Of a stretch of 64,000 nucleotides of DNA, positions 1 through 64,000 are shown one piece after another. Within the stretch, counting starts at the first letter, position 1. Every line of letters starts with the position of its first letter. This DNA comes from a virus. Lineage: Duplodnaviria; Heunggongvirae; Uroviricota; Caudoviricetes. Below the pieces are notes generated by a model. That model was not told the DNA's origin. It made no database searches and worked only from the letters and a program-made list of their open reading frames with translations. Both the position numbers and the translations under genes were made by a program. The stretch is taken from the IMG/VR virus record IMGVR_UViG_3300021255_000114, positions 231,942 to 295,941 of that record; one strand, given 5' to 3'.

Positions 1-1262
1 CTCATACTAAAGTATGCATAATTTGTCCGATACATGGTGAATTTTGGCAAATACCCTCATCACATTTATGTGGTAGGGGGTGTCCGAAATGTGCGAATAT
101 TAAACGCGGAGAAACTTTTAAAATAAGTAATGAAGAATATTTTAATTTGGCTATTTTAAAGCATAATAATAAATACAAATATAAAGGTGTTTATAAAGGC
201 GCACATTTAAATATTACTGGTATTTGCCCATATCATGGTGAATTTGAAGTTATGGCGTGTAAACATTTGCAGGGTGTCGGTTGCCCCGTATGCGCACAGG
301 AATCACGAAATAAATCCAAACACTCTAAAAACACCCAAGATTTAATTAATGAAATTAAAACCAAATATGGTGATAGGCTTGATTGTTCTGAAATTGTATA
401 TATAAATGCACATACTCCGGTATGGATTACTGATAAAGAATTAAATTACAGATACCAAATACAACCAACTAAATTATTGACACGTGGTCCGCTTCAAAAA
501 ATAAAATATACACTTGAATTGTTTATAAATAAAGCACGCGAAATACATGGTGATAAGTATGACTATTCTAAAGTTGCGTTTAAAGGTATGGATACACCTG
601 TTTGCATAATTTGTCCGATACATGGTGAATTTTGGCAAAAACCGAGTGACCACCTTTTAGGGTATGGATGTAAAATATGCGGTTATAAACGAAGTTCCGA
701 TACTAATAGAAAAACAAAAGAAGAATTTGTAGAAGAAGGTAAAATTGTGCATGGTGGTGTCTATACATATGATGATTTTGAGTACATAAATTTCCATACA
801 CCGGGTGATATAACATGCCCTATTCATGGTAATTTCAAGCAAACTCCAGCTAAACATTTATCTGGTCACGGTTGCCCATTGTGCAATGAGAGTAGTTTAG
901 AACGTATGTTGCGCGTTTACATGGATAATAATGGTATTGAATATAGTAGATGGTTCACTGATGATTGGCTGAAGAATGGGCGTGGTAAACAAAGTTTTGA
1001 TTTCATTCTCCCTGGTAACATTTTAATTGAGTGTCAAGGTATACAACATTTTGTTAAAGCTAACTTTAAATATTCGGTTGATGTAAAAAAGAATATAGAA
1101 CGTGACGAACGTAAATATAAACTGGCAATAGAACGCGGATATAAGGTGTTTTATTTCACCACCGAGGATAATGCCAAATACAGTTACGTAAGTCATATTT
1201 ACGATAATGGAATATACACCGATATAGACGATTTATTCAATAATATTAAAAAGGATTTATAA
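1..1262 (+). CDS. zinc-ribbon repeat protein (DUF4379-like units) with a C-terminal restriction-endonuclease-fold domain; 5' end lies outside the window
   Basis: The reading frame is open from base 3 with no stop before the listed ATG at 147. At least four units of the type CP.HGEF.Q.P..HL.G.GCP.C are present. The C-terminal segment DFILPGNILIECQGIQHF resembles a PD-(D/E)xK/Vsr-like core. It is a paralog of 19039..20373. Confidence 0.6.
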   Translation, partial: HTKVCIICPIHGEFWQIPSSHLCGRGCPKCANIKRGETFKISNEEYFNLAILKHNNKYKYKGVYKGAHLNITGICPYHGEFEVMACKHLQGVGCPVCAQESRNKSKHSKNTQDLINEIKTKYGDRLDCSEIVYINAHTPVWITDKELNYRYQIQPTKLLTRGPLQKIKYTLELFINKAREIHGDKYDYSKVAFKGMDTPVCIICPIHGEFWQKPSDHLLGYGCKICGYKRSSDTNRKTKEEFVEEGKIVHGGVYTYDDFEYINFHTPGDITCPIHGNFKQTPAKHLSGHGCPLCNESSLERMLRVYMDNNGIEYSRWFTDDWLKNGRGKQSFDFILPGNILIECQGIQHFVKANFKYSVDVKKNIERDERKYKLAIERGYKVFYFTTEDNAKYSYVSHIYDNGIYTDIDDLFNNIKKDL

Positions 1263-1282
1263 ACAAATTACAATAATAAAAA

Positions 1283-1318
1283 GCCCGCCTCCATTTCGGA
1301 AGCGGGTTCTTGTTTTTT
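1283..1318. terminator. bidirectional intrinsic terminator between convergent genes
   Basis: A GC-rich hairpin (GCCCGCCTCC...GGAAGCGGGT) is followed by TTCTTGTTTTTT and preceded by an A-run. Confidence 0.5.
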
Positions 1319-1333
1319 AACCAACCGTCACTT

Positions 1334-1825
1334 TTAGAGTGCGAAGGTGTTGGTTTCCGCGACATCCTCGACGATACCGGTGATGGTGATGACTCCGTTT
1401 CTGATATCCTTCTTAAGGCTGTTATAACGGATGCCATTTGGGAGGTTTACGGTCATATTGATGCTCGGCATGAACCAAACTGCATCGACATCAACATCGC
1501 TTGAGATTGCAAGTGTTCCGTCGTTGGGGTTTACCTGAATCTTGACCATTGTCTCGTCGTAACCGGTGGCAATTATCTGAAGGCTGTACTTGCCATTTTC
1601 GATATGCTCACGAATCTCAGCGTTTGAGAAGTTCACAAGCGGCTGAAACGCCTTCTTGATATCTTCTTTCTTTTCCTCAACTTTTTTTGCAATAGTGTCC
1701 TTGCACTTGCATACCTTATCCTTGCAATCATCCTTAAAGGTTTTTTCATCTGCTGCATTGAAACCGAGAAGTTCAAATGCCGTACCGAGAATGTCGGTAA
1801 AATCAATTGTTTCGTTATTCTTCAT
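1334..1825 (-). CDS. hypothetical protein
   Basis: 163-aa ORF with a start codon next to an AT-rich leader, convergent with the upstream plus-strand gene. Confidence 0.5.
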   Translation of the reverse strand: MKNNETIDFTDILGTAFELLGFNAADEKTFKDDCKDKVCKCKDTIAKKVEEKKEDIKKAFQPLVNFSNAEIREHIENGKYSLQIIATGYDETMVKIQVNPNDGTLAISSDVDVDAVWFMPSINMTVNLPNGIRYNSLKKDIRNGVITITGIVEDVAETNTFAL

Positions 1826-1957
1826 CTTTTTATGAATTTAAGTTATTATTATTTTTCTTTACATATATAATGTGACAAAAAGTGTGCCAAGGAAACAAAT
1901 ATGACAAAATGTCAGTTTCCTTATTCTATTATGCTGTCATGTCTTAAATGGATTAAT

Positions 1958-2115
1958 TTAAATTTGCTCCAACGCACGGTCTACTTCTTTTATTTTGCGT
2001 TTGGTTCTTCTGAGTTCTTTTTTGTTGGTTATAATTTCCAATTCGGTTTGGTGCTTCTGCTCGAGAAGTTCGCGTTTTACGGCTTTTAACTGTTTTTTGA
2101 CATTTTCGTTTGCCA
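1958..2115 (-). CDS. small coiled-coil protein (52 aa)
   Basis: Unlisted ORF MANENVKKQLKAVKRELLEQ... that fills the gap between flanking minus-strand genes. Confidence 0.25.
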
Positions 2116-2167
2116 TGGCAATAGTAGACGTTTGAGCCTTATTTGCCTATAAATAGCCCATCTTCTC

Positions 2168-2668
2168 TTAAAGATAAAACGGTGGATGTTCTTTTCCTTT
2201 CCTTACTCTTGAATTTTTCGGGAAGCCGCTTAGTTTTGTGGCATAACCACTCTTGTACCGAACCCTGACCTCCAATATCCTTGCTCCAAGGACATCATCC
2301 ATTTTGGTGTACCAACCGTTGTCTCGCCATGATATGTTATTAATTTCAATAGTCTTATTGTATTCGGCATTTGTGAATGCCCCAAAACAGGCCTTGTTTC
2401 CGGGAACATGCTCGAGGTTCATATTATTATAAAGCGGAACTACATGATAATAGTTTTCTTTTAGGTTGCTTTGTGACGAAAACAGGAAAAATGTGAATTC
2501 AATGAATTCCAACGTATCGTCTGGGCGAATATTAGTCGCTTCAAACATACTTGAAAAACGATTATTTTCGTCCATGTAAAGATAGCAAGTGTTGACTTTT
2601 ACATCCTGCGCGAAAGAAGCAAGAAACGACAGGATTATAAATGCCGTCAGAAAAATAATTTTTTTCAT
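2168..2668 (-). CDS. secreted protein with a Bacteroidota-type SPI signal peptide
   Basis: N-terminus MKKIIFLTAFIILSFLASFAQ. Confidence 0.6.
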   Translation of the reverse strand: MKKIIFLTAFIILSFLASFAQDVKVNTCYLYMDENNRFSSMFEATNIRPDDTLEFIEFTFFLFSSQSNLKENYYHVVPLYNNMNLEHVPGNKACFGAFTNAEYNKTIEINNISWRDNGWYTKMDDVLGARILEVRVRYKSGYATKLSGFPKNSRVRKGKEHPPFYL

Positions 2669-2671
2669 GAT

Positions 2672-2908
2672 TTAATCCTTATATTTATAATTCTTAATCA
2701 ATTCAATTAGGGTGTCGCGGAGAGTGCTGTTTCTCTGAACAAAAACCATTTTGATCATGTCGTCCAAATCGGCTCCACGAAATTTGACAGCATCAATAAG
2801 AGCATCAACATAAGAGTCGAAGAAGTGGTTCTCATGTGTCAGCCTCATGCAACCGTTATCCAAAAATTCAAAATTTGGCCTAGTGGCAATAACCTTTGGT
2901 TTTTCCAT
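2672..2908 (-). CDS. hypothetical protein
   Basis: 78-aa ORF packed tightly after the upstream gene. Confidence 0.45.
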   Translation of the reverse strand: MEKPKVIATRPNFEFLDNGCMRLTHENHFFDSYVDALIDAVKFRGADLDDMIKMVFVQRNSTLRDTLIELIKNYKYKD

Positions 2909-2994
2909 CTCACTTTATTTATTTTTACAACATTGCGAAGATAAATAAAATTCTCTTTGGCTGATTCAAAAAATTCTTAAAAATTTTTGCTAAA

Positions 2995-3360
2995 TTAATC
3001 GATCCTTTTTCCAAGATGGATGATAAAGACCTTCTCATCAGCAGGCGCTCCCCAATATCCCTTGCCAATTCCAACACCAATGTCATTGATTTCAAACAGC
3101 ATGGTGCGTTTTGTGTATCCAAATGAAAATTGAACGTGGGTGTAGTATGAATTAAGATAGCCATCCTCCATTTTCTTTTCCATCATGGAGACCAATTCGT
3201 CTTGCGGTATTTGCTCAATTTCCTTGGTTTTGGCCTCAAGCATTCCGATGCGTTTTACCCAGAACGGTTTAATCTGACGGTACTCTTCCTTCTTTATACC
3301 ATTCTCTATCATCTTGTACCAGTCTTCCTTGAGCGATAAATGCAATATTCGTTCTTCCAT
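2995..3360 (-). CDS. hypothetical protein
   Basis: ORF 2995..3381 with its start moved to the internal Met, so that TAA-C-ATG abuts the stop of the upstream gene. Confidence 0.5.
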   Translation of the reverse strand: MEERILHLSLKEDWYKMIENGIKKEEYRQIKPFWVKRIGMLEAKTKEIEQIPQDELVSMMEKKMEDGYLNSYYTHVQFSFGYTKRTMLFEINDIGVGIGKGYWGAPADEKVFIIHLGKRID

Positions 3361-3361
3361 G

Positions 3362-3817
3362 TTAACAAGTATAATAGACACAATAGAAGCGTTTGAAATT
3401 CCAACAGGGGAATATCATCCATCCGTAGTAGGAATCCTCAAAGTCGCAACGTTGATGGACTCCGTAGTTGTCACTGTGTTGCCAGTCGCACTCGATTTTG
3501 GCCGTTTCCTTGCCATTGAAACCACACCTATCAGGAACTTCGACGGTTATTTTCAGCTCGTTGTTCTTAACCGACAGTTCGCCGTCCACATATCCAATGA
3601 ATTCAACTCTGTCGCAATCGTTTATTGCTTGGAGGATTTTTCTTGTGTTTGCGACTTCCTCTTCAGCGAGAAACTCAAGGAATTCCTTGTATCCGCAAAT
3701 CATTTGTTGATTGTATTTGGCTTCCTCTTCCGTCGCCCATTTCTCCCATCTTTCCTTGTCCAAATCCTCAAACAAGGCGTTGTTAATACCATCCTCAAAA
3801 GTTTCTTCTTTTTCCAT
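3362..3817 (-). CDS. hypothetical acidic protein
   Basis: 151-aa ORF. Confidence 0.5.
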   Translation of the reverse strand: MEKEETFEDGINNALFEDLDKERWEKWATEEEAKYNQQMICGYKEFLEFLAEEEVANTRKILQAINDCDRVEFIGYVDGELSVKNNELKITVEVPDRCGFNGKETAKIECDWQHSDNYGVHQRCDFEDSYYGWMIFPCWNFKRFYCVYYTC

Positions 3818-3818
3818 C

Positions 3819-4280
3819 TTATTTTATGTTATTTTTAATTTTTACTTGATCCACTATAACTTCAACGGCTTTCAATTGGCCGGGACTGAACGCCCCTTTA
3901 TTGATGCCCATGATAAAATTCGGATTCACTTCGTTTTCCACTGTTACGATTGCTTCGTTTTTTGCAAGTTCCCAGGTGGGAATGGGAGTTGATGCCATAA
4001 GATCAGAATATTCTGCAACGTGTTTTATGAATTCCTTTATTTCGCTGTATTTCTGCAATCTAAGCGCACCGCTTGTATGTTTGTGAATAATGTAGTTATC
4101 GTTGCCTACGGGAATGATGGAAAATGAACCGGAGGAATTTGTCCCTATATGGTCCGAAACACGGACAATGTATCCTTTGAAGCGAAAATACGCTGATCTT
4201 GTCGACCTTATTACGTCATCAGTAAACCTTAAAATAAACTTCTCGAGTTTGGTTCTGTCGTTCGTTGTATCAGCAATCAT
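3819..4280 (-). CDS. hypothetical protein
   Basis: 153-aa ORF with only a 1-nt gap to the neighbouring gene. Confidence 0.5.
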   Translation of the reverse strand: MIADTTNDRTKLEKFILRFTDDVIRSTRSAYFRFKGYIVRVSDHIGTNSSGSFSIIPVGNDNYIIHKHTSGALRLQKYSEIKEFIKHVAEYSDLMASTPIPTWELAKNEAIVTVENEVNPNFIMGINKGAFSPGQLKAVEVIVDQVKIKNNIK

Positions 4281-4325
4281 TTTTTAAAACTAAAATAAAG
4301 TTGTTTGCCTTGCACTACGGCTCGG

Positions 4326-5021
4326 TCATACCAATTCCTTAAGGGCTTTAATCTCCTTTTCCATAAATTCAATCGCATTCTTTCTGATGTCTTCTGAATA
4401 AACATTGAACGTTTTGAAATCAAAGGATTTGTCACAAATATTCGACACCCTGGAATCAGTTAGTTTTTTTAGCATGCCTGAAATAACGGCGTTGGTAATA
4501 ACACAGTAAGGTGCCACGATACTATTTACCGCACCGATTGCCGAATCTAAATCACCAAACTCAGCCTCAGTCCATTTCTCTGAATTCGGTATGGACCTCA
4601 AGACTCTTCCTTTCGTGGTGTCATCTTCTACTTCAAAATTGATTACACAGATGTTCTGGCCGTATGCATCGGCAAGACAATATCCTTTGTGATAATCATA
4701 TGAGAAGCCCAATGATTTCAGATAGTCATGAAGGCCCATCTCTATCTTGCAATGCTTTCGATACATCGGATTATAAATCTCGGAGTCGAACGGAAGCGTC
4801 GAGTTATAGGCATCCATGGCCTCGATGAGTGTTTCTACCGTGTCGTAATATTCCCCATTGAAAGAGAATTTATTTCCGTCAGTGGATACAAAGAAATACC
4901 CGAGATAATGTGCGTTTGCACGATTGCTTTTCCTCTCCTTGTCATAGAGGATGTATCCGCCATCGTGCTCAATCACTTGGTATCTGTCTCCGAAATTTTT
5001 AATAATTTCCTTTCCTTTCAT
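4326..5021 (-). CDS. hypothetical protein
   Basis: 231-aa ORF; a copy of the conserved promoter motif lies about 10-30 nt upstream. Confidence 0.55.
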   Translation of the reverse strand: MKGKEIIKNFGDRYQVIEHDGGYILYDKERKSNRANAHYLGYFFVSTDGNKFSFNGEYYDTVETLIEAMDAYNSTLPFDSEIYNPMYRKHCKIEMGLHDYLKSLGFSYDYHKGYCLADAYGQNICVINFEVEDDTTKGRVLRSIPNSEKWTEAEFGDLDSAIGAVNSIVAPYCVITNAVISGMLKKLTDSRVSNICDKSFDFKTFNVYSEDIRKNAIEFMEKEIKALKELV

Positions 5022-5029
5022 GTTTTATG

Positions 5030-5049
5030 CGTGTTTTTGTTCAACATGA
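5030..5049 (-). promoter_or_regulatory. conserved phage promoter (minus strand: GGTATCTTTGnnnTGTTGAA; -7 box TAnnTTTG)
   Basis: One of 19 near-identical copies, each placed 20-45 nt upstream of a minus-strand start codon. Confidence 0.55.
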
Positions 5050-5100
5050 CAAAGATACCTAAAGCCATCGGATTTTTTATAATTTTTTTATTAAAAAATG

Positions 5101-5301
5101 TTAATCCGTTTCTTTGTCATCCAAAATGGCGCGTAAATTACATAACGGTACGTTCGCAAACATTGTTTTCAAGGGTCCTTCAGTATAGACGACAACGGCA
5201 CTGCCATCAGGACCGAAGTGCATGACTTTGCCGTTGTATGTGTTCTTTGCACCAATTTTGTTTTCAACTATAACCTGAACGTTTATTCCATTTCTTTCCA
5301 T
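5101..5301 (-). CDS. hypothetical small protein
   Basis: 66-aa ORF. Confidence 0.35.
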   Translation of the reverse strand: MERNGINVQVIVENKIGAKNTYNGKVMHFGPDGSAVVVYTEGPLKTMFANVPLCNLRAILDDKETD

Positions 5302-5963
5302 AATTCAGGAGAATATTTAGCGTGGAGCTGATCCAACCACCACTTTGTTTTAAACTTTACCTTCGGCATTCGCTGTCCCTTCATCAGCGACGAACGCCTA
5401 CATACAACACCTTCCTTGACCATCGGATATTTGCAGTCAGGCTTCGTCCAATCGTTGTTGTATATTTCATCAACGAACGTTTTGGTTAGCGTACCGTGGT
5501 ATATCAATTCAGGAGTCTCTATATTATCGTTTTGGCAAAATATCTCGTAGTATGGTTTCGGTTCAATGTAGCCTTTCTTCTTGAGAAAAACATCAATAAG
5601 CGATAGATGCATTTCATCGTTGGGATCATGAAACCCACAGAAACTGTGTTCGCCATACCATTCGAAATAGAAAGTGATTTCATCCACGCCGGTAAACAAG
5701 CCTTTTTTCTTTGAATTATCCGAAACCAATTGGATTAACGTTTCAGGTAGTTTGGATGCCTTGAAAAAACGCACTGTATCGCCAAACTGTTCATCGGTTT
5801 CGTCGACCATTCGTTTCCTGCTGCCGAATGAGTCAAATATCTTCTTGCGAGGATTGTACTTTACGGCGAAGTTCTGACCGTCCAACTTGTTGAACGCCCA
5901 TACATCCTCTCCGAGAAGCGTACCGTCATCCTGTATTCTGTCTATACTGTCGTAGTGTTTCAT
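5283..5963 (-). CDS. hypothetical protein with a KxDG nucleotidyltransferase (ligase-like) motif
   Basis: The sequence AFNKLDGQNFAV matches ligase motif I, KxDG(x)N/R. Confidence 0.45.
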   Translation of the reverse strand: MKHYDSIDRIQDDGTLLGEDVWAFNKLDGQNFAVKYNPRKKIFDSFGSRKRMVDETDEQFGDTVRFFKASKLPETLIQLVSDNSKKKGLFTGVDEITFYFEWYGEHSFCGFHDPNDEMHLSLIDVFLKKKGYIEPKPYYEIFCQNDNIETPELIYHGTLTKTFVDEIYNNDWTKPDCKYPMVKEGVVCRRSSLMKGQRMPKVKFKTKWWLDQLHAKYSPELWKEME

Positions 5964-7546
5964 GCGTTGTAGTATTTGTATTTTTTCGCATCATACACTT
6001 CGAATCCACCTTCCTTGCGGATTTGGCCAAAGACTTCTTTTATGCCGTTACCACTCCAATAGCCGGTATCGATATCATGTGGATTATCGACTTGGTATGA
6101 AGACTTGTAAACCTTCTGTTCCACAGCGTCGATGTACATACTGAATTCACCTTCGTTAAGGGTAATGGTGTGCTTGTATGAGAAGTTATCCTTGATCCAA
6201 TCGAAATAACGGTTCCCGAATGTAGTGTCAATGCTTATTGAATAGGTGTCCTTGAATATTTCGTCAAGTTCATCACGGGTGAAATGCGTCCATTTACAAT
6301 TCTCCCCACGTCCATTGGTCTTGTACCCAAGCATAAGGATGGGAACGTACATATTTGCCTTATTGATGGCTTTACATATCTTAACGGTTTTTTCAACACC
6401 AAGATATTCCGGAATAATGTGCGCAACAATGTATTTTCTGTTAATTCCACCATCTTCCTTGAAAATATTGTAGAATCTCTCCAAAGCCGGAATATCCTCA
6501 ATCGATGTAACGGATACACCGATACCGTCGACAAGTTCCTTGAATATTCGCTTTAGATTACGGCTTTTCATTATATCCTCGCAATCCTTGATGTTGATTG
6601 TTACATTGGCAATATGCCCGTTGTCCTTAATATATGTTAGAAATTCCTCAAGATGAGGGTAAAGAAGGACATTGCCACCACCAATGGAGAATTCAACACG
6701 ATGCCTTTTCGTTTTGTTTGCATCACCACAGTCATTGATAATCGAATGCAAGAAATTGATGTCAGCGTGCTTGCCATCCATGTTGGAATCCATGAAACAT
6801 TGCGGGCATCCGTGATTGCACTTGTTAGTAACTTTAATATCAATAAGTTCTGGGAATTCAGGAACAGGCTCTCCTTCTTCGGTCATATAACGCATACGTC
6901 CACCGAAACAATGACGTGTCGGGTTATAGTAATCATGATCGTTGTCATTATCTTTTACCACAATACGGTCGTTGGTATCACCATATCCAACCCAATAGTT
7001 GCCGTTTTTGGTTACACCCATGTTTTTATACTTACCGAACAGGTCTATGCCATCAGGATCAGGACATTCGTCATGCCCTTCAATCGTATCATATACAAAA
7101 TCCTGTTCATCGGAACCGCCGACAATGATAATCTCCGGATTCTCAATCACGTTACGAAGGTAATCGACCGATGCCTTAATGTTGTCGTCGAAATACAATT
7201 TTCCACGGCAGTACATCCCAAGCCCTTCATTGTAACCATCATATTCATGGTCTTTCTCAAAATGTTTCTTGACAAGCGGATAATATTGTTTCATTTCAGG
7301 ATAAAATCCGCTCATGATTTCAACAAGTGCATCGTTATACATGATATCGGCAAGGACGTACTTTATTTTCGCCTCGCGAGTTGCAGCAACTGTATTGGTA
7401 CAACGATCATAGTAGTTGCACTCGAAAATATTCAGGTCTTTAAACAATTCCCCGTCGTTACGGTAGATAAGTGAATGCGTGGAACTGCTGTTTGTTGCAA
7501 GTCCTTTACGGAAATTCTTGACATAAATAATTTTCATATTAATCAA
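5960..7546 (-). CDS. radical SAM domain protein with a long N-terminal extension
   Basis: CNHGCPQC matches the CxxxCxxC signature, and GGGNVLLYP is a candidate SAM-binding motif. ATGA start/stop overlap with the neighbouring gene. Confidence 0.7.
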   Translation of the reverse strand: MINMKIIYVKNFRKGLATNSSSTHSLIYRNDGELFKDLNIFECNYYDRCTNTVAATREAKIKYVLADIMYNDALVEIMSGFYPEMKQYYPLVKKHFEKDHEYDGYNEGLGMYCRGKLYFDDNIKASVDYLRNVIENPEIIIVGGSDEQDFVYDTIEGHDECPDPDGIDLFGKYKNMGVTKNGNYWVGYGDTNDRIVVKDNDNDHDYYNPTRHCFGGRMRYMTEEGEPVPEFPELIDIKVTNKCNHGCPQCFMDSNMDGKHADINFLHSIINDCGDANKTKRHRVEFSIGGGNVLLYPHLEEFLTYIKDNGHIANVTINIKDCEDIMKSRNLKRIFKELVDGIGVSVTSIEDIPALERFYNIFKEDGGINRKYIVAHIIPEYLGVEKTVKICKAINKANMYVPILMLGYKTNGRGENCKWTHFTRDELDEIFKDTYSISIDTTFGNRYFDWIKDNFSYKHTITLNEGEFSMYIDAVEQKVYKSSYQVDNPHDIDTGYWSGNGIKEVFGQIRKEGGFEVYDAKKYKYYNA

Positions 7547-7997
7547 TTTTATTTTTCAACTTCTCTTTCAATTCTTTGTTCTCGTTCATCAGGTGTGTGA
7601 TTAGAATGGCACAACCAATATCATTTACCGTTCTCGGGCTGTACAGTGTATATGATGTGGTGAAGTCCCTGTTCAAGTCGTACAAGACACCCTCCGGCCC
7701 CTGTGAAACGAAATTATCATACTCAGCACTGAATATCCCTTCATCGTTCATGAACGGAATGGTTTTGTTTTCTAGACATTCCTTGGCAATCTCACGAATC
7801 TCTTCCAACGGATAATCTTGTGCGAACAGTTTCATATATTCGATGTCATCCTCAATGTATTCGGATAATCTTTCGATTTTCTTAATTGCTTCATCAAGGT
7901 TCCCATCGGAAACATCTTTTTTGATTTCATCAAGCGATGCTTTGTAGTAGTCGAACTCACTGCGTTTAACCATCAGTTGCTTAAGTGTATTTTCCAT
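7539..7997 (-). CDS. hypothetical protein
   Basis: 152-aa ORF. Confidence 0.5.
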   Translation of the reverse strand: MENTLKQLMVKRSEFDYYKASLDEIKKDVSDGNLDEAIKKIERLSEYIEDDIEYMKLFAQDYPLEEIREIAKECLENKTIPFMNDEGIFSAEYDNFVSQGPEGVLYDLNRDFTTSYTLYSPRTVNDIGCAILITHLMNENKELKEKLKNKID

Positions 7998-8002
7998 GCT
8001 AA

Positions 8003-8395
8003 CTAATTCCTATAGTCTATTTGAACCATTTGATTATATATGCTGTCCAAAGCCTCACCAATCTTTAAAAATTGATTCAACGCGGATCCCATAAGATGCG
8101 GATCAATTTTTGCAGACATTGTCACTATCTGTTTTCCATTTACACTTGTGGTAGCCTTCACATTGAAATGGAGTTTGTTTAGTCGATTGATTGCTTCATC
8201 CACAGTTTCTTTAAGCCCAATATCAATACGTGTTTTGTAGTAATCAGCACTTATGAAGCCATTACCTCCGACTATCATCGCATAACCGGAATCATTCTCC
8301 TTGACTTGGATAGTACATTCTATCAGATTGTCTGTCTGCGCAAACGAACATAAGGGAATGAGCAGGAAAAATATGCTAAATAATGTTCTCTTCAT
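8003..8395 (-). CDS. secreted protein (SPI signal peptide)
   Basis: N-terminus MKRTLFSIFFLLIPLCSFAQ. Confidence 0.55.
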   Translation of the reverse strand: MKRTLFSIFFLLIPLCSFAQTDNLIECTIQVKENDSGYAMIVGGNGFISADYYKTRIDIGLKETVDEAINRLNKLHFNVKATTSVNGKQIVTMSAKIDPHLMGSALNQFLKIGEALDSIYNQMVQIDYRN

Positions 8396-8398
8396 TTA

Positions 8399-8803
8399 TC
8401 ACTTAATATACATATCGTCATCTGCTTCAAGAGCCAAACCCTTTTTAATTAATCCACGATAGTCAAAGTGATGCGAGTTGAGCCAATCAAACATATTTAG
8501 TTCATTTGCAAGATTACACATCATTGGTTGAAAATCAGGATGCAGTTCATATACACAATGGCATGCTCTAAATTCTTTTAGTTCCTCTTCAGACATACTT
8601 GACATTGGTCGGAGATAGGGTTTGATGTTTTCCAAATTTCTTTCGTAACCATCTGAAAAAACAAACTCTTTATTATCGTTTGTAGTACCAATAACGTCGA
8701 ATGTATATTCAACACCGGCTTCATAACATTTTATACCATACGGCAACCTTGCACAAAGGTCTACCAATAAAATCTGTTTTTGTTCTTGTGTCATATTATT
8801 CAA
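8399..8803 (-). CDS. member of a six-copy small-protein family (conserved LLLKDLCARLPYG N-terminus and HFDYRGLIxKGLALEAPEGMY C-terminus)
   Basis: The conserved termini can be aligned by eye across 8399, 12532, 12936, 42665, 43303 and 44206. Confidence 0.6.
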   Translation of the reverse strand: MNNMTQEQKQILLVDLCARLPYGIKCYEAGVEYTFDVIGTTNDNKEFVFSDGYERNLENIKPYLRPMSSMSEEELKEFRACHCVYELHPDFQPMMCNLANELNMFDWLNSHHFDYRGLIKKGLALEADDDMYIK

Positions 8804-8996
8804 ATTTTTTTATCTTTGTCTCCTCAAATTGATATGCCACTTGGTCGTGGTATTCTTTTATTCCAAAACGAGAAATTTCTCCAGCAAGACTTTCTTTTTC
8901 TTCCTCAATCCATTTTTTAAACTCGCGTAATGGTTTGTTACTTTCAATAACATCAAATGTTTTGACAGTAATCGTTCTGTACACTTTGTATTTCAT
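8796..8996 (-). CDS. hypothetical small protein
   Basis: 66-aa ORF. Confidence 0.4.
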   Translation of the reverse strand: MKYKVYRTITVKTFDVIESNKPLREFKKWIEEEKESLAGEISRFGIKEYHDQVAYQFEETKIKKFE

Positions 8997-8997
8997 A

Positions 8998-10086
8998 TCA
9001 GAGTGATTTTAGTTGTTCGTAGAGTGAGTTAATTACGGCATAAATATATCTTAAATTTCCATCATAACGATGTTCATTAAGCCATTGCTTAAGCACCTTC
9101 ATATGCTCATCACTGGGCTTCCAATGGGGTTGTGCTTTGAGGGATTTTAACTTTTTGAGTATCCACACAGTCTCTTTGTTTGACAGCAGGCAGCACACTT
9201 CTACCTTGTGTAAGAATGATGCAAGCATCTTCTCATCCTCTTCACTCCACTCTGCGGGTTTCTGCTCAATTCGGAGAAAGTCATTATCTTGAATATTTTG
9301 TTTAATATGCTCTTTTTTAGCCTTGCATTCTCCATCACAAAAACATCTGCCTGTTTCTTGAAATCCTTTACAATTTTCTTGACAGTATGTATTAACCTTT
9401 TTCAACTCTTTCTTCTCAGCATCCCACTCATAGCCTGCATTTTTAATCTTAGAGAATAAAAAGTCTCTCTGTTCCTTAGTAGCTGGATAAATTTTAATAA
9501 AATCTGCTCTTGTAAATGAATATATATCATGAGGTATAAACCTTTCACTATAAGTGCAATGAGAGACTACTCTATTAAACAATACATAGGATTTTACTAA
9601 AAATATATCATTCCTATAGCAAAGAACATCCCCATCTTTTGCATCTTCGATAGTCCAGAGATGACCATTATTATCCGTATCAATAATATTATAGAGAGTT
9701 TTATCAGTAAAATAGTAATTACCAAAAGTAACTTTTTCTATTTGTTTTGTTTCATTATTTGGCGTTACAATCCAGTCACCGACCTTGAACTTTGGTTTAT
9801 TATCAGCGGGAGTGTGTTCACCTTGCTTTTCAAGTAAAGAAATAACCTTATTGCAAGCATAAACTTCAAATGTTCTATTTATACCTCTTGATGCTCGCAT
9901 TTGAGATTCTGCACCATCAATATTGAGTTTAAGAACTTCAATCACCTTCTTCCTTACCATTTCATCCTCACTCTCTTTGAGTTCAGGAAACATTTCTTCT
10001 AAATGTAGACTATCTGGAGCACCTTTAGCATAAAGCGCTTTTGCCCTTCCAAAAGCCTCGTCATATTTTTGTTTATAATCTTCCAT
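8998..10086 (-). CDS. member of a three-copy family (shared YDEAFGRAKALYAKGAPDSLHLEEMFPELKE N-terminus, KPAEWSEEDEK repeats, LKAQPHWKPS C-terminus)
   Basis: Paralogous to 10106..10807 and 28258..29277. Confidence 0.6.
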   Translation of the reverse strand: MEDYKQKYDEAFGRAKALYAKGAPDSLHLEEMFPELKESEDEMVRKKVIEVLKLNIDGAESQMRASRGINRTFEVYACNKVISLLEKQGEHTPADNKPKFKVGDWIVTPNNETKQIEKVTFGNYYFTDKTLYNIIDTDNNGHLWTIEDAKDGDVLCYRNDIFLVKSYVLFNRVVSHCTYSERFIPHDIYSFTRADFIKIYPATKEQRDFLFSKIKNAGYEWDAEKKELKKVNTYCQENCKGFQETGRCFCDGECKAKKEHIKQNIQDNDFLRIEQKPAEWSEEDEKMLASFLHKVEVCCLLSNKETVWILKKLKSLKAQPHWKPSDEHMKVLKQWLNEHRYDGNLRYIYAVINSLYEQLKSL

Positions 10087-10105
10087 TTTATTCTCCTTTC
10101 AGTCT

Positions 10106-10807
10106 TTATAATTTACAAGTTTTCCATTTATCTTGCTCTTTAAAATAAATGACCCAATTTACTATATGGGCGTCATTTTCTATTTCCTCAGTTGTGACAA
10201 TGTAATAATCCTCTTGGACACTCTCAACAGTAAGTTGGGAAAATCCATCAGAGATGATATCACCTACTTTAAATTTTGGTTCTATTTTATCAGCAGGTTT
10301 TTGCTCACCCTGCTTTTCATACACAGGGTCGTTTGTATTTATTGGGATATTATCTACATCAGACACAGATACAATTGTTACCGTACCTATACCGAGGTAC
10401 TTATGATCCGAGCAATCATATTCATAATGGTCAGGGAGATTGTCTACACACCTTTCAATATTACCATGCTTTATCTCACTAATCTCAGCTCCCCAAGGAG
10501 TCTTATAATTATGACGGTAAAGACGAGTATAGCCGGATATGAGTGGTTCTGTTTGTTCTTGTGGATTTGCAAGAACACCTTGTTTTTCAAGCCAAGCAAG
10601 AATGTTGTCAATTTCATCGTCATTTCCACAAGCATATCCACCATCTTTCCAAGTCTTTGCTATTTTGATAAGTCTTTTCCTTATCTTTTCATCCTCACTC
10701 TCTTTGAGTTCAGGGAATATTTTAACGGCAACTTCATAATCTGCTGTTCCTGGATTGATTACTTTTGCTCTTTCAAGAGCTTGTTCATATTTTTCTTTGT
10801 AGTCCAT
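10106..10807 (-). CDS. member of the three-copy family
   Basis: N-terminus MDYKEKYEQALERAK...IFPELKESEDEK, plus the GEQKPADKIEPKFKVGD motif. Confidence 0.6.
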   Translation of the reverse strand: MDYKEKYEQALERAKVINPGTADYEVAVKIFPELKESEDEKIRKRLIKIAKTWKDGGYACGNDDEIDNILAWLEKQGVLANPQEQTEPLISGYTRLYRHNYKTPWGAEISEIKHGNIERCVDNLPDHYEYDCSDHKYLGIGTVTIVSVSDVDNIPINTNDPVYEKQGEQKPADKIEPKFKVGDIISDGFSQLTVESVQEDYYIVTTEEIENDAHIVNWVIYFKEQDKWKTCKL

Positions 10808-10829
10808 TTTATTCTCCTTTCTGTGTGAT

Positions 10830-11078
10830 TTAATCTATCTTTTCTGTTATACATTCTAATTCTTCATAAGGCACTTCATTATCTTTTATATACAGACGTT
10901 TTGCCTTATCATCTGCTATATAATCTTGATTGGAATATACATTATACTCTTCCCATGAGTCAATGCCTTCGCCCTTGATGCCCACAATGACGTGGTACTT
11001 GTGCCTTCCTCTTTTATAAAGATAATCGTCATATATCAGCAAGATAATTAGAACCGTGAACACTATTGCCGTTAGCAT
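10830..11078 (-). CDS. small membrane protein
   Basis: The N-terminal stretch MLTAIVFTVLIILLIY reads as a transmembrane helix. Confidence 0.45.
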   Translation of the reverse strand: MLTAIVFTVLIILLIYDDYLYKRGRHKYHVIVGIKGEGIDSWEEYNVYSNQDYIADDKAKRLYIKDNEVPYEELECITEKID

Positions 11079-11080
11079 AT

Positions 11081-11620
11081 CTATTCTCCTTTCTGTGCCG
11101 CTTTAAACCCAAGTTCAAAGAATTTTTTTGCTGTATATGCAACATCTTTCTTAATTAGTTCAATGTTTGTAGTTGGAAACTTAACATCTAAACATTCCTG
11201 AATATGATTTTGTATTTCTTTATCAAAATCCGCCTCTTTCACTTCTAGTGTTTTAGCAAATGCCCTAATCATTTGTTCCTTCATCCAGTCGGCACCTGCG
11301 TCAAACTGGTTTCTAAGATTGTCCTCAGAATATGCAGCAATGGTGGGGTTTCCGGTAGCAAAATATTCCACCTTTGTTTCATCTAAAATAGATTTTTCCC
11401 TTGCTATTTCTCTATCTACCATACACTCATCTTCCATGTCCGCTTCTTTCACTTCAACCAAGTTTTCATAGTCTCCATCAAGAATATGGTTGCATAATTC
11501 AGCAATATCTTCTACAATATCTTGTGTATAAGCATCTGCTTTATGATTGTCATTGTTGATAAGCATATCGCACTTCTTCACAATGTATTTGAATACACTA
11601 TTTAATTCTTCCTGAGCCAT
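11081..11620 (-). CDS. hypothetical protein; its C-terminal module is shared with 27254..27589
   Basis: TLEVKEADF...KKFFELGFK matches TLEVKEVDF...KHFFELGLK. Confidence 0.55.
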   Translation of the reverse strand: MAQEELNSVFKYIVKKCDMLINNDNHKADAYTQDIVEDIAELCNHILDGDYENLVEVKEADMEDECMVDREIAREKSILDETKVEYFATGNPTIAAYSEDNLRNQFDAGADWMKEQMIRAFAKTLEVKEADFDKEIQNHIQECLDVKFPTTNIELIKKDVAYTAKKFFELGFKAAQKGE

Positions 11621-11628
11621 ATATTTTG

Positions 11629-12276
11629 TTAAATTATAATTATTGGTAATAGATTTCCACCGAAGAAATCCTCCATATATTCTTTTTTGTGGAAATACAC
11701 ATTGCCGGTATGGTCTTTATAACCCCCGTAAGTTTTAATACTGTGTGTATCCTTTACTACCCAGGTTCTTTCATCTTTGTATGACAATACTCCGTTGTTA
11801 TCTTTAACGATGTTCACGAATGGATGACATATAAGATAATATGCACTATACAACTTGTTTCCGGAACCAACCATAAAAGAGAAGTTGGCAATATTGTCTA
11901 TCTTCTCCGGAAACTCTGTGACAATGGTGATAAACACATTGAACCATTCCTTTGCGGAAATATAATTGCAATATTCCAAAGTAGGCATAAACACATTATC
12001 CGGAACAATTTCTTTGAGTGCATTATATTCCGGTTCGGAATGTTGTATGATATAATTACCGTGTCCCTCTCTTGGAAAGTTATCTTCCCTACATAGTTCA
12101 TATGGGGGATTTAATGGAAGATAATATCCCTTTCCATTCTCTTCTCTCAACAAGATACAAGTCTGAGTACGACGGTCTTTGTACTTTGTTTCAATCCAAT
12201 GATAACCATACTCGTCTGATTTATCTTGTTTGTCAAGCAAAAGGTCCGGAAACTTTATATCTCGTATCTTATTCAT
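11629..12276 (-). CDS. hypothetical protein
   Basis: 215-aa ORF. Confidence 0.55.
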   Translation of the reverse strand: MNKIRDIKFPDLLLDKQDKSDEYGYHWIETKYKDRRTQTCILLREENGKGYYLPLNPPYELCREDNFPREGHGNYIIQHSEPEYNALKEIVPDNVFMPTLEYCNYISAKEWFNVFITIVTEFPEKIDNIANFSFMVGSGNKLYSAYYLICHPFVNIVKDNNGVLSYKDERTWVVKDTHSIKTYGGYKDHTGNVYFHKKEYMEDFFGGNLLPIIII

Positions 12277-12532
12277 TTTTACAAAACGATAGTGGTTTTA
12301 CAATATGAAGTTCATAATATCGGTTCTCTTCATTCGAATACACAACTGTTATCCAAGCAAAGTCATCAGAAGTTCTTTTGATAGAAATTGTAGAATCTAA
12401 TGGGTTTGTAATGAATATGTGGTACAGTGCATCACTAACACTTACAAATACCATTTGATCTATAAGTCCAAAAGAATTCAAGTAAGTTTTCCTGTCTTTA
12501 TCCACTCTTGTAAGTGTAACTATTTTTCCCAT
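12269..12532 (-). CDS. hypothetical protein
   Basis: 87-aa ORF. Confidence 0.4.
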   Translation of the reverse strand: MGKIVTLTRVDKDRKTYLNSFGLIDQMVFVSVSDALYHIFITNPLDSTISIKRTSDDFAWITVVYSNEENRYYELHIVKPLSFCKNE

Positions 12533-12924
12533 TATTCTTTAATTTTATACATATCTTCCGGGGCTTCCAATGCAAGGCCTTTTTCTATTAAGCCACGGTA
12601 GTCAACATGTATTGAGTTAAGATAATCTAAACTATAATAATTGTCAACATAAAGTTTATTGTTCTTAAAATCGAATATTATAGTTTGTTTTGATTGATGG
12701 ATAATTTTCTCCTCCTCCGTCATGCTTGACATCGGACGAAGATAGGGTTTGACTTCGCCTACACCAACAGGACTTGTATAATCGTTAATTTCTACAGTTT
12801 CGTAATCACTAATTTGTTGCAGTAGCTGAGGAGTGTCAGAAAATGATGGTATATGTAATTTCACTCCATAAGGCAACCTTGCGCAAAGGTCTTTAAGTAA
12901 TAAGTCTTTCTCTTTCTGTGTCAT
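12532..12924 (-). CDS. member of the six-copy small-protein family
   Basis: LLLKDLCARLPYG...YLRPMSSMTEEE...DYRGLIEKGLALEAPEDMY. Confidence 0.6.
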   Translation of the reverse strand: MTQKEKDLLLKDLCARLPYGVKLHIPSFSDTPQLLQQISDYETVEINDYTSPVGVGEVKPYLRPMSSMTEEEKIIHQSKQTIIFDFKNNKLYVDNYYSLDYLNSIHVDYRGLIEKGLALEAPEDMYKIKE

Positions 12925-12935
12925 GTTATATATAT

Positions 12936-13292
12936 TTATTTATACATTCCTTCAGGTGCTTCAAGTGCAAGGCCTTTTTCTATTAAGCCACGGTAGTCAA
13001 AATAGTGTTCGTTGAGCCAATCAACATAGGACGGAATAAGCAAACTGATTCCACTTTTATCAGGAATATATCTAGGGTTTTCCTTTATTTTGTCAAACTC
13101 AACCATTTCGTCATTCGTCATACTTGACATTGGACGAAGGTAAGGTTTACAATTATCTATACACGGATGATAATCGAACGTATAGATAGTAGGGCTATCG
13201 TCAAGAGACTCACGATTTTCTTTAACGAAAATCCCGTAAGTTAACCTTGAACAAAGGTCTTTCAACAACAGTTCTTTTTCTTCTTGTTTCAT
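12936..13292 (-). CDS. member of the six-copy small-protein family
   Basis: Same conserved termini as 12532..12924. Confidence 0.6.
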   Translation of the reverse strand: MKQEEKELLLKDLCSRLTYGIFVKENRESLDDSPTIYTFDYHPCIDNCKPYLRPMSSMTNDEMVEFDKIKENPRYIPDKSGISLLIPSYVDWLNEHYFDYRGLIEKGLALEAPEGMYK

Positions 13293-13936
13293 AATTCTAT
13301 TTCTTTTTCCTTCTTATAGTTATCCGTCTTTATTTCAATCAAAGACTGTAACCTCTCCTTATGCTTTTCAGCCTGAGGTGTTCCAGCAAAATTATAGTAA
13401 TTGAAAAGTATCACCAACATCTCGTCCGTCACCTTGCAATCGGGATATGAATAATAAACATTGGCCGTTAAAAAGTTAGCCTTGGATTTGAAGTGCATGC
13501 GCGACTTATTGTCGAAATCTCTCCAATACACTTCACGACCGTTGATGATGATAGAAAATTCGTTATGCACGAATTTCTGTATGGTCATAAGCCTCTGCTT
13601 TCCGTCGATGACGAGGTTGACCTGGTCGTCTCGATTGGCGTAGTCCTTTATTTCCTGCACAATAACCAAACTGTCAATAGGTTTCTCGAGCAGAATGGAC
13701 ATAATGAATTCACGCTGCTGGACAAGTTCCCACACGTAGGGACGCTGAAGGTTGATGCCGTATGTAGGTAAATAGACATCGAAATCATATATCTTATCCC
13801 CAGGGCCCGGATTGTCCAATGTATCAACAAGACGAAAATCCAAAAGAACCCCCTTGTTAAGATGGATTTCCTTGGGAATTCTATGTAAATTGTTACATTG
13901 TTTTATCTCGTCTAACAAACTCATATCTTTTTTCAT
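13289..13936 (-). CDS. DUF262 domain protein (ParB/GmrSD N-terminal-like)
   Basis: LQRPYVW matches the (F/L)QRxYVW motif and LVIDGKQRLMTI matches DGQQR. Confidence 0.6.
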   Translation of the reverse strand: MKKDMSLLDEIKQCNNLHRIPKEIHLNKGVLLDFRLVDTLDNPGPGDKIYDFDVYLPTYGINLQRPYVWELVQQREFIMSILLEKPIDSLVIVQEIKDYANRDDQVNLVIDGKQRLMTIQKFVHNEFSIIINGREVYWRDFDNKSRMHFKSKANFLTANVYYSYPDCKVTDEMLVILFNYYNFAGTPQAEKHKERLQSLIEIKTDNYKKEKEIEL

Positions 13937-13949
13937 GGCCTATTTTTTT

Positions 13950-13969
13950 TTTAATCAATTACAACATGG
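13950..13969 (-). promoter_or_regulatory. conserved phage promoter copy
   Basis: caacatggcaaagatacc lies 24 nt upstream of the start at 13936. Confidence 0.5.
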
Positions 13970-14011
13970 CAAAGATACCAAAAAAATCCCGATGCAGAAT
14001 ATACCGGAATT

Positions 14012-14365
14012 TTAAATAAAGTTATTGGTATTATGGGCAATATATTCAATTTCACTAAACTCAGGTGTACCAACATCACCTTTATGCACAAACTCCACGT
14101 TTTCATCATCATCAAATTCCACCCAAGAACAAATCCCATAATTGTCGGATTTTGAATACATGCATTCGACCCTCTCAATATCTTTTCTCCAACGTTTGTA
14201 TTCTCCAGTTTTATTGTCAAAGGTTTCTATAAACACGTCAGGGAGTTGTGATATGTCCTGTACAATGCCTTCTTGATAGATTCCATCTTGTTCGAAACGC
14301 ACAACGTCACAAAGATGGATATTATATTCTTTTATAAATCTCGCCATGTTACCGTCATTTAACAT
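14012..14365 (-). CDS. hypothetical protein
   Basis: 117-aa ORF. Confidence 0.45.
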   Translation of the reverse strand: MLNDGNMARFIKEYNIHLCDVVRFEQDGIYQEGIVQDISQLPDVFIETFDNKTGEYKRWRKDIERVECMYSKSDNYGICSWVEFDDDENVEFVHKGDVGTPEFSEIEYIAHNTNNFI

Positions 14366-14837
14366 TCCACAATGCAGAATAAACCAAAAGGGAAAGGAAA
14401 GGAATCACTGCTATGCCGATAATTCCACCAAGGTATACGCCTTCGCTTAGATGCCTCACGTCGCTTTTCGGCAAATTGGAATATATGCCCTCAATTTCGC
14501 TGCACGTCAAACTATCAAGAGTGCAATACTCCAAATTGCATTCCTTGATGTAAAGATGCCCGAAATCATTGTCGGTTACAGCATACCTGTACTTCACAGC
14601 ATATCCACACCCACCGTTAAACCTATATATGTCCTCATGATACAAAGGACTGTTGCTATAATACAAATCTTCCTGTATGTACAAAGACTCAATGCTGTCA
14701 AGCGTGTATCTATCAGCCGCGCAGTTCAACGCGGCAGCACCGGCATTCCCGAAATCCTCCTCAGTAATCACATGATGATATGTTGTGCATGAGGAGAAAA
14801 ACATAAGGCACAATATCACCCGGAAAAATCGTCTCAT
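14355..14837 (-). CDS. lipoprotein with a C-terminal transmembrane segment
   Basis: N-terminus MRRFFRVILCLMFFSSCTT reads as an SPII signal peptide (lipobox FSSC), and the C-terminal stretch is hydrophobic. Confidence 0.55.
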   Translation of the reverse strand: MRRFFRVILCLMFFSSCTTYHHVITEEDFGNAGAAALNCAADRYTLDSIESLYIQEDLYYSNSPLYHEDIYRFNGGCGYAVKYRYAVTDNDFGHLYIKECNLEYCTLDSLTCSEIEGIYSNLPKSDVRHLSEGVYLGGIIGIAVIPFLSLLVYSALWNVK

Positions 14838-14847
14838 ATTAATTTAT

Positions 14848-15123
14848 TCATTTTGGTTCGAACTCTATTGTATATCTTATAATCAAGCCTGTTGCATTTG
14901 CAACTTCCTGCATGCCTTTCCTCGAAACTCGGTACACGAAATCGCCGTCGTATCTGTTTCGTTCCGCAAGGTCAAGCAAGCACAATTCCTCCCAAACAGT
15001 ATGGGGCTCATTGTATACGGAATAGTTACGATATGCGTGGTATACATATCCATCATTGGACTTGTTGTCCATTCCGAGCGCATGTTTCATACGCTCAAGT
15101 TGTTCTTCACTCAATTCCATCAT
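14848..15123 (-). CDS. hypothetical protein
   Basis: 91-aa ORF. Confidence 0.45.
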   Translation of the reverse strand: MMELSEEQLERMKHALGMDNKSNDGYVYHAYRNYSVYNEPHTVWEELCLLDLAERNRYDGDFVYRVSRKGMQEVANATGLIIRYTIEFEPK

Positions 15124-16119
15124 CTAAAATTTACGTTTGATAATGTCAGCGGACAACTTGTTCACTGTTTTATTCACTGCTTTCTGCTCATTAGGCGACA
15201 GTTCATTGTACTCAGGGTGATCCTTGACAAATTCCTCAATTACGTCAGCGCAGTACTCCTTGATAAGCAGCCCAAACTGCTTCGGCATTTCAAGTTCACC
15301 AAGATGGCTCATGACGTTGCCAAGTCTCGACTCGGTTACATAGTCCCCCACGCATGAAACAAGCTTGCTGCATGTATCCGAATACACGACATCGGCCTTC
15401 TTATCTGATTTCTCAAACTCATTGAACTTCGGGTTCTTGTTCTTGATGATGATTCGTTCACCATTGGCAAAACGAAGGTCGGAAACGGGTTTGATGACCA
15501 CACCTTCGGCAAAGTTATTCTCGATTCTTGGATAACCAAGACGCTTCCCAATGGTGCTGATGAACACGGGATTGTAAGCAAGACACTCATCAAGCGTTCC
15601 ACGGAACAACTCCTTGTTATAGAAGAAGCCGTACTTCTCGAACAAATCGATACATTCGTCAACACCAAGATACATGGTTTTGTCCGGATATGTCACAAGG
15701 ATGTCGAAAGCGTAGAATTCGTGGTTCGGGGTATACTGAATAGCCTTCTGAATTTTTGGTACATTAGACTCGTATCCATCATATCCACCACCGAACAACT
15801 CTCCGAAAACCTGAACCGAAATAATGGAGTTATCACCGCATTTCAATTTATTGAATACTGAAATGACTTTCTCCTTAAGGTTCTGGTCGGCAAACTCCTG
15901 AAACCCGTAGAATTTGTCGGAATCGGTGAGGACGGAACTACGCTTGCCGGTAACAATTGACATACCGTCGGTAATAACCGAGACATTACAACCGTCAACC
16001 TTCTCAGAAACGGAAAAAAGCATATTGGGACAGCCTAAAAAATTAAGCGACTCTCGTACCTTTTCGATGAAGGGCTCCCTGTAACTGTTCTCAATAGAAC
16101 TGTATTTCTTAAATTCCAT
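15124..16119 (-). CDS. rnl2: RNA ligase, T4 Rnl2-like
   Basis: N-terminus MEFKKYSSIENSYREPFIEKV compares with T4 Rnl2 [27 protein letters not shown] fits motif I. Length about 330 aa. Confidence 0.8.
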   Translation of the reverse strand: MEFKKYSSIENSYREPFIEKVRESLNFLGCPNMLFSVSEKVDGCNVSVITDGMSIVTGKRSSVLTDSDKFYGFQEFADQNLKEKVISVFNKLKCGDNSIISVQVFGELFGGGYDGYESNVPKIQKAIQYTPNHEFYAFDILVTYPDKTMYLGVDECIDLFEKYGFFYNKELFRGTLDECLAYNPVFISTIGKRLGYPRIENNFAEGVVIKPVSDLRFANGERIIIKNKNPKFNEFEKSDKKADVVYSDTCSKLVSCVGDYVTESRLGNVMSHLGELEMPKQFGLLIKEYCADVIEEFVKDHPEYNELSPNEQKAVNKTVNKLSADIIKRKF

Positions 16120-16144
16120 ATTCTTTGATTTTTATCATTTAATT

Positions 16145-16822
16145 TTAATTGTTGTAACGTTTCCGACTGACTTTATTTTCAATGAACCATTTGGCGGCGG
16201 CTTCCGCTTCTGCTTTGGTGTTCCATTTCATATTGTTGTCTTTGTCCTTTATGTCGAGTTTGCCTATCTTGGCATACCAGTGATTCCCACCGTAGTGTTT
16301 GCAACTCCCCGGAAGTCCCAACGCCAAGTAGTCCATCTTCCCCCACTGCATATACCGTACCTCTTCGAGACGGTATTGCTCCTCTATAGGAAACTCGAGA
16401 CTGTCCTTGACGACCTCATCGACAATCTCATCACCCTCTAACAGCATAGTTTCAACCACACCGTTGTCAAGATACATTTCGTGACCTTTTCGAAAATCAT
16501 TGACTCTGTTGTTGATGGTTTCGTTTTCCAACCGTACTGCCGCCTCAAGCCAAGAGCAACACCATATGTGTCTACAAACCTCCACGGCCTTTGCCCATGG
16601 TGTGATAGGATGTTCCGTGTACACCCAATTACCGTCGGGTTTTGATTTGTCCTCAATGAGGTGACTATGCTCTATATGGTCGTGAACACCATCACGAATT
16701 TCTGCACCAAAGATTTTATTGAAATGTTCGACAACCTGTTCCTCCGACTCGGGTTTGAAATACCATGTGCCTTCATTGGAGCCTTTTCTTTTTATTTTGA
16801 CGAACTTATACATATTATTCAA
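16145..16822 (-). CDS. hypothetical protein (His-rich HDHIEHSH)
   Basis: 225-aa ORF with the promoter copy upstream. Confidence 0.55.
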   Translation of the reverse strand: MNNMYKFVKIKRKGSNEGTWYFKPESEEQVVEHFNKIFGAEIRDGVHDHIEHSHLIEDKSKPDGNWVYTEHPITPWAKAVEVCRHIWCCSWLEAAVRLENETINNRVNDFRKGHEMYLDNGVVETMLLEGDEIVDEVVKDSLEFPIEEQYRLEEVRYMQWGKMDYLALGLPGSCKHYGGNHWYAKIGKLDIKDKDNNMKWNTKAEAEAAAKWFIENKVSRKRYNN

Positions 16823-16855
16823 AAAATAAAATTAATATTCTTTGATTTTTATTTT

Positions 16856-16875
16856 TTCAACAGCACAAAGATACC
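16856..16875 (-). promoter_or_regulatory. conserved phage promoter copy
   Basis: ttcaacagcacaaagatacc. Confidence 0.55.
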
Positions 16876-16880
16876 AAAAA

Positions 16881-16907
16881 GAACCCAATGAAATAAACAC
16901 CGGGTTC
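16881..16907 (-). terminator. intrinsic terminator (GAACCC...GGGTTC followed by a T-run on the minus strand)
   Basis: Hairpin directly upstream of the promoter and downstream of the lipoprotein gene. Confidence 0.5.
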
Positions 16908-16974
16908 TTAAAAAATTAAAAAATGGGGGTTTTTCAACAATCCCCATATACAAATTTCTCCTATGGTTATGCAA

Positions 16975-17604
16975 TTAGATATTGCTGTAGACTTCGCCCG
17001 TAACAGCATTGACTGCATAAATGCCGGTTCCGAAAATATAAAGGCCATTGTCAGGCGTACCCGGCTCAATGAGGCAGCGTATCGTAATTGCACGTGTATG
17101 AAGTTGATCACGATACGGTTGCATAATGGACATACACGAATCGAAAGTGACAGGATATTGTGCGGCAAGAGGCCCGCATTCAAGGATTACATCAGCAAAT
17201 CTGAGCCACATTGTATAATCAAGAGTGTTGGTGTCAATGGTGTACTCCTTCTCTGTTTCGATACCGTTGGCAAAGTCAACAAGTTTGTTAAGCATTGCCG
17301 TATCGGGCGTGTGGAAAATCATATTGACAAAAGCCCCACATTGGAATTTGGTGGCAATATAGTTGATTGTGTTGCAATTGCTTTCGGACAGAACGCTATC
17401 GAAATATGCATCAACTTCACGGAACACAAAAACATTTGCACTTTCATCAATGCGATTGTAGTCAGAGGTTATGACCTCGTCCAAATTGTAGCCTGCAAAA
17501 ACGGGCTTTGGTTCGGGTGTCGGCTTTGAACAGGACTTGCATGCGCTGAAAAGCATGGCAAACATTACCATAGCCGCACAAAGGATAATTTTTGTTTTCT
17601 TCAT
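16975..17604 (-). CDS. lipoprotein
   Basis: N-terminus MKKTKIILCAAMVMFAMLFSACKSC (lipobox LFSAC). Confidence 0.6.
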   Translation of the reverse strand: MKKTKIILCAAMVMFAMLFSACKSCSKPTPEPKPVFAGYNLDEVITSDYNRIDESANVFVFREVDAYFDSVLSESNCNTINYIATKFQCGAFVNMIFHTPDTAMLNKLVDFANGIETEKEYTIDTNTLDYTMWLRFADVILECGPLAAQYPVTFDSCMSIMQPYRDQLHTRAITIRCLIEPGTPDNGLYIFGTGIYAVNAVTGEVYSNI

Positions 17605-17672
17605 TTTTTTTTGTTATTGAATTTATTTGAATTATTATGTTATCGTTTTATAAATAATCGGTTCAGATTTTT

Positions 17673-17918
17673 TCAATCAATAGCAGAAGCATTCTCCTGT
17701 TTTTTAATATCGATGTGCCATATAACATCCTCCGGTAGCCACAATTGGCCACGAAGATGACCGATATCCATAACTCTATTGACCACTGTGTATTTTAGCA
17801 CCTCCTCTTTATTATTCATGTACGTTCTTATTAAAATAGTGTCGCCTATAGTTGGTATATAAACATTTAAATTCACTATTTTTCTTACGATACCATCTTC
17901 TCTAAAAATTATTTGCAT
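17673..17918 (-). CDS. hypothetical protein
   Basis: 81-aa ORF. Confidence 0.4.
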   Translation of the reverse strand: MQIIFREDGIVRKIVNLNVYIPTIGDTILIRTYMNNKEEVLKYTVVNRVMDIGHLRGQLWLPEDVIWHIDIKKQENASAID

Positions 17919-18175
17919 TGTTATGCCGCTTCTATTGATGTTATTATTGCCATGTTTTTATCGCCATATTGCTAATATGTGTATGTTAGGCATTTTCCCT
18001 AAGATATGTTTTTTCTGACAATCTGAGATGTAGTTCTGTTAACATGCGGTCAGCAATATCGAAAGACTTTATTGCAAGTTCCGCCGGAGCGAAATCCATT
18101 GCAATTCCGAGTTTCGAATTCGCCTCCTGTATTCCCTGCATGGCGGCAATGGCACAGTTTCTATAGAAATCAGCG

Positions 18176-19042
18176 TCAGACATCCTGTTCCCCTCCTGTA
18201 TATTGATCACCGTCGGTGCAAGTGATACATCCTTTGGAATTTGTGCATGTCGAGCAAGACAGGGCATCCGTATACTCATAGAAGCAAGGGTAATCACTTG
18301 GATGTGGAATTTCCTTACGCTTGAATCCGGATTTCAGGAACATGCTTACCATCTTCTCCTGTTTCTCATTAAGTTCATATAGATGGGGTGGATAGAGATT
18401 GCCATACGTTTTATTATAGAACTCCTCAAATTCCTTATAGGTGAAGCCGAATTTTTCTTCATCCGACGAACCGGTAAGACCGTCTGAAGGTGTTTTTTTC
18501 ACAAGGTATTCGGGCAATCCCAATGCAAGTCCGAGTTCAATAACCTCCGAAACATGCATATTGATGATAGGCTCGACATCGGCTACAGAATCGCCCCATC
18601 TTGTGCAGAATCCAAGCAAATATTCATCAAGATTTGATGTTCCGATTACACGACCGTTCACTGATTGGGAAACAGCATATAATGTAGACATACGGAGTCT
18701 CGGGCCGAGGTTGATCTTGGTCTGTTCGCTTGCCTTTATTCCCTGGCTCTGCATCTGCATGATGATGTTGGAATACGCCATCTGCATGTTTACCTCAACG
18801 TATTTGATTCCAAGATGACGGCATACGGCGTAACTGTCAGTAATGTCATTCTGCTCCCCGTTAGGCATAAGCACACCGATAACACGGTCTTTGCCAAGTG
18901 CCTCAACGCACAGTGCGGCTACCACTGTCGAATCTTTTCCAGCTGAAATTCCGATAACCGCTTTACACCCATCACCATTTATTTCAAACCATTCCCTAAT
19001 CCACGTTATCAGATAATCTTTGTAACGTTCAATTTTTGTCAT
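18176..19042 (-). CDS. nadE: NH3-dependent NAD+ synthetase
   Basis: GISAGKDS reads as the PP-loop; NLDEYLLGF, RWGD, TPSDGL and FGFTYKEFEEF match NadE blocks. Confidence 0.85.
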   Translation of the reverse strand: MTKIERYKDYLITWIREWFEINGDGCKAVIGISAGKDSTVVAALCVEALGKDRVIGVLMPNGEQNDITDSYAVCRHLGIKYVEVNMQMAYSNIIMQMQSQGIKASEQTKINLGPRLRMSTLYAVSQSVNGRVIGTSNLDEYLLGFCTRWGDSVADVEPIINMHVSEVIELGLALGLPEYLVKKTPSDGLTGSSDEEKFGFTYKEFEEFYNKTYGNLYPPHLYELNEKQEKMVSMFLKSGFKRKEIPHPSDYPCFYEYTDALSCSTCTNSKGCITCTDGDQYTGGEQDV

Positions 19043-20373
19043 TTTTTTCTTATCTTTTTTAAAATGTTTAAAATATCTTTAATAATACTTTTACTATTAT
19101 ATTTTATATAAAATAGCGGAACATTATTTATTTCACATTTATATTTTTTGTTTTCGTCTAATTCAATAATATGTTTATATCTATTAAACGCCCATTCATA
19201 TCCATAGCCGGCAAAATCTACCGGAAAATAATGTTGTTCACCTTGACACTCAATTGCAATGTTATATTCTGGTAAATAAAAGTCAAGATGTTGCAATTCT
19301 AACCATGGTAAATGTTTACTTGTGGCAGGATGAATAAATTTAATTAATAGTTTATTAAGTAATAATGAGGTTGTTTCTTCTAATTGCGATTGTCTACACT
19401 TAGGACAGCCCTGTTTTCTTTTGGTGTGATGGTATGGTGTTTGCCAGAATTCTCCGTGTTCCGGACAGATAATACATACAGGTATATCTGTGTTTATGTA
19501 TTTTACTTTGGAGTAATCATACCTGTCTCCGTGGACTTTTCGCGCCTTTTCCATAAACTCTTCTTTACTTAACTTACGATTCCCATAACAATCTGGGCAA
19601 CCTTTACCTTTTAGATGGTTCGAAGGTGTTTGACAGAACTCACCATGTTCCGGACAGATAATACAAACTTTAGTTTTAACATTTACATAATCAGTTTTTG
19701 AATAATCATATCTGTCTCCATGTACTTTACGTGCTTTCTCAATAAATTCTTCGGTGTTTGATCGGTTTGTGCCTGCACATTTTGGACATCCGTTTCCATG
19801 TAAATGTAACCCTAATTGTTGTATAAAATCTCCGTGTATCGGGCAAGTTATGATAATTTTATCTTTAGCCTTTGCTTCCGTTACTTTATTATAGTTATAT
19901 TTACCACCGTGTGTTTTAACACATCTTTTAATTATTTCTTCTTTTGTTAAAACATATCTTTCACTAGTTTTCTCTAAAGCGCATTTTGGGCATCCGTTTC
20001 CATTTAAATGCGAATTCGGGGTTTGTAGAAAATCTCCGTGTTTTTTGCAAATAATAGTTAACTTTTTGTTGGTTAGAGAATAATTTGCTTTTGAATAGTC
20101 ATACTTATCTCCATGCACTTTTTTAGCTTTTTCAATGAATTCATCATTAGATAATGAACGTTTTGATGATTGTACAATACGAGAACAATTAGGACAACCT
20201 TTACCTTTTAAATGATCAGCAGGTCTTTGCCAGAATTCTCCATGTTCCGGACAGATGATACAAACCTTAGTATGATTGTTAACATAGTTTACATTACCGT
20301 AATCATATTTATTCCCGTGTACTTTTCTACTTTTCTCTTCAAAATTTCTGTTTTTATTACATTGTTCGCACAT
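19039..20373 (-). CDS. zinc-ribbon repeat protein (about six DUF4379-like units) with a C-terminal restriction-endonuclease-fold (D..ExQ) domain
   Basis: Repeated unit KVCIICPEHGEF.Q.P..HLKGKGCP.C. C-terminal FDFYLPEYNIAIECQGEQHY. Paralog of 1..1262. Confidence 0.7.
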   Translation of the reverse strand: MCEQCNKNRNFEEKSRKVHGNKYDYGNVNYVNNHTKVCIICPEHGEFWQRPADHLKGKGCPNCSRIVQSSKRSLSNDEFIEKAKKVHGDKYDYSKANYSLTNKKLTIICKKHGDFLQTPNSHLNGNGCPKCALEKTSERYVLTKEEIIKRCVKTHGGKYNYNKVTEAKAKDKIIITCPIHGDFIQQLGLHLHGNGCPKCAGTNRSNTEEFIEKARKVHGDRYDYSKTDYVNVKTKVCIICPEHGEFCQTPSNHLKGKGCPDCYGNRKLSKEEFMEKARKVHGDRYDYSKVKYINTDIPVCIICPEHGEFWQTPYHHTKRKQGCPKCRQSQLEETTSLLLNKLLIKFIHPATSKHLPWLELQHLDFYLPEYNIAIECQGEQHYFPVDFAGYGYEWAFNRYKHIIELDENKKYKCEINNVPLFYIKYNSKSIIKDILNILKKIRKK

Positions 20374-20387
20374 TTATGTTAAATTAA

Positions 20388-20568
20388 CTCAATTATTTTC
20401 GTCTATTTCATAAGGCAAATTTTCCCAGTATTTTTTCATGGATTCCGATATTTTCTTTTTGGTCTCTTCATCCATTTTCTTGCCATAACGATGATTTTTT
20501 GCACCAAGTTTGGCTTGACGCATTTTTTCCTTTGTTTCCTCGCTTAATTTCCTTTGGGTTCTTGCCAT
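20388..20568 (-). CDS. small NUMOD3-like DNA-binding protein (59 aa)
   Basis: Unlisted ORF MARTQRKLSEETKEKMRQAKLGAKNHRYGKKMDEETKKKISESMKK; LS.ETK.K...AK.G repeats of this kind occur in homing-endonuclease DNA-binding modules. Confidence 0.35.
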
Positions 20569-20610
20569 TGTACTTTATTGAACTTTATTTAACTATAAAT
20601 ATGTAGTAAA

Positions 20611-22116
20611 TTAGAAATCTGGATGCAAACGATTACGGATTTCGGTAAGTGATTGTTCCTGAACCATTTTACCATCTTTGAAGTAGAGTATGTAAGCCGA
20701 ATCCTCACCATGAAGAGGTTCGCGTTCCGTTGGGTCAATTCCATCAGCAAATTTAAACATACCCGTTTCAGGGTCATTCCAAACTTCACAGCACCCACGC
20801 TGACTTTTTTTGAACGAAAAACCGGATTCACGATCAGTCTTTGGATCTTTAAAAATTGGATAGAATTTCCCATCAACAATACCTCCAGTTGCTTTAATTG
20901 CGATTGAAAAAGTGTCACGAGTTAATGGATGGAAACAATTATTAGTATCTTTATAACACGTAAAACTAAATGAACCGGCACCGAAGTATATGTTATTTGC
21001 GGCAAAGCCTTCAAGCATTAAACGTTTATATATGGTAGCAGAAATGCTCGGTAATACTCCGTCCCCGTAAACCACACCAATATGCGGGTCAAGGACTTTA
21101 TAACCCTTGGTATTGACGGTTCCACCAAAGATATTCCAAAGCGATTCAACGGTCTTAACTGAAATATCGATAATATCACCACTATCGGGACGGATAAGCA
21201 GTTTGCCGTTATGGGCAAGGATTTCGTCTTTAAGCGACGGAATAATATCATTCACCATTCGCCAATAATCGTAAGTATCTGATACCATGGAGAATGAAGC
21301 ATTTGGATATACTTCTGTAAGAAGGCGTTTCACCATTGCCCGTTCATCACCTGTAATGGCGAAGTCAGCGGCCATAACACTGTGCTCAGTACTGATAGCG
21401 TTTGTAGCAAAATTATTCTCGCTGTTATTCTCGTTATAGTAGTGTTCGATGTATTTGACGGCGGGAATAGTAGCTGTTCCGCTGAATGAAGCAAGCCATG
21501 CGGCTGAAGCCTTCTCAGCCTCCTGAAGCGAACTCATGCCACGGAAACCGAAATCGGAAATGGCTTTGCTATGCGGAACATTATCGTCCACTGTTTTACC
21601 GTACCATTCATCAACAACATCACGGTAGATATTACCTACGGTGGCATGGATGCAGGGTTTCCAGAGTTCAGACGACAAAAGGCTCTCCACCCACTGTACA
21701 ACCCAGGCGAAATCAGGGTGCGTGTTCGTAATTTCGATGCACGGGATACCCATGTTTACAACGGAACCCTCAGGTAATGCGCGGATTTCAAGCGGCAGAT
21801 AACCTAAGCGATGCAGATCACGTACTTTTTCAGGGTTGTAATTACCCGCGCCGAACATGCTATCAACCACACGGGTGTACTCTTCCATCATTTCATCCTC
21901 AGGGACGCTGAAGAAATTCTCGTTGAAATGGTCGATAAGGTATTTCTTGATGAATCCCTGCAAACCGAAAAAGACCATCTTGTCCAACTCAGGTATACGG
22001 TTTCTGCGAGGGGTGAAATAAGACCAAAGTTTAGTCAAACCTTTTGGGTACTGTTCCGCATGGGTTTGCTTGTAACCGTCTGACAATAAGAGACTTATAG
22101 TTTCGTGATTTTTCAT
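20611..22116 (-). CDS. nadV: nicotinamide phosphoribosyltransferase (Nampt)
   Basis: SDGYKQTHAEQYP, DFGFRG, IRPDSGD, VYGDGV and YFGAGS align with human and bacterial Nampt. Confidence 0.9.
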   Translation of the reverse strand: MKNHETISLLLSDGYKQTHAEQYPKGLTKLWSYFTPRRNRIPELDKMVFFGLQGFIKKYLIDHFNENFFSVPEDEMMEEYTRVVDSMFGAGNYNPEKVRDLHRLGYLPLEIRALPEGSVVNMGIPCIEITNTHPDFAWVVQWVESLLSSELWKPCIHATVGNIYRDVVDEWYGKTVDDNVPHSKAISDFGFRGMSSLQEAEKASAAWLASFSGTATIPAVKYIEHYYNENNSENNFATNAISTEHSVMAADFAITGDERAMVKRLLTEVYPNASFSMVSDTYDYWRMVNDIIPSLKDEILAHNGKLLIRPDSGDIIDISVKTVESLWNIFGGTVNTKGYKVLDPHIGVVYGDGVLPSISATIYKRLMLEGFAANNIYFGAGSFSFTCYKDTNNCFHPLTRDTFSIAIKATGGIVDGKFYPIFKDPKTDRESGFSFKKSQRGCCEVWNDPETGMFKFADGIDPTEREPLHGEDSAYILYFKDGKMVQEQSLTEIRNRLHPDF

Positions 22117-22117
22117 A

Positions 22118-22597
22118 TTAATTTATTTTAATATTAAACTTCTTAAGTGATTCTATTGCGGCATCTCGTGTTTTAACTATACGGTCTATTCTATTGTTTG
22201 TTTCTTGGAACGCACATTTGATAACCTTTTTTGCTGTGTCCATCATGTTTTCTTCTCCCGTAAATAAACCAGATGGAAGGTGGAAATATCTACTATTGGT
22301 GTCCCAAGAACAGCGCATAGTAACAACATCAGAGCCATATAGATTAATATCTTCGTAACAATTAGGTTTTATATGGAAAGATGTAAAATCTTTTGAAGGA
22401 AGTTTTTCTCCACCAAAACAATTCCATTGATATTCAAGTACTGACATGCCAATGAATTCTTCAATACTTTGCTTTAATTCGTTGTATAATTCCTTGAATT
22501 TTTTCGGCGTGTATTGAAAATTAACGTTATCACAATGAAATGTTAAAACATCATTTTCATCTTCGACGTATTGACGTCCTGTTTTTGCATCTACCAT
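22118..22597 (-). CDS. hypothetical protein
   Basis: 159-aa ORF with a 1-nt gap after nadV. Confidence 0.5.
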   Translation of the reverse strand: MVDAKTGRQYVEDENDVLTFHCDNVNFQYTPKKFKELYNELKQSIEEFIGMSVLEYQWNCFGGEKLPSKDFTSFHIKPNCYEDINLYGSDVVTMRCSWDTNSRYFHLPSGLFTGEENMMDTAKKVIKCAFQETNNRIDRIVKTRDAAIESLKKFNIKIN

Positions 22598-22611
22598 TAT
22601 CTATCTTATTT

Positions 22612-22944
22612 TTATTTGTTTTCTTCTTTTTTGTTCAAATTATCGAGGATTTTCTCTGACATATCAATGAGATTATTAAGCCTTTTGTAGTGTTCCTGAG
22701 GTTCATAGCACGGACAATAGTCGATTGAATATTCAGGATATGTTTTTTCCTTATTGCGTTCGTGCCAAGCCTTGTATTGATCAGGATTTGTGTCGCAGAA
22801 ATTCTCGTAGTGGTCGAAAAAACTGCTTCTCATCCAAACACGGCCATTTTCGTCCTTCTCTTCCTCCGTACGATACACTTCCTTTGTCTTGTGGTGGATG
22901 CAGCAACTCATGCAGTTTCCGCATATTCTTTTCTCTTGTTCCAT
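22612..22944 (-). CDS. Cys/His-rich small protein
   Basis: CGNCMSCCIHH...CPCY. Confidence 0.5.
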   Translation of the reverse strand: MEQEKRICGNCMSCCIHHKTKEVYRTEEEKDENGRVWMRSSFFDHYENFCDTNPDQYKAWHERNKEKTYPEYSIDYCPCYEPQEHYKRLNNLIDMSEKILDNLNKKEENK

Positions 22945-22954
22945 AATCTGTTAT

Positions 22955-22974
22955 TTTGTTTCAACGGTGCAAAG
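22955..22974 (-). promoter_or_regulatory. conserved phage promoter copy
   Basis: ttcaacggtgcaaagatacc. Confidence 0.55.
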
Positions 22975-22980
22975 ATACCA

Positions 22981-23005
22981 TAAAAAAACCGATATTCAAT
23001 ATACC
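22981..23005 (-). terminator. intrinsic terminator (AAACCG...CGGTTT followed by T7)
   Basis: Hairpin plus T-run between genes 23022 and 22944. Confidence 0.5.
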
Positions 23006-23021
23006 GGTTTCTTAAATTTTC

Positions 23022-23882
23022 TTAAAACTTGAATGTACTCGGTGTACACTTGCTTTGTTTCATTCTCTGATTGGCGTATTGCTTGTTGCCCTTAATAATC
23101 GGTTTGGACCAATCAGTAGGCTTCTCGGCCAACCACGGGAATTTCTCGCATATCTCTTTTGCCTTGTCGAAATTCCATGAATCAAACAATTCAGCACCAC
23201 TGTTCATTCCAGACAACATGCGGAAATTGATGAACTCCCTTGGAATTTCAACCTGCCCCTCAAGCGGATTCTTGCTCTTATTCACTTTGGTTGTACCAGG
23301 AACAATCCAAAAACCTGATTTAGCCAATTCCGGATTTGCATCCATTTTTATTCCTTTGATAGGTTGGCCTTCAGGTGCGTTTTTAACTTCGTTATAGTTG
23401 AAACGGGTTCTTGTATGGTCGGAAGCAGTCCCCCTGAAATCCATAACAACCCAAAGTTGCCCATCAATCATTTCATAATCGAAAGTCAAACCAACTCCGT
23501 CTGGAAGGCCCGTTGATTGGAATACTCGATACCATGCGTCGGTTGCACGGATTGAAGGATGGTTAGGTGGTACTTTTGAACCGTCATCCAATACAAGCAT
23601 GCCATTTTCAATACTCTTAATTGTGTTGAAATAAAGGTTTCTCACTTGCTGTGCCCTTCCGCCGGTTCCGATTATCCTGTTTCCATCGGCATCAACGGCG
23701 GTTCTTTGCATCATTCTACATAGTATGTCACCAGGGGCAAATGCCCTGTCCGTATGTCCCAATTTTGGAATGGAGTCTCCATTTTGTTGAAATTCGGCGT
23801 TCGTCATCTCATTCAACGTCTCGCGTATGATGGATTTCAACGTATCTTCGTTTAAATGTATAATCTGTTTTGCCATAACCAT
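23022..23882 (-). CDS. hypothetical protein
   Basis: 286-aa ORF. Confidence 0.55.
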   Translation of the reverse strand: MVMAKQIIHLNEDTLKSIIRETLNEMTNAEFQQNGDSIPKLGHTDRAFAPGDILCRMMQRTAVDADGNRIIGTGGRAQQVRNLYFNTIKSIENGMLVLDDGSKVPPNHPSIRATDAWYRVFQSTGLPDGVGLTFDYEMIDGQLWVVMDFRGTASDHTRTRFNYNEVKNAPEGQPIKGIKMDANPELAKSGFWIVPGTTKVNKSKNPLEGQVEIPREFINFRMLSGMNSGAELFDSWNFDKAKEICEKFPWLAEKPTDWSKPIIKGNKQYANQRMKQSKCTPSTFKF

Positions 23883-23962
23883 AAATAGTTAGGTGGATAA
23901 GATTTGAATTACTTTGTCGGCATCTTCCTCCGTTATTCCGTGTTTGCCGCCAAACTTTAAAA

Positions 23963-23985
23963 GACCGCCGGTATGATCGGCGGTC
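23963..23985 (-). terminator. intrinsic terminator (GACCGCCG-gtatgat-CGGCGGTC)
   Basis: Perfect 8-bp stem followed by TTTTAA on the minus strand. Confidence 0.5.
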
Positions 23986-24054
23986 TGTTCAAGGATGTTT
24001 TTCTTGAAAAAAACTTCATGGTGCAAACACCCATCAATATCCAAAATACGGATA

Positions 24055-24363
24055 TCATGCAAGTTTGAACATCATATATCCTTCAGGACAATCCTGCATA
24101 GGCATTTCACACAGCAAGTCTTCATGTTCATCAACGACAACCACTCCTTGGAAAAACTCAAATAGTTTTGTCATTGCATCAACCTCTTTTAAGTCCGATT
24201 CATGAATATAGTATTCACGTCCGATCCTATAGGATTGGTCTTCCGTTTTTTCGAAATTCTTGATATTAAAAGTTTCATCAAGTTGCTTTAACGCCTCATC
24301 AACGGGCACTTCTTTGTACTTTTTTCCTTCCATCTTATTTTGATTTAAAACATCTAACCCCAC
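24055..24363 (-). CDS. hypothetical protein
   Basis: 102-aa ORF. Confidence 0.45.
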   Translation of the reverse strand: MGLDVLNQNKMEGKKYKEVPVDEALKQLDETFNIKNFEKTEDQSYRIGREYYIHESDLKEVDAMTKLFEFFQGVVVVDEHEDLLCEMPMQDCPEGYMMFKLA

Positions 24364-24394
24364 AAATATACTACATCCTTTTGGATTTCCGCCA

Positions 24395-25234
24395 TTATTC
24401 GGAAGAAATGTTTGAAATTTTTTTAAGAAAATCCTTTTTTACCTCTTTTTCCGTAAACTGACCGGCCGGTGATACCACCCATTTATTACGTTCAAACGTA
24501 CCGTATTCAGGTGATTCCAATTGAATTTTCTGTTTATAGCATACACGACCGAATTTCAACCCATCATCATATTCATACCAATTGATATTGCATTTGTCAA
24601 GTAGGAGTTGCACTTGTTCATCACTGTGTTTGCTCACTAGTTCCTTATGGGGAAGGTATGTTTGCGCCGCCTGTTGTTTGGAATTGCGGATGCAGTCCAA
24701 CTGGCGATATAGGAACCAAGCATACGCATCGTTCTCGTTAGGCACATTCCATGCCTTGCAGTCGAATTCATACAGCGGAGCATTCTCAAGTGTATCAATC
24801 GCCATATCAAGGATATCGTTACCGGGAAGAGAATCAGGAATCTTCTCGAGTCTGTTCGCAGTCATAATGTTGGTGAATTTGGTTGCGGCCATTGATGCGA
24901 CAATAGACTGAATTTTGCATAATCTGTATCCGAAAAATGATGTGACCTCGGAATTTTCGTCTTTCGGAATATCGGATACGACAAGTGAAATCTCGTCACT
25001 TTGACAATAGCCGAACTTGCACCCTTGTACATTGGCACACAGGTATTGCATTGTCTCGTTCATTGCCTCGACGAACTTCTTGTCGAACGGTTTTTCGAAT
25101 TTGTTCTTGATTTTCCTTGAGAAATTCTTTCCATCGACCATTATACAAATATAACTGTTAGGTTCAAGCCTGTGGTCTGATGCCGAACGGAGTCGTTCGC
25201 ATTTCTGTTTAAGTGTTTCCTCTATTTTTTGCAT
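24395..25234 (-). CDS. Thg1-like protein (tRNA-His guanylyltransferase family, 3'-5' polymerase)
   Basis: IMVDGKNFSRK...KPFD compares with Thg1 VVRLDGRNFHRF...KPND, and YCQSDEISLV with YGQSDEYSFV. Confidence 0.75.
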   Translation of the reverse strand: MQKIEETLKQKCERLRSASDHRLEPNSYICIMVDGKNFSRKIKNKFEKPFDKKFVEAMNETMQYLCANVQGCKFGYCQSDEISLVVSDIPKDENSEVTSFFGYRLCKIQSIVASMAATKFTNIMTANRLEKIPDSLPGNDILDMAIDTLENAPLYEFDCKAWNVPNENDAYAWFLYRQLDCIRNSKQQAAQTYLPHKELVSKHSDEQVQLLLDKCNINWYEYDDGLKFGRVCYKQKIQLESPEYGTFERNKWVVSPAGQFTEKEVKKDFLKKISNISSE

Positions 25235-25247
25235 TTTCTTCTATATA

Positions 25248-25913
25248 TTAATGAGTTGTATATTTTGCTGCCACTTTTTTGACAACTTTTAAGTATTCAT
25301 CCGCTTCGGCATAATTGAGATGTGCCTTGAGGTAGGTTTCTTTGTCCGGTTTTACTTCGTTGAAACGGAAGTGTTCCCACAGTATTTTGTCCAATATGGA
25401 AAGTTTCCAATTGTCATAAACCGCATAACCACAATAGCTATCGCCATGGCGTTGGGTCGTGTAATGTTTCCTTTTACCTGATACAGGTCTCATCCCGAAG
25501 AAATTCCTCGCATTTTTCGCAACATCGGATGTACCGCTTGTGGATTCGATTTTGTACTGTGCCATGATGATGTCCGGATACCAAGCCTTGCAACTTACGA
25601 TATATGCAAAAACAATACTGTCATTGAACGGGATATTCTTCTTTCCCTCCAATGTTGCCTGTGCTATACGGATATGAAGTGTGTCGGATTCTTCCTCCAT
25701 TTCAACGGTTCTTGTCAGTATCTCAATCTGTGCCTCCAAAGTACTGATGATTTTATCCTGTTTAAGACTCTCATCAATCCACAGAATAAGCACAATGGAG
25801 AACACACTCAAGACCAAGTACAATGCATTGTCATACAAAAACTGCTTGATTCGTGAAACTGGCTTCAGTTCGATGTTTTCTTTATCGAACCGGTATAAAC
25901 GGTTATTTTCCAT
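25248..25913 (-). CDS. peptidoglycan hydrolase (glucosaminidase family) with an N-terminal transmembrane anchor
   Basis: Hydrophobic segment LYLVLSVFSIVLILWI, and AQYKIESTSGTSDVAKNARNFFGMR matches the glucosaminidase domain pattern. Confidence 0.6.
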   Translation of the reverse strand: MENNRLYRFDKENIELKPVSRIKQFLYDNALYLVLSVFSIVLILWIDESLKQDKIISTLEAQIEILTRTVEMEEESDTLHIRIAQATLEGKKNIPFNDSIVFAYIVSCKAWYPDIIMAQYKIESTSGTSDVAKNARNFFGMRPVSGKRKHYTTQRHGDSYCGYAVYDNWKLSILDKILWEHFRFNEVKPDKETYLKAHLNYAEADEYLKVVKKVAAKYTTH

Positions 25914-25914
25914 G

Positions 25915-27105
25915 TTACTTGAATAATTTGATGTTCGATTCGTTTGAATCGTTGTAGTAGAAATTCTTGAAATGTATGTCGAAACAACTCGATATCATCG
26001 TCATTGCTGACTGCATCCCATATGGTTGCGTTAGGTCAACGGTTTCGGTAAAGCATCCGTTATACATTTCCAGAAATCCATGATTAATAGCCACATCCAT
26101 ATGAGTGACAACAAGGTTGAAATCAGCAAGACCTTTCTTGTCGATATAGTCTAACCTATGGCGGTCAACGGCCCGCTCGAACAAACGACGCTCCAACTGG
26201 CCGACTTTGAAATTCCCCTGGTATTCATTGAATACATTGGTTTCGTGTTTGTCCGATAAATCATAAGTTAACGGTGCCTGAGGAATATATCCGTTTCCGT
26301 GCCGTGTAAGATATGTACGGGTAACCATATAGACTTCAGGCTTGATATTAAACTCATAGTGCTCCATGAACTCAAGCGGATTCTCAAGGCCGACCGGTGT
26401 GGCTGTCACATTCGGGAAAAAGCCGTCCTTGGCGTCAAGCAGCAATCCTTGTGTACCCTCAAAGATAACCACGTCATGTGACCTAATCTCGTCAATCATC
26501 ATTAGGCGATTTTTCCATACCTTATAGAACTTAGCGTTGCAGGCCTCAACATACATCCTCTCAAGCTCGGGATTGCGCTCCATTCCATAGTAATCACATA
26601 CGCTTTGGAACTGTTTCTCCTTGTGCTTGTACGTCAGAAATTGCGAGAAGGTATATAGGAAATAGTCGCTTGACATGTGGCGTTTCTTGCATGCCCACAC
26701 CCCCTTGCCACATGTCCCGTCCTTTAACGCAGATTCATCATTACGGTTTGAAATCACATCATATGGGGTAATGCATTCGATGTAGTCCGCAATATTGATA
26801 AGCGGTACACTATCCATCTTTGTTTGAAGAACCTTATATTCATTGTATGCACAGATAGGGTCAAAAAGAGAACCGTAGATATAATACGTCGGAACCCCCA
26901 ACAGGACACCACTCCCATACGAAGAACAGATGTGTTCAACCCCGTCGTTTACAACCGTGTGCGCAGCCTGAGGCCCCCCACAATAACGCACAACACACAC
27001 CGACTTGCCTTTCTCGATGGCCTCTCTGCAAAGCCATTGCACTGTCACTCCCTTACCTTCATCGCCAAATAAAGACCCGATTACTATTTTAACCTCTTTT
27101 TCCAT
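25915..27105 (-). CDS. adenylosuccinate synthetase family protein (PurA or PurZ-like)
   Basis: GSLFGDEGKGV reads as the PurA P-loop, and RYCGGPQAAHTV compares with the canonical RYQGGHNAGHT block. Confidence 0.8.
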   Translation of the reverse strand: MEKEVKIVIGSLFGDEGKGVTVQWLCREAIEKGKSVCVVRYCGGPQAAHTVVNDGVEHICSSYGSGVLLGVPTYYIYGSLFDPICAYNEYKVLQTKMDSVPLINIADYIECITPYDVISNRNDESALKDGTCGKGVWACKKRHMSSDYFLYTFSQFLTYKHKEKQFQSVCDYYGMERNPELERMYVEACNAKFYKVWKNRLMMIDEIRSHDVVIFEGTQGLLLDAKDGFFPNVTATPVGLENPLEFMEHYEFNIKPEVYMVTRTYLTRHGNGYIPQAPLTYDLSDKHETNVFNEYQGNFKVGQLERRLFERAVDRHRLDYIDKKGLADFNLVVTHMDVAINHGFLEMYNGCFTETVDLTQPYGMQSAMTMISSCFDIHFKNFYYNDSNESNIKLFK

Positions 27106-27253
27106 ATTATCAATACTACTCGAAATTAAATTTGTTCATTGCGTCGCGCATAACCTCGCATTCATCTTGAGGAATGCCGCCCCTTCCATCCAGTATTAAG
27201 GCCTAAGTCTATTAGTTTCTTACCTTGTTCTATTGTTGTATAGTGTTGCATAC

Positions 27254-27589
27254 TTATTCCTCCTTTGTTGTTTTTAGTCCAAGTTCAAAGAAGTGCTTGG
27301 CAAACTGTCTTAAATCAGATTCTGACCAACGACCGTAATTGTTCTTTTCATCAAAATGGTCGTTTGATGCAACAAACGCTGTTTCAAAGTCCACCTCTTT
27401 CACTTCAAGGGTGTCAAGGAAATCAATTATCTGTCTACACGCTTGACGAAAACCCAGTACAAACTGGGCACCATAAGTATGATCAGTCTGCATGAGAATT
27501 TTATGTTGCCGATTTATCTCCGCCACAACAGCGGCTTTGTCAATGTATCGTACCATAATTTTTTTATAATTTAAGCATAGTCTAAACAT
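27254..27589 (-). CDS. hypothetical protein sharing a C-terminal module with 11081..11620
   Basis: TLEVKEVDF...AKHFFELGLK. Confidence 0.45.
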   Translation of the reverse strand: MFRLCLNYKKIMVRYIDKAAVVAEINRQHKILMQTDHTYGAQFVLGFRQACRQIIDFLDTLEVKEVDFETAFVASNDHFDEKNNYGRWSESDLRQFAKHFFELGLKTTKEE

Positions 27590-27930
27590 ACTAATTTGTT
27601 ATCAATGAAACCAAAATTTGTTGGCTTACTTTCCCCATTTCTAACAACTTCAAAGCGTTTTAATTCTTCTTCTGTCAATCCCCTTGTGTTTACAATACAC
27701 TGTTTTTGTATTTGCAAAAGCCCAAAGTAACTACAGAAATATGATGGACATATCAAATCAGAAATAGGATAATAATTTTTGAACTCTTTATAGAATTGCC
27801 TTTCTTTATAGTTTGACAAACATCCCTGTAAAAAATTAACATGACCGTTTAACGGGTTTGGGAATTTGAAAGAAAGACCAAGAAAACTAATGACAATCCT
27901 TGTAATGCCTTTGTTTATTAAACGTGTCAT
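27571..27930 (-). CDS. hypothetical protein
   Basis: 119-aa ORF. Confidence 0.45.
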   Translation of the reverse strand: MTRLINKGITRIVISFLGLSFKFPNPLNGHVNFLQGCLSNYKERQFYKEFKNYYPISDLICPSYFCSYFGLLQIQKQCIVNTRGLTEEELKRFEVVRNGESKPTNFGFIDNKLVCLDYA

Positions 27931-27931
27931 A

Positions 27932-28261
27932 TTATTCTTGTTTTAGTTGTTTAGCCATCCATTCTGCTCCTGCTTTGAAAGCATCTTCAATTGCCTGTGA
28001 AGGAAACCATACATCGTGCTCTCTATTGACTACTCGTGCTTCACCGTCATAAGGACAATCATATTCATAATAATTCTCTGCCGCTTCTTCAAGGTTGGAG
28101 GGAAGGGAAGGCTGCTCCTGCTGGAGAGAGTCTATAAAATTTTCTATTTCAATGAGAGCACAGTGCCGGCCGTGACGTTCATCATCGTTAATCGGGCATA
28201 CTTTGAATCTTTCCGTAAGAAAATTTCCCAGTTTATCTGCGTCAATGTATTTCATGGTCAT
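27932..28261 (-). CDS. hypothetical protein
   Basis: 109-aa ORF. Confidence 0.45.
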   Translation of the reverse strand: MTMKYIDADKLGNFLTERFKVCPINDDERHGRHCALIEIENFIDSLQQEQPSLPSNLEEAAENYYEYDCPYDGEARVVNREHDVWFPSQAIEDAFKAGAEWMAKQLKQE

Positions 28262-29277
28262 AACTTTTTAAGGTTCTTTCGCAATCCGTTTAGCATATTG
28301 AAAAGATAGTCGTTTTCGTGAGGATGCTTGCTTACTGCAAGGGTATTTATAATCTCATTCAATGCTTTCATCTGCTCCTCACTGGGCTTCCAATGGGGTT
28401 GTGCTTTGAGGGATTTGAGCCAGTCCACTTGATAGATGTCAAGCCACTCTCCTTCGTCTAAATTTTCAATAATGCTATTAATCATTCTCTCATCCTCTTC
28501 ACTCCATTCTTGTTTTGGTTGAGGTTTGAGAGATTCAATCCAGAAAGCCAGTTTATTGGCTAATTGTGCTGGTGTATCTGAATCTCGTATGATTTTCAAT
28601 ATAGTATTATAGTTTTTCTCATCCTCTTCATTCCACTCAGCAGGCTTCTGCTCATCCATAGTAGCCATAGCAACCTTTTCGCCATTCATTTGTTTCAAAC
28701 AGTTACCAACAATCTTTGCATCAGCACTATAGCCTTCTTGTATGAGAATGTCTATAAGTTTCTGACAGTATGCTTTTGCTCTGTCAGTCGGCTGTATCAT
28801 ACTAAGCAAACGAGGAATAGCATTGAAAGTATATTTTTTATCGGTAGGCTTCTGCTCACCCTGCTTTTCTGATAGCATCAATTCATCCAAATCCGATAAT
28901 TTTATGTAATCGCATTCAAATCCAAGGCTTGAACTAAGTCTATAATCATTACCATTCTTTATCAAGTAAATTAGTTTGCCTTCCCCGTTTCCAGCAATAC
29001 CGTCTTTCCAATGATTCCAAATGGACGTTTTCTTTGATTCTTTCGTGCCTTGCTTTTTGAGCCAAGCAATCATGGATTTTTGGTTCATTGGATTGAGAAT
29101 ACTGCTTGATTGTTTAACAAGCTCAATGATATTATTCCTTAATCTATCATCTTTATTCTCTTTGAGTTCAGGAAACATTTCTTCTAAATGTAAACTATCT
29201 GGAGCACCTTTAGCATAAAGTGCTTTTGCTCTTCCAAAAGCCTCGTCATAGGCTTTTGCTTTTTGCTTTTCTGTCAT
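28258..29277 (-). CDS. member of the three-copy family
   Basis: AYDEAFGRAKALYAKGAPDSLHLEEMFPELKE is identical to the 8998 copy; the protein also carries KPAEWNEEDEK and LKSLKAQPHWKPSEE. Confidence 0.6.
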   Translation of the reverse strand: MTEKQKAKAYDEAFGRAKALYAKGAPDSLHLEEMFPELKENKDDRLRNNIIELVKQSSSILNPMNQKSMIAWLKKQGTKESKKTSIWNHWKDGIAGNGEGKLIYLIKNGNDYRLSSSLGFECDYIKLSDLDELMLSEKQGEQKPTDKKYTFNAIPRLLSMIQPTDRAKAYCQKLIDILIQEGYSADAKIVGNCLKQMNGEKVAMATMDEQKPAEWNEEDEKNYNTILKIIRDSDTPAQLANKLAFWIESLKPQPKQEWSEEDERMINSIIENLDEGEWLDIYQVDWLKSLKAQPHWKPSEEQMKALNEIINTLAVSKHPHENDYLFNMLNGLRKNLKKL

Positions 29278-29287
29278 AATTTTGTAT

Positions 29288-29671
29288 TTAGATGGTTATT
29301 TCTTTTTCAATGCCCAAATCTCGGAGAATGTTTTGCAGTTGGTGAACATATTGAATATTGATACACACCGTTTTGTCTGGTATATCACAAATGTCAAGTT
29401 CATACCAACTTTCTCCTGTTTCTTCATACTTTTTATCATCCCACAGCAGGATAACATGACCATCATTTACTTGGTCACAAATATCACTTGTGATGGGGAT
29501 TGGCTCCACAATACGGAACAATGGACTATCTTCTTTAATAAGCCCATCATTTATCCGTTCTATGGTTCTTATCCAATCTGCTGAAATTTGGATGTTCTCG
29601 GCTGGCATTGTCGGATGGTGTACCGATAGCCAATTTCCGACCCGCAGGTCTCTTATGTCTATTTTGCTCAT
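29288..29671 (-). CDS. hypothetical protein
   Basis: 127-aa ORF. Confidence 0.45.
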   Translation of the reverse strand: MSKIDIRDLRVGNWLSVHHPTMPAENIQISADWIRTIERINDGLIKEDSPLFRIVEPIPITSDICDQVNDGHVILLWDDKKYEETGESWYELDICDIPDKTVCINIQYVHQLQNILRDLGIEKEITI

Positions 29672-29688
29672 AATTTGCTATTTAATCA

Positions 29689-29967
29689 TTAAAAATCACA
29701 GATGCCACATACGTAGTTGTCTAACTCGGCAAGCGTTGCACCATTGGCTATTTTCTCATGAATTTCCCAAGCGAATTCCCTTCTTGCGTCAACTTTGATT
29801 TCATCTTTCATGCCTTCAAACTGCTTGTCTTTCCATTCAGCCATTTCCATCAAATCTTCGTAAAGAGATTCGTGTAAAGCATTAAAATCTACAACATCGT
29901 ATACCTGATTAGTGTTGGATATACTTATCATTTCTCTTGTTTTCCCTTCATTTGTCATATTCTTCAA
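29689..29967 (-). CDS. hypothetical protein (tandem paralog with an MAEWKD motif)
   Basis: Shares the (L/M)EMAEWKD(K/A)Q segment with 29948..30202. Confidence 0.45.
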   Translation of the reverse strand: MKNMTNEGKTREMISISNTNQVYDVVDFNALHESLYEDLMEMAEWKDKQFEGMKDEIKVDARREFAWEIHEKIANGATLAELDNYVCGICDF

Positions 29968-30202
29968 GTTTTACGTGAAAAAATGATTCTATAATATTTT
30001 GTACAATATCAAGGTCAATGTATTGGTGTTCTTTGTTAGATAATGAATGGTCTTGTCTGAATATCATGCAACCGAATGCTTTTTCGATGTTTGATTTTAT
30101 TTGTGCGTCTTTCCACTCAGCCATTTCAAGTAATAAATCCCCCAAAGTTCTGCTCCCATGAAAGAACTTGAGCATGGACTCTACCTTTTCTTCGTTTGTC
30201 AT
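29948..30202 (-). CDS. hypothetical protein (tandem paralog)
   Basis: LLEMAEWKDAQ. Confidence 0.45.
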   Translation of the reverse strand: MTNEEKVESMLKFFHGSRTLGDLLLEMAEWKDAQIKSNIEKAFGCMIFRQDHSLSNKEHQYIDLDIVQNIIESFFHVKLEEYDK

Positions 30203-30227
30203 ATGAATTTTATAGTTTATGCAATTT

Positions 30228-30641
30228 TTAACGGCGATTACGAATTTTACAACGGTATTCGTTGACTATTTGAGAAAGACTATCCTGCATTTTTTCAAAA
30301 ACATTATCGATTTTCTCCTTCATTTCATCCATGTCTTCAGAAAATGCATCGGGAAACATTTGATTAAATTTCTCGTTAGCTTTTTCTTCAACAAGACGAT
30401 TAAAATTGTTTTCCAACAGTTCAAAAAAGGGTTCAGGGTTGATTTCATAGCCGTCAACAGTAAACTTTATGTCAAAAGTTCCGTTTTCAAAATCATACGA
30501 CTTACTATCCTGTCTAGAACGGATATAATCAATAAACTCTTTATTACGGGTGACGGTGTTCATGAAAAAATAACAGAAAAAATCTTTTGTCGGGTTAAAT
30601 TCACCTTTACCATCAACCACACGTTTAATTCTTTGTTCCAT
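30228..30641 (-). CDS. hypothetical protein
   Basis: 137-aa ORF. Confidence 0.5.
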   Translation of the reverse strand: MEQRIKRVVDGKGEFNPTKDFFCYFFMNTVTRNKEFIDYIRSRQDSKSYDFENGTFDIKFTVDGYEINPEPFFELLENNFNRLVEEKANEKFNQMFPDAFSEDMDEMKEKIDNVFEKMQDSLSQIVNEYRCKIRNRR

Positions 30642-30773
30642 TTAATGTTGTTTTTAAAATTCAAAAAAATATTTGCAGTCATTTGCGTCCCCAAGCAAGT
30701 ATGCGTTCCCCAAAACTCCTGTTGGGGCACTACAACTCAATTTTAATTGTTGTAACTCGGTTTTACGTTTTGC

Positions 30774-31487
30774 TTATAGTGTGAAAAGCCTTTCGGTTGC
30801 CAATTTTGTTTTGTGAGGGTTCTGTGCGGTCTTGACATCCATCTGCCATATGCATTTGAAATCATCGGGCATTTCGTATTCGGAAACAAATATTGTGTGC
30901 CCCTCTTGCTTCTTCTCCCTACACCACTGATAGAACCTCCCATAATCGAAATTCTTGCTCGTCACATACTGCTTTGTGTTCTTATATGGCGGGTCGCAGT
31001 AGATAATGGACTCCTTTGGTATCAGTAATTCATCGTAGTTTTCTGCATAGAACTCGGTTCCGCGCAGGAATGGCACCTGAGCCAACGTGTTTTTGATATT
31101 CTCTCCGATATAGTCTCTCCCCTTGACATCGTGTCCCGAATAGCCGCCGTCGAAAAACCTTCCATTGAAAGAACCCATGAATCCGACCCATCCTATAATG
31201 TAGTCAGGGTATCGTCCGTCTTTTTTGTTGTAACTGTCTCTGACGTCGTTGTAGAAATTACGCATGATGAGTCTTGGGACATCCGGGTCGTCGTGACACA
31301 ACTCTTTCCACATGGCAATGAGGTATCTGTTATTGTCGCTTGCCATTCTGTACCCTTTGACGTGTTCGAGAACGCTGCAACTGCCGCAGAATGGCTCAAC
31401 CCAATACTGTTGAGCGTCTTTTCTTTCCGCGAGCATTATTGGAAGGATATACTTTACGTATCTTCGCTTGTTTCCCTGATATTTCAT
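30774..31487 (-). CDS. dam: DNA N6-adenine methyltransferase (Dam/D12 class)
   Basis: WVEPFCGSCSV reads as the FxGxG AdoMet-binding loop, and IIYCDPPY supplies the DPPY motif. Confidence 0.8.
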   Translation of the reverse strand: MKYQGNKRRYVKYILPIMLAERKDAQQYWVEPFCGSCSVLEHVKGYRMASDNNRYLIAMWKELCHDDPDVPRLIMRNFYNDVRDSYNKKDGRYPDYIIGWVGFMGSFNGRFFDGGYSGHDVKGRDYIGENIKNTLAQVPFLRGTEFYAENYDELLIPKESIIYCDPPYKNTKQYVTSKNFDYGRFYQWCREKKQEGHTIFVSEYEMPDDFKCIWQMDVKTAQNPHKTKLATERLFTL

Positions 31488-31515
31488 CTTTTGTCAGCCT
31501 TTATTTTGATAATTT

Positions 31516-31535
31516 TTTCAACACCACAAAGATAA
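31516..31535 (-). promoter_or_regulatory. conserved phage promoter copy
   Basis: ttcaacaccacaaagataac. Confidence 0.5.
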
Positions 31536-31541
31536 CAAAAA

Positions 31542-31562
31542 GGGCGGATACTTAGTCCGCCC
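31542..31562 (-). terminator. intrinsic terminator (GGGCGGA...TCCGCCC followed by T5)
   Basis: Hairpin plus T-run downstream of the SPFH gene. Confidence 0.55.
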
Positions 31563-31585
31563 AGTTTCTTAAACTTTGTTAAAAG

Positions 31586-32410
31586 TTATTTGCCAAGATT
31601 GATGAATGGGACACTATTACCCATCATATACTGTGGAAGTTTACCATCCCACTGCGTAACTGCTTGCCATTCAACAAGTTTCTGATTCTGTGCAAGGGCA
31701 TTCGCCTTGATACGCATGGCCTCTGCTTCAGCCTCGGCAGCAATCCTGGTTTGCTTGGCCTTCTCCTCAACCTGAATGGTAACATTTTTGGCTTTGAGTG
31801 CTTGCTGCTCAGCAACCTGTTTATCCTTGATGGCCTTCTCGAAATCATCGTCGAAATCGATATCCGTCAGTTGGAACTGAATGTTCATGAAATAGTTGCT
31901 GTCAAGGGTGTTTCGAAGCATCTTCTCAATCTCACGACGGACATCGTCACGATTCTCGACGATTTCTGTTGCAGCGAAATTACCGAAAGCTTCTTTCATG
32001 GCTGAACGGATAAACGGAACCACAATACGGTTGTGATAGTCCTCGCCAACATTGCGCATAAGACCACTGACATTCTCGCGAACAAGGTCATAGTTGATGG
32101 TGTAGTCAACTGTGGAAGTCTGCACGTCACGTGTGTAACTGTTCTCCTGACCGTCGAACTTCTTCTGCTGAATGTTTACCTTCTTCACGCTCTGGATGAA
32201 GGGCCACTTGAAATGAAGACCGTCGCCGACAACCTCACTGTTCATTTTACCGAAGGTGGAAATGACACCGCGCTCGGTCGATTTAATTGTGTACGTGGAG
32301 CCGAAGATAAGAATCAGCGCGACAAGGCCGATAACGCTCCACTTGATAACTTTTGGCATAAAATTCTCGTTGTTGTTCATTTTTATTTTATTTGTTTTAA
32401 CGTTTAACAA
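31586..32410 (-). CDS. SPFH/band-7 (prohibitin/HflC-like) membrane protein
   Basis: An N-terminal transmembrane segment is followed by ERGVISTFGK..., and the C-terminus is an Ala/Glu-rich coiled coil (QQALKAKN...AEAEAEAMRIKA). Confidence 0.7.
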   Translation of the reverse strand: MLNVKTNKIKMNNNENFMPKVIKWSVIGLVALILIFGSTYTIKSTERGVISTFGKMNSEVVGDGLHFKWPFIQSVKKVNIQQKKFDGQENSYTRDVQTSTVDYTINYDLVRENVSGLMRNVGEDYHNRIVVPFIRSAMKEAFGNFAATEIVENRDDVRREIEKMLRNTLDSNYFMNIQFQLTDIDFDDDFEKAIKDKQVAEQQALKAKNVTIQVEEKAKQTRIAAEAEAEAMRIKANALAQNQKLVEWQAVTQWDGKLPQYMMGNSVPFINLGK

Positions 32411-33005
32411 TCTTTAAAATACCGTTTTTGGTCTTAATGAAGTAGATACCTGAGTTGAAACCGGTTAAATCAACAAATTTTGCGTTTAAACCACTAATAA
32501 TCGGGCGACCGCATTCATCATAAACATAGAATTCGTCAATTGGTTTACTGAAACGAACAATACCCGTGGTAGGATTAGGATAGGCCTTGATATTCTCCAT
32601 ATGGGCCTCGGTTATAGAATTGGGCTCCATGAAATAAGCGGTAGCCATCACGCTGTCATATCCGCAATCGGTAACGTCGATAAGGTTGAAATCGGAATAG
32701 ACGGTGTCGCATACATTGGTGTCGGAATTAAACCACTCGTTAATCCAATAGGTAAAGAGCACCCCATCCGCAGGAACGGCGACAAGGAACCACTGATTGT
32801 CATTGTACACAGTATCGACATTGCTAATGGTGTCGACTGCATCACCCACAGTATCATATACAACAACGGTGTCGTAATGGACTACTGGATGTATGACATC
32901 GATACTACCCATGGTAGAGTCCATGACACACCAATTCACAATTGTCTGCGCGTTGGCAAACCCGGCCACAATCATAGCGGCCATCATAAACATAAACTTC
33001 TTCAT
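32397..33005 (-). CDS. secreted protein with a T9SS C-terminal sorting domain
   Basis: Signal peptide MKKFMFMMAAMIVAGFANAQ. C-terminus YPNPTTGIVRF...VYDECGRPI...DLTGFNSGIYFIKTKNGILKIVKR. Confidence 0.75.
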   Translation of the reverse strand: MKKFMFMMAAMIVAGFANAQTIVNWCVMDSTMGSIDVIHPVVHYDTVVVYDTVGDAVDTISNVDTVYNDNQWFLVAVPADGVLFTYWINEWFNSDTNVCDTVYSDFNLIDVTDCGYDSVMATAYFMEPNSITEAHMENIKAYPNPTTGIVRFSKPIDEFYVYDECGRPIISGLNAKFVDLTGFNSGIYFIKTKNGILKIVKR

Positions 33006-33035
33006 TTTTAATATTTTAAAATTTATTTGATTTTT

Positions 33036-33515
33036 TCAATCGCAAAACATCCTGGTAGTTTGCATCTCATCATCAACAAACAAAATTTCATTAAAATTTA
33101 CGCGATGTATGGTTTCCGTGAGATATGTATTCATATCATCATCGTTCTCAAACCATACGGTTTTCTTGTCACCGTTGAGAAAGTGAAGAATGACATGGGC
33201 CTTCTTCACGGCATGAATGCCGTGCGCGTCCGTGACAAACTTGATATGTCCATTCCACTCTTCAATCATGTCTTCCATCGTTCCGACTACGTCATGATCG
33301 CACCAACGATCTTCAGTTGCCCTGTAATCATATTCATGAATCAAAGAACTCTGCCACCACTTGGGTTTGACGCGATCAACCTCACAACTCGGATATATAC
33401 GCCGAAAAAGTCCGCTATACTCCTCACCTTTGGGCATCATCTTGATCTTCTCGTTAATGTGTTCACAGATAGCCTGAATATGGGATATGTCTTTAAAAAG
33501 AATATGTTCTGTCAT
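33036..33515 (-). CDS. hypothetical protein
   Basis: 159-aa ORF. Confidence 0.5.
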   Translation of the reverse strand: MTEHILFKDISHIQAICEHINEKIKMMPKGEEYSGLFRRIYPSCEVDRVKPKWWQSSLIHEYDYRATEDRWCDHDVVGTMEDMIEEWNGHIKFVTDAHGIHAVKKAHVILHFLNGDKKTVWFENDDDMNTYLTETIHRVNFNEILFVDDEMQTTRMFCD

Positions 33516-33536
33516 GCCGTATTTAATTTAATTTTA

Positions 33537-33681
33537 GTACCCGAGGGGAGACTCCAACTCCCAACCTACGGTTTAGTGAATGGATAGCAATCACTCGCAA
33601 TTCCATTCTCGATTTCTTACGACCTTTCACTGGAGTCACCCAGTATGGAAACCGTTGCTCTGTGCAGTTGAGCTACTCGGG
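33537..33681 (-). tRNA. tRNA-like gene with an insertion of about 71 nt in the anticodon loop (possible intron-containing or disrupted tRNA)
   Basis: On the minus strand the element folds as follows. Acceptor GCCCGAG/CTCGGGT with a G1-U72 wobble. D-arm GCTC-AACTGCACA-GAGC. Anticodon stem ACGGT/ACCGT enclosing 78 nt. T-arm GGGAG-TTGGAGT-CTCCC. The D-loop C19 and T-loop G56 form a swapped pair relative to the usual G19-C56. Confidence 0.3.
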
Positions 33682-33693
33682 CATTTCTATCTA

Positions 33694-34038
33694 TTATTTA
33701 AATTTAGACAAATCTATTTTTCTCGCGTTATTTATTTTTTCTCTTAGTTCAGATAAACCGCGTTCGCTATCGGTTGTATATGAATTGTTCTGAAGTTGCC
33801 TTTTTCTATAATTTGTCAGTTCAACCACGCTTCTGCCAATATGCCATTGGTCACATACAGGGCAGCGATACGGTACAGCATAGTGGATTGCCTTGTCCTG
33901 TTTGTTGAACTCGTCAGCCTTCTTTTGTGCCTCGGCTTTGGTTTTGTATTTCACCTTGTCTTTGAATACGGGAACGCCGTCTTTATCAAGATAAAGGAAA
34001 CGTTTGCAAGGATTCCCGGATTTCAGTTTAGATTCCAT
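33694..34038 (-). CDS. hypothetical protein
   Basis: 114-aa ORF containing a CPVC pair. Confidence 0.5.
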   Translation of the reverse strand: MESKLKSGNPCKRFLYLDKDGVPVFKDKVKYKTKAEAQKKADEFNKQDKAIHYAVPYRCPVCDQWHIGRSVVELTNYRKRQLQNNSYTTDSERGLSELREKINNARKIDLSKFK

Positions 34039-34054
34039 GTTACACCTCCATTAG

Positions 34055-34489
34055 TTATTGAAAGAACGTAACCTTACCGCCAACCTGCTCAATCATGGCA
34101 ATTGCATCTTTCAGTGCCCCTTCCTTCGCTATTTTTTGACGGATGCGTTTCTGCTCCTCCTCTTCAACTTCTTTGTCAATCCGTCTCTTCTCACGTGCTA
34201 TACGGTCGTTGTGTTCAGTTTCACTTTCACGTTCCTTCCATTGAAGCGAAATCTCAAGGTAAGCTTCCGAATAATCACCCTCAGTGTCACCTGAAATCGA
34301 AATAAGAACCGGACTATGTTCGATTTTATTTTCCTCAAGTTCCTTTTCCTTTGCAAGTGCTTTGAGGTAGAATTCTTTTATTTCATCGGGTTCGAATGAT
34401 TCGTAATGGTTTGAACCTGAGTAAATGCTTTCTTCTTTCCATTTATTGATCTGGTAACTTTCGTCTATTTCTTTGCCTTTATAAATCAT
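34055..34489 (-). CDS. Glu/Arg-rich protein, paralog of 45879..46313
   Basis: Both copies start MIYKGK(E/K)I and carry an REKRRIDKEVEEEE-like stretch. Confidence 0.55.
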   Translation of the reverse strand: MIYKGKEIDESYQINKWKEESIYSGSNHYESFEPDEIKEFYLKALAKEKELEENKIEHSPVLISISGDTEGDYSEAYLEISLQWKERESETEHNDRIAREKRRIDKEVEEEEQKRIRQKIAKEGALKDAIAMIEQVGGKVTFFQ

Positions 34490-34510
34490 AATTCAATTTG
34501 TTTTATTTGT

Positions 34511-34530
34511 TTCAACAAGGCAAAGATACT
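34511..34530 (-). promoter_or_regulatory. conserved phage promoter copy
   Basis: ttcaacaaggcaaagatact. Confidence 0.55.
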
Positions 34531-34534
34531 AAAA

Positions 34535-34561
34535 AGAACCCAACGGAGAAACCACCAGGTT
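34535..34561 (-). terminator. intrinsic terminator (GAACC...GGTTC followed by a T-run) downstream of cas3
   Basis: Hairpin plus T5 on the minus strand. Confidence 0.45.
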
Positions 34562-34582
34562 CTTAAAAATTGTTAAAGGCTT

Positions 34583-36862
34583 TTATTTTTTCATTAATCC
34601 GTGTTCGGGGTCATAGGCATAAAGGCATGTTATAAAGGGTGTTTCGCTTGACAAAGCAAGTCTCCAGTACATATCAAACAATTTCGACCATCTTGGTCCC
34701 TGTTTGTTTTTTCTGTACCCTCTCGCAGATTTGTGACGGTATTTTTCTTGAAGTTCCGGGTGTTTATCTATATAATCATACATATACCGTGTTTCTCCAT
34801 CCCTAAACAGATTCTCGTCCAAATAATTGGCTATGATTGGTTCCTTCATCCTATCAGCAATTATGAAACGTTGGTTGTTTGGGTTTCCTCTTAAAGTTTG
34901 CCTTTGACTTATCCGCTTAATGTTATCGTCGCCCTTTGATGAATACAGGTATACCATATTGTGCAGGACCTTCTGTGATTCTTTTTTGCATTCATCGCTG
35001 TATTTTTCATATTCTTTTTTATAGGACGAATCATTGTATATCGCTTCGAACAAGGCAACTATTTCCGATTCATTATATACTTTTTCAAACACAACATTCT
35101 CCATGAACAACCGACGTCCAAGTAAACACAAACCGTGGTTGTATTTAGCGCGAACAGCCGCATACTCCGAGTTGTCAAAACCGAGCTTTTTGTTCGTGTC
35201 AAACGGGAGTATGTATATGTTGGCCACTTTTTCTCCACCCCAACGGTTAACACGCCCCAAACCCTGTTGGAATTCGTGCATCGGAAGATAGGCATCAGTA
35301 TAGAAATTATTCGCTGATATATCATGGCCGGTGGTTACCAGGTTTGTACAAACCATCACACCTTCTTCATTCCTGTTTTTTGAGAAATGGCGATACATAT
35401 CGGTAATATGCTTATTCATATCATGAGTGGTGTAATTGCTATGGCATAGCACGGTATTATTTTTGGTGTTTTTGGCTTTAACACCGTCATAGAGTTTTTG
35501 GGACGTTTTTACACCGTTAACCATTGCGATGGAATTATTCTCCATAGACAAATCAAACGTCTCGAGTTGATGGAAGATATAACGTTTATCCTGCGCACCT
35601 TTATAATGCCTCGGCTCAGTGTATACATGCCTTTTAAATGATTTATACAAGAGCGATTGCGGTGTTGCGCTGCAAAGTATTGTTTTTGCATTATAGTTTA
35701 ACCTTGACAAATTCATTAATTGGAATGCGCGATTACACCCGCTTCTATCCATATATGTATGATATTCGTCAAAAGCAACCGTACGGACCATAACCTCGAA
35801 GGCCATTTCCTTCATGTCATTGTCCCTTATAAAGGGATTGAAGAAATTATCTATGTTTGTGACGATTATATCGTTGTTAACATTATCCTTCAATCCTTGA
35901 ACCCAACCTCCTCCTTTTTTATAATATAAACCTAGTGTTATCTTAATATTATACACTTTTAAAAGATTGGCCAATGAACCATAAAGCGCATCACAAAGGT
36001 TGTCTGTGGGGCAGACGAACATCGCCTTTTTACCTATGGCAAGTACACTACGAAGCAGGATGTCGGTTTTCCCGAATCCGGTATTCTCGTTTATTTCGAA
36101 TATGTGAAAATTGGAATTGGCAATTTTTCCCACATATTCGCTTTGAATATTGAAACGGTATGAATCATATCCGTCGGGCTTTTGTATGTCGGAAACACCA
36201 AAAGTAACAGGCAGTTTCAAACCATTGTCCATAAATGTATCGTCAATGATGTAATCCCGGTCCGATTTTGCAATTAAAGCAAACAGCGTTTGATACGGCA
36301 CATCCTTTATATCACTTTTCGCAACATCATCCTGAAACAGATACAAGCATTCGTCTGAAAAGGTGGTGTCAGTTTCTGAGATATTATTTACCTCCAACTG
36401 GAAATCGGGATTCTTCCTATTGTTGATTTCAACCAATTCATGTATAACAGGCAATATTGCAGATTCCTCGGTCTTTATTTTTTTAAGTGCCGAATCAATC
36501 TTGAACGACAACCCGCAATAAGGATGATGTCCCAACAACACTCGCATGACCGTGGAATACATCAACCTGACTGAATTCATCTGCGCATAATCACAATTGG
36601 CCTTTGGTTTTATGTAAAGCCAAAATATCAAGGCACTTGAAACATTGTGCAGCACCTCAGGTGTTTCATCGTTTTTCAAATAAGCCTGAAACTCGTTCAT
36701 TATCTTTCCAAGGTCATGGAACAATCCTACCGTATATGCACATTTACGCCACGTTTCATTGGTAATATATTTTCCCGCAAGGAATTTGCAGTTGTCAGCA
36801 ACCGTTGTGGAATGCTCCATAAACGATATAACCGGCTTTGTTTTTGCTATCAGTTCTTTCAT
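34583..36862 (-). CDS. cas3: Cas3 HD nuclease-helicase
   Basis: HD-domain residues MEHS...LFHDLGK...GHH. Helicase Walker A NTGFGKTD. DExH box AFDEYHTY. Motif VI QQGLGRVNR. Confidence 0.85.
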   Translation of the reverse strand: MKELIAKTKPVISFMEHSTTVADNCKFLAGKYITNETWRKCAYTVGLFHDLGKIMNEFQAYLKNDETPEVLHNVSSALIFWLYIKPKANCDYAQMNSVRLMYSTVMRVLLGHHPYCGLSFKIDSALKKIKTEESAILPVIHELVEINNRKNPDFQLEVNNISETDTTFSDECLYLFQDDVAKSDIKDVPYQTLFALIAKSDRDYIIDDTFMDNGLKLPVTFGVSDIQKPDGYDSYRFNIQSEYVGKIANSNFHIFEINENTGFGKTDILLRSVLAIGKKAMFVCPTDNLCDALYGSLANLLKVYNIKITLGLYYKKGGGWVQGLKDNVNNDIIVTNIDNFFNPFIRDNDMKEMAFEVMVRTVAFDEYHTYMDRSGCNRAFQLMNLSRLNYNAKTILCSATPQSLLYKSFKRHVYTEPRHYKGAQDKRYIFHQLETFDLSMENNSIAMVNGVKTSQKLYDGVKAKNTKNNTVLCHSNYTTHDMNKHITDMYRHFSKNRNEEGVMVCTNLVTTGHDISANNFYTDAYLPMHEFQQGLGRVNRWGGEKVANIYILPFDTNKKLGFDNSEYAAVRAKYNHGLCLLGRRLFMENVVFEKVYNESEIVALFEAIYNDSSYKKEYEKYSDECKKESQKVLHNMVYLYSSKGDDNIKRISQRQTLRGNPNNQRFIIADRMKEPIIANYLDENLFRDGETRYMYDYIDKHPELQEKYRHKSARGYRKNKQGPRWSKLFDMYWRLALSSETPFITCLYAYDPEHGLMKK

Positions 36863-36901
36863 GGTGTAAATATACTATTTTGAATTGAAATATTGCTTGA
36901 A

Positions 36902-37660
36902 ATTTTTAATCAAATAAAATTATATTATTAAAGAGTAGTTGTTATCACTATGTAAAATGGTACGTAATTGTTAATCAATTGGAAATTATATTATTAAATA
37001 GTTGTATGCCCTACAAAGCATTGATTCCATAAAATTGTTAATTGAATAAAGATTGTATTATTAAAGAGTTGACTTGATAGCAATGATGACATCCCATAGA
37101 TTGTTAATCAATTAAAAATCATATTATTAAAGAGTCTCGTGTTGCTTCGTTCACTGCCTGGTCCCATTGTTAATCAAATAGAAATTATATTATTAAACAG
37201 TAGGCTGTGGTAGTTATGCCAATGGCAGTATATTGTTAATCAATTAAAAATCGTATTATTAAACAGTAATAACGGTGAACTTGTGGAAGCTGTAGAATTG
37301 TTAATCAATTAAAAATCGTATTATTAAACAGTCGGTGGGAAGATTTGGGGCGCGTTTCAAAATTGTTAATCAATTAAAAATCGTATTATTAAACAGTGTT
37401 AACGGTATAAGCGTTATATCATACGCATTGTTAATCAATTAAAAATCGTATTATTAAACAGTTCGCTTAATGAACAAATTCAATAAACTAAAATTGTTAA
37501 TCAATTAAAAATCGTATTATTAAACAGTGGTGCGCTTACCCTATGCAACTCCCTTCTTATTGTTAATCAATTAAAAATCGTATTATTAAACAGTTGTTAA
37601 CGGCATTTCCGTGATTAGTTACGCATTGTTAATCAATTAAAAATCGTATTATTAAACAGT
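36902..37660 (-). CRISPR. CRISPR array with 12 repeats of 36 bp (plus strand ATTGTTAATCAATTAAAAATCGTATTATTAAACAGT) and 11 spacers of 29-31 bp
   Basis: Seven perfect repeats (37232-37660) sit at the cas6-proximal end. Five progressively degenerate repeats (36902-37201) sit at the cas3-proximal end. A 62-bp AT-rich leader lies at 37661-37722. Read on the minus strand the repeat starts ACTGTTTAAT, which resembles type I-B repeats. Confidence 0.9.
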
Positions 37661-37722
37661 ACACTCCTTATAAAGCATTGTATTTATGTGCCTTACAAAG
37701 AGTTTTATATTTAAAAAATGCA

Positions 37723-38439
37723 TTAAACACCACCAAATGTGAATTTTTGAGTCATATTTTTCCTTTCTAATACTTCAATAGCGCCGAAACCGCTTCCGGT
37801 TGACCCCCCGATTCCAAGACTATAAAGAAGTTTTCTTGTCTTTGGCTTGCCATAAACCGTGGCAACAAACGATGTGCAAGGATTGAATACATCACCAACG
37901 AATATGTTTTTAACTTTAATATTCTCCGGTTTATTGAATTCAATTCTGAAAGTTTCATCAAGAATACCATTATTGGATAATTTCCTTTTGCAATGCTCAG
38001 TAAGCACTGTCTCCCATCCTTCATCACGGTATGTTATTTTCCTTCCGTCTTTTATAAGCAATACCGGTGACAAAGTCTTAATCACGTCATACGTTTTTCC
38101 CACCTTGCTATCGTCCTCGCACACTATATGTGTAACTCTTCTCCCGAATAAAACCTTGTTTTTACTATTGATGCTTTTGATAACCCCAGCAACAATTCGG
38201 TTGGTGATATCGTCCGAAGCACTTGAAACTTGGATATAAGGATTCATAACGGGTACAAGGCATTTCTTATCATTGGATGCTACAAGGCCCTGCAACCCTG
38301 AAATGGAATACGGGCTGAAACTCGAATGGATTCCTTCATCCCTATCAAACAGGTGGTTGTAGATGAAACCGTTTACTTCACGCTGATTCTTGAACGGGAT
38401 GCTATCCCCATCCTTTTCGAATATAATTTTAACTATCAT
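37723..38439 (-). CDS. cas6: Cas6 crRNA endoribonuclease
   Basis: 238 aa with the C-terminal glycine-rich loop GIGGSTGSGFG (GhGx5GhG), located directly next to the array leader. Confidence 0.8.
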   Translation of the reverse strand: MIVKIIFEKDGDSIPFKNQREVNGFIYNHLFDRDEGIHSSFSPYSISGLQGLVASNDKKCLVPVMNPYIQVSSASDDITNRIVAGVIKSINSKNKVLFGRRVTHIVCEDDSKVGKTYDVIKTLSPVLLIKDGRKITYRDEGWETVLTEHCKRKLSNNGILDETFRIEFNKPENIKVKNIFVGDVFNPCTSFVATVYGKPKTRKLLYSLGIGGSTGSGFGAIEVLERKNMTQKFTFGGV

Positions 38440-39529
38440 GTTTTATTGTTTCGTTTAGTTTGTCAAACACTTCGTTGTTGAACGTAGGAACGTCGGTGCA
38501 TACATAACGCATACTGCAATACCCATAACTCTCAATCTGATCTTCACTTAGTAAATCATATGGTAGCAGCACATCATCCACACCATATTCAGACCATTTA
38601 AGCACATCAACAATTCCACCCTCAAGGAACCTTGCGGTTTGCATGCCGGTAATAAATTGTTCCACATATTCCTCGTTTAGTTTGAATACGAATTCCCCGT
38701 TAAGGATTATGACTTTCTGTGGATAACCCTTCTCCGTCTTGATAAACGGGCCCGTGAGTTCAGAGCGGTAAGTTGTTCCGTTGACGAAATTCAATAGATT
38801 GGCATTTTTCAGATATTCCATCACCTTGACAGCGTTTACCTGCATCGCAGCCGAAATTGCAAACGTAAGCGTGGCATATTCTCTCGCATTCCGGCCGGTT
38901 ATTTCTGATATAAGCGAAACCAAACCATCCATTGCACCCTGTTTCTTTGAATTGCAACGAAGGTATCGCATATCAAACTGCTCCCAACAAACAGTGTCTA
39001 TGGAATTATTTGAAATCGTGCTATCATTGTTTGTTGCATGGTAATTCGCGAAATGCCCGTAAGACCACTTAACAACTTCGGTGTTCGGTCGTTTCAAACC
39101 GGTTTTACATGTGTGGAAATACGGGGCATACAATCCAACAAACCCATCAAGAACCATTTCGTCGATATCGGCATTTCTTTTGGCACCCTCCGGACCGTGA
39201 AACGTTGATACCGGTTTTTTCTGTAGCATTACGGCATACATATTGGATGCGGTATGAAGGGTGAAGGGATACAAAATATTCCCCTCCACCTTGTCCACAT
39301 CCTTCATATCATACCACAAAATTGAATCAGGTGAACATTTATCACGCATACCCTTCTCACCTGTGTATTTGTTATATACAATATCAAATTTATATGATTT
39401 AGGTTTAGATGATTTCTTTGGTTTATCTTCCGTTACCACATTGTTTTCATCCGATTCACGCTTCCTTATCTTATCATAATAAGGCAATTTGGCATTCTCA
39501 AACCTTAGTCTTACCCAATAATCATTCAT
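38429..39529 (-). CDS. putative Cascade subunit (Cas5/Cas7-family candidate)
   Basis: 366-aa gene in the cas operon, overlapping its neighbours by 4 and 11 nt. No diagnostic motif was recognised. Confidence 0.45.
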   Translation of the reverse strand: MNDYWVRLRFENAKLPYYDKIRKRESDENNVVTEDKPKKSSKPKSYKFDIVYNKYTGEKGMRDKCSPDSILWYDMKDVDKVEGNILYPFTLHTASNMYAVMLQKKPVSTFHGPEGAKRNADIDEMVLDGFVGLYAPYFHTCKTGLKRPNTEVVKWSYGHFANYHATNNDSTISNNSIDTVCWEQFDMRYLRCNSKKQGAMDGLVSLISEITGRNAREYATLTFAISAAMQVNAVKVMEYLKNANLLNFVNGTTYRSELTGPFIKTEKGYPQKVIILNGEFVFKLNEEYVEQFITGMQTARFLEGGIVDVLKWSEYGVDDVLLPYDLLSEDQIESYGYCSMRYVCTDVPTFNNEVFDKLNETIKHDS

Positions 39530-40536
39530 TTTTCCTTTTTATTGTTCTTAGCCTTTTTATTGGCTGTGTCGGAACATGCGTTGTTGTAAGGCGCGTAATC
39601 CTCAAGCGAAGCCTCGTTATAGAATTTCTTGTATTCAAAATTGATGCTCTCCACATCTTTCAATGTAATGTTCTCGAGCACATCCTTCGTGTTATCCTCG
39701 TAATGAATGATCAAGTCCATGCCAAGGAAATCAATCGACCCATTGCTATGACGTTCACCATTAAACATAATGAACTGCGACAGAATATATCTGACCTGTT
39801 GGTTAATCATATCGTCAGTCAGCATGAATGCCATATCGACTTCTTTGTTGCCGGTATGATTGCCAATCCTGTAATACGGTTTAATACAAGTCTTATCAAT
39901 CGAAGTGTTGAAATTCTTCGATAAACAAGTGAAATAATAGTCCATATCATTATCGTTCTTGAATTCAACAGCCATTTTTTGATGGCCGCCGTCAACGTAG
40001 ACAATCTGCATATCCGGGATGGAGAACATGAACCTGCCTTCATAGGTATATTCGCCAACATTCTCCACCGCATAGAGCGTGTTGTCTTTACCGGCGCCAT
40101 CGGTCTTTTTAATACCACTCATGGTTTTGGTTTCAAATGGAACGTGTTTAATGGGTTCCATATTGGCAACCAAAGGAAAGAGTTCATATCCTCCCTTTCG
40201 ATGACCCTCGTATGCAGAATCACCGTCTTGCTTAGTATAGAGGTAGCCCTTTGCAAGAATATAGGGGTCAGCCAAATGGCTTAAATACATTTCTCTGAAT
40301 TTCGTGCACTGATTGAATGTGCAACTCCCAAAAACAGCCTGATTGATTGCCTCGGCGCTGATCTTGTATTTGAAACCATCACCAACAAGCATTTTCTTAC
40401 AGTAGACTACGTTTTTATTAATGTTTTTTGTCCACTTGTAAACGTTTGCAGTATCACCGGCAAACTCGCCATCACAATTGAAAGCTCCACTGCCACTAAA
40501 TTTTACGCGGCCCTCAAGTTTAATTATTTTTTTCAT
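39526..40536 (-). CDS. putative Cascade backbone subunit (Cas7-like candidate)
   Basis: 336 aa with an ATGA overlap to the downstream gene, so likely translationally coupled. Confidence 0.45.
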   Translation of the reverse strand: MKKIIKLEGRVKFSGSGAFNCDGEFAGDTANVYKWTKNINKNVVYCKKMLVGDGFKYKISAEAINQAVFGSCTFNQCTKFREMYLSHLADPYILAKGYLYTKQDGDSAYEGHRKGGYELFPLVANMEPIKHVPFETKTMSGIKKTDGAGKDNTLYAVENVGEYTYEGRFMFSIPDMQIVYVDGGHQKMAVEFKNDNDMDYYFTCLSKNFNTSIDKTCIKPYYRIGNHTGNKEVDMAFMLTDDMINQQVRYILSQFIMFNGERHSNGSIDFLGMDLIIHYEDNTKDVLENITLKDVESINFEYKKFYNEASLEDYAPYNNACSDTANKKAKNNKKEK

Positions 40537-40555
40537 TTTTTATTTTTATTTACAT

Positions 40556-40948
40556 TTAATTCAATTGTTCGTACAGTTTCTTGTACATCTTATCCGGATC
40601 ATCCAACCATTCGTCGGCAATAATCTTTATCTTCTTGGTGATACCCAATTCGAGACTGCCTTTGAATGGTATATCATTCTCATCCAACAACAACCATTCG
40701 AAACAATTACTCACATAGGAATCAAATATGATATATTGAACCAAAACATATGGGATGCCAAATGAAATGCATTTCTTCTCGATGAGTTGCCTGTCAAACG
40801 AAACATCGTAGATATCAATACAGACTCCGGCAAAAACATCCCAAGAAAGACTCAATCTATGCAAATAACGTTCAACGAACTCCACAAGCATGTCATTAAC
40901 GGAAGGTCCCTCCCATCCTAAAAGTAAACTGTAATCCGTCTTTTTCAT
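40556..40948 (-). CDS. hypothetical protein in the cas operon (candidate small subunit)
   Basis: 130-aa ORF. Confidence 0.4.
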   Translation of the reverse strand: MKKTDYSLLLGWEGPSVNDMLVEFVERYLHRLSLSWDVFAGVCIDIYDVSFDRQLIEKKCISFGIPYVLVQYIIFDSYVSNCFEWLLLDENDIPFKGSLELGITKKIKIIADEWLDDPDKMYKKLYEQLN

Positions 40949-40975
40949 TTTTTTTTACAATTTAAAATTCCCTAT

Positions 40976-41401
40976 TCAATATTTGCATCTTTTAATCAAT
41001 ATTTTCTCTTCGTCGGTCGCATAACGATATGTATAGCCAGATTCATGCGTCAAGACCTCTGGTTCGCATTGAATAAAACCGCATCCACTGTTAATCATTA
41101 AGCATTTAGGCTTGAAATCCATTTCTCCTTTATAATCATCGGGCATGATAAAGAGTGCTGGAAAAACATCATCGTTTTCAAACGAATAAACAACATCACC
41201 CGGTTTAAAACCACATGGAGTATTAAAAACCTTCGCTTCAAAAACAGGAACAATTTTTCCATTCCCCTTTGGTTCAAACTGCTCAATATAAGGAATAATC
41301 TCCTTGGATGCGCTTTCACGTTTGGGATATTCAATCTTCGGGTCGTTAATGTATGCACAAACAATTTCGTGCAGAAGATTCCATTTTTCTCTTTCGTCCA
41401 T
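40976..41401 (-). CDS. hypothetical protein in the cas operon (candidate small subunit, Cas11-like position)
   Basis: Start reassigned to the internal Met so that TAA-C-ATG abuts the stop of the upstream gene. Confidence 0.4.
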   Translation of the reverse strand: MDEREKWNLLHEIVCAYINDPKIEYPKRESASKEIIPYIEQFEPKGNGKIVPVFEAKVFNTPCGFKPGDVVYSFENDDVFPALFIMPDDYKGEMDFKPKCLMINSGCGFIQCEPEVLTHESGYTYRYATDEEKILIKRCKY

Positions 41402-41402
41402 G

Positions 41403-42578
41403 TTATTCCTTTTTGTCATTAAAAAAACAACCGCCGCAATTCCGCAATTCGTGCTCGAAACAGGCACAATCAAATGTGGTGGTGTGTGCAAGAATAATCT
41501 TCATCTTTCCATCAACGTTGAATATGTAAGTATCAAAACAGCCGGAACCACTCATCATCGGACTGTCACCGGTATGTTGAACAAAACAACGGAATTCATC
41601 ACCATCACTTTTCCAATAATCAAGATAGATTTTCGGAGAACTCTCGATGGCATCTTCAAGTTCAATAGTATCTTTGATATGTTCAGGAGCCTCATTCCAC
41701 ACGTCATCGATGTCCTTGGTAGAACGCGCGATGTACTCCATATCACCCTTTGCAATGGCACACACCTTGGATGCAATATCACAAAACTGTTCTCTATAGT
41801 TGTTTTCCGTTATTACATCATCACTGGTAACTTCCCACTTGATGGGACACAAATCAACGGTGATTTCGTTAGTGTTGTTTGGCTTATTGCGAGTATCGAC
41901 TCTTATAATGAAATGGTTGGTAACCAGTGTGAAACTGCCTTCCTCTACAACCTCTGCACCGTTAACTTCCTTAATGTGTGCATTCATCAGGTCTGAATAC
42001 CCATCCCACAGTTCGTTGTCGAGGTCTTCAGGAGTAATCTTAATACCGTATCTTTCAAGGATTGCAGAAGCTTTTTTGAAATTATATCTGCTAACAAGAT
42101 AGTCAGCAAGCCTGTCCATGATTTCAAGCATAGGCATATTGAGAACTCCCTTGGCCTTTTCGGTGAGTTGTTCCACACTCATACTTCTGTTAAACACATG
42201 AGACATTATTGAATGCATCTTGACATTGTACTGCGGCGGCATAACATTGTAGTTGGGCAGCTCCTTGATGTAGTCACCAATACAGGTCATTGGGATATAG
42301 ACTGCGTAGGCAATCAAAATAGACCAAATTTCAGCAGTGATTGGATCATCATCCCAAGCGACCTTAGACCCACGTTCCTTTTTCACCTCAGGCGTTGCAT
42401 CGAGCCAGGCGTTGAATTGCTCGCGCATAAAGTTCAAAATGGACTTGGGAGAATAGAAGTCCCGATTCGGACAATCAAGATTGCAGACAACTTCCATATC
42501 ATGGATGAGGTTGCCTGAATGACGGTAGAAATTCTTTGCGTAGAGAATCTGATGGTTGTTTTTGATTTGATTTGGCAT
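41403..42578 (-). CDS. first gene of the cas operon (candidate large subunit, Cas8-like) with a C-terminal Cys cluster
   Basis: 391 aa; the C-terminal cluster reads CFDTY...DCACFEHELRNCGGCF. The conserved promoter lies 28 nt upstream. Confidence 0.45.
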   Translation of the reverse strand: MPNQIKNNHQILYAKNFYRHSGNLIHDMEVVCNLDCPNRDFYSPKSILNFMREQFNAWLDATPEVKKERGSKVAWDDDPITAEIWSILIAYAVYIPMTCIGDYIKELPNYNVMPPQYNVKMHSIMSHVFNRSMSVEQLTEKAKGVLNMPMLEIMDRLADYLVSRYNFKKASAILERYGIKITPEDLDNELWDGYSDLMNAHIKEVNGAEVVEEGSFTLVTNHFIIRVDTRNKPNNTNEITVDLCPIKWEVTSDDVITENNYREQFCDIASKVCAIAKGDMEYIARSTKDIDDVWNEAPEHIKDTIELEDAIESSPKIYLDYWKSDGDEFRCFVQHTGDSPMMSGSGCFDTYIFNVDGKMKIILAHTTTFDCACFEHELRNCGGCFFNDKKE

Positions 42579-42595
42579 ATTATTATGATTTTCAT

Positions 42596-42615
42596 TTCAA
42601 CAGCCCAAAGATACC
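42596..42615 (-). promoter_or_regulatory. conserved phage promoter copy driving the cas operon
   Basis: ttcaacagcccaaagatacc. Confidence 0.55.
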
Positions 42616-42664
42616 GAAAAAATCCTGCACACGGTAAAACTTTTTTCTTAAAAAAATTTAATTC

Positions 42665-43075
42665 TTAATACATTCCTTCAGGTGCTTCAAGAGCCAAACC
42701 CTTTTTAATCAATCCACGGTAGTCGAAATAATGTGCGTTAAGCCAATCATAAGTTTTAATAGTATATGTATACTCATACCCTATTGGTGTACCGTAGTCG
42801 TCCCACTGTACTACTATTTTATCCTTTGTTTTATAATATTCCCTCTTTTCTTCCTCAGTCATACTTGACATTGAACGGAGATAGGGTTTAATATCTTCAA
42901 CGGTATACACTTTTGTATTCTCAATGTAGCCATTTTTATCAATGTCTTCTAAAGTTTCAACAATAGACATTTCTTGGTCCCACTCATAGTTCCAAGCATC
43001 TCTTACGAATTTTACCCCATACGGCAACCTTGAACACAAGTCTTTAAGCAATAGTTCTCTTTCTTCTTTTGTCAT
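42665..43075 (-). CDS. member of the six-copy small-protein family
   Basis: LLLKDLCSRLPYGVK...YLRSMSSMTEEEK...YFDYRGLIKKGLALEAPEGMY. Confidence 0.6.
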   Translation of the reverse strand: MTKEERELLLKDLCSRLPYGVKFVRDAWNYEWDQEMSIVETLEDIDKNGYIENTKVYTVEDIKPYLRSMSSMTEEEKREYYKTKDKIVVQWDDYGTPIGYEYTYTIKTYDWLNAHYFDYRGLIKKGLALEAPEGMY

Positions 43076-43296
43076 TTTGTTTTTAATATAAATTTATTAC
43101 TATCTTCGTCATAGTCGAATTCTGTATGCTCATCGACTTCATAACCATTCATTTTCCCAATGCTAAGTAGCAGATAGTTCGGATTGTTAAGAAAATGGAT
43201 AAACTCAATAAGCATTTTCCATTTTCCGAATATTGGGCGACAACTGTAAGAATGAGAATAAATTCTATTTACATAATATTCACTCTTTTCTTTCAT
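43072..43296 (-). CDS. hypothetical protein
   Basis: 74-aa ORF. Confidence 0.4.
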   Translation of the reverse strand: MKEKSEYYVNRIYSHSYSCRPIFGKWKMLIEFIHFLNNPNYLLLSIGKMNGYEVDEHTEFDYDEDSNKFILKTK

Positions 43297-43302
43297 GTCA
43301 TT

Positions 43303-43641
43303 TTATTTATACATATCCTCGGGCGCTTTGATAGCAAGGTTCATTGGGATAAGACCCCTATAGTCAAAGTGATGCGAGTTGAGCCAATCAAATGTATCAA
43401 TATTCCAGCCATCCAACCCCCATTTTTCAAAAAATTCTTCGTGTTCTTCCTCAGTCATAGAAGACATTGGACGGAGATATGGTAAATACGGTTCTAAACC
43501 ACTTTCTATATTAGCCACAATAATTGCATACCATAGAGCATCTAAAATTATATAGCCTTCAACACCTCCATCTATTCTGGTATTGTATGGTACTCTTGCA
43601 CAAAGGTCTTTTAACAGCAATTCTTTTTCTTCTAGTGTCAT
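43303..43641 (-). CDS. member of the six-copy small-protein family
   Basis: LLLKDLCARVPYN...YLRPMSSMTEEEHEEF...HFDYRGLI. Confidence 0.6.
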   Translation of the reverse strand: MTLEEKELLLKDLCARVPYNTRIDGGVEGYIILDALWYAIIVANIESGLEPYLPYLRPMSSMTEEEHEEFFEKWGLDGWNIDTFDWLNSHHFDYRGLIPMNLAIKAPEDMYK

Positions 43642-43642
43642 A

Positions 43643-44203
43643 TTATTGATAATCTTTCCAAAGTGTATCTAACTTATGAATAAGTTCATTCTCATAATCA
43701 TTCATTTCTCCAAAAGGAATATCATCTAAAGGTGTCCCATCAGAAGGGCGTTTATAAGAACGAATTTCATTTTTCTTCTTGATATATTCTTTGATTTTAG
43801 GACTATTTCTCGCTTCACAGGCTTTCAAATATTGATTCCAATTAACATACTTTTCACCAGTGTCCATATCACTTATTTCAACAATTGTATGACAATAACA
43901 GTCATCATACGGCGTATATAAACCACTTGTGAAAATGTCAATGAACTCATCAATATATTCAGGAGTGAATTGAGAATAAGTTTCATAGATGTTCTTTTCT
44001 CCAAGGTCTTCTCTCTGGCTAATCCAATTATGGTCACAAATACCGCCAAAACTAGTGCGGCGAACATAAGGTTCAAATTCATTGATTGCCTTCATAAATG
44101 GAAGAAACTTCTCAAAGACAGAATCTTCAACTTTGACAACATCTTTTACATAATCTGCGTCATTGTAATCACCAACAATAAGTAACTTTTTCATATTATT
44201 CAA
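43643..44203 (-). CDS. hypothetical protein
   Basis: 186-aa ORF. Confidence 0.5.
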   Translation of the reverse strand: MNNMKKLLIVGDYNDADYVKDVVKVEDSVFEKFLPFMKAINEFEPYVRRTSFGGICDHNWISQREDLGEKNIYETYSQFTPEYIDEFIDIFTSGLYTPYDDCYCHTIVEISDMDTGEKYVNWNQYLKACEARNSPKIKEYIKKKNEIRSYKRPSDGTPLDDIPFGEMNDYENELIHKLDTLWKDYQ

Positions 44204-44205
44204 TA

Positions 44206-44637
44206 TTAAATGTTATACATACCTTCAGGTGCCTCTAGTGCAAGGCCCATTTCAATCAAACCACGATAGTCGAAATGGTTTTTCAGCAAAAAGTTTTGAA
44301 GAACTATAAAATCATCGAAGTCATATGTTGAATGTTTTTCATCATCATATAAACATTGCTTTACTTCAATGCCTCGATGAGAATATTTGTCATTATCATC
44401 GGATGGATAGCCAAACCACAATGTGTTTCTCAACTCATTTTTCTCTTCCTCAGTCATACTTGACATCGGACGGAGATAGGGTTTGGTGTTTTCCAAATCA
44501 TCTATATTGGGATGGCAGTCGAGGTCGCATTTGACAGGGGTGTTTCTGTTTCTGTGTTTAACCATTACGCCATAAGGCAACCTTGCACAAAGATCTACCA
44601 ATAAAATCTGTTTATCTTCTTGTGTCATATTAATCAA
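44206..44637 (-). CDS. member of the six-copy small-protein family
   Basis: ILLVDLCARLPYGV...YLRPMSSMTEEEKNEL...HFDYRGLIEMGLALEAPEGMY. Confidence 0.6.
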   Translation of the reverse strand: MINMTQEDKQILLVDLCARLPYGVMVKHRNRNTPVKCDLDCHPNIDDLENTKPYLRPMSSMTEEEKNELRNTLWFGYPSDDNDKYSHRGIEVKQCLYDDEKHSTYDFDDFIVLQNFLLKNHFDYRGLIEMGLALEAPEGMYNI

Positions 44638-45158
44638 TTTTTTTCAGGAAACTCAATCCAATACTCAATATCATCACACCCAAAACCATCCACGGCACAG
44701 TCGACGTGCTTGTTTATCGAACCATCATCACACTCATCAAGGATACCTGTGAATCTCTGCACCGTGCCATCCTTCATGATACATGCGAACTTATGAAGAC
44801 TCCAATCGTTAAACGCATCATATATGTCTTCATCACTCTGCTTATGCCACTTATTCTTCCCCAATATTGTCTCGGCTTTAACCTTTAATTCGGGATATTC
44901 CGCAATTACGCTATTCACCGATTCCTTGGCACTCTTCAAAGACCAAACAGCCGCAGCCAATCTCTCCCTGCCATACTCTTCTCTGGTCTTATGCTCACAG
45001 CAAACAAAGTTTTTGCCTTTTCTAACACTTTGAACAAATGCGTGGTCACAGACATCAGGATGTTCCCAACAACGCATCATCTCCTCTTTATCACTGTTAC
45101 AATACTTGAACTTATCGCAAAATGCACAGTTCAAACAATTTCTGTCCTTTTTCCCCAT
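44634..45158 (-). CDS. Cys-rich hypothetical protein
   Basis: CLNCAFCDKFKYCN...CWEH..C. Confidence 0.5.
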   Translation of the reverse strand: MGKKDRNCLNCAFCDKFKYCNSDKEEMMRCWEHPDVCDHAFVQSVRKGKNFVCCEHKTREEYGRERLAAAVWSLKSAKESVNSVIAEYPELKVKAETILGKNKWHKQSDEDIYDAFNDWSLHKFACIMKDGTVQRFTGILDECDDGSINKHVDCAVDGFGCDDIEYWIEFPEKN

Positions 45159-45168
45159 ACCAATCTAT

Positions 45169-45378
45169 TTAAATTTTTTCAATGTCCATATTCTGGCCAA
45201 AATACTTTATATCAGGACACTTGTAATTAAGAGCTAATGCTTTGGTCATTGCCTTTCCCGACTTTGTGGTATAATGGCATATGACACTGAAACAATTACA
45301 TTTCTTTACGCTACAGGATAAACTGTAATTGTGTTTTGTCCTGAATGCATCACCCGTTTTCAACTCTTTAAGTTTCAT
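45169..45378 (-). CDS. hypothetical small protein
   Basis: 69-aa ORF. Confidence 0.4.
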   Translation of the reverse strand: MKLKELKTGDAFRTKHNYSLSCSVKKCNCFSVICHYTTKSGKAMTKALALNYKCPDIKYFGQNMDIEKI

Positions 45379-45511
45379 TTCCTATTTTCAATAGTTCAGG
45401 TCTCTTCTTCTTTATTTATTACATCTACAACTTTCCAAATGTACTATACCACCAAAATTAACACACATATATTCATGCCCACAGTAATCTATAATCCAAA
45501 TTCTATGGTTA

Positions 45512-45838
45512 TCAATAAAATGTATAAAAATCATGAAAAACTTCGTATACTAAATCAATATCACCACGCTTGAATTCCCTACACATAAAAACTTCATCGG
45601 GGTTATCGTACTTGTAAACAACATACCCAAGAATGTCTTTCGACGGTATATATGTTATCTCGTCAATGGTGCTATATTCACCAATCTCAATCTCAGAATC
45701 ACTAACGTCGAATGAAAGAGTCTCGATAAAGCGATTCTTCTGTACACCGTGCTCTTTCATGAACAACTTCATGCCCTCCATGCATTTATTGTACATTTCA
45801 TCACGCAACGCTTTTACTTCTTCAGCAATCTTTTCCAT
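45512..45838 (-). CDS. hypothetical protein
   Basis: Start moved to the internal MEKIAEEVKAL. The listed N-terminal extension (to 46036) overlaps the 3' end of the upstream gene. Confidence 0.45.
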   Translation of the reverse strand: MEKIAEEVKALRDEMYNKCMEGMKLFMKEHGVQKNRFIETLSFDVSDSEIEIGEYSTIDEITYIPSKDILGYVVYKYDNPDEVFMCREFKRGDIDLVYEVFHDFYTFY

Positions 45839-45878
45839 AATTAAACCATTTAACATTAAATTCTTTACCCATTTTTGA

Positions 45879-46313
45879 TTAAACCACCCTATATCCAGCC
45901 TGGCGGAGTGTTTCAATGGAACGTTCAATCTCCCTCTGTTTAGCCAATTTCTTGGCTTCTTCATTACGTTTTTCACACTCAATGTCCTCGTCAATTGATT
46001 TTTTCTTTCGCTCAATCCTCTTCTCCCTCTCTTCATCGGTTTCCATCTCCTGCCACTGAAGATAAATGTTCATGTAAGGCTCGTCATCGGCACCATTTGG
46101 GTTATAATGGAATCCGTCACCCGTAATGCCAATGGTGAGATTCTTGAAATCAACCCCCTTGGATTTCAATTCCTCGGTCTTCTTGATGATGAGTTCTTTC
46201 CATCCCTCAATATCCTCAAGGGTGAAATCCTGACTATTGTCATACAGGCTTGCCAATGACTGGCTCTTGCCGACATATTCACGGTCTTTAATTTTTTTTC
46301 CTTTGTAAATCAT
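45879..46313 (-). CDS. Glu/Arg-rich protein, paralog of 34055..34489
   Basis: MIYKGKKI...EREKRIERKKK. Confidence 0.55.
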   Translation of the reverse strand: MIYKGKKIKDREYVGKSQSLASLYDNSQDFTLEDIEGWKELIIKKTEELKSKGVDFKNLTIGITGDGFHYNPNGADDEPYMNIYLQWQEMETDEEREKRIERKKKSIDEDIECEKRNEEAKKLAKQREIERSIETLRQAGYRVV

Positions 46314-46337
46314 ATGTTATATATAATTTAATTTAAA

Positions 46338-46823
46338 CTACAATGACCAGGCGTCGTCAATTACAATCCTCTCACTGACGAAAACCTCCCCGTTGTCACT
46401 CACCATGTACTTGCTGCCTTTAGGGATTCTGCACCTTGCACATTTAAACTTATCTGATTCATAATTCTTACTAACTAGTTCAGAATCGAATTCCATTCTG
46501 CCGTTTCCATAGTATGTGTATGAATAGAAGCCACAACGAGTATAACGCAAATCTGTACTTATTACATTCTTATATATGTTTGGGTATATAGTATATTTTT
46601 TCTCCCATCCAGTGAATAACGAAGGAGGTTTATACCACACTTCGTATATGGCATCGTCCGCAAGACACCTGTCTTCAAAACCATTTATACAATACTCCCG
46701 ACCGATTTTATACTCATATTCTCGATATATGGACTCTAGTATGTTTCCCTTTTCAATCATCACCTTGTAGCAAACCAGGTCCCTGTCAGCCACATATATC
46801 TTTCCGTTTGTAATCTCACACAT
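46338..46823 (-). CDS. hypothetical protein
   Basis: 161-aa ORF. Confidence 0.5.
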   Translation of the reverse strand: MCEITNGKIYVADRDLVCYKVMIEKGNILESIYREYEYKIGREYCINGFEDRCLADDAIYEVWYKPPSLFTGWEKKYTIYPNIYKNVISTDLRYTRCGFYSYTYYGNGRMEFDSELVSKNYESDKFKCARCRIPKGSKYMVSDNGEVFVSERIVIDDAWSL

Positions 46824-46983
46824 ATCAAATCCTATTTTATTGTTTTAATTATAAAATTATCACATGCTATAAAACATCTCCAATTTCATGAATTTTCTCT
46901 TGTTTGCTAAATTTCATATTAAACTGTTTTAAACTGTTAGCATCTATATAACCAAATTCAAGCAGTTTTTTCCATATGTCATA

Positions 46984-47148
46984 TTAAAATATTTTTTTGG
47001 TTTCTACCAGATAGTGGTACTTACAATCCCAACAGTTTCCGTCACAACACAAACTACCATCTTTTACAGACGGATTCGAACAATCCCAAATTTCTCGCAC
47101 CTTAGGCTGTTTTACCATTTTATTGTATTTCTTTCCTTTGCTGCTCAT
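46984..47148 (-). CDS. small Cys-rich protein (54 aa)
   Basis: Unlisted ORF MSSKGKKYNKMVKQPKVREIWDCSNPSVKDGSLCCDGNCWDCKYH, with its start 3 nt after the stop of the upstream gene. Confidence 0.25.
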   Translation of the reverse strand: MSSKGKKYNKMVKQPKVREIWDCSNPSVKDGSLCCDGNCWDCKYHYLVETKKIF

Positions 47149-47151
47149 AAC

Positions 47152-47511
47152 TTAATCTATTTTAACCGTATATTTGTAGTTCAGATTACTGTACACAATC
47201 CGCTTCCCTGGGGCATTCACAAGATTGTAGGGACCAAGGTAACCTTGTCTGGTATAACCAGTACACCCGAGAATATACAAATCAAGTTTAGAACCGTCCT
47301 CACTAACGCTAATTACAGCTTTATAGCCCTGGTCTTTGCACGATTTCTTGAAATAATAATCCGTTTGGAAAGGATCCGTTTGGAAAGGAATTGTGTAAGT
47401 AACTGTATCCCCCTCAAAACAATAATCCACACTCCCAGTAACCTGGTGGTGCGACTCCCCGCACGAAACAAACAGGAAAGCCATGAACAAAATATAAACG
47501 AACTTTTTCAT
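47152..47511 (-). CDS. lipoprotein (paralog pair with 47762..48142)
   Basis: MKKFVYILFMAFLFVSCGES. Confidence 0.55.
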   Translation of the reverse strand: MKKFVYILFMAFLFVSCGESHHQVTGSVDYCFEGDTVTYTIPFQTDPFQTDYYFKKSCKDQGYKAVISVSEDGSKLDLYILGCTGYTRQGYLGPYNLVNAPGKRIVYSNLNYKYTVKID

Positions 47512-47524
47512 AATTAAATTTAAA

Positions 47525-47734
47525 TTAAAATTTTACCTGCGGAATGGACGATATTATACCAGCTTCCTTGTAAGCTGTCGTCGCACCAACGGAACTCCCG
47601 TCTTCGAATTGGAAAAGCGACACACCGAACGCATTGTATTTTACATTGGCTAAGTTGCACTCCCTGGCTAACATTCCCAATCCATAGCAGAATCTCTCTG
47701 CATCACACATTTCCCTTGTCTTTGGTATATCCAT
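47525..47734 (-). CDS. hypothetical small protein
   Basis: 69-aa ORF. Confidence 0.4.
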   Translation of the reverse strand: MDIPKTREMCDAERFCYGLGMLARECNLANVKYNAFGVSLFQFEDGSSVGATTAYKEAGIISSIPQVKF

Positions 47735-47761
47735 ATATTATTATCTACTTTTATTATTATT

Positions 47762-48142
47762 TTATTTATATCTTATGAAAACAAATTCATGATGCGGATA
47801 GAACTTCTCCTTGAATATACCCACAACAGGTTTCCTGCCGTTACCTGCCCTCTGCGCAATATCCACACTGCTACATCTGTCAACCGAACCATCATAGGGC
47901 AAAGGACAACAATCGTAGACACCGTTTCCTTTGAAATCCACCATGATATGGTGATTCTTGTGATGACCACCCATTACATTGAACTCCCTCAACACAGGCT
48001 GACTGTACCGAAGCAGAACCGAATCCCCGCCATCATACCTCCATACATAAATGTATTCCGAATCCTGTCTCTCCACCCTGTCTGCCTTTCCGCACGAAAC
48101 AAATAGCAAAGCCATGAATAAAATATAAACGAGCTTTTTCAT
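47762..48142 (-). CDS. lipoprotein (paralog of 47152..47511)
   Basis: Start placed at MKKLVYILFMALLFVSCGK; the longer listed N-terminus overlaps the upstream gene. Confidence 0.55.
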   Translation of the reverse strand: MKKLVYILFMALLFVSCGKADRVERQDSEYIYVWRYDGGDSVLLRYSQPVLREFNVMGGHHKNHHIMVDFKGNGVYDCCPLPYDGSVDRCSSVDIAQRAGNGRKPVVGIFKEKFYPHHEFVFIRYK

Positions 48143-48146
48143 ATAA

Positions 48147-48473
48147 TTAAATTGAAATTTCGTTAACAACCTCAATGGATTCCAGGTCTTCATATACAAT
48201 ACTGATTTTTTTATTATCTGAAATCAATTCGTCCACATCACCAATCCATGACAGGCTTCTTAATCCGAACATGTCAGAGTCCGCATATTCCATCACGCCT
48301 TCCACAACAAATACCTTGCCACACCAACGGTATCCAACACGCAACTTGCGGCCCACATACGGTTTCATTATGTCCGACTTAGGCATACTGGACAAGGCAA
48401 CACCAGCTTCATATGCTTTCGCCTCGGCTTCATGAAGCGCCCGTACTTTATCCATCATCTCATTAAAACCCAT
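48147..48473 (-). CDS. hypothetical protein
   Basis: Start moved to the internal MGFNEMMDK, because the promoter copy at 48493-48512 lies only 3 nt from the listed ATG. Confidence 0.45.
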   Translation of the reverse strand: MGFNEMMDKVRALHEAEAKAYEAGVALSSMPKSDIMKPYVGRKLRVGYRWCGKVFVVEGVMEYADSDMFGLRSLSWIGDVDELISDNKKISIVYEDLESIEVVNEISI

Positions 48474-48492
48474 ATGTCTGTATTTTTTAATT

Positions 48493-48512
48493 TTCAACAC
48501 CGTAAAGATACC
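48493..48512 (-). promoter_or_regulatory. conserved phage promoter copy
   Basis: ttcaacaccgtaaagatacc. Confidence 0.5.
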
Positions 48513-48518
48513 AAAAAG

Positions 48519-48544
48519 AATCCAATATATATAATACCGGATTC
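48519..48544 (-). terminator. intrinsic terminator (GAATCC...GGATTC followed by a T-run)
   Basis: Hairpin with A5 on the plus side, downstream of the 48574 gene. Confidence 0.5.
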
Positions 48545-48573
48545 TTAATAAATCTTAAACAAGCCACCACCGA

Positions 48574-48846
48574 TTACTTTTTTTCAACAAAAACAACCTT
48601 CCCCTCCATTACCCCGAATCTGGAATCCTCCTGAAACACCTTTCTCTTCGGCTCGTACCCTGGTTCCATAGGCTCGGTCAAATACCATAGGGAAGCCTCT
48701 TTCCACGTAACCTCCATAAGCTTTTGACCCGGCTCGAGATCTATCACGGATGTACCGCCATATCTGCGAGTGCGGAGATTTTCAGTACAACTGCAACAAG
48801 CAAGCAGCAAAATGCCAATGGCAATAACAATTAAAGTCTTTTTCAT
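48574..48846 (-). CDS. small lipoprotein
   Basis: MKKTLIVIAIGILLLACCSC. Confidence 0.5.
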   Translation of the reverse strand: MKKTLIVIAIGILLLACCSCTENLRTRRYGGTSVIDLEPGQKLMEVTWKEASLWYLTEPMEPGYEPKRKVFQEDSRFGVMEGKVVFVEKK

Positions 48847-48872
48847 ATCAATCTATGTTAAATTAACAAAAA

Positions 48873-49295
48873 TTAAAGCTGTTCAATTTCCTTGCACTTG
48901 AGAGCACGCATCATAAACGTAACCCAATCACATTCACTGTACAGGCCATTCTTGTCCTCATAACTCCACGACAACAACTCACTGTCATCCTCCATCGGAA
49001 ACGTTAAAGTTACATTGTCCTTCATCACACATTTATCCCCCATTATCTCTATGCTCTCACCCGTTATGGTAACGTAATCCTTCCCAATCTCACTCGACTT
49101 GACATGGAACATCCTTTCATATGAACCGGCATGGTATTTTATGTATTCATGCGTCCTGTGGACAATCTCCCAATATTTACAATAATCCCCCAACGTCCCG
49201 TTATATTCCTGAAGGGATTCGTAATATTCCTCTTCAGCCTTGACCATCCTGTCCTGCGCCCTCAAATGACGCGTGGGGTCGATCCTCCTACCCAT
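48873..49295 (-). CDS. hypothetical protein
   Basis: 140-aa ORF. Confidence 0.5.
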   Translation of the reverse strand: MGRRIDPTRHLRAQDRMVKAEEEYYESLQEYNGTLGDYCKYWEIVHRTHEYIKYHAGSYERMFHVKSSEIGKDYVTITGESIEIMGDKCVMKDNVTLTFPMEDDSELLSWSYEDKNGLYSECDWVTFMMRALKCKEIEQL

Positions 49296-49298
49296 ATA

Positions 49299-49556
49299 TC
49301 AATTAAAAAACAGTTTAAGTTTTTCCTGTACATTTAAATCAAGTATTTCACAGAATGTACCACATACATCAAGGTTAGGTATAACACTGCGGCATTTGTC
49401 ATTCAAAGCACAAATGTCACAATTATGCCCTCTCTCTTCAAATCCATCAGGACTTTTCGTTACTTTGGATAATCGGTATGTAATTCCGTCGATTTCAAGA
49501 GAAGCGTTGTCAAACTCTTCAAACTCAACATCACTAAGATTATATACATCATTCAT
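49299..49556 (-). CDS. Cys-rich small protein
   Basis: CDICALNDKC...CGTFC. Confidence 0.45.
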   Translation of the reverse strand: MNDVYNLSDVEFEEFDNASLEIDGITYRLSKVTKSPDGFEERGHNCDICALNDKCRSVIPNLDVCGTFCEILDLNVQEKLKLFFN

Positions 49557-49852
49557 ATTAAATAGTGCTTTTTTGCATACTCATTAAAACGTTCAGCAGC
49601 CTCTTTAAAACTGTTGAACTTAACACCAAACATATTGTAAGTGCTTGTATTCGACTTGCCAATGATAATCTTTGTATCCTTGCTACGATCAAGCGTGAAG
49701 TACGAAAATCCGGCCATACCAATTCTATCAGTGGGAATGAAGGTTATCGCACCTCCATGGTACGCACTACGTCCAACCATATAAGAGCCTTCAAGATACC
49801 CCAAAAACTCAAGAATCTCTTCCGTTGTGAATTTGTCATTCGAAAGTTCCAT
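49553..49852 (-). CDS. hypothetical protein
   Basis: 99-aa ORF. Confidence 0.45.
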   Translation of the reverse strand: MELSNDKFTTEEILEFLGYLEGSYMVGRSAYHGGAITFIPTDRIGMAGFSYFTLDRSKDTKIIIGKSNTSTYNMFGVKFNSFKEAAERFNEYAKKHYLI

Positions 49853-49863
49853 ATCAATCTATT

Positions 49864-50151
49864 TTATTTTTTCTCTACAGGTATTGCAAAACGACTACAA
49901 TCATGGCCACAAACTTCTTTAAAGTTTATATGGTCAATGCGTCCGCTACCCTCATTAATATGCAGTTCATGAAGCACATAATATCGCTCTTTCTCGCTTT
50001 TCTCAGGACGATATTCAATAACTAAAATACCCCCATCCTCAACCCAGTCATCATAATAGTGTTCGGGCTGGCAAACATAAATTAACACATTATGCTTTGA
50101 ATGTGAATAAGTGTAACGACATTCGTGAAATCTTACTTCTTGTGCTACCAT
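49864..50151 (-). CDS. hypothetical protein
   Basis: 95-aa ORF with a promoter copy 28 nt upstream. Confidence 0.5.
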   Translation of the reverse strand: MVAQEVRFHECRYTYSHSKHNVLIYVCQPEHYYDDWVEDGGILVIEYRPEKSEKERYYVLHELHINEGSGRIDHINFKEVCGHDCSRFAIPVEKK

Positions 50152-50168
50152 AATTTACTTTCTTTTAA

Positions 50169-50188
50169 TTCAACACTGCAAAGATACC
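50169..50188 (-). promoter_or_regulatory. conserved phage promoter copy
   Basis: ttcaacactgcaaagatacc. Confidence 0.55.
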
Positions 50189-50194
50189 AAAAAA

Positions 50195-50220
50195 ATCCGA
50201 TATGCAAACATACCGGATTA
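50195..50220 (-). terminator. intrinsic terminator (ATCCG...CGGAT followed by a T-run)
   Basis: Hairpin plus A7 on the plus side, downstream of the 50255 gene. Confidence 0.5.
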
Positions 50221-50254
50221 TTAAAAATCACTAATCAAACCAATACATCCACAA

Positions 50255-50806
50255 CTACATGGCCATATAAACCTTCTCCAAGTCAGGAACAGACAACCCG
50301 CTCATGCACACATGTTCAGTTTGATAGTTTATAATATCATCTATACCAAAGCAATCCTTTGTGAAATACTCCATATCTACAGACCTGCCAATAGACTCCA
50401 AATCGAGATTCACCGGATTATTATAATGAAGATACTTATCACACCTCTCAGACAGCTTCCTGTGAATTTTTGCCATAATATCACGCTTCTCTTTCTCTTC
50501 TGAAGTGTATCGCTCAACAACACCCACCTCAATCACCTCAAAACAATCCGGAACAGGACGATTCCTCATCATCGAATCAATACTCCACCTGCCATCACTG
50601 TATACATTCACCATCTTCACCCCAGACTCGTTATCCGCAGTTTTAAACAGTAATGTAACACTACCTTCAGTACCGGCACCATTAATGCCAGTTCCACAAA
50701 AATCACCGTACGACTTCATTTCTTTTCCATTACTCCTGTCCACAATGACAAGGTACGGCCTCTTGTCCCATGAACAAAGTTCATTTAAATTACACTTGAT
50801 TTCCAT
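50255..50806 (-). CDS. hypothetical protein
   Basis: 183-aa ORF. Confidence 0.5.
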   Translation of the reverse strand: MEIKCNLNELCSWDKRPYLVIVDRSNGKEMKSYGDFCGTGINGAGTEGSVTLLFKTADNESGVKMVNVYSDGRWSIDSMMRNRPVPDCFEVIEVGVVERYTSEEKEKRDIMAKIHRKLSERCDKYLHYNNPVNLDLESIGRSVDMEYFTKDCFGIDDIINYQTEHVCMSGLSVPDLEKVYMAM

Positions 50807-50830
50807 AATGTTTTTATTATTTGTTTTATT

Positions 50831-51493
50831 TCACTTCTTGATATGTAACCCGTCATCCATGTCCTCCTCCTTGTCACCCCTCTTCCGTCTCTTCCTGTAA
50901 TCCATGTCATCATACAAATACCACTTGAACTTCTTCCACGCAGCCCAATTCTCCGTCACAATCTCCGACCACCGCCTAAGCAACTTGCACTGATCAGCAG
51001 TGTACACATCAGCCTTCCCTGACTCCACAAACAACCACTCCTTCGTGGCAGACAACCCGACAGTAGTCAATAGCCTGTATATGGACCCCCTCAACTCACC
51101 CATCCACTTGCGAAACTCCGGCGTGAACTTTATAAACCAAGTTATCTTCCCATAAGCACCCGTCCTCTTCGCATACCTCCACCCACTCTGACATTTCTCA
51201 TAAAACTCCTCACTGCAACAGTATTTCTTCGCCTCCTCCAACACACTCTCCTCAGTCCAATTGTCACGACGCATCCCCTCTAACCACGTGTACGACTCAA
51301 GCCACCCATTACGCTTCGCCTTGCGGTACGCCGCCTCTTCCGACTTGTAAAAATCCTTTAACGTCTTGTACCTCCGAGCCTCCGCCCGTACACGTGCCTC
51401 AGTCCAATAAGACACCCTGCCACACCTTCTGCTTTTCTTTGCCATTTTACAATATTTTCCCTTTCTCTCCTTACGGATAATGCCCCCAAACAT
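50831..51493 (-). CDS. basic repeat-containing protein (two WTE...Y(K/R)KAKR(N/T)G units)
   Basis: 220 aa, Lys/Arg-rich, with internal duplicated units. Confidence 0.5.
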   Translation of the reverse strand: MFGGIIRKERKGKYCKMAKKSRRCGRVSYWTEARVRAEARRYKTLKDFYKSEEAAYRKAKRNGWLESYTWLEGMRRDNWTEESVLEEAKKYCCSEEFYEKCQSGWRYAKRTGAYGKITWFIKFTPEFRKWMGELRGSIYRLLTTVGLSATKEWLFVESGKADVYTADQCKLLRRWSEIVTENWAAWKKFKWYLYDDMDYRKRRKRGDKEEDMDDGLHIKK

Positions 51494-51795
51494 AAAAACC
51501 CCACCACTAAAACACTACCCGAATTATTTTATTGATAAATACATTTAAAAATATTTTTGCGTATCACGTGGATTTCTAATTAGTTACACAACAGTGGAAA
51601 TTTTAGGCAAGATTTGGCAAATTTTGGGCGTTTTTGCAAGGATTGAATATCAGAGGGTTACGAGCGGCTACATTTCAGAAAGGTCTTAATCTCTAACCAA
51701 ATATCACAGAAAGAAATTGTCCCGTTTCTCCCTTCTCCATATCCGGAAAAAAAATTCCGGCAAAACATTCACCGGAAACTAACCCGCCATTTTAT

Positions 51796-51811
51796 TGTTT
51801 CACGTGAAACA
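51796..51811. promoter_or_regulatory. 16-bp perfect palindrome TGTTTCACGTGAAACA (operator-like)
   Basis: Lies inside a 365-bp non-coding region; a second copy is at 62767-62784. Confidence 0.4.
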
Positions 51812-51841
51812 TTGCCATAATATATTAATATACAATAAATT

Positions 51842-51857
51842 AGACACATTCGTGTCT
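51842..51857. promoter_or_regulatory. palindromic element AGACACATTCGTGTCT (one of five GACACnnnnGTGTC sites)
   Basis: Starts 2 nt after the stop codon of the upstream minus-strand gene. Confidence 0.4.
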
Positions 51858-51858
51858 T

Positions 51859-52110
51859 TTATGGCTTAAGGGAATAGGGTTGTGGTTTTGCGGATTCTAT
51901 GATTTGTTTTACGGCGTCAGTGATAAGCACATCGACATTGTCGGGTTTTTCCCTGGCGCACATATAGGCTTGTGTGTCGGACTTGTTGGTGAATAAGAGT
52001 GTGCCGCCGTTGTCGTCTTGGCGGTATTTGGTTATGTTGTTGATGTTGAGACGGACTTTTGCGCCGGTTTGCCGGCCGGTAAGTGTGATAAAGATGGGTA
52101 ATTGTATCAT
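51859..52110 (-). CDS. hypothetical protein
   Basis: Start placed at the internal MIQLPIFITL so that the upstream gene's stop (52112) and this start abut. The listed extension would overlap that upstream gene. Confidence 0.4.
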   Translation of the reverse strand: MIQLPIFITLTGRQTGAKVRLNINNITKYRQDDNGGTLLFTNKSDTQAYMCAREKPDNVDVLITDAVKQIIESAKPQPYSLKP

Positions 52111-52111
52111 G

Positions 52112-52384
52112 TTACTTGCGGTTTGTTTTGCGTGATGCTCGTTGTGTTCTTCTTGCCTTGTGCTTTTTGCGTTCGTGTTTTTTGGCCGGGGTTTGGTTTG
52201 TGCCGGTACGTTTTTTGTGTTGGGGTTCGGTGGCGTTGACCAAATTGTAGTAGTTCCACAGATCATCCGAGGAATGTTCTATGGTTTCCGGTTTGGGGAG
52301 TGCATCGTTTTCGGCCGTGCCGGTGATGCTTGCCAAATTCGTTTCTTTGCTATTCATATGATTTGTTTGTTTTTGATATTTCAA
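52112..52384 (-). CDS. hypothetical protein with a highly basic C-terminus
   Basis: Ends KKHERKKHKARRTQRASRKTNRK; the gene sits in a relatively GC-rich stretch. Confidence 0.45.
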   Translation of the reverse strand: MKYQKQTNHMNSKETNLASITGTAENDALPKPETIEHSSDDLWNYYNLVNATEPQHKKRTGTNQTPAKKHERKKHKARRTQRASRKTNRK

Positions 52385-52392
52385 ATATACTA

Positions 52393-52956
52393 TTAATTTT
52401 TCAATTTCTGCAATTTTTGGCTTAGCATTTTTCTAAGGGTTTCGATTTGGTTTTGTGTAAGGAGTGTTTCTGTCTTGAGTTTGGAGAGTTCGATAACGCT
52501 GCTTTCATATTCCTCATATGTTTTAAGCCCGTTTATCAGGTTTTGATAGTGTACCCAAGCCTTGCGTTTCTCCCCACGTGAGGGTTTACTGCCATTAGTG
52601 TCAGCGTTCGTTTTAGGGAAGTTTTCTTCCCTTTTAAGGAAGTTTTCTTCCCTTTTAAGGAAGTTTTCTTCCTCTTTTATCGACTCTTCATCATTAAGGA
52701 AGTTTTCTTCCCTTTTAGGGAAATTTTGTTCCTCTTTAGGGAAATTTATTTCCCCTTTTAATTTTTTGTTGATTGAGTTTCTGTGGTTGCTTACCTGCCG
52801 TATGGTTATATTCATAATGGAGGCGATATCCTCTCTGAGGATTTTGGGATATTGTGTTTCTATTGCCATAAGGAATTTTTCCTCCAATGTGAACCGTTTA
52901 TCCTGCAATATGTCATATGGAATGTGCAGGTCCGTGATAACGTAATTTCTATGCAT
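52393..52956 (-). CDS. HTH DNA-binding protein containing REENFLK heptad repeats encoded by the iteron array
   Basis: HTH-like ILREDIASIMNITIRQVSNHRNS, followed by six 7-aa repeats. Confidence 0.55.
   Translation of the reverse strand: MHRNYVITDLHIPYDILQDKRFTLEEKFLMAIETQYPKILREDIASIMNITIRQVSNHRNSINKKLKGEINFPKEEQNFPKREENFLNDEESIKEEENFLKREENFLKREENFPKTNADTNGSKPSRGEKRKAWVHYQNLINGLKTYEEYESSVIELSKLKTETLLTQNQIETLRKMLSQKLQKLKN
52615..52758. repeat. six tandem 21-bp iterons (AAGGAAGTTTTCTTCCCTTTT, each with a GGAAG/CTTCC inverted core) inside the coding region
   Basis: Direct tandem repeats at 21-bp (two helical turns) spacing, with an 18-bp spacer after the third copy. Confidence 0.7.
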
Positions 52957-52985
52957 GTCTTCAATGGTTTATCTACACATAGATA

Positions 52986-53027
52986 TAAGGAAGTTTTCTT
53001 CCCTTTTAAGGAAGTTTATTTCCTTCA
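52986..53027. repeat. two further iteron copies in the 5' UTR of the HTH gene
   Basis: The same 21-mer occurs twice between the promoter -7 box (53032-53041) and the ATG at 52956. Confidence 0.65.
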
Positions 53028-53041
53028 ATATTGCAAAGATA
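53022..53041 (-). promoter_or_regulatory. conserved phage promoter copy
   Basis: ttcaatattgcaaagatact. Confidence 0.5.
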
Positions 53042-53089
53042 CTGTTTATTTTGTTTGGGGTGTAATGCCGGCATGTTAAAGTGTGTTAT

Positions 53090-53105
53090 TTAGACACAAT
53101 CGTGT
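53090..53105. promoter_or_regulatory. palindromic element AGACACAATCGTGTCT
   Basis: Second of five GACACnnnnGTGTC sites. Confidence 0.4.
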
Positions 53106-53124
53106 CTTTATGGGGGATGTGGTG

Positions 53125-53334
53125 TCAGACTTCGCCCGCGCCGATTGATATTGCTTCCAATTCCCCGTTGAACGAGACGATTTTTTCGATTCCGTTCGGT
53201 TGGAAGTATGCCATTTCGTCAATTATTCCGGGTGCGTCGATATTTTCTATCATAACGGGTTTGTCACCGCTGCCGGGGTTGTCGTCCCTGAATTTGACAA
53301 GGAGTTCAATGAATTGGTTTAAGGATGTTTCCAT
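53125..53334 (-). CDS. hypothetical small protein
   Basis: 69-aa ORF. Confidence 0.4.
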   Translation of the reverse strand: METSLNQFIELLVKFRDDNPGSGDKPVMIENIDAPGIIDEMAYFQPNGIEKIVSFNGELEAISIGAGEV

Positions 53335-53437
53335 TTATATTATGTTTTTGGTGATACTGTTTTTTTTTTTTGTTTTCTGTGCCTTCGGGCATTCCGAAAC
53401 GGGAGTCTTCTTGGAATGCCTTGGTGGTTGGTGTAGA

Positions 53438-53764
53438 CTAAATCAATTTGCAGAATTTGAGTGCTGTAATGAGTTCGTCTTCTGTTTTGATGGTTGAGGA
53501 GATGTCGATAGATTCATCCGGTGTTTCGAGGGTATAGGTATACATCCATTTGGTGTTGTCTTCAAGGGGCCACATGGCGAACATTCGTTTGGATATTCCC
53601 TTCATATAGTACATTTCCTCGTTTTCTTCGAGGATATTGTATTTTTGGAGGAGTTCCTTTGTTATTTGCATTGGGGTTTCTTTTGATTTCATTTCATGTA
53701 GTTTTGACAGGTCGATGCCTACACCGCCTCCATAGAAACACGTATGGTTCAGATGGTTTAGCAT
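53438..53764 (-). CDS. hypothetical protein
   Basis: 108-aa ORF. Confidence 0.45.
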   Translation of the reverse strand: MLNHLNHTCFYGGGVGIDLSKLHEMKSKETPMQITKELLQKYNILEENEEMYYMKGISKRMFAMWPLEDNTKWMYTYTLETPDESIDISSTIKTEDELITALKFCKLI

Positions 53765-53767
53765 ATG

Positions 53768-54040
53768 TCAGTTGACTTTTATTGAATTATCTTGGTGAAG
53801 GCGGTCATACAATTCCTTGGATATCTCGTTCATGGAAACGATTCCTGCACGAGGGAGCGGATTGAGCCCGTCAAGGTACTCCTCGAAACTTTCGTTCATC
53901 TCCTCGGTAATGCGGTCTATTACATCGTCCCAATTGTCGTTCTTGCCGATGGCATATGTATCACTATATTCAAACGTACTACCGAAGTAATTGGACTTGG
54001 CACAGATAAATACGTAGATGTTTTCGTCTTTTCCTTCCAT
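53768..54040 (-). CDS. hypothetical protein
   Basis: 90-aa ORF. Confidence 0.45.
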   Translation of the reverse strand: MEGKDENIYVFICAKSNYFGSTFEYSDTYAIGKNDNWDDVIDRITEEMNESFEEYLDGLNPLPRAGIVSMNEISKELYDRLHQDNSIKVN

Positions 54041-54041
54041 A

Positions 54042-54239
54042 TCAGTTGATTTCGATTGAGTTGTTCGATTGAGGTTGGATTGAGAGTCTTGATTTCCCGT
54101 ACTTGATGAGTTTGATTTCCCCTTCGGGGGTTTCGAGTAGGGAGTACATTGTGTCGGAGTTATTTTCCATTTTGGTGGCGGATAGATAGATTGAATCCAC
54201 TTCGATAGGTTCGCTATTAATACTTGTCTTAATATACAT
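54042..54239 (-). CDS. hypothetical small protein
   Basis: 65-aa ORF. Confidence 0.4.
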   Translation of the reverse strand: MYIKTSINSEPIEVDSIYLSATKMENNSDTMYSLLETPEGEIKLIKYGKSRLSIQPQSNNSIEIN

Positions 54240-54265
54240 AATGAAGGTGTTTTTTGATTTATGAA

Positions 54266-54583
54266 TTACATGTCATCCAATTCGCAGTAGGTGTCGTAAA
54301 GTGTATCTGCCATGAGTATGGATGCCTCTTCCATTTCCTCCTTGGAAAGAGTCTGTTCCGGTGTCAGAAGAAGCCCATTGAATTCCTCGTTCATTGCATA
54401 TGTGTCATCGGCGAGGTCGAGTTGGTTGAAGCATTCCTCCTTTATGGTGTCATAGTCAATGGAATGTCCGTCATCGGTGTATATCCAATCAGTGGGGTCA
54501 TCCATTACATGAAGGAGTGTTCCTGTTTCGGCATCCATAAGGTGCCACTTGTAGTATGACGGTATAAACTTGAATTGCCTCAT
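54266..54583 (-). CDS. hypothetical protein
   Basis: Start moved to the internal MRQFKF, which gives a TAA-A-ATG junction with the upstream gene. Confidence 0.45.
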   Translation of the reverse strand: MRQFKFIPSYYKWHLMDAETGTLLHVMDDPTDWIYTDDGHSIDYDTIKEECFNQLDLADDTYAMNEEFNGLLLTPEQTLSKEEMEEASILMADTLYDTYCELDDM

Positions 54584-54584
54584 T

Positions 54585-55031
54585 TTAGTTGTTTTCCTTG
54601 ATATATGACGGGCGTTTTTGGACAAAGTCTCTGACGAGGTTTTCCATATCGTCGAGGATATATTCACCGCAATCGATTATTTGGCCGCAACCAAAATCTT
54701 TGTCATAGTCGTATTTGGATTTCCTTCCATTCCACATTTCGTCGACTGAAGGGGTGTTCATCGTGTTTCTGTCGGATTTGAGGACGATAAGTTCGTCGGA
54801 ATTACGATGCTCGTAGACGGCATAATTCATTAGGATTTCACCTCCGATTCTGAGTCTGAACACATATCCCTGCTCCCTGCAATTCTCATATCTCCCCACT
54901 TCGATTTCTGGTTCGGTGATTAGATTATGGGTTGCTTCCCTCACTCTGAAAGTGAGGGAACGGATATAGGCGAGGACGGCTTGGGCTTGCCAATTTGCAC
55001 CGTCGTTCATATAGTATTCTACGTTAATCAT
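54585..55031 (-). CDS. hypothetical protein
   Basis: 148-aa ORF. Confidence 0.5.
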   Translation of the reverse strand: MINVEYYMNDGANWQAQAVLAYIRSLTFRVREATHNLITEPEIEVGRYENCREQGYVFRLRIGGEILMNYAVYEHRNSDELIVLKSDRNTMNTPSVDEMWNGRKSKYDYDKDFGCGQIIDCGEYILDDMENLVRDFVQKRPSYIKENN

Positions 55032-55180
55032 AATATACCTTTTTTCTTTAGTTTTTTGTAATCGTTTACTATTTCGCGACGGGTTATCTTAAGTGGTTTT
55101 CCCGTTCGTTTTTCCTCTTGTTCCGTCTTTATTTCAACGGACATCATAAGATTGAATAAATCATTTGCGTTCAAAGCCAT
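55028..55180 (-). CDS. small basic protein (50 aa)
   Basis: Unlisted ORF MALNANDLFNLMMSVEIKTEQEEKRTGKPLKITRREIVNDYKKLKKKGIL. A promoter copy lies 25 nt upstream, and its stop overlaps the next gene as ATGA. Confidence 0.4.
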   Translation of the reverse strand: MALNANDLFNLMMSVEIKTEQEEKRTGKPLKITRREIVNDYKKLKKKGIL

Positions 55181-55194
55181 ATTTTATATCTTTT

Positions 55195-55214
55195 TTCAAC
55201 ATTGCAAAGATAAA
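55195..55214 (-). promoter_or_regulatory. conserved phage promoter copy
   Basis: ttcaacattgcaaagataaa. Confidence 0.5.
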
Positions 55215-55445
55215 TAAAAGAATTGAAGTATGTAATGCCGGATTAATAATAATTGTTAAAAACCGGTATGTTATATTAATTAAGTTTCCGGCTTATGTTA
55301 AAAATTTGTGCATATGAGAAAAATTGGTTATCTTACCCGTGTTGAAGGGGAGGTAGTATAGTCAGTGTATTATTGTTTAATAATAAAAAGAAAAGCGGGC
55401 CGGCCAATAGGTCAGTCCGCGTAAAACCCCAAGACAGGAAGTGGA

Positions 55446-55598
55446 TTATCGCTGCATGAAATAGCCCGTGGTGTTCTGGGCGATGCTTCCGCGATAGGCA
55501 GGGCAAGTCCGGTGTGCACAGCTCGTAAGCATAAACACAATGGCGGCGATTGCCAAGACAATGATAAGCGTGATGATTTTTCTGAGCAATTTGAACAT
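55446..55598 (-). CDS. small membrane protein or lipoprotein (50 aa)
   Basis: Unlisted GC-rich ORF MFKLLRKIITLIIVLAIAAIVFMLTSCAHRTCPAYRG. Confidence 0.35.
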   Translation of the reverse strand: MFKLLRKIITLIIVLAIAAIVFMLTSCAHRTCPAYRGSIAQNTTGYFMQR

Positions 55599-55614
55599 AA
55601 TTGTTTTGTTTTAC

Positions 55615-55866
55615 TTAATTTCCTTTATAGAGGAGAGGTTTTCCTTCCCTGTCCACCAAGAGGGTGAATGTACCCACATTGTATGAACCGGAGGCCACCG
55701 CGTACATTACCTTTGTTTCCTTGTGATAAACGACAACCCATGCTCCGGTTTTCTCTATGATGACGAACATGGAGGATTCATCGAGGCGTGGCTGTTTTTC
55801 CACTGTGGAGAGGTTGCATGATGTAAACAACATTGCTGCGAACAGCAGAATAAATAATTTTTTCAT
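55615..55866 (-). CDS. lipoprotein
   Basis: Start placed at MKKLFILLFAAMLFTSCN; the longer listed N-terminus would run through the upstream hairpin. Confidence 0.5.
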   Translation of the reverse strand: MKKLFILLFAAMLFTSCNLSTVEKQPRLDESSMFVIIEKTGAWVVVYHKETKVMYAVASGSYNVGTFTLLVDREGKPLLYKGN

Positions 55867-55902
55867 ATCATTTAATTTAAACTTCAGAATTATGTTTGAT
55901 TC

Positions 55903-55918
55903 AGACACATTCGTGTCT
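55903..55918. promoter_or_regulatory. palindromic element AGACACATTCGTGTCT
   Basis: Third of five GACACnnnnGTGTC sites. Confidence 0.4.
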
Positions 55919-55923
55919 TTCAT

Positions 55924-55948
55924 GGGGAGGGATGGGTTCACCCTCCCC
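55924..55948 (-). terminator. GC-rich hairpin GGGGAGGG-atgggttca-CCCTCCCC downstream of the DUF932-like gene
   Basis: Perfect 8-bp G/C stem. No T-run follows on the minus strand, so it may act as a stabilising or regulatory hairpin rather than a terminator. Confidence 0.4.
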
Positions 55949-55962
55949 ATAGATTTTCAGCT

Positions 55963-57072
55963 TCAGACGGAGAGCAGTGCATACGCCTTCTCCATCCTCT
56001 CATTAGATTTTCCGGCCATAAGTGCATCAAAACGCTTAGTTGCACGAGTGTATTCGCTGTCCTTTGAACTGCCATAGTTCAATGTGTTGGAGAGGAAATT
56101 TGTTGTGCCGTCGAAAAGCCACTTCTTTGTACCTCTGTTGGTGTCCTGTCCAACTCCGCTTTCCAAGGTGTCCTTGAAGGAGTAGATAAGGTTTTTCATA
56201 CGTTGGCTGATGTCATCGGTGTCGATGGTCTCCCATTTGTAGTCGTGCTGCTTCGCCACATTACGCATCTCCTCCTTATCGAGGAAAAGGTTGGCAACAT
56301 ACACGTCGATGTCATGGTCAGTCACTTTGGCAAGTCTAAATAAATTCATACGGTTGATGTATTCATCCTTAAGGATATGAAGTTCACGGACTTTCGCAAT
56401 AACGCTCCGTTGGATTTCAGGATTGCTCAGGTCCATGCGTTCACCAACATTCTTTGTGTGTTTGTAGGTCAGGCCCTGCGAACGCATATTCGCCATAAAG
56501 GTATTCATACAGACAACACGGATTGTGCTGAAGGTAAGTTTCATGGCGCTTCCACCATCATGGGAGTTATGGAAAAAGCAATAGAAATCGGTTTCAGAAT
56601 TATCTCCGTCGAGACGTACACCGTCACCCATTTTGACCTGGACATAGGGTTCGAAGTTATGTACCATACCTGCGGAAACCACACTCATAGGTACGCCGGT
56701 GACACTGCTGTTAGTCACCAAGTCCATAAGTTCAAAACCGGCTGTGTTTTGAATGATGCCGTAATCATTTCCAACAAGGGAGATAGTCTCATCATCCTCC
56801 TCGCGAACGGTGGCACAATGTGTGTTGATGAGGTACTTAAGGTCTATTTTTATATTTTCTCCATTCAAAAAACGATGAAACAAATCTTCTGGAAGACGGA
56901 CGAGATGGTCTTTTCTGACGGTGAAATTGGCACCGATTTCTTGTAGGACATCATTGATTGGGGTATTCCCGTCAAATTGGTGAAAACCGAGCCCCTTGGT
57001 GGGAGCGAACATAGAGTTGTTTGACTTACCCTCGATTGCGTTCATAACGCTCTGCATGAAATTGTCAGCCAT
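55963..57072 (-). CDS. DUF932-like phage/plasmid-associated protein
   Basis: 369 aa; FHNSHDGGSAMKL resembles the NSHDGS core of DUF932. Confidence 0.5.
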   Translation of the reverse strand: MADNFMQSVMNAIEGKSNNSMFAPTKGLGFHQFDGNTPINDVLQEIGANFTVRKDHLVRLPEDLFHRFLNGENIKIDLKYLINTHCATVREEDDETISLVGNDYGIIQNTAGFELMDLVTNSSVTGVPMSVVSAGMVHNFEPYVQVKMGDGVRLDGDNSETDFYCFFHNSHDGGSAMKLTFSTIRVVCMNTFMANMRSQGLTYKHTKNVGERMDLSNPEIQRSVIAKVRELHILKDEYINRMNLFRLAKVTDHDIDVYVANLFLDKEEMRNVAKQHDYKWETIDTDDISQRMKNLIYSFKDTLESGVGQDTNRGTKKWLFDGTTNFLSNTLNYGSSKDSEYTRATKRFDALMAGKSNERMEKAYALLSV

Positions 57073-57083
57073 ATTTAAGAAAT

Positions 57084-57458
57084 TTATTTTTGGTTATTGT
57101 TAAAGTCGAATTCGATTTCATCTACAATATAAGAGTAGAGTTCTGTTGCGGACTTGTCGGTTTCCCATAGCTGGAAGTCTTTGCCTTCGGCGCGAAGTAT
57201 GATAACATTTTTTCCTATCAGTTCGACATCATCAACAAGGTAGTTACAGACTTCTCCGTTTTCATTGGGGACATTGATGGAAAAGTTTTCATCGTCATCC
57301 TCTTTGTCAGAGAAACCGAGTCTGTTGTTCTTGCAGGTTTTGAGAATTTCCACTATACCCTGTAATGCCTTGAGGTCAATAGCGGATTTCTCTATACACA
57401 GTTCCTGCGATAATTCGATGTGTTTCGCGATTTGCTCTTTGGTCAGATTGCTTTCCAT
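57084..57458 (-). CDS. hypothetical protein
   Basis: Start moved to the internal MESNLTKEQ, because the promoter copy (57478-57497) lies downstream of the listed ATG at 57518. Confidence 0.45.
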   Translation of the reverse strand: MESNLTKEQIAKHIELSQELCIEKSAIDLKALQGIVEILKTCKNNRLGFSDKEDDDENFSINVPNENGEVCNYLVDDVELIGKNVIILRAEGKDFQLWETDKSATELYSYIVDEIEFDFNNNQK

Positions 57459-57477
57459 ATTGTGCTGTTTTTTATTG

Positions 57478-57497
57478 TTCAACAGGGTAAAGATACC
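57478..57497 (-). promoter_or_regulatory. conserved phage promoter copy, with an upstream TTAACAAATGTTAAAA element
   Basis: ttcaacagggtaaagatacc. Confidence 0.55.
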
Positions 57498-57535
57498 TAA
57501 AAATTTTATATTAGACAAAATTTTAACATTTGTTA

Positions 57536-57551
57536 AGACACGATTGTGTCC
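57536..57551. promoter_or_regulatory. palindromic element AGACACGATTGTGTCC
   Basis: Fourth GACACnnnnGTGTC site, about 40 nt upstream of the promoter. Confidence 0.4.
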
Positions 57552-57553
57552 TG

Positions 57554-57808
57554 TTACCTCAGTTCATCCTCTATGGACTCACAGAGCCTGTTGAGGCTAT
57601 GGAGCAAGTTATGCCCGGTAATGCAGAATTTTGGCTTGCCATCCACATAGACAATTTCGTTGCCGTATTCTGTCTCCATATTGATATTGCGTTTGGGATA
57701 CCTCTCTTGGAATGCCGCCAATGCGTCGTTGAATATTTTGCGTTCTATTCTGTCCACGTTTTTTCCTCCTCGATTAGTTTGCCGATAATTTCTTCTTTTG
57801 AAAAGCAT
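57554..57808 (-). CDS. hypothetical protein
   Basis: 84-aa ORF; the exact start is ambiguous because an overlapping 52-aa alternative exists. Confidence 0.35.
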   Translation of the reverse strand: MLFKRRNYRQTNRGGKNVDRIERKIFNDALAAFQERYPKRNINMETEYGNEIVYVDGKPKFCITGHNLLHSLNRLCESIEDELR

Positions 57809-57907
57809 TCATACCAAGAGGTGCTTTTCCACGGGTATGCCTCACGAAGCATATCCAAAAGCGTTGTTTTTTTCAGTCTGCGGAGTTGCGTTTTTGTGTG
57901 CATAGTT

Positions 57908-58549
57908 TTAATTGTTTTCTATGGGTTCCATAAAGTTGTAGACACATTCGGAGGCGATTTCCATCATCTGATAGGAATAATGGGGGTAATCGCTATCCTC
58001 TTCGGCAGCTCTCACCACGTCCTTGTCATCGTAGATTTTGGTAAGGAGATAGTAGTCCACCATCACGTCCTGATAATCGTCGGCCTTAAAATAAGCCTCG
58101 ATTTCATTCTCCACAAAACTTATAAATCCACTGCGTGAACTATATTTTTCCTTGAGGTATTTGTTGAAACCGTCATACATTTCCTTGTCGGAACGGATGA
58201 GGTTCTTGAGATAATCAATGTCGATATTGAGGTCGAGAACGATTTTGTCCGTGGTGAAGTTATAGTATGCCGGGCTGTTCACCTCTTTGAATTTTACACT
58301 ATCACAGAGATTTTCATCCTCCATAAGCATAGGGGCTATGAGGTTGTCCGTAATGCGTTCACATACGGCATTCTGGAATGCGGTGAAATCGTTGATGTCG
58401 TGTTCAACAAATTCCTCCCCGTTATCCTTGCAATTTTCTTCAATTTGACGGTTTTCCTCATAAAGCGTATCGGACGAGAATAAGATGCTTTCGTAAAAGC
58501 CGGGCATAATGGCTAAGTTGTCATCGCAATACTCAAAGTGATTTTTCAT
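57908..58549 (-). CDS. hypothetical acidic protein
   Basis: 213-aa ORF with a promoter copy 17 nt upstream. Confidence 0.5.
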   Translation of the reverse strand: MKNHFEYCDDNLAIMPGFYESILFSSDTLYEENRQIEENCKDNGEEFVEHDINDFTAFQNAVCERITDNLIAPMLMEDENLCDSVKFKEVNSPAYYNFTTDKIVLDLNIDIDYLKNLIRSDKEMYDGFNKYLKEKYSSRSGFISFVENEIEAYFKADDYQDVMVDYYLLTKIYDDKDVVRAAEEDSDYPHYSYQMMEIASECVYNFMEPIENN

Positions 58550-58565
58550 ATTGTCTGATTTTTAA

Positions 58566-58585
58566 TTCAACACCATAAAGATACC
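58566..58585 (-). promoter_or_regulatory. conserved phage promoter copy
   Basis: ttcaacaccataaagatacc. Confidence 0.55.
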
Positions 58586-58670
58586 TAAAATAAATGAATT
58601 GGATAATTTTTTAACACTTGTCTTTTGATTACGCTGTTCAAGATATTTGATTTTCGTTTGTAAATTCTGT

Positions 58671-58934
58671 TTATCCAAATATTTCTTCGATGTCGTAATC
58701 GTCAGGATTTCGACTGTTTTCGTTAAGCCAGTTGTCTTCTTCACACCATTCTTTTATCATATCCTCAATTTCCGCATATAAGCAAAGATTAGCCATTCTC
58801 AACGGGCATCTGTCGCGTCCGATGATTGACAGAGCGTGTTGGTAACGAGGCTCGAAGTCATCAACATTGTCGATTACATACTGTACCATCTCTTTCGGTG
58901 CGTTCTCTGTATTAAAATCGTCTGATGTGTACAT
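58671..58934 (-). CDS. hypothetical protein
   Basis: 87-aa ORF with a promoter copy 32 nt upstream. Confidence 0.45.
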   Translation of the reverse strand: MYTSDDFNTENAPKEMVQYVIDNVDDFEPRYQHALSIIGRDRCPLRMANLCLYAEIEDMIKEWCEEDNWLNENSRNPDDYDIEEIFG

Positions 58935-58955
58935 AGTTTAATAATATATTTTAAT

Positions 58956-58975
58956 TCAACAATGCAAAGATATTT
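58956..58975 (-). promoter_or_regulatory. conserved phage promoter copy
   Basis: ttcaacaatgcaaagatatt. Confidence 0.5.
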
Positions 58976-59095
58976 AAATTAATTGATATAAACAATTTTT
59001 TAACATTTGTTAAGGTTTGGCTCGGCAAATGTTAATTTTTTGCGTATACCGGATTTTTTTGTTATCTTACCCTTGTTGAAAGGGGAAAAATATAA

Positions 59096-59119
59096 CCGCC
59101 CGGGATTGTCCCCGGGCGG
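59096..59119. terminator. intrinsic terminator (CCGCCCGGG-attgtc-CCCGGGCGG)
   Basis: Perfect 9-bp GC stem flanked by A/T runs, 26 nt downstream of gene 59145. Confidence 0.55.
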
Positions 59120-59144
59120 CTTTCGTGCATCGCGAAGTTTTCTC

Positions 59145-59654
59145 TTACATTCCGAGGTTGGCGCACTGCTCATTGAAATGGCCGCGCTTTCCGTCCATTT
59201 GCTTTGCGATTGCGAGGCGTGCCTCAAACTCCTTGATGTCGTGGCTGACGGTCTTGTAGAACTTGGTTGCGATGCGGTAGACAACGTCCGATGGTTTGCC
59301 CTTGATGTTCATTGCCTTGTTGTAGGCGTTTGCCATTTGGTAGACTGTTTCGCACTGTTCCGCGTTGAACTCCTTGTAGCCCTTGTGGAACTCGCTGTGC
59401 TTGTAGGCACCTGCGGAGATGCCGCAGGAAAGAACAGCATAAAGGGGCATTTCGGGATGGTTTGCGTGGAAATCCTCAATGGACTTGCACACATTCTGAT
59501 GCTGTATAGCCTTTGCTTTTACGGGCTTGAACTGTGCGAGGTTCAGTTTTCCGCCGAGTTTGACGGATGCGTAGTCGGCAACCATTGCCTTGATGTCGGT
59601 GGTGTTCTTGTCGGTGTTGATGATGTCCATTGGACAGGCTATGTTTTTCTGCAT
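59145..59654 (-). CDS. hypothetical protein
   Basis: 169-aa ORF. Confidence 0.5.
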   Translation of the reverse strand: MQKNIACPMDIINTDKNTTDIKAMVADYASVKLGGKLNLAQFKPVKAKAIQHQNVCKSIEDFHANHPEMPLYAVLSCGISAGAYKHSEFHKGYKEFNAEQCETVYQMANAYNKAMNIKGKPSDVVYRIATKFYKTVSHDIKEFEARLAIAKQMDGKRGHFNEQCANLGM

Positions 59655-59687
59655 AATGTTTTTCCTCCTATTTTTTTATTGATTGAT

Positions 59688-59888
59688 TTATTTTTCTTCG
59701 TATGCGTAATCCGCAGTGGCTTCTCCGAATTGAAAACTTCCGTTTGGGATTTCCACATTGTCGGGAAAAGGCTTTAGTGTTTCCGGATTTAACGCGTTTT
59801 GGGCTTTTTCAACGGCTTCTCTTACGTTTTTTGCCTCAACGGTCATACTTCCGTTGTAAGTTAATACAAGTTCCACTCTATATTGCAT
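59688..59888 (-). CDS. hypothetical small protein
   Basis: 66-aa ORF. Confidence 0.4.
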   Translation of the reverse strand: MQYRVELVLTYNGSMTVEAKNVREAVEKAQNALNPETLKPFPDNVEIPNGSFQFGEATADYAYEEK

Positions 59889-59901
59889 ATCTCGGTTTGT
59901 T

Positions 59902-60093
59902 TTATGACATTAATGTAACGGTTTCACATTCTGTGTACTCTATTGCAGCGGTGTATTTATCACCGCAATGTATTTCGGGTTTTGCGTCCTCATAGGCGAG
60001 GTCGAGCAAGTCACTGCTTTCAAGTTCATTTGCGAGTTGGCGAAGACTTTCGGCACTGAAACCGTCTTCTGTTTCGATTGTTATTCTAATCAT
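59902..60093 (-). CDS. hypothetical small acidic protein
   Basis: 63-aa ORF. Confidence 0.4.
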   Translation of the reverse strand: MIRITIETEDGFSAESLRQLANELESSDLLDLAYEDAKPEIHCGDKYTAAIEYTECETVTLMS

Positions 60094-60107
60094 CTTTTTA
60101 TTTACTT

Positions 60108-60410
60108 TTAGTTAAGGTCTGCAAGTTTGTATTCACCACTCTCGATTTTCTTACGGGTTTCCGCGATTTTCTCACCAAGGAACTGATTGCGGTACTTGCC
60201 CGTGGTGGTGGAGAAATCCCAAAAACGTCTGTCGAGATATACTTGACGGTTTTCGTCAATGACCGCGATAACACGTTTATAAGATTGGAAAATCTCTTTG
60301 TGCCCTTTTTTCGTGCTGACGGTGATGATGAATTGGTTTTTGACAGTGTCGCAGGGGTTTACAAGACTGTCGCAGTTGCGGACTTTAATTTTTTCGATTG
60401 GGTTTTTCAT
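60108..60410 (-). CDS. hypothetical protein
   Basis: 100-aa ORF with a promoter copy 21 nt upstream. Confidence 0.5.
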   Translation of the reverse strand: MKNPIEKIKVRNCDSLVNPCDTVKNQFIITVSTKKGHKEIFQSYKRVIAVIDENRQVYLDRRFWDFSTTTGKYRNQFLGEKIAETRKKIESGEYKLADLN

Positions 60411-60430
60411 AATATTGTCTGTTTTAATTG

Positions 60431-60450
60431 TTCAACGATGCAAAGATACT
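60431..60450 (-). promoter_or_regulatory. conserved phage promoter copy
   Basis: ttcaacgatgcaaagatact. Confidence 0.55.
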
Positions 60451-60518
60451 TAATTGTTTTGGCACCGGCAAATTTTTAACATTTGCTAACAATCATCCTA
60501 ATTCCAAACGTATTCGTT

Positions 60519-60746
60519 TTACTTCCTTTTATTGATGATTTTGTCACCGAATATGACTTGCGAGGCGTCAAGGTCTGCAAATTCAGCCACCTCATCATAG
60601 TCTACATACGGCTCATCTTTAAATTCCTCATAAATTGCCTCGCGCAGTTCGTCACTCAGTTCAATGACTTCTATTTCGTCCTTATAGACGTTTTTTACGA
60701 CGGCATATTGAGGGACATCGTTTTTACTATCGAATTTGTGTTTCAT
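60519..60746 (-). CDS. hypothetical small acidic protein
   Basis: 75-aa ORF with a promoter copy upstream. Confidence 0.45.
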   Translation of the reverse strand: MKHKFDSKNDVPQYAVVKNVYKDEIEVIELSDELREAIYEEFKDEPYVDYDEVAEFADLDASQVIFGDKIINKRK

Positions 60747-60763
60747 ATTATCTGTTTTTTAAT

Positions 60764-60783
60764 TCAACACTGCAAAGATACCT
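60764..60783 (-). promoter_or_regulatory. conserved phage promoter copy
   Basis: ttcaacactgcaaagatacc. Confidence 0.55.
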
Positions 60784-60820
60784 GATTAATTTGATACTGG
60801 CAAATTTTTAACATTTGTTA

Positions 60821-61333
60821 TTAGACCAAACGTTCAAATTTGGCATATTTCCCTCGGTTACGTATTTCTTCGAATTTTTCTTTGGCAATATCAACGCTAT
60901 CAAAGACTTCCGAATTTGGATAGGAATTTAATGTACATTGGTTGTCGTAGCACACCACCTTACCTTTTCCGTTTTCGTCACGTTGTAACTGCATAGAGCC
61001 ATAGCCTTTATAATGGGTATCATCGTCTTCGTGCAGATAGCATTCCAAATAGATAATTGTGGTCCAAGTGTTGCTTTTCTCTATACGGCTGTCGTATTCC
61101 TCTATCCGTACATAAGAATTTGCACCGACTAAATCGTTCAATCTTTTTTCGCCATCCTCAATGGTCATAAACCGTTCAATCAAATAAGGATATTTCAAAC
61201 CGTGGTCGTGAACAGACAGTTTTGCTTTACCGTTTTTTTGGGCGGATAGATGGAATGACTTGTCTGGGATATGTTCATTTTGTTTAACGTCACACAAAGT
61301 GTAACCATTTATTGTTAAAATATTGTTCCACAT
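60821..61333 (-). CDS. hypothetical protein
   Basis: 170-aa ORF. Confidence 0.5.
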   Translation of the reverse strand: MWNNILTINGYTLCDVKQNEHIPDKSFHLSAQKNGKAKLSVHDHGLKYPYLIERFMTIEDGEKRLNDLVGANSYVRIEEYDSRIEKSNTWTTIIYLECYLHEDDDTHYKGYGSMQLQRDENGKGKVVCYDNQCTLNSYPNSEVFDSVDIAKEKFEEIRNRGKYAKFERLV

Positions 61334-61349
61334 AATTAATCTGTTTTAA

Positions 61350-61365
61350 GGACACAATCGTGTCT
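61350..61365. promoter_or_regulatory. palindromic element GGACACAATCGTGTCT
   Basis: Fifth GACACnnnnGTGTC site, lying between the stop at 61365 and the start at 61333. Confidence 0.4.
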
Positions 61366-61979
61366 TATTTGATGCGTCTTTTCCTGTGGTCATCCCACAT
61401 TTTTTCTATGCCGCCGAAATATTCCACCCAGCATTCCGTGCCATCGCGTTTCTCAAAATCGGCTATCATTTGGTTGAGAGTGTAGTAATATTCAATTCGT
61501 TTGTTGCCGTCCACATAGTAGCAGAGACGTATCGGGTACATTCCGAATTGAAATTCCGCTTGAATGTCGATTGCTTGGTCAAATCCGCGCATAAAGAAAT
61601 TCCGAACCATACGTGCAGTTGTGCCCGTGGTCTCTTTCCCTGCAATGGCAATGGCGGTAAGCCAACCGTAATTCTTGTATATGTCTTGGTATGTCCAATA
61701 CGGACCTGAAGGAACGACATCCCATTGACGAGCAGGCTTGTTGAGGTGTTTTCTGACGGCAACATTTATCAGTTCATCGATGCCTTCAATAATTTCCTTT
61801 TTGGACAGGACAAGTTTGTGCCCATACCCAGGAACACGCCAACTTTGCCAATTACGAACGCGACGCTCATACTTGCCAAAGCCCTCATAGAGATTGTTGT
61901 CCCCGACTTCAACCATTGGAATGTATTTGTCCTCACCTACTTTGGCGAACATACTTCTGTAAAGAATTGTATAACTCAT
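61365..61979 (-). CDS. hypothetical protein
   Basis: 204-aa ORF with a promoter copy 17 nt upstream. Confidence 0.5.
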   Translation of the reverse strand: MSYTILYRSMFAKVGEDKYIPMVEVGDNNLYEGFGKYERRVRNWQSWRVPGYGHKLVLSKKEIIEGIDELINVAVRKHLNKPARQWDVVPSGPYWTYQDIYKNYGWLTAIAIAGKETTGTTARMVRNFFMRGFDQAIDIQAEFQFGMYPIRLCYYVDGNKRIEYYYTLNQMIADFEKRDGTECWVEYFGGIEKMWDDHRKRRIK

Positions 61980-61995
61980 ATTGTCTCTTTTTTAA

Positions 61996-62015
61996 TTCAA
62001 CACTGCAAAGATACG
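61996..62015 (-). promoter_or_regulatory. conserved phage promoter copy
   Basis: ttcaacactgcaaagatacg. Confidence 0.55.
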
Positions 62016-62066
62016 TAATATATCTGGCACCGGCAAATTTTTAACGTTTCTTAACAATTATCCCAA

Positions 62067-62318
62067 TCAATCTTCCGGGTCGTTGATATAGTCATAGACT
62101 TCGGCAGGAATATCGCCAATACCGTGTAGCCATTCATTTACGCAGTCGGCAACATCAACCGTTGTTGCAAGTTCGGGGGTTGTGCCGTTATATTGCTGCC
62201 AACTCTCATAGCAAGCACAAATATGCACTTCCGTTCCGTTGTCCAAGGTGACGATAACCTCTCTCTCATCAACATCATCCACATTGATGAAATCAATTGA
62301 AGTAATGTAATATTCCAT
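62067..62318 (-). CDS. hypothetical small acidic protein
   Basis: 83-aa ORF. Confidence 0.45.
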   Translation of the reverse strand: MEYYITSIDFINVDDVDEREVIVTLDNGTEVHICACYESWQQYNGTTPELATTVDVADCVNEWLHGIGDIPAEVYDYINDPED

Positions 62319-62328
62319 ATTGTCTGAT

Positions 62329-62697
62329 TTAGAAAAATGAAACGTAAATGTAGTCGTTGGTTTGGTCTGACGTTTTCAAAAGGAAATTAAAGCAATCAAT
62401 AAGTTCCGGTAACGTTATGTTTGCATTGTCAAGGGCATCGGAAAGATATTCAACGTCCACATCGGTGGGCTCCTCGCCTTTCTCTATTTTACGCAGCTCA
62501 CCAATCGCATCTGTAAGGCTGTCGCGTTTTATTTCAAAATCCCGCTCGTATTCGGGGCAAAAGGTTTCGTTTGTGTATTCAACGTCCAGGGCATTAAGAA
62601 CTTGGTGGAGTTCATTCGTGCCATAACTACCGTGAAAGAAACCGGTGCTTGCGTATTCAATGACACGCTTTTTAAGAACATGCAAAGTGTCTGACAT
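62329..62697 (-). CDS. hypothetical protein
   Basis: 122-aa ORF with a promoter copy 18 nt upstream. Confidence 0.5.
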   Translation of the reverse strand: MSDTLHVLKKRVIEYASTGFFHGSYGTNELHQVLNALDVEYTNETFCPEYERDFEIKRDSLTDAIGELRKIEKGEEPTDVDVEYLSDALDNANITLPELIDCFNFLLKTSDQTNDYIYVSFF

Positions 62698-62714
62698 AAT
62701 TTTGCGTTTTTTAA

Positions 62715-62734
62715 TTCAACAAGGCAAAGATACT
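62715..62734 (-). promoter_or_regulatory. conserved phage promoter copy
   Basis: ttcaacaaggcaaagatact. Confidence 0.55.
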
Positions 62735-62766
62735 TAAAAGTTTTGGGTTACTCAATTTTTTAACAT

Positions 62767-62784
62767 TTCTTAACATATGTTTCA
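62767..62784. promoter_or_regulatory. 18-bp perfect palindrome ATGTTTCACGTGAAACAT (operator-like)
   Basis: Second copy of the CACGTG-core palindrome, upstream of promoter 62715-62734. Confidence 0.4.
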
Positions 62785-62971
62785 CGTGAAACATTCCATC
62801 TATGTTCTCCGTTTTCAACATCGGTAAGATAACTAATTTTTTTGAACCAGTCAAATTTTTAACAAATAAAAAACCGTTACGTTTCGCAACGTAACGGCAA
62901 ACTTCAAAAAATTATTATCCTATGAAAAAACAAATATTTACTAAAAAAGTATGTAATTTTCTTTTTTGGCG

Positions 62972-63328
62972 TTATTTTTCGGTAAAGTGATAGATTGCCT
63001 GCCCATAGAGGTTAAGGATGTGTTGACCGTAAGGCTCATACTGTTCAAGGTCGGTGATGGGGACATTGAAATTCACCCCACACTCAATATCCCGCAGTGC
63101 GCACATTATTCGGTTTGTTTCTGGCGAGCAGTAGCACTTTTCGATTTTGCACTCACTTGGGAACTCGCAGCCCGTATATGTTATTGTATAGTCTGTGGGC
63201 TCGAATTCTCCGTGTTCTTGCAGCAGTTCGGTGAACTTCTTGTTTATTTTTTCGTACTCGGATTTGATGGTCTTTCGTGCATTGGAAAGAATATTCAGCA
63301 ATTCGTTTGCGGTGCTTTTAGTAATCAT
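62972..63328 (-). CDS. hypothetical protein
   Basis: 118-aa ORF with a promoter copy 23 nt upstream. Confidence 0.5.
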   Translation of the reverse strand: MITKSTANELLNILSNARKTIKSEYEKINKKFTELLQEHGEFEPTDYTITYTGCEFPSECKIEKCYCSPETNRIMCALRDIECGVNFNVPITDLEQYEPYGQHILNLYGQAIYHFTEK

Positions 63329-63350
63329 AGTTTGTTCTCCTATTTTTAAT

Positions 63351-63370
63351 TCAACAAGGCAAAGATACCT
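63351..63370 (-). promoter_or_regulatory. conserved phage promoter copy
   Basis: ttcaacaaggcaaagatacc. Confidence 0.55.
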
Positions 63371-63404
63371 AAAAGAATTGGATTGGGCAAAAAATTAACA
63401 TTTG

Positions 63405-63731
63405 CTAACAATTGAAGTGGTCGTGCAGCAGCGCTCGCACTTTTGCTTGCTCGGCAGCGTCAAGGCTCTTATAATCCTCGACAAGTGCATCGATTTTACC
63501 ATAGATACCGTTGATAAGATGGGTGTTCAAGGCTTTTTGGATGGCCTTCTCGTTCTTCTTCACCTCGCGGTTCAGTCCGTCCAAATCCCACCAAGGCACA
63601 TTAAGCGTGAAAGTAGTAACTTTGTCTTCCTTAATCTTGTGGATTTCGGTCGTGCCGTTCTCGCCCTCAACCATAAGCATACGTCCAAGATTGGGGTTCT
63701 CGTTGTAGATAAAACTGTTCTTCTTGTCCAT
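63405..63731 (-). CDS. hypothetical protein
   Basis: 108-aa ORF. Confidence 0.5.
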   Translation of the reverse strand: MDKKNSFIYNENPNLGRMLMVEGENGTTEIHKIKEDKVTTFTLNVPWWDLDGLNREVKKNEKAIQKALNTHLINGIYGKIDALVEDYKSLDAAEQAKVRALLHDHFNC

Positions 63732-63750
63732 TTTATTTTTCTTTTTTTTA

Positions 63751-63975
63751 TTATCTGTTAATTAAGTCAATGTATTTCCCAAGTGGAGTATACTCGTCCA
63801 CATCGTCAACGCACAGTCTTTTCAAACCGCATAGTTCATTCTCCAATTCTTTCATTGCCTCAGCACGGTCAAGCGACACTGGGCCTGAATTTTGCTTGCT
63901 CTCAAAAATTGCATCCTCGAACTGCTTGCGTGTGCAAGGGATTGGCAAACGCACCCCACAGTATTCGGTACGCAT
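63751..63975 (-). CDS. hypothetical small protein
   Basis: 74-aa ORF. Confidence 0.4.
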   Translation of the reverse strand: MRTEYCGVRLPIPCTRKQFEDAIFESKQNSGPVSLDRAEAMKELENELCGLKRLCVDDVDEYTPLGKYIDLINR

Positions 63976-64000
63976 AATGTTTTCCTCGTCAAAATAGAAA

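What the first reader, a model, noticed from the sequence alone, without database searches (positions are those of the whole stretch)
34583..42615. Compact CRISPR-Cas locus of type I architecture without an adaptation module, carried by a phage-like element
The locus is one minus-strand unit with a dedicated copy of the phage promoter at 42596-42615. It runs through six ORFs (391, 142, 130, 336, 366 and 238 aa) into a 12-repeat CRISPR array and then a Cas3 HD-helicase.

The ends are well supported. Cas3 has HD residues HDLGK, Walker A GFGKTD, a DEYH box and motif VI QxxGRxxR. Cas6 has a GhGx5GhG glycine-rich loop and lies immediately next to the array leader.

The five middle genes carry no recognisable Cas5, Cas7, Cas8 or Cas11 motifs, although their sizes and tight coupling fit a Cascade. 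They may therefore represent a divergent or undescribed subtype.

No cas1, cas2 or cas4 occurs anywhere in the 64 kb. Placing the array between cas6 and cas3 is also unusual.

The surrounding sequence looks like phage early or accessory DNA, with small genes on one strand and repeated phage promoters. This is therefore a candidate phage-encoded interference-only CRISPR system, perhaps aimed at competing mobile elements or host functions.
Basis: partly seen in the sequence, partly recalled or inferred. Interest (0 to 1): 0.92.

Follow-up and report, generated by a model that had tools for sequence, protein, structure and literature searches.

The report
Minimal jumbo-phage CRISPR targeting rival phages
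A 373-kb phage of gut or rumen Bacteroidales carries a stripped-down, apparently functional CRISPR-Cas weapon (four Cas proteins, no spacer-acquisition genes found), and at least two of its spacers are aimed at the portal gene of smaller rival phages or prophages; it is a new variant of a known kind rather than a new kind of system.

Summary
One minus-strand unit (42614-34534) runs from a phage promoter motif through six ORFs, a 12-repeat array and a Cas3 HD-helicase to a terminator hairpin.

Only two of the five "unknown" genes are conserved partners. The 336-aa protein is a divergent Cas7fv, the backbone subunit of subtype I-F2/I-Fv. The 366-aa protein belongs to a conserved family that sits in the Cas5fv position, but it shows no detectable similarity to Cas5fv. 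The 391-, 141- and 130-aa ORFs are missing from most relatives, so they are not core subunits.

The system is an I-F2-like Cascade without Cas8 or Cas11. It differs from I-F2 in having a non-Cas6f Cas6, a Cas3 without the Cas2 fusion, 36-nt repeats, and no Cas1/2/4 in the 81 kb seen.

About 87 related protein clusters exist, many on viral contigs of 120-360 kb.

The cas genes are under strong purifying selection (dN/dS 0.05-0.12), and close relatives carry entirely different spacers.

Spacers 1 and 4 encode the same peptide, VNGISVISY, through nine synonymous differences. That peptide matches a conserved site in HK97-type phage portal genes of Bacteroidales. A relative's spacer hits the neighbouring capsid gene.

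Verdict: new variant of a known kind, moderately interesting.

The parts
42606..42614 (-). Promoter-like motif GTATCTTTG, which contains the Bacteroidota -7 box TAnnTTTG. It lies inside a 31-nt repeat (42595-42625) whose second copy is at 34510-34540.
   Evidence: 14 copies in the window against 0.68 expected, 13 on the minus strand. Repeat family D5. Promoter function is inferred.
41403..42578 (-). 391-aa ORF of unknown function. First gene of the unit and probably not a Cascade subunit.
   Evidence: No Pfam, PADLOC, NCBIfam or PHROG hit. Present in L005 (87% identity, dN/dS 0.17) but absent from L004 and all distant loci.
40976..41401 (-). 141-aa ORF of unknown function, specific to this phage.
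   Evidence: No family hit. No homologue in L004, L005 or the distant loci.
40556..40948 (-). 130-aa ORF kept upstream of cas7 in the three close relatives but present as very divergent alleles. Possibly an accessory or regulatory protein; its role is unknown.
   Evidence: 57-58% identical in L004 and L005. In L005 the adjacent Cas7 is 97% identical, yet dS is 1.7 here against 0.2 for cas7. dN/dS is 0.21. Absent from the distant loci.
39526..40536 (-). cas7, a divergent member of the Cas7fv (I-F2/I-Fv backbone) family, 336 aa.
   Evidence: NCBIfam Cas7fv at E=1.6e-4. The exhaustive profile search found 87 full-length relatives, and all 76 that were aligned hit Cas7fv. The family profile hits PDB 5O6U_C and 9G44_F at 2.5e-42. 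An HMM of this protein plus its six nearest relatives hits annotated Cas7fv at 2e-18 to 6e-12. dN/dS is 0.07-0.08.
38429..39529 (-). 366-aa protein in the Cas5fv position. It overlaps cas7 by 4 nt and cas6 by 11 nt. Inferred to be the Cas5-like, PAM-sensing subunit.
   Evidence: It shares the cas7fv-cas5fv-cas6 gene order of canonical I-Fv loci. It is homologous to the 274-309-aa middle proteins of 9 distant phage loci (hhalign probability 91-94%, E 1.6e-8 to 9e-7). dN/dS is 0.09. No detectable similarity to Cas5fv, Pfam, NCBIfam, PADLOC or PDB entries.
37723..38439 (-). cas6, the pre-crRNA endoribonuclease. It is of the general Cas6/Cas6b type, not Cas6f (Csy4).
   Evidence: PADLOC Cas6b at 4.8e-28, TIGR01877 at 7.7e-14, Pfam Cas_Cas6_C at 4.8e-12. 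G-rich loop at residue 209. No tblastn match to Cas6f. dN/dS is 0.05-0.12.
37661..37722 (-). 62-nt array leader.
   Evidence: Conserved in L005 and L004. Intact repeats lie at this end and degenerate repeats at the other.
36901..37660 (-). CRISPR array: 12 repeats of 36 nt and 11 spacers of 29-31 nt. Spacers 1 (37595-37624) and 4 (37398-37426) target a phage portal gene.
   Evidence: The repeat RNA is unstructured.
34583..36862 (-). cas3, a stand-alone HD nuclease and SF2 helicase of 759 aa. It is I-F-like but has no Cas2 domain.
   Evidence: Canonical Cas2-3 aligns to the phage Cas3 proteins only from about residue 105 onwards. dN/dS is 0.08.
34534..34564 (-). Terminator-like hairpin (13-bp stem followed by a T-run) that closes the unit.
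   Evidence: It is followed at once by the next promoter motif at 34521-34529.

Best explanation
This is a functional, interference-only, minimal type I CRISPR-Cas system carried by a roughly 373-kb jumbo phage of Bacteroidota.

Proposed mechanism. The unit is transcribed from a phage promoter as a single operon. Cas6 cuts the pre-crRNA within the unstructured 36-nt repeats. Each crRNA is bound by a Cas7fv-type backbone and capped by the 366-aa protein in the Cas5 position. There is no Cas8 or Cas11 subunit, as in subtype I-F2. The complex forms an R-loop on matching DNA and recruits the stand-alone Cas3 HD-helicase, which shreds the target.

Targets. At least part of the spacer repertoire is directed at morphogenesis genes (portal, and major capsid in a relative) of HK97-type temperate phages or prophages of the same Bacteroidales hosts. 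The system therefore serves the jumbo phage by destroying competing or resident phages, and with a prophage possibly the host chromosome around it.

Spacer gain. New spacers must come from machinery not encoded in the locus: adaptation proteins elsewhere in the genome or host, or recombination between arrays.

Shown here: the gene identities of Cas3, Cas6 and Cas7fv; conservation of the four-gene core; purifying selection; spacer turnover between relatives; and the coding-gene origin and portal match of spacers 1 and 4.

Inferred: the Cas5 role of the 366-aa protein; complex assembly; DNA (not RNA) targeting and Cas3 recruitment; promoter and terminator function; and the biological benefit to the phage.
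For: Gene identities:
- Cas3 has intact HD and helicase motifs.
- Cas6 is confirmed.
- The 336-aa protein is Cas7fv by stepwise HMM and by PDB 5O6U/9G44.

Conserved core:
- The gene order cas7fv, X, cas6 matches canonical I-Fv loci.
- The 366-aa protein is homologous to the syntenic protein of 9 distant loci, all arranged cas3-cas7-X-cas6-array.

Signs of function:
- dN/dS is 0.05-0.12 for all four core genes.
- Seven repeats are identical, and relatives 97% and 73% identical in Cas7 carry entirely different spacer sets.

Phage context:
- The source contig is 373,160 bp and encodes NAMPT, NAD synthase, Rnl2, a PurZ-like enzyme and homing endonucleases, all on one strand.
- Relatives sit on IMG/VR contigs of up to 362 kb.
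- No Cas1/2/4 was found in the 81 kb seen.

Targets:
- Spacers 1 and 4 both encode VNGISVISY(A) despite 9 nucleotide differences, all synonymous (P about 5e-6).
- That peptide sits at a conserved site of Phage_portal proteins (PF04860, 4.8e-83) in an IMG/VR contig and in a rumen Bacteroidales MAG.
- Spacer 4 of relative L004 matches the major capsid gene 1.7 kb away in the same module, at 8 of 9 residues.
Against: - The Cas5 identity of the 366-aa protein is not supported by any sequence test against Cas5fv (E 0.1-0.9).
- Both AlphaFold models were unusable (pLDDT 31-33).
- No exact protospacer was found. The portal and capsid matches are homologues at 21-23 of 29 nt, so no PAM is known and the real targets are not identified. 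Eight of the window's 11 spacers have no match at all (spacer 6 only resembles the same portal site in peptide pattern).
- No virion gene was seen in the 81 kb examined, so phage identity rests on gene content and on relatives.
- Only 22% of the contig was examined for adaptation genes.
- No expression or activity data exist.
Confidence: 0.7

Rival explanations
1. One reading: all five genes between the promoter and cas6 are Cascade subunits. The 391-aa protein would be a Cas8-like large subunit, the 141- and 130-aa proteins Cas11-like small subunits, and the 336- and 366-aa proteins Cas7 and Cas5. The locus would then be a full five- or six-subunit Cascade of an undescribed subtype.
For: - The sizes fit, and the genes are tightly packed in one unit behind a single promoter motif.
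- The 130-aa gene is kept upstream of cas7 in all three close relatives.
- An intermediate between I-F1 and I-F2 is mentioned in the 2025 classification (PMC12669027).
Against: - The 391-aa gene is absent from L004, whose cas7, cas5-position gene, cas6 and cas3 are nonetheless under strong purifying selection.
- The 141-aa gene is absent from both close relatives.
- None of the three occurs in 10 distant loci, where cas3 directly abuts cas7.
- None has a hit in any Cas profile library.
- In L004 the 130-aa homologue is separated from cas7 by two other small ORFs.
Confidence: 0.1
2. The element is not a virus but a megaplasmid or another non-viral replicon, or the system acts for a carrier cell. 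In that case this would be an ordinary defence system protecting the cell from temperate phages.
For: - No capsid, portal or terminase gene was seen in the 81 kb examined.
- The spacers match temperate-phage structural genes, the classic signature of cellular defence.
- Canonical I-F2 systems are typically on plasmids and genomic islands (PMC12956352).
Against: - The gene content is typical of jumbo phages: NAMPT, NAD synthase, Rnl2, a PurZ-like enzyme, HNH homing endonucleases, multi-copy small paralogues, and about 120 mostly small genes on one strand with a repeated promoter.
- Relatives of the locus are on IMG/VR viral contigs of 124-362 kb.
- There are no plasmid replication or conjugation genes among the Pfam hits.
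- No cas1 or cas2 was found.
Confidence: 0.1
3. The locus is a decaying relic, or a Cas3-independent binder that silences genes instead of degrading DNA.
For: - No adaptation genes were found.
- The distal repeats are degenerate, and all repeats of L004's array differ from one another.
- In all three identified targets the crRNA is antisense to the mRNA.
Against: - dN/dS is 0.05-0.12 for all four core genes, including cas3.
- All Cas3 catalytic motifs are intact.
- Seven repeats are identical, and spacer content turns over between near-identical relatives.
- Cas3 is retained in every locus of the family.
Confidence: 0.07

Closest known systems
Subtype I-F2 (formerly I-Fv) CRISPR-Cas, e.g. Shewanella putrefaciens CN-32 (PDB 5O6U, 5O7H, 9G44) and the plasmid loci of Legionella and Acinetobacter
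   Same: - It has a Cas7fv-family backbone protein.
- The gene order is cas7, cas5-position gene, cas6.
- There are no Cas8 or Cas11 genes.
- The effector is a Cas3 most similar to the I-F type.
- It is carried on a mobile element.

The likely working mode is therefore the same: the Cas5-position subunit senses the PAM, and Cas3 docks directly on Cas5 and Cas7 (PMC12956352).
   Different: - Cas7 is only about 20% identical.
- The Cas5-position protein shows no detectable similarity to Cas5fv.
- Cas6 is of the Cas6/Cas6b type, not Cas6f (Csy4).
- Cas3 has no N-terminal Cas2 domain (759 aa against about 990).
- There is no cas1f.
- Repeats are 36 nt with 30-nt spacers, against 27-28 nt with 32-nt spacers.
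- In this lineage the array lies between cas6 and cas3.
- The host element is a Bacteroidota jumbo phage instead of a proteobacterial plasmid or island.
Vibrio phage ICP1 type I-F system (Seed et al. 2013; PMC10161043)
   Same: A phage-encoded I-F-related Cascade plus Cas3 that the phage uses against another mobile element in the same host.
   Different: ICP1 has Cas8f (Csy1), a Cas2/3 fusion and a full Cas1 adaptation module. It sits in a genome of about 125 kb and targets the PLE satellite instead of phage structural genes.
Huge-phage CRISPR-Cas systems that lack adaptation modules (Al-Shayeb et al. 2020, PMC7162821; survey PMC12676247)
   Same: - The genome is larger than 200 kb.
- Cas1/2/4 are missing.
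- The arrays are short.
- The spacers are directed at competing phages.
- Bacteroidota hosts are common for such phages.
   Different: The type I example described there is an I-C variant that lacks Cas6 and has a different helicase in place of Cas3. I found no description of a system based on Cas7fv-like proteins in the papers I could read.
Plasmid type IV-A3 systems that acquire spacers in trans (bioRxiv 10.1101/2023.06.23.546257)
   Same: A mobile-element-borne class 1 system without its own Cas1-Cas2 whose arrays still change, used in conflicts between mobile elements.
   Different: Type IV uses the DinG helicase and silences targets without a nuclease. For IV-A3 a host array with a compatible repeat exists. 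Here no matching repeat was found in 185,579 species genomes.

Membership tests
Type I CRISPR-Cas | Cas3 with an HD nuclease and an SF2 helicase | tested here: met
   cas3_HD scores 49.3 bits, above its 43.45 cutoff. Cas3 core and Cas3fv profiles match. Motifs HDLGK, GFGKT, DEYH, SAT and QGLGRVNR are present.
Type I CRISPR-Cas | Cas7 backbone, Cas6 (or Cas5) processing enzyme, and an adjacent CRISPR array | tested here: met
   Cas7fv family. Cas6. A 12-repeat array lies 62 nt downstream of cas6.
Subtype I-F2 (I-Fv) | Cas7fv-family backbone protein | tested here: met
   NCBIfam Cas7fv matches at 1.6e-4, well below its curated cutoff (21 against 200 bits). Homology is nevertheless established stepwise at 2e-18 to 6e-12, and through PDB 5O6U_C at 2.5e-42.
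Subtype I-F2 (I-Fv) | Cas5fv with an alpha-helical PAM-sensing domain | tested here: inconclusive
   The gene position and size fit. Profile-profile comparison with Cas5fv gives E 0.1-0.9, with at most a C-terminal motif of about 30 residues aligned. The structure model was unusable.
Subtype I-F2 (I-Fv) | Absence of Cas8 (large) and Cas11 (small) subunits | tested here: met
   No Cas8 or Cas11 profile hit. The three extra upstream ORFs are not conserved in relatives. A lineage-specific accessory role for them is not excluded.
Subtype I-F2 (I-Fv) | Cas6f (Csy4-type) endoribonuclease | tested here: not met
   The best matches are Cas6b and TIGR01877. No Cas6f profile appears among the 14 PADLOC hits, and there is no tblastn match to Legionella Cas6f.
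Subtype I-F2 (I-Fv) | Cas2-Cas3 fusion protein | tested here: not met
   The HD domain starts at residue 16. Canonical Cas2-3 aligns to the phage Cas3 proteins only from about residue 105 onwards. The protein is 759 aa against about 990.
Subtype I-F2 (I-Fv) | Adjacent cas1f adaptation gene | tested here: not met
   There is no Cas1 in 120 window ORFs, in 17 kb of extra flank, or in any related phage locus. The remaining 292 kb of the contig was not seen.
Subtype I-F2 (I-Fv) | Repeats of 27-28 nt with 32-nt spacers (PMC12956352) | tested here: not met
   Repeats are 36 nt and spacers 29-31 nt. The same format holds across the phage family.
Subtype I-F2 (I-Fv) | GG PAM read by Cas5 | not testable with these tools
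   No exact protospacer was found. The flanks of the homologous sites are not conserved.
Phage-encoded interference-only CRISPR-Cas (huge-phage class) | Encoded on a phage genome | tested here: met
   The contig is 373 kb with jumbo-phage gene content. Relatives are on IMG/VR contigs of up to 362 kb. No virion gene was seen in the 81 kb examined.
Phage-encoded interference-only CRISPR-Cas (huge-phage class) | Spacers directed at competing mobile elements, not at the carrier's own predators | tested here: met
   Spacers 1 and 4 match the portal gene, and L004 spacer 4 the capsid gene, of an HK97-type (pro)phage module. These are matches to homologues, not exact protospacers.
Subtype I-B | Cas8b, with Cas7b and Cas5b | tested here: not met
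   Only Cas6 resembles I-B profiles. No Cas8b, Cas7b or Cas5b hits were found.

The most novel reading that the evidence does not exclude
The locus represents an unclassified, phage-specific branch of type I systems. Its parts would be a Cas8/Cas11-less Cascade built from a Cas7fv-like backbone, a PAM-sensing subunit unrelated in sequence to Cas5fv, a non-Cas6f Cas6, and a Cas3 without the Cas2 domain.

At about 1,620-1,700 aa in total it would be the most compact Cas3-dependent system known. It would be widespread in Bacteroidota jumbo phages, used to destroy resident prophages or co-infecting temperate phages. It would renew its spacers without its own Cas1-Cas2, and with no host array of matching repeat.
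Probability: 0.35. Interest if true: 0.75.

Novelty: new variant of a known kind. Interest (0 to 1): 0.58.

Why it matters
If confirmed, this family would matter in three ways.

1. It extends the minimal, Cas8-independent mode of type I interference, so far known only from proteobacterial I-F2 systems, to a diverse group of jumbo phages. It does so with a different Cas6, a different repeat format and a Cas3 freed of Cas2. At about 1,700 aa in total it is as small as or smaller than I-F2, which is already being developed as a compact genome-engineering tool (PMC11343773, PMC12714560).

2. It gives a concrete case of phage-against-phage warfare in gut or rumen Bacteroidales. Spacers are aimed at the most conserved structural genes of temperate phages, and the two portal spacers show the same site being hit in two deeply diverged alleles.

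3. Near-identical phages carry completely different spacers yet have no visible Cas1-Cas2. That makes the open question of how adaptation-less mobile-element arrays are renewed directly approachable.

Tried and rejected
- Structure prediction. AlphaFold2 on the 336- and 366-aa proteins, with the only three sequences allowed, gave pLDDT 31 and 33. The models were unusable, so I ran no fold search.
- Direct searches. Direct PDB and Pfam/PADLOC/NCBIfam/PHROG searches of the 366-, 391-, 141- and 130-aa proteins found nothing.
- Cas7 trio against canonical Cas7fv. The direct hhalign lacked power (E=0.13, Neff 1.2). The stepwise HMM replaced it.
- Word-indexed homologue searches. These found only two relatives per protein. 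The search with the family alignment found nine.
- The search for related loci.
- Exact and near-exact spacer searches. There were no matches in INPHARED phages, PLSDB plasmids or IMG/VR, and no self-targets in the window or the loci.
- Degenerate portal pattern in JGI metagenomes. It returned only chance hits, because the serine code WSN also admits Cys and Trp.
- Degenerate capsid pattern in IMG/VR. No hits.
- Repeat pattern in 185,579 species genomes. No hits, so there is no evidence for a host array that could lend Cas1-Cas2.
- Rfam. Nothing reached gathering score in the window.
- Sigma-70 promoter scan. Uninformative, with 37 sites against 34 expected.
- Rejected readings. I rejected type IV (Cas3 is present, with no DinG or Csf proteins) and I-B (no Cas8b, Cas7b or Cas5b).
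- Literature not held. Al-Shayeb et al. 2022 (Cell) and Faure et al. 2019 are the likeliest places for a prior description, but neither could be read.

Full report
**1.
- On the minus strand, ORFs of 391, 141 (171 from an upstream TTG), 130, 336, 366 and 238 aa run from 42578 down to 37723. Their junctions are tight: cas7 overlaps the 366-aa gene by 4 nt, and the 366-aa gene overlaps cas6 by 11 nt.
- After a 62-nt leader comes a CRISPR array at 36901-37660. It has 12 repeats of 36 nt (ACTGTTTAATAATACGATTTTTAATTGATTAACAAT) and 11 spacers of 29-31 nt. Seven repeats are identical, and the repeats become progressively degenerate towards cas3.
- Thirty-eight nucleotides further on starts a 759-aa Cas3 (34583-36862). 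It carries HDLGK, GFGKT, DEYH, SAT and QGLGRVNR. It matches cas3_HD, cas3_core and, best of all, PADLOC Cas3fv at 2.8e-34.
- The 238-aa protein is a Cas6 (Cas6b profile 4.8e-28, Pfam Cas_Cas6_C 4.8e-12) with a glycine-rich loop at residue 209.
- The motif GTATCTTTG contains the Bacteroidota -7 box TAnnTTTG; that consensus is from my own knowledge. It occurs 14 times against 0.68 expected, 13 times on the minus strand. One copy is 28 nt upstream of the 391-aa ORF. The next is just downstream of a 13-bp terminator-like hairpin that follows the cas3 stop. None lies between them.
- The locus therefore looks like one transcription unit, 42614-34534.

**2. The context is a jumbo phage.**
- The window is part of a 373,160-bp contig (ENA ERZ12302814 NODE_4; the window is 183,286-247,285).
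- Virtually all genes lie on one strand. They include NAMPT, NAD synthase, an Rnl2-type RNA ligase, a PurZ-like adenylosuccinate synthetase, a radical SAM enzyme, HNH homing endonucleases, DUF932, a D12 methylase and multi-copy families of small paralogues.
- A protein with a T9SS sorting domain (Por_Secre_tail) and the promoter consensus point to a Bacteroidota host.
- I saw no virion gene in the 81 kb examined, so phage identity is strongly suggested but not proven.
- Pfam finds no Cas1, Cas2 or Cas4 among 120 ORFs of the window. PADLOC lists only Cas3, Cas6 and a methyltransferase among its first 25 families. None appears in the annotation of about 8.7 kb beyond each end.

**3. What the middle genes are.**

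*The 336-aa protein is Cas7fv.*
- On its own it matches NCBIfam Cas7fv only weakly (E=1.6e-4).
- A profile of this protein and its two close relatives retrieved 87 full-length relatives from 1.84 billion representative proteins.
- All 76 that I aligned hit Cas7fv, the best at 6e-37. Their profile hits the solved I-Fv/I-F2 backbone subunit (PDB 5O6U_C and 9G44_F) at 2.5e-42.
- A profile restricted to the window protein and its six nearest relatives finds NCBI-annotated Cas7fv of Acinetobacter and Legionella plasmids at 2e-18 to 6e-12, with no decoy hits.
- It is therefore a divergent Cas7fv, about 20% identical to canonical ones.

*The 366-aa protein sits in the Cas5fv position.*
- Canonical I-Fv loci read cas1f, cas2/3 (about 990 aa), cas7fv (316), cas5fv (337), cas6f (184). 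The 366-aa protein occupies the Cas5fv slot.
- It is homologous to the 274-309-aa protein found between cas7 and cas6 in nine distant phage loci (hhalign probability 91-94%, E 1.6e-8 to 9e-7 over 244-272 columns).
- Neither it nor that family shows significant similarity to Cas5fv (E 0.1-0.9; at most a C-terminal motif of about 30 residues aligns), nor to anything in Pfam, NCBIfam, PADLOC or the PDB.
- Both AlphaFold models failed (pLDDT 31 and 33). Its Cas5 role is therefore inferred from position, size and family conservation.

*The three upstream ORFs are not core components.*
- The 391-aa gene is present in L005 (87% identity) but absent from L004.
- The 141-aa gene is in neither relative.
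- The 130-aa gene is in both, but as a very divergent allele. In L005 it is 57% identical with dS 1.7, where the adjacent cas7 is 97% identical with dS 0.2.
- None of the three occurs in any distant locus.

**4. The wider family.**
- I examined L006-L009 from metagenomic assemblies and 13 IMG/VR loci. The IMG/VR loci include contigs of 124, 149, 173, 311 and 362 kb.
- All share cas3 (737-780 aa), cas7fv-like (357-384), the middle protein (274-309), cas6, then an array.
- Most arrays have 36-nt repeats ending ...GGAATCACAAC, with spacers of about 30 nt. The window's repeat ends ...GATTAACAAT. One branch (L009, L030) has a 32-33-nt hairpin repeat ending GTTGAAAG and a shorter Cas6.
- Canonical Cas2-3 aligns to these Cas3 proteins only from about residue 105 onwards (E down to 2e-42). 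They are I-F-type Cas3 proteins without the Cas2 domain. There is no Cas1f-like or Cas6f-like sequence in any of the loci.
- In the window's lineage (window, L005, L004), cas3 has moved to the far side of the array.

**5. The system appears functional.**
- Between the window and L004 or L005, dN/dS is 0.07-0.08 for cas7, 0.09 for the 366-aa gene, 0.05-0.12 for cas6 and 0.08 for cas3.
- The catalytic motifs are intact.
- The leader is conserved among the three relatives.
- The three relatives have completely different spacer sets, including L005, whose Cas7 is 97% identical.
- Spacer content therefore turns over quickly, although no adaptation genes are visible. No array with this repeat exists in 185,579 species-representative genomes. 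The source of new spacers is unexplained.

**6. Targets.**
- Exact or near-exact searches of the spacers found nothing in INPHARED, PLSDB or IMG/VR, and no self-targets.
- Spacers 1 and 4 differ at 9 of 29 positions. Read on the window's plus strand, both encode VNGISVISY(A). All nine differences are synonymous, including two serine codon-family switches. In a permutation test this pattern arose once in 200,000 trials.
- They therefore derive from the same conserved site of one protein-coding gene in two deeply diverged alleles. They share the crRNA-5' end exactly and differ in length only at the 3' end. That fits a PAM-anchored ruler and transcription of the minus strand.
- A back-translated degenerate pattern found this peptide at the same site (...NSYDG-VNGISVISYA...) of two homologous long ORFs. 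One is on a 23-kb IMG/VR contig (L013). The other is on a 408-kb scaffold of a rumen Bacteroidales MAG, RUG153 (L015).
- The L013 protein is a Phage_portal (PF04860, 4.8e-83). In L015 it heads a classic HK97-type module: portal, S78 prohead protease (9e-31), major capsid protein (PF05065, 1.6e-26), connectors, tail genes and tape measure.
- Independently, spacer 4 of relative L004 encodes TTEHDDVVA. That matches TTEHDDTVA in the L015 capsid gene, 1.7 kb from the portal site. From the size of the search space I estimate about 0.002 such matches by chance.
- Nucleotide identity to the spacers is only 21-23 of 29. These contigs are homologues of the true targets, and no PAM can be read from them.
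- The other hits of the degenerate pattern (L014, L016-L018) are chance matches. None of the other spacers among the 79 pooled from ten arrays gave a match.

**7. Comparison with what is known.**
- Phage-borne CRISPR-Cas without Cas1/2/4 is well documented in huge phages (PMC7162821, PMC11656645). A 2025 survey lists I-C, I-F and II-C as the commonest phage-borne subtypes that target other phages, with 84% lacking adaptation genes (PMC12676247).
- Subtype I-F2 is defined by Cas6f2, Cas5f2, Cas7f2 and a Cas2-3 fusion, with 27-bp repeats, 32-bp spacers and no Cas8 or Cas11 (PMC12956352).
- The present system meets the Cas7fv criterion and the criterion of no Cas8 or Cas11. It fails the Cas6f, Cas2-3 fusion, cas1f and repeat-format criteria. 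It is inconclusive for Cas5fv.
- I therefore do not file it as a member of I-F2. It is an I-F2-like variant that most probably works the same way.
- I found no description of this variant in the 2025 classification (PMC12669027), the terascale-clustering survey (PMC10910872) or the reviews I could read. The 2022 Cell survey of virus-encoded systems and Faure et al. 2019 could not be accessed. A Pfam family named 'Cas7fv-like' (PF28157) already exists. Prior recognition is therefore possible.

**8. Verdict.** This is a real, apparently functional, phage-borne, interference-only minimal type I system, and a new variant of a known kind. The five-gene Cascade and the claim of an 'undescribed subtype' are overstated. 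Interest is moderate, at 0.58.

Noticed in passing
window 37398-37426 and 37595-37624: Spacers 4 and 1 encode the identical peptide VNGISVISY(A) through nine synonymous differences, including two serine codon-family switches. The same portal site was captured from two deeply diverged phages. Spacer 6 (37268-37296) encodes NNGELVEAV, which has a similar xNGxxVxxx pattern and may be a third, more distant allele.
   Followed up: yes
window spacers 1 and 4; L004 spacer 4 (L004 6689-6718): In all three spacers with an identified target, the crRNA is antisense to the target mRNA. With only three cases this is not significant, and a DNA-targeting type I system would not be expected to show strand bias.
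   Followed up: no
window 40556-40948: The 130-aa gene upstream of cas7 is kept in all three close relatives. In L005 it is a swapped-in divergent allele: 57% identical with dS 1.7, next to a cas7 that is 97% identical with dS 0.2. This cassette-like behaviour would suit an anti-defence or regulatory gene.
   Followed up: partly
window 25915-27105: The 396-aa adenylosuccinate-synthetase homologue has its best PHROG match in phrog_1211 (labelled 2-aminooxy adenylosuccinate synthetase, which I read as PurZ-type; 5.7e-40). This raises the possibility that the phage replaces adenine with 2-aminoadenine in its DNA. I did not look for companion genes (MazZ, DatZ).
   Followed up: no
window 18176-22116: An NAD+ salvage cluster: NAD synthase (18176-19042) and NAMPT (20611-22116), separated by an HNH homing endonuclease (19039-20373). 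This is as described for gastrointestinal 'NAD-jumbo phages' (PMC11662467). In the distant locus L008, a NAMPT gene sits directly beside cas3.
   Followed up: partly
window 42665-43075, 43303-43641, 44206-44637, 8399-8803, 12532-12924, 12936-13292: A family of at least six paralogous proteins of about 112-143 aa (37-47% identical; phrog_10841, function unknown) is scattered through the window. The 144-aa ORF just downstream of cas3 (34055-34489) has its own paralogue at 45879-46313.
   Followed up: partly
window 52611-52761: A tandem repeat of a 21-nt unit, 7.3 copies, 74% matches. It lies inside or beside ORF 52393-52956.
   Followed up: no
window 30774-33005: A D12-class adenine methyltransferase (30774-31487), an SPFH/Band_7 protein (31586-32410) and a 202-aa protein with a T9SS C-terminal sorting domain (32397-33005). 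The last points to a Bacteroidota host. Thg1-like and GmrSD_N-domain proteins also occur in the window; I did not map them.
   Followed up: partly
L032 19489-20492 (contig 174,619-175,622, about 8 kb before the window start): An IS605 OrfB/TnpB gene (Pfam OrfB_IS605, Cas12f1-like_TNB) in the phage genome, next to two large ORFs (1081 and 491 aa) with no Pfam match.
   Followed up: no
L004 6455-7615: In the 73%-identical relative, every repeat of the array differs from the others (64-92% identity). An extra 166-aa ORF lies between the array and cas3. This may be an array in decay or one maintained in a different way.
   Followed up: no
L009 12627-12781 and L030 7569-8988: A sub-branch of the family uses a different, hairpin-forming repeat of 32-33 nt ending GTTGAAAG (-13.6 kcal/mol, z=-3) with a much shorter Cas6-position protein (163-172 aa). 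L030 has 22 repeats.
   Followed up: partly

Follow-up and report, generated by a model that had tools for sequence, protein, structure and literature searches.

A multicopy jumbo-phage protein family with three conserved blocks and two reassorting variable segments

Clusters of small, fast-turnover, non-essential genes that join a conserved segment to a variable remainder are familiar from T4-type phages, in their plastic accessory-gene regions and their internal-protein loci. Some of the encoded proteins counter host defences, as T4 IPI* does by inhibiting GmrSD, and in T4 the conserved element is an N-terminal capsid-targeting peptide only. The family described here likewise joins a conserved segment to variable remainders, but it has no sequence or fold relation to the internal proteins, and it combines three blocks across one domain with two reassorting cassettes. 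The targets of diversity-generating retroelements are also phage-borne and also carry a diversified segment on a conserved scaffold. The family differs from them in having no reverse transcriptase (in the part of the genome examined), no template repeat and no adenine pattern, and its diversity comes from recombination of many pre-existing cassettes under purifying selection.

Cassette mosaics are known from phage tail-fibre modules, from pilin and vlsE-type antigenic variation, and from multigene families of large DNA viruses. As in those systems, the framework of the present family provides recombination joints between variable cassettes, and tandem arrays expand and contract. In the known mosaics the diversified proteins are surface-exposed or secreted, or the variants are drawn from silent donor cassettes, whereas every copy here is a complete ORF of about 125 aa within a phage genome, cytoplasmic and apparently expressed. 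Polymorphic-toxin immunity proteins of the SUKH/SMI1-type similarly form tandem arrays of divergent small proteins. The family showed neither fold or profile similarity to these or other immunity proteins nor adjacency to a toxin.

Six copies in the window and their relatives

The window, as we call the whole stretch of 64,000 nucleotides analysed, is part of a 373-kb jumbo-phage contig and holds exactly six paralogues of 112-143 aa, all on the minus strand (Table 1). These are the six ORFs listed in the preliminary description, and the motifs it quoted are correct by alignment of the copies. Scanned in six frames with an 85-member profile, the window gave these six copies only (E 2e-37 to 3e-61), with no other match at E<=10. 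The earlier proposal of a true family in several copies, its scaffold conserved and its other segments diversified, is upheld. Two of the ORFs open with TTG, and in both the true start is probably an internal ATG, at 44628 in copy 44206-44637 (140 aa) and giving 131 aa in copy 8399-8803. The resulting N-terminus, MTQE..., matches that of the other copies, and the gene calls of the source contig have the same 140 and 131 aa.

All six copies match phrog_10841 of PHROGs v4, a family of unknown function (E 9e-10 to 2e-3), as do 84 of 85 aligned relatives (best E 7e-12). In Pfam-A and NCBIfam no family rose above its gathering threshold for any window copy or for any of the 85 relatives; sub-threshold matches were weak, scattered and inconsistent. 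PADLOC found nothing in the one copy scanned, and a PDB sequence-profile search returned no solved relative. These searches and the structure searches described below agree with the initial impression that the proteins contain no known domain. We found no paper mentioning phrog_10841, and none describing its function, structure or mosaic behaviour. A possible likeness to YopX-type phage proteins was dropped, as the motifs differ and a literature search gave nothing relevant.

Clustering at 50% identity leaves 7,842 representatives of the family with a cutoff of E<=1e-3, or 4,008 with a cutoff of E<=1e-10, and two word-indexed searches returned at least 8,000 and 3,846 matches, all of these sequences unnamed. 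The carriers are rumen and gut jumbo-phage contigs of up to 413 kb, along with mis-binned rumen and gut MAG contigs; all the sequences come from metagenome assemblies, those of Cellulophaga phages excepted. A widespread housekeeping domain, the alternative raised at the outset, does not fit a family confined to phage contigs. One copy is present in 39 loci and two or more in 41, with a maximum of 27 (locus L048). Copy number grows and shrinks in tandem arrays, which range between a single copy and at least 27 in 20 kb.

Catalogued members of phrog_10841 are single or paired genes in 54-79-kb phages, whereas the family here reaches 6 copies in 64 kb, and up to 27 in 20 kb, in 300-400-kb phages. 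The Cellulophaga relatives, reached by consensus query only, are the tandem pair gp097/gp098 of phage phi13:1 and gp046 of phage phi10:1. All are annotated as hypothetical proteins and are distantly related to the copies described here; they retain the three blocks, each of them degenerate (LKDLACYLPY, KPILRPLSDLTKE and WHFDIFGLIEKGLAI). Among INPHARED phages, neither blastn of the region nor tblastn of one copy gave a match.

Table 1. Positions of family copies and neighbouring features in the window
Feature	Position	Strand	Remarks
Family copy	8399-8803	-	134 aa from TTG; profile E 2e-46
Family copy	12532-12924	-	130 aa; profile E 3e-61
Family copy	12936-13292	-	118 aa; profile E 5e-42; 4-nt overlap with end of GmrSD_N/DUF262-like gene
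GmrSD_N/DUF262-like gene	13289-13936		
Family copy	42665-43075	-	136 aa; profile E 9e-48; N 43010-43075, V1 42893-43009, M 42845-42892, V2 42752-42844, C 42668-42751
Family copy, shortest	43303-43641	-	112 aa; profile E 2e-37; N 43576-43641, V1 43489-43575, M 43441-43488, V2 43393-43440, C 43306-43392
Family copy	44206-44637	-	143 aa from TTG; profile E 1e-39; N 44563-44628, V1 44488-44562, M 44440-44487, V2 44299-44439, C 44212-44298
Block shared with L048, 694 nt	43586-44279	-	84.6% identical to L048 4967-5660 (blastn)
Cas3	34583-36862		
CRISPR array	36901-37663		12 repeats
Cas6	37723-38439		
Partner of Cas7fv-like gene	38429-39529		366 aa
Cas7fv-like gene	39526-40536		
Promoter-like motif	5040-5059	-	next motif downstream of 13960-13979
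Promoter-like motif	13960-13979	-	just upstream of GmrSD_N-like gene
Promoter-like motif	42596-42615	-	in 87-nt gap between last family copy and 391-aa ORF
Promoter-like motif	48493-48512	-	nearest motif upstream of 42596-42615

Conserved blocks, variable segments and predicted fold

Each copy consists of three conserved blocks, N (LLxDLCxRLPYG), M (KPYLRPMSSMTEEE) and C (DWLNxHxFDYRGLIxxGLAxEAPxxMY), and two segments, V1 and V2, whose cores are of unequal length and cannot be aligned between copies. The alignment has 29 invariant columns, clustered as the N, middle and C blocks, and about 20 block residues are nearly invariant and polar, with D, R, Y, S, T, E, H and N among the invariant ones. 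Between window copies, pairwise nucleotide identity is 58-93% in the three blocks and 26-47% in V1 and V2. The median pI of the family is 4.9, and the V segments are rich in D, Y and E. The six ORFs are paralogues of one very large family restricted to phages, whose proteins, about 125 aa long, are acidic, have a single domain and carry no signal sequence. Some members are fused to DUF6794, others to Cys-rich tails or to one or two further family domains; DUF6794 and the Cys-rich tails are uncharacterised and offer no functional lead.

AlphaFold predicted a confident compact fold for copy 12532-12924 (pLDDT 92.7, pTM 0.85), with the variable stretches modelled as beta-strands and a C tail at pLDDT 97-98. 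For copy 43303-43641 the overall pLDDT was 75.5, with 88-95 in the C-terminal half and a low-confidence V1 predicted to be helical. The structure prediction and structure search suggested at the outset have given a confident fold with no significant structural relative; the model weakly resembles small beta-barrels of the KOW (uL24), Sm (Hfq), Tudor and PAZ types, below significance. In the predicted structure the blocks form the N helix, the M strand-turn-helix start, and the C helix plus tail. The three blocks may be the constant frame of the fold, with V1 and V2 displayed on it, and this frame might serve folding and perhaps offer a shared partner or ligand site.

The variable segments behave as separate cassettes. 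Clustering of 227 unique copies gave 184 V1 clusters and 180 V2 clusters. With sharing defined by 50% identity and 70% coverage, thresholds on which the pair counts depend, 39 pairs of copies share V1 alone, 46 share V2 alone and 8 share both, so V1 and V2 reassort independently. Copy 42665-43075, for example, has its V1 in common with L056 6568-7155 and an unrelated V2. At the DNA level, L087 is 85-95% identical to L044 and L016 over N+V1+M and 90-100% identical to L020 over M+V2+C, and the nucleotide breakpoints are located in conserved blocks. For the window copies, too, the closest relative changes block by block: copies 44206-44637 and 8399-8803 are 92% identical in the DNA of the N block and just 63% in that of the C block. 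The core variation is not alignment noise, a concern voiced in the preliminary description, as cassettes reappear in other genomes in different combinations.

The block shared with L048, a 413-kb phage, comprises the C block of copy 44206-44637, the whole gene at 43643-44203 and the N block of copy 43303-43641. Its homology ends at the onset of the variable segments, and at matching positions the flanking copies of the two phages are merely 37-40% identical in protein sequence.

The shared cassettes have a dN/dS of 0.17-0.19 and the conserved blocks of 0.08-0.16. The alignment and dN/dS analysis once proposed as a check on the family has thus found real variation, with purifying selection on shared cassettes. 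Recent gene conversion was rejected as the source of the conserved ends because the blocks differ between copies at many synonymous sites; synonymous codon sharing in the blocks is 0.55, compared with 0.36 expected from codon usage. Shared cassettes are 70-95%, not 100%, identical, which argues against assembly chimeras. Judged from sequence comparison, the diversity is combinatorial, with homologous recombination inside the blocks reassorting V1 and V2 across paralogues and genomes and within one genome, and each cassette, once formed, is held by purifying selection. This mosaic behaviour is newly described here for phrog_10841; the family itself was already catalogued.

The CRISPR-Cas neighbourhood

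The cas locus that the preliminary description placed beside three of the copies is real: a Cas7fv-like gene and its partner, Cas6, a CRISPR array and Cas3 were identified. A 391-aa ORF stands at the head of the cas transcription unit. The nearest family copy ends 87 nt before it, on the upstream side, and about 2.1 kb before the first gene that can be recognised as cas. The 87-nt gap contains a promoter-like motif, GGTATCTTTG-N4-GTTGAA, which includes the Bacteroidota -7 box TAnnTTTG and occurs 19 times in the window, always on the minus strand, compared with 0.06 occurrences expected. From the motif positions, the nearest upstream copy of the motif (48493-48512) probably heads a transcription unit of small ORFs that ends in the three family copies; the other three lie downstream of the motif at 13960-13979. 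A scan for sigma-70 promoters and intrinsic terminators gave counts equal to those of shuffled sequence.

At 76 homologous IMG/VR loci (37 MAG loci were left out of this screen), tblastn found no relative of the window's Cas3, Cas6, Cas7 or partner within 10 kb. IMG/VR searches with the window's Cas7 and Cas3 returned no relatives, and the cas7 protein has 2 homologues only among 5.8 billion proteins; the test of association from the cas side consists of two metagenomic contigs only. In L122, a phage with about 89% DNA identity that has the closest relative of the cas unit, the same unit is at another genomic position, beside the Rnl2 region. The 10 kb upstream of it contain no family copy, and it occupies the place where the window has the GmrSD_N-like gene and two family copies. 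L121, whose cas locus is more distantly related, has a family fragment 3.4 kb upstream of cas7. The earlier suggestion to look for co-occurrence with CRISPR in related genomes has thus yielded no recurrent association, such as would mark an anti-CRISPR or CRISPR-associated accessory gene, and the proposed positional link is not upheld by the 76 loci, by L122 or by the intervening promoter motif.

Other genes around the family include NAMPT, NAD synthase, Rnl2, Thg1 and the GmrSD_N-like gene. Its commonest neighbours are further family copies and other expanded orphan families, and analysis of the neighbours found no conserved or recurrent partner gene and identified none as a toxin. The family and the cas unit may adjoin simply as two parts of the accessory genome, free of functional coupling. 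A single adjacency to a CRISPR-Cas locus is a poor guide to function.

Possible roles of the proteins

We consider, with moderate confidence, that the family is best explained as a series of acidic, cytoplasmic binders for host interaction that share one conserved frame. The proteins would work within infected Bacteroidota cells as a repertoire of binders or inhibitors, in which each paralogue may engage a different component of the host or of a competing phage, and the paralogues could then act as accessory factors in host takeover or counter-defence. An anti-defence or host-modulating role is plausible.

Two observations sit less easily with binders. An arms-race effector is expected to raise dN/dS, and the shared cassettes show no such rise, only cassette turnover. 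The roughly 20 nearly invariant polar residues of the blocks would equally fit a catalytic or ligand site present in all copies.

That last point leads to a different reading, possible though in our view doubtful, in which all copies have one conserved function, V1 and V2 are weakly constrained spacers, the copies reflect dosage or neutral duplication in a genome prone to recombination, and the invariant residues make up one site, of ligand-, nucleic-acid- or enzyme-type, present in every copy. Such a site would suit the extreme conservation of the blocks, whose many invariant residues recur in thousands of members; positive selection is not seen in the dN/dS values, and the small barrels that the model weakly recalls often bind nucleic acids. 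However, purifying selection on the cassettes is as strong as in the blocks, so the cassettes are more than neutral filler, genomes keep 6 to 27 or more very different copies, and the V segments are modelled as ordered beta-structure. It is improbable that the proteins are packaged in the virion and injected like T4-type internal proteins, with the blocks as a packaging or processing signal. The conserved parts span the whole domain and are modelled within one compact fold instead of as a terminal signal, the genes lie among non-structural accessory genes, and, as weaker evidence, gp097/gp098 of phi13:1 are annotated only as hypothetical. What recalls T4 is the conserved N-terminus with a variable rest in plastic regions, and family loci are also found near contig ends more often than expected (29 against 18.6). 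Quite improbable as well is a role of the blocks mainly as DNA, in which they would be recombination joints that mobilise intervening genes and drive island turnover, the proteins being secondary. The block exchanged with L048, an intervening gene between a C and an N block, is what such joints would produce, and the cas unit of L122 in place of a GmrSD_N-like gene and two copies, and the excess of shared synonymous codons, point the same way. Yet the block protein is conserved through many synonymous changes, which shows selection on the protein, and intact ORFs are kept in thousands of copies.

A functional coupling to CRISPR-Cas, the reading drawn from the preliminary description, would make the proteins anti-CRISPR, immunity-modulating or targeting accessories; the three copies directly upstream of the cas unit and the fragment in L121 are what it can call on. 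We regard this coupling as very improbable. Against it stand the 76 loci with no window-like Cas within 10 kb, the lack of a nearby copy in L122, the contrast between two cas7 homologues and thousands of family members, and the promoter motif between the copies and the cas unit; moreover, half of the copies sit 30 kb from it, and at about one copy per 10 kb a chance adjacency is likely. To targeted hypermutation, by a diversity-generating retroelement or the like, we give almost no weight. The earlier label 'hypervariable' holds for the diversified segments but not for targeted mutation, which shares with the family just the superficial pattern of conserved ends and a variable centre. The window has no template/variable repeat pair, its inter-copy repeats being the conserved blocks only, at 60-90% identity, and none of its repeats matches a V segment; precomputed Pfam annotations, which cover about 3,100-64,000 of the window, with the other ~300 kb of the genome outside their scope, include no reverse transcriptase; the cores vary in length and cannot be aligned, instead of being separated by adenine-templated differences; and the dN/dS of shared cassettes is low.

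If the proteins are host-interaction binders, a more far-reaching idea can be put forward tentatively: Bacteroidota jumbo phages might possess a germline-encoded, combinatorial repertoire, each binder a frame with two exchangeable recognition cassettes, that neutralises host defence or takeover targets. Recombination in the frame, along with array expansion, would then generate thousands of specificities. Such a repertoire, if real, would be a viral counterpart of recognition-receptor repertoires, and its fold one not seen before.

In gut and rumen jumbo phages the majority of genes are without a known function, and this family accounts for thousands of them. Its two-cassette architecture, recombination joints, selection and copy-number change turn an anonymous PHROG into a testable system, in which screens can look for differing host targets among paralogues and cassette swaps. 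Should the proteins prove to be binders or inhibitors, they would be a source of counter-defence specificities and a compact engineerable scaffold.

A constant frame around reassorting cassettes

The six minus-strand paralogues in the window represent a phage-specific, single-domain family of cytoplasmic type, in which a constant three-block frame (N, M and C) encloses two independently reassorting cassettes, V1 between N and M and V2 between M and C. The preliminary description had recognized six ORFs with conserved ends and unrelated cores, and alignment and a profile scan confirmed both coordinates and blocks. The six-copy alignment contains 29 invariant columns, which fall into the three blocks (table). 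A six-frame scan of the window with a profile from 85 relatives gave exactly six family matches (E 2e-37 to 3e-61) and no seventh member at E≤10. Two ORFs with TTG starts probably begin at an internal ATG (MTQE...), matching the gene calls of the source contig. Outside the blocks the six copies are unalignable, with pairwise DNA identity of 26-47% in V1/V2 versus 58-93% in the blocks.

When 227 unique full-length copies were cut at profile coordinates into the three blocks and two variable segments, V1 formed 184 similarity clusters and V2 180. Counting pairs as similar at ≥50% identity over ≥70% of the segment, thresholds with which the counts shift, 39 protein pairs were similar in V1 only, 46 in V2 only and 8 in both. 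Cassettes recur across genomes, so the core variation is not alignment noise. A single protein can match one set of relatives in V1 and another in V2. A copy in L087, a homologous locus from another contig, has 85-95% DNA identity to L044 and L016 over N, V1 and M, after which similarity is lost, and 90-100% identity to L020 over M, V2 and C. Window copy 42665-43075 has its V1 in common with L056, and its V2 is unrelated. The sole extended homology between the flagged three-copy region and the 413-kb phage L048 is a 694-nt block (84.6% identity) that begins in the C block of copy 44206, spans the gene at 43643-44203, reaches the N block of copy 43303 and ends at the variable segments. The 186-aa product of that gene is 78% identical to its L048 counterpart, and the family copies flanking it are only 37-40% identical to the L048 copies at matching positions. 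Even within the window the nearest relative varies by block: copies 44206 and 8399 are 92% identical in N, 42665 and 44206 93% in M, and in C 42665 is 84% identical to 8399 or 12936, with 44206 and 8399 only 63% identical. On this sequence comparison, the patterns are signatures of recombination with apparent breakpoints inside the conserved blocks. Most family sequences are metagenomic, but assembly chimeras are an unlikely cause because the common cassettes show divergence (70-95% identity) and were recovered from independent samples.

An AlphaFold2 model of copy 12532-12924, made with an 85-sequence alignment, is compact and confident (pLDDT 92.7, pTM 0.85). It has a helix (3-19), four strands (22-63), a second helix (70-78), two strands, a third helix (96-104) and a tail that lacks regular secondary structure yet has pLDDT 97-98. 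The N block maps to helix 1, M to strand 4 and the start of helix 2, and C to helix 3 and the tail; the strand-rich stretches correspond to V1 and V2. For the shortest copy, 43303-43641, confidence is high in the C-terminal half of the model only, with a low-confidence helix in place of the V1 strands. Foldseek searches gave no match in the PDB at E≤1e-3 and only two in BFVD, both uncharacterized viral models. Weak resemblances of fold to small barrels of the KOW, Sm, Tudor and PAZ types were also seen. Family proteins are acidic (median pI 4.9), with an acidic N-terminal helix unlike a signal peptide and V segments enriched in Asp, Tyr and Glu. In some members the C-terminus is extended by Cys-rich tails, a further family domain, or DUF6794 (PF20594, E 2e-19), a domain of unknown function on which our literature search found no paper.

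Features of the window and of homologous loci (window positions unless a locus is named)
Feature	Position	Strand	Detail
Family copies, flagged three	42665-43075, 43303-43641, 44206-44637	minus	
Family copies, other three	8399-8803, 12532-12924, 12936-13292	minus	
N block			(E)LLxDLCxRxPYG, six-copy alignment
M block			PYLRPMSSMTEEE, six-copy alignment
C block			DWLNxHxFDYRGLIxxxLAxxAPxxMY, six-copy alignment
Type I-Fv-like CRISPR-Cas unit	34583-42578	minus	phage-encoded, own promoter motif
Cas7fv-like gene	39526-40536		
366-aa partner gene	38429-39529		
Cas6	37723-38439		
CRISPR array	36901-37663		12 repeats
Cas3	34583-36862		
Probable promoter motif	e.g. 5040, 13960, 16856, 22960, 34511, 42596, 48493, 50169, and eight at 57478-63369	minus	GGTATCTTTG-N4-GTTGAA
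Segments compared with L122	L122 5224-13181; window 13926-16879 and 37297-42673		
Auxiliary cluster	15124-27105		NAMPT, NAD synthase, Rnl2-type RNA ligase, Thg1-like, adenylosuccinate synthetase, glucosaminidase
Tandem repeats	52592-53051		21-nt unit TTTTAAGGAAGTTTTCTTCCC, ~7 repeats
Second paralogous family	8998-10086, 10106-10807, 28258-29277		FPELKESEDE-type motif
Orphan neighbour families	e.g. L069 4997-5431, L027 16511-16906, L096 8240-8626, L039 10452-10733		in loci L005-L117
Family domain with C-terminal DUF6794	L034 1207-1938, L011 9986-10675, L014 10634-11344, L082 4723-5439		

Distribution and arrays of the family

As the preliminary description had said, no known domain is recognized: no Pfam, NCBIfam or PADLOC model matches the proteins. 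Their only profile match is phrog_10841 (function not assigned), of which they are members by sequence. A HMMER scan of 1.84 billion cluster representatives returned 7,842 matches at E≤1e-3 and 4,008 at E≤1e-10, including proteins with two or three tandem family domains. Word-indexed searches gave at least 8,000 matches, and none of those listed had an informative name. Carriers are IMG/VR phage contigs of up to 413 kb and contigs of rumen, caecal or faecal MAGs. Three single contigs of 376-410 kb (ONIZ01000001.1, 410 kb, loci L096/L106; CADBGE010000001.1, 400 kb, L102; JAGAYY010000025.1, 376 kb, L110) were deposited as Firmicutes, Erysipelotrichaceae or Bacilli MAGs and are probably jumbo-phage genomes binned as bacteria. 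A consensus query also matched cultured Cellulophaga phages; gp097 of phage phi13:1 has degenerate versions of all three blocks, and the adjoining gp098 is a second member. This marine branch adds at least 3,800 members, all unnamed. It follows that the family is old, confined to phages and widespread in those of Bacteroidota, with strong expansion in gut and rumen jumbo phages, and by its carriers it is not a housekeeping domain.

Arrays of the family expand and contract. Across 80 loci (four copies of the source region and 76 IMG/VR loci, each with at most 10 kb on either side), a single copy occurs in 39 and two or more in 41. L048 (IMGVR_UViG_3300031994_000001, 413 kb) has 27 copies in 20 kb (1-20351), syntenic with the three-copy cluster of the window through the 186-aa gene. 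Neighbour analysis of the homologous loci found no recurrent partner gene; the commonest neighbours are more family copies and other expanded orphan families with conserved motifs around variable stretches. One of these has 102 members in 52 loci (YVSFETAKLLKEKGF ... PTLQMAMKWLR ... TYEEACEAAIKYCL) and another 44 members (SQSKKLAEFLPxESADM ... PAWSLAALL ... NPVDAC); none of the orphan families matches Pfam. Family loci lie less than 10 kb from a contig end more often than expected (29 versus 18.6 among the 76 IMG/VR loci, simulated P ~0.001), and on contigs of at least 100 kb, 13 are cut by the contig end within 10 kb versus 5.2 under uniform placement. This excess may mean that assemblies tend to break in a variable region, or that the loci sit close to genome ends.

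The phage genome and its CRISPR-Cas unit

The source of the window is a jumbo phage; our analysis covers 64 kb of its 373-kb genome, a metagenomic contig of 373,160 bp. Nearly all genes lie on a single strand, and the majority are small ORFs without a recognized domain. Dispersed among them are genes for NAMPT, NAD synthase, Rnl2-type RNA ligase, Thg1, adenylosuccinate synthetase, a Dam-type methylase and a GmrSD_N/DUF262-like protein. The auxiliary cluster at 15124-27105 would fit counter-defence in which the phage replenishes NAD+ and repairs tRNA. The motif GGTATCTTTG-N4-GTTGAA has 19 matches in the window versus 0.06 expected, all intergenic and on the coding strand; a hairpin precedes some, and at 57-63 kb there is one for almost every small gene. 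It is probably a phage promoter for one temporal class, and the TAnnTTTG within it is the Bacteroidota -7 promoter box. That box, a weak T9SS sorting-domain match in one neighbouring gene, and the binning of many related contigs with Prevotella, Bacteroidales or Paludibacteraceae all point to a Bacteroidota host. Near 52000, GC skew switches from ~-0.35 to +0.15 and AT skew falls to -0.35 with the coding strand unchanged; with the 21-nt repeats, further copies of which lie ~250 nt away, these features may mark an iteron-type replication origin. Members of the second paralogous family, spread over 19 kb, have DNA stretches of 46-139 nt in common at 85-96% identity, a sign that the paralogues may have exchanged sequence recently.

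The cas locus is real. Its order is a 391-aa ORF, two small ORFs, the Cas7fv-like gene, the 366-aa partner, Cas6, the array and Cas3; the 36-nt repeats degenerate toward the cas3 end, and no adaptation genes (Cas1, Cas2, Cas4) were recognized in the locus. A promoter motif (42596-42615) occupies part of the 87-nt gap separating the last family copy from the 391-aa ORF, and the nearest motif upstream of the flagged copies is at 48493-48512. By motif position, the flagged copies therefore probably lie at the 3′ end of one transcription unit, and the cas genes belong to the next.

The link to CRISPR-Cas that the preliminary description raised from this adjacency is not supported from either the family side or the cas side. 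Tblastn with window Cas3, Cas6, Cas7 and neighbouring proteins found no match in any of the 76 IMG/VR family loci, and of 5.8 billion proteins searched only two are homologous to the window Cas7. In L122 (88-90% DNA identity to the window) the 391-aa gene and cas genes follow the Rnl2 region and a homologue of 13926-14437, where the window has the GmrSD_N/DUF262-like gene and two family copies; no family copy lies in the 10 kb upstream of the L122 cas unit. The comparison suggests an island exchanging defence-type cassettes. In L121 (~75% identity) the C-terminal fragment of a family member occurs 3.4 kb upstream of cas7, but the intervening genes differ from those in the window and there is no 391-aa gene. 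The cas unit is thus an accessory cassette that can move, and its place beside the family is not conserved; chance adjacency is unsurprising at about one family copy per 10 kb.

Origin of the variation and possible role

The family had been called hypervariable, and in the sense of hypermutation the term does not hold. In cassette-sharing pairs dN/dS was 0.17 (V1) and 0.19 (V2) in the common cassette and 0.08-0.16 in the blocks, so each cassette is under purifying selection. A repeat search found no template/variable repeat pair in the window, and no reverse transcriptase occurs in the annotated parts of the source contig examined. The diversity thus reflects assortment of many old cassette types; hypermutation is a less likely source, and the family does not group with DGR targets. 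Identical block residues of the six window copies use the same codon in 55% of comparisons versus 36% expected from codon usage. The blocks are therefore maintained by selection acting at the protein level, perhaps with a degree of homogenization; that they are DNA-level recombination joints is a less likely reading.

Coupling to cas is likewise less likely given L122, L121 and the unmatched Cas queries, and the family belongs neither with CRISPR-associated accessory genes nor with known immunity families. A role as virion or injected proteins is also less likely. The main competitor, to which we give perhaps one chance in five, is one conserved activity carried by the invariant polar residues of the blocks, the cassettes being structural variation.

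We consider it about an even bet that the family is instead a repertoire of binders or inhibitors built on the constant frame. Its functionally closest likeness is to cassette-based mosaic families and plastic accessory loci of large phages, except that here each copy is a complete small cytoplasmic ORF with two internal exchange cassettes. Although the family is already catalogued, it is undescribed; no mention of it turned up in our literature search, and its architecture, mosaic evolution and scale seem not to have been reported before. In the binder or inhibitor model, the frame would supply the predicted fold and perhaps also a common site, V1 and V2 would confer specificity on each paralogue, and the set of paralogues would act against host or rival-phage components in takeover or counter-defence.
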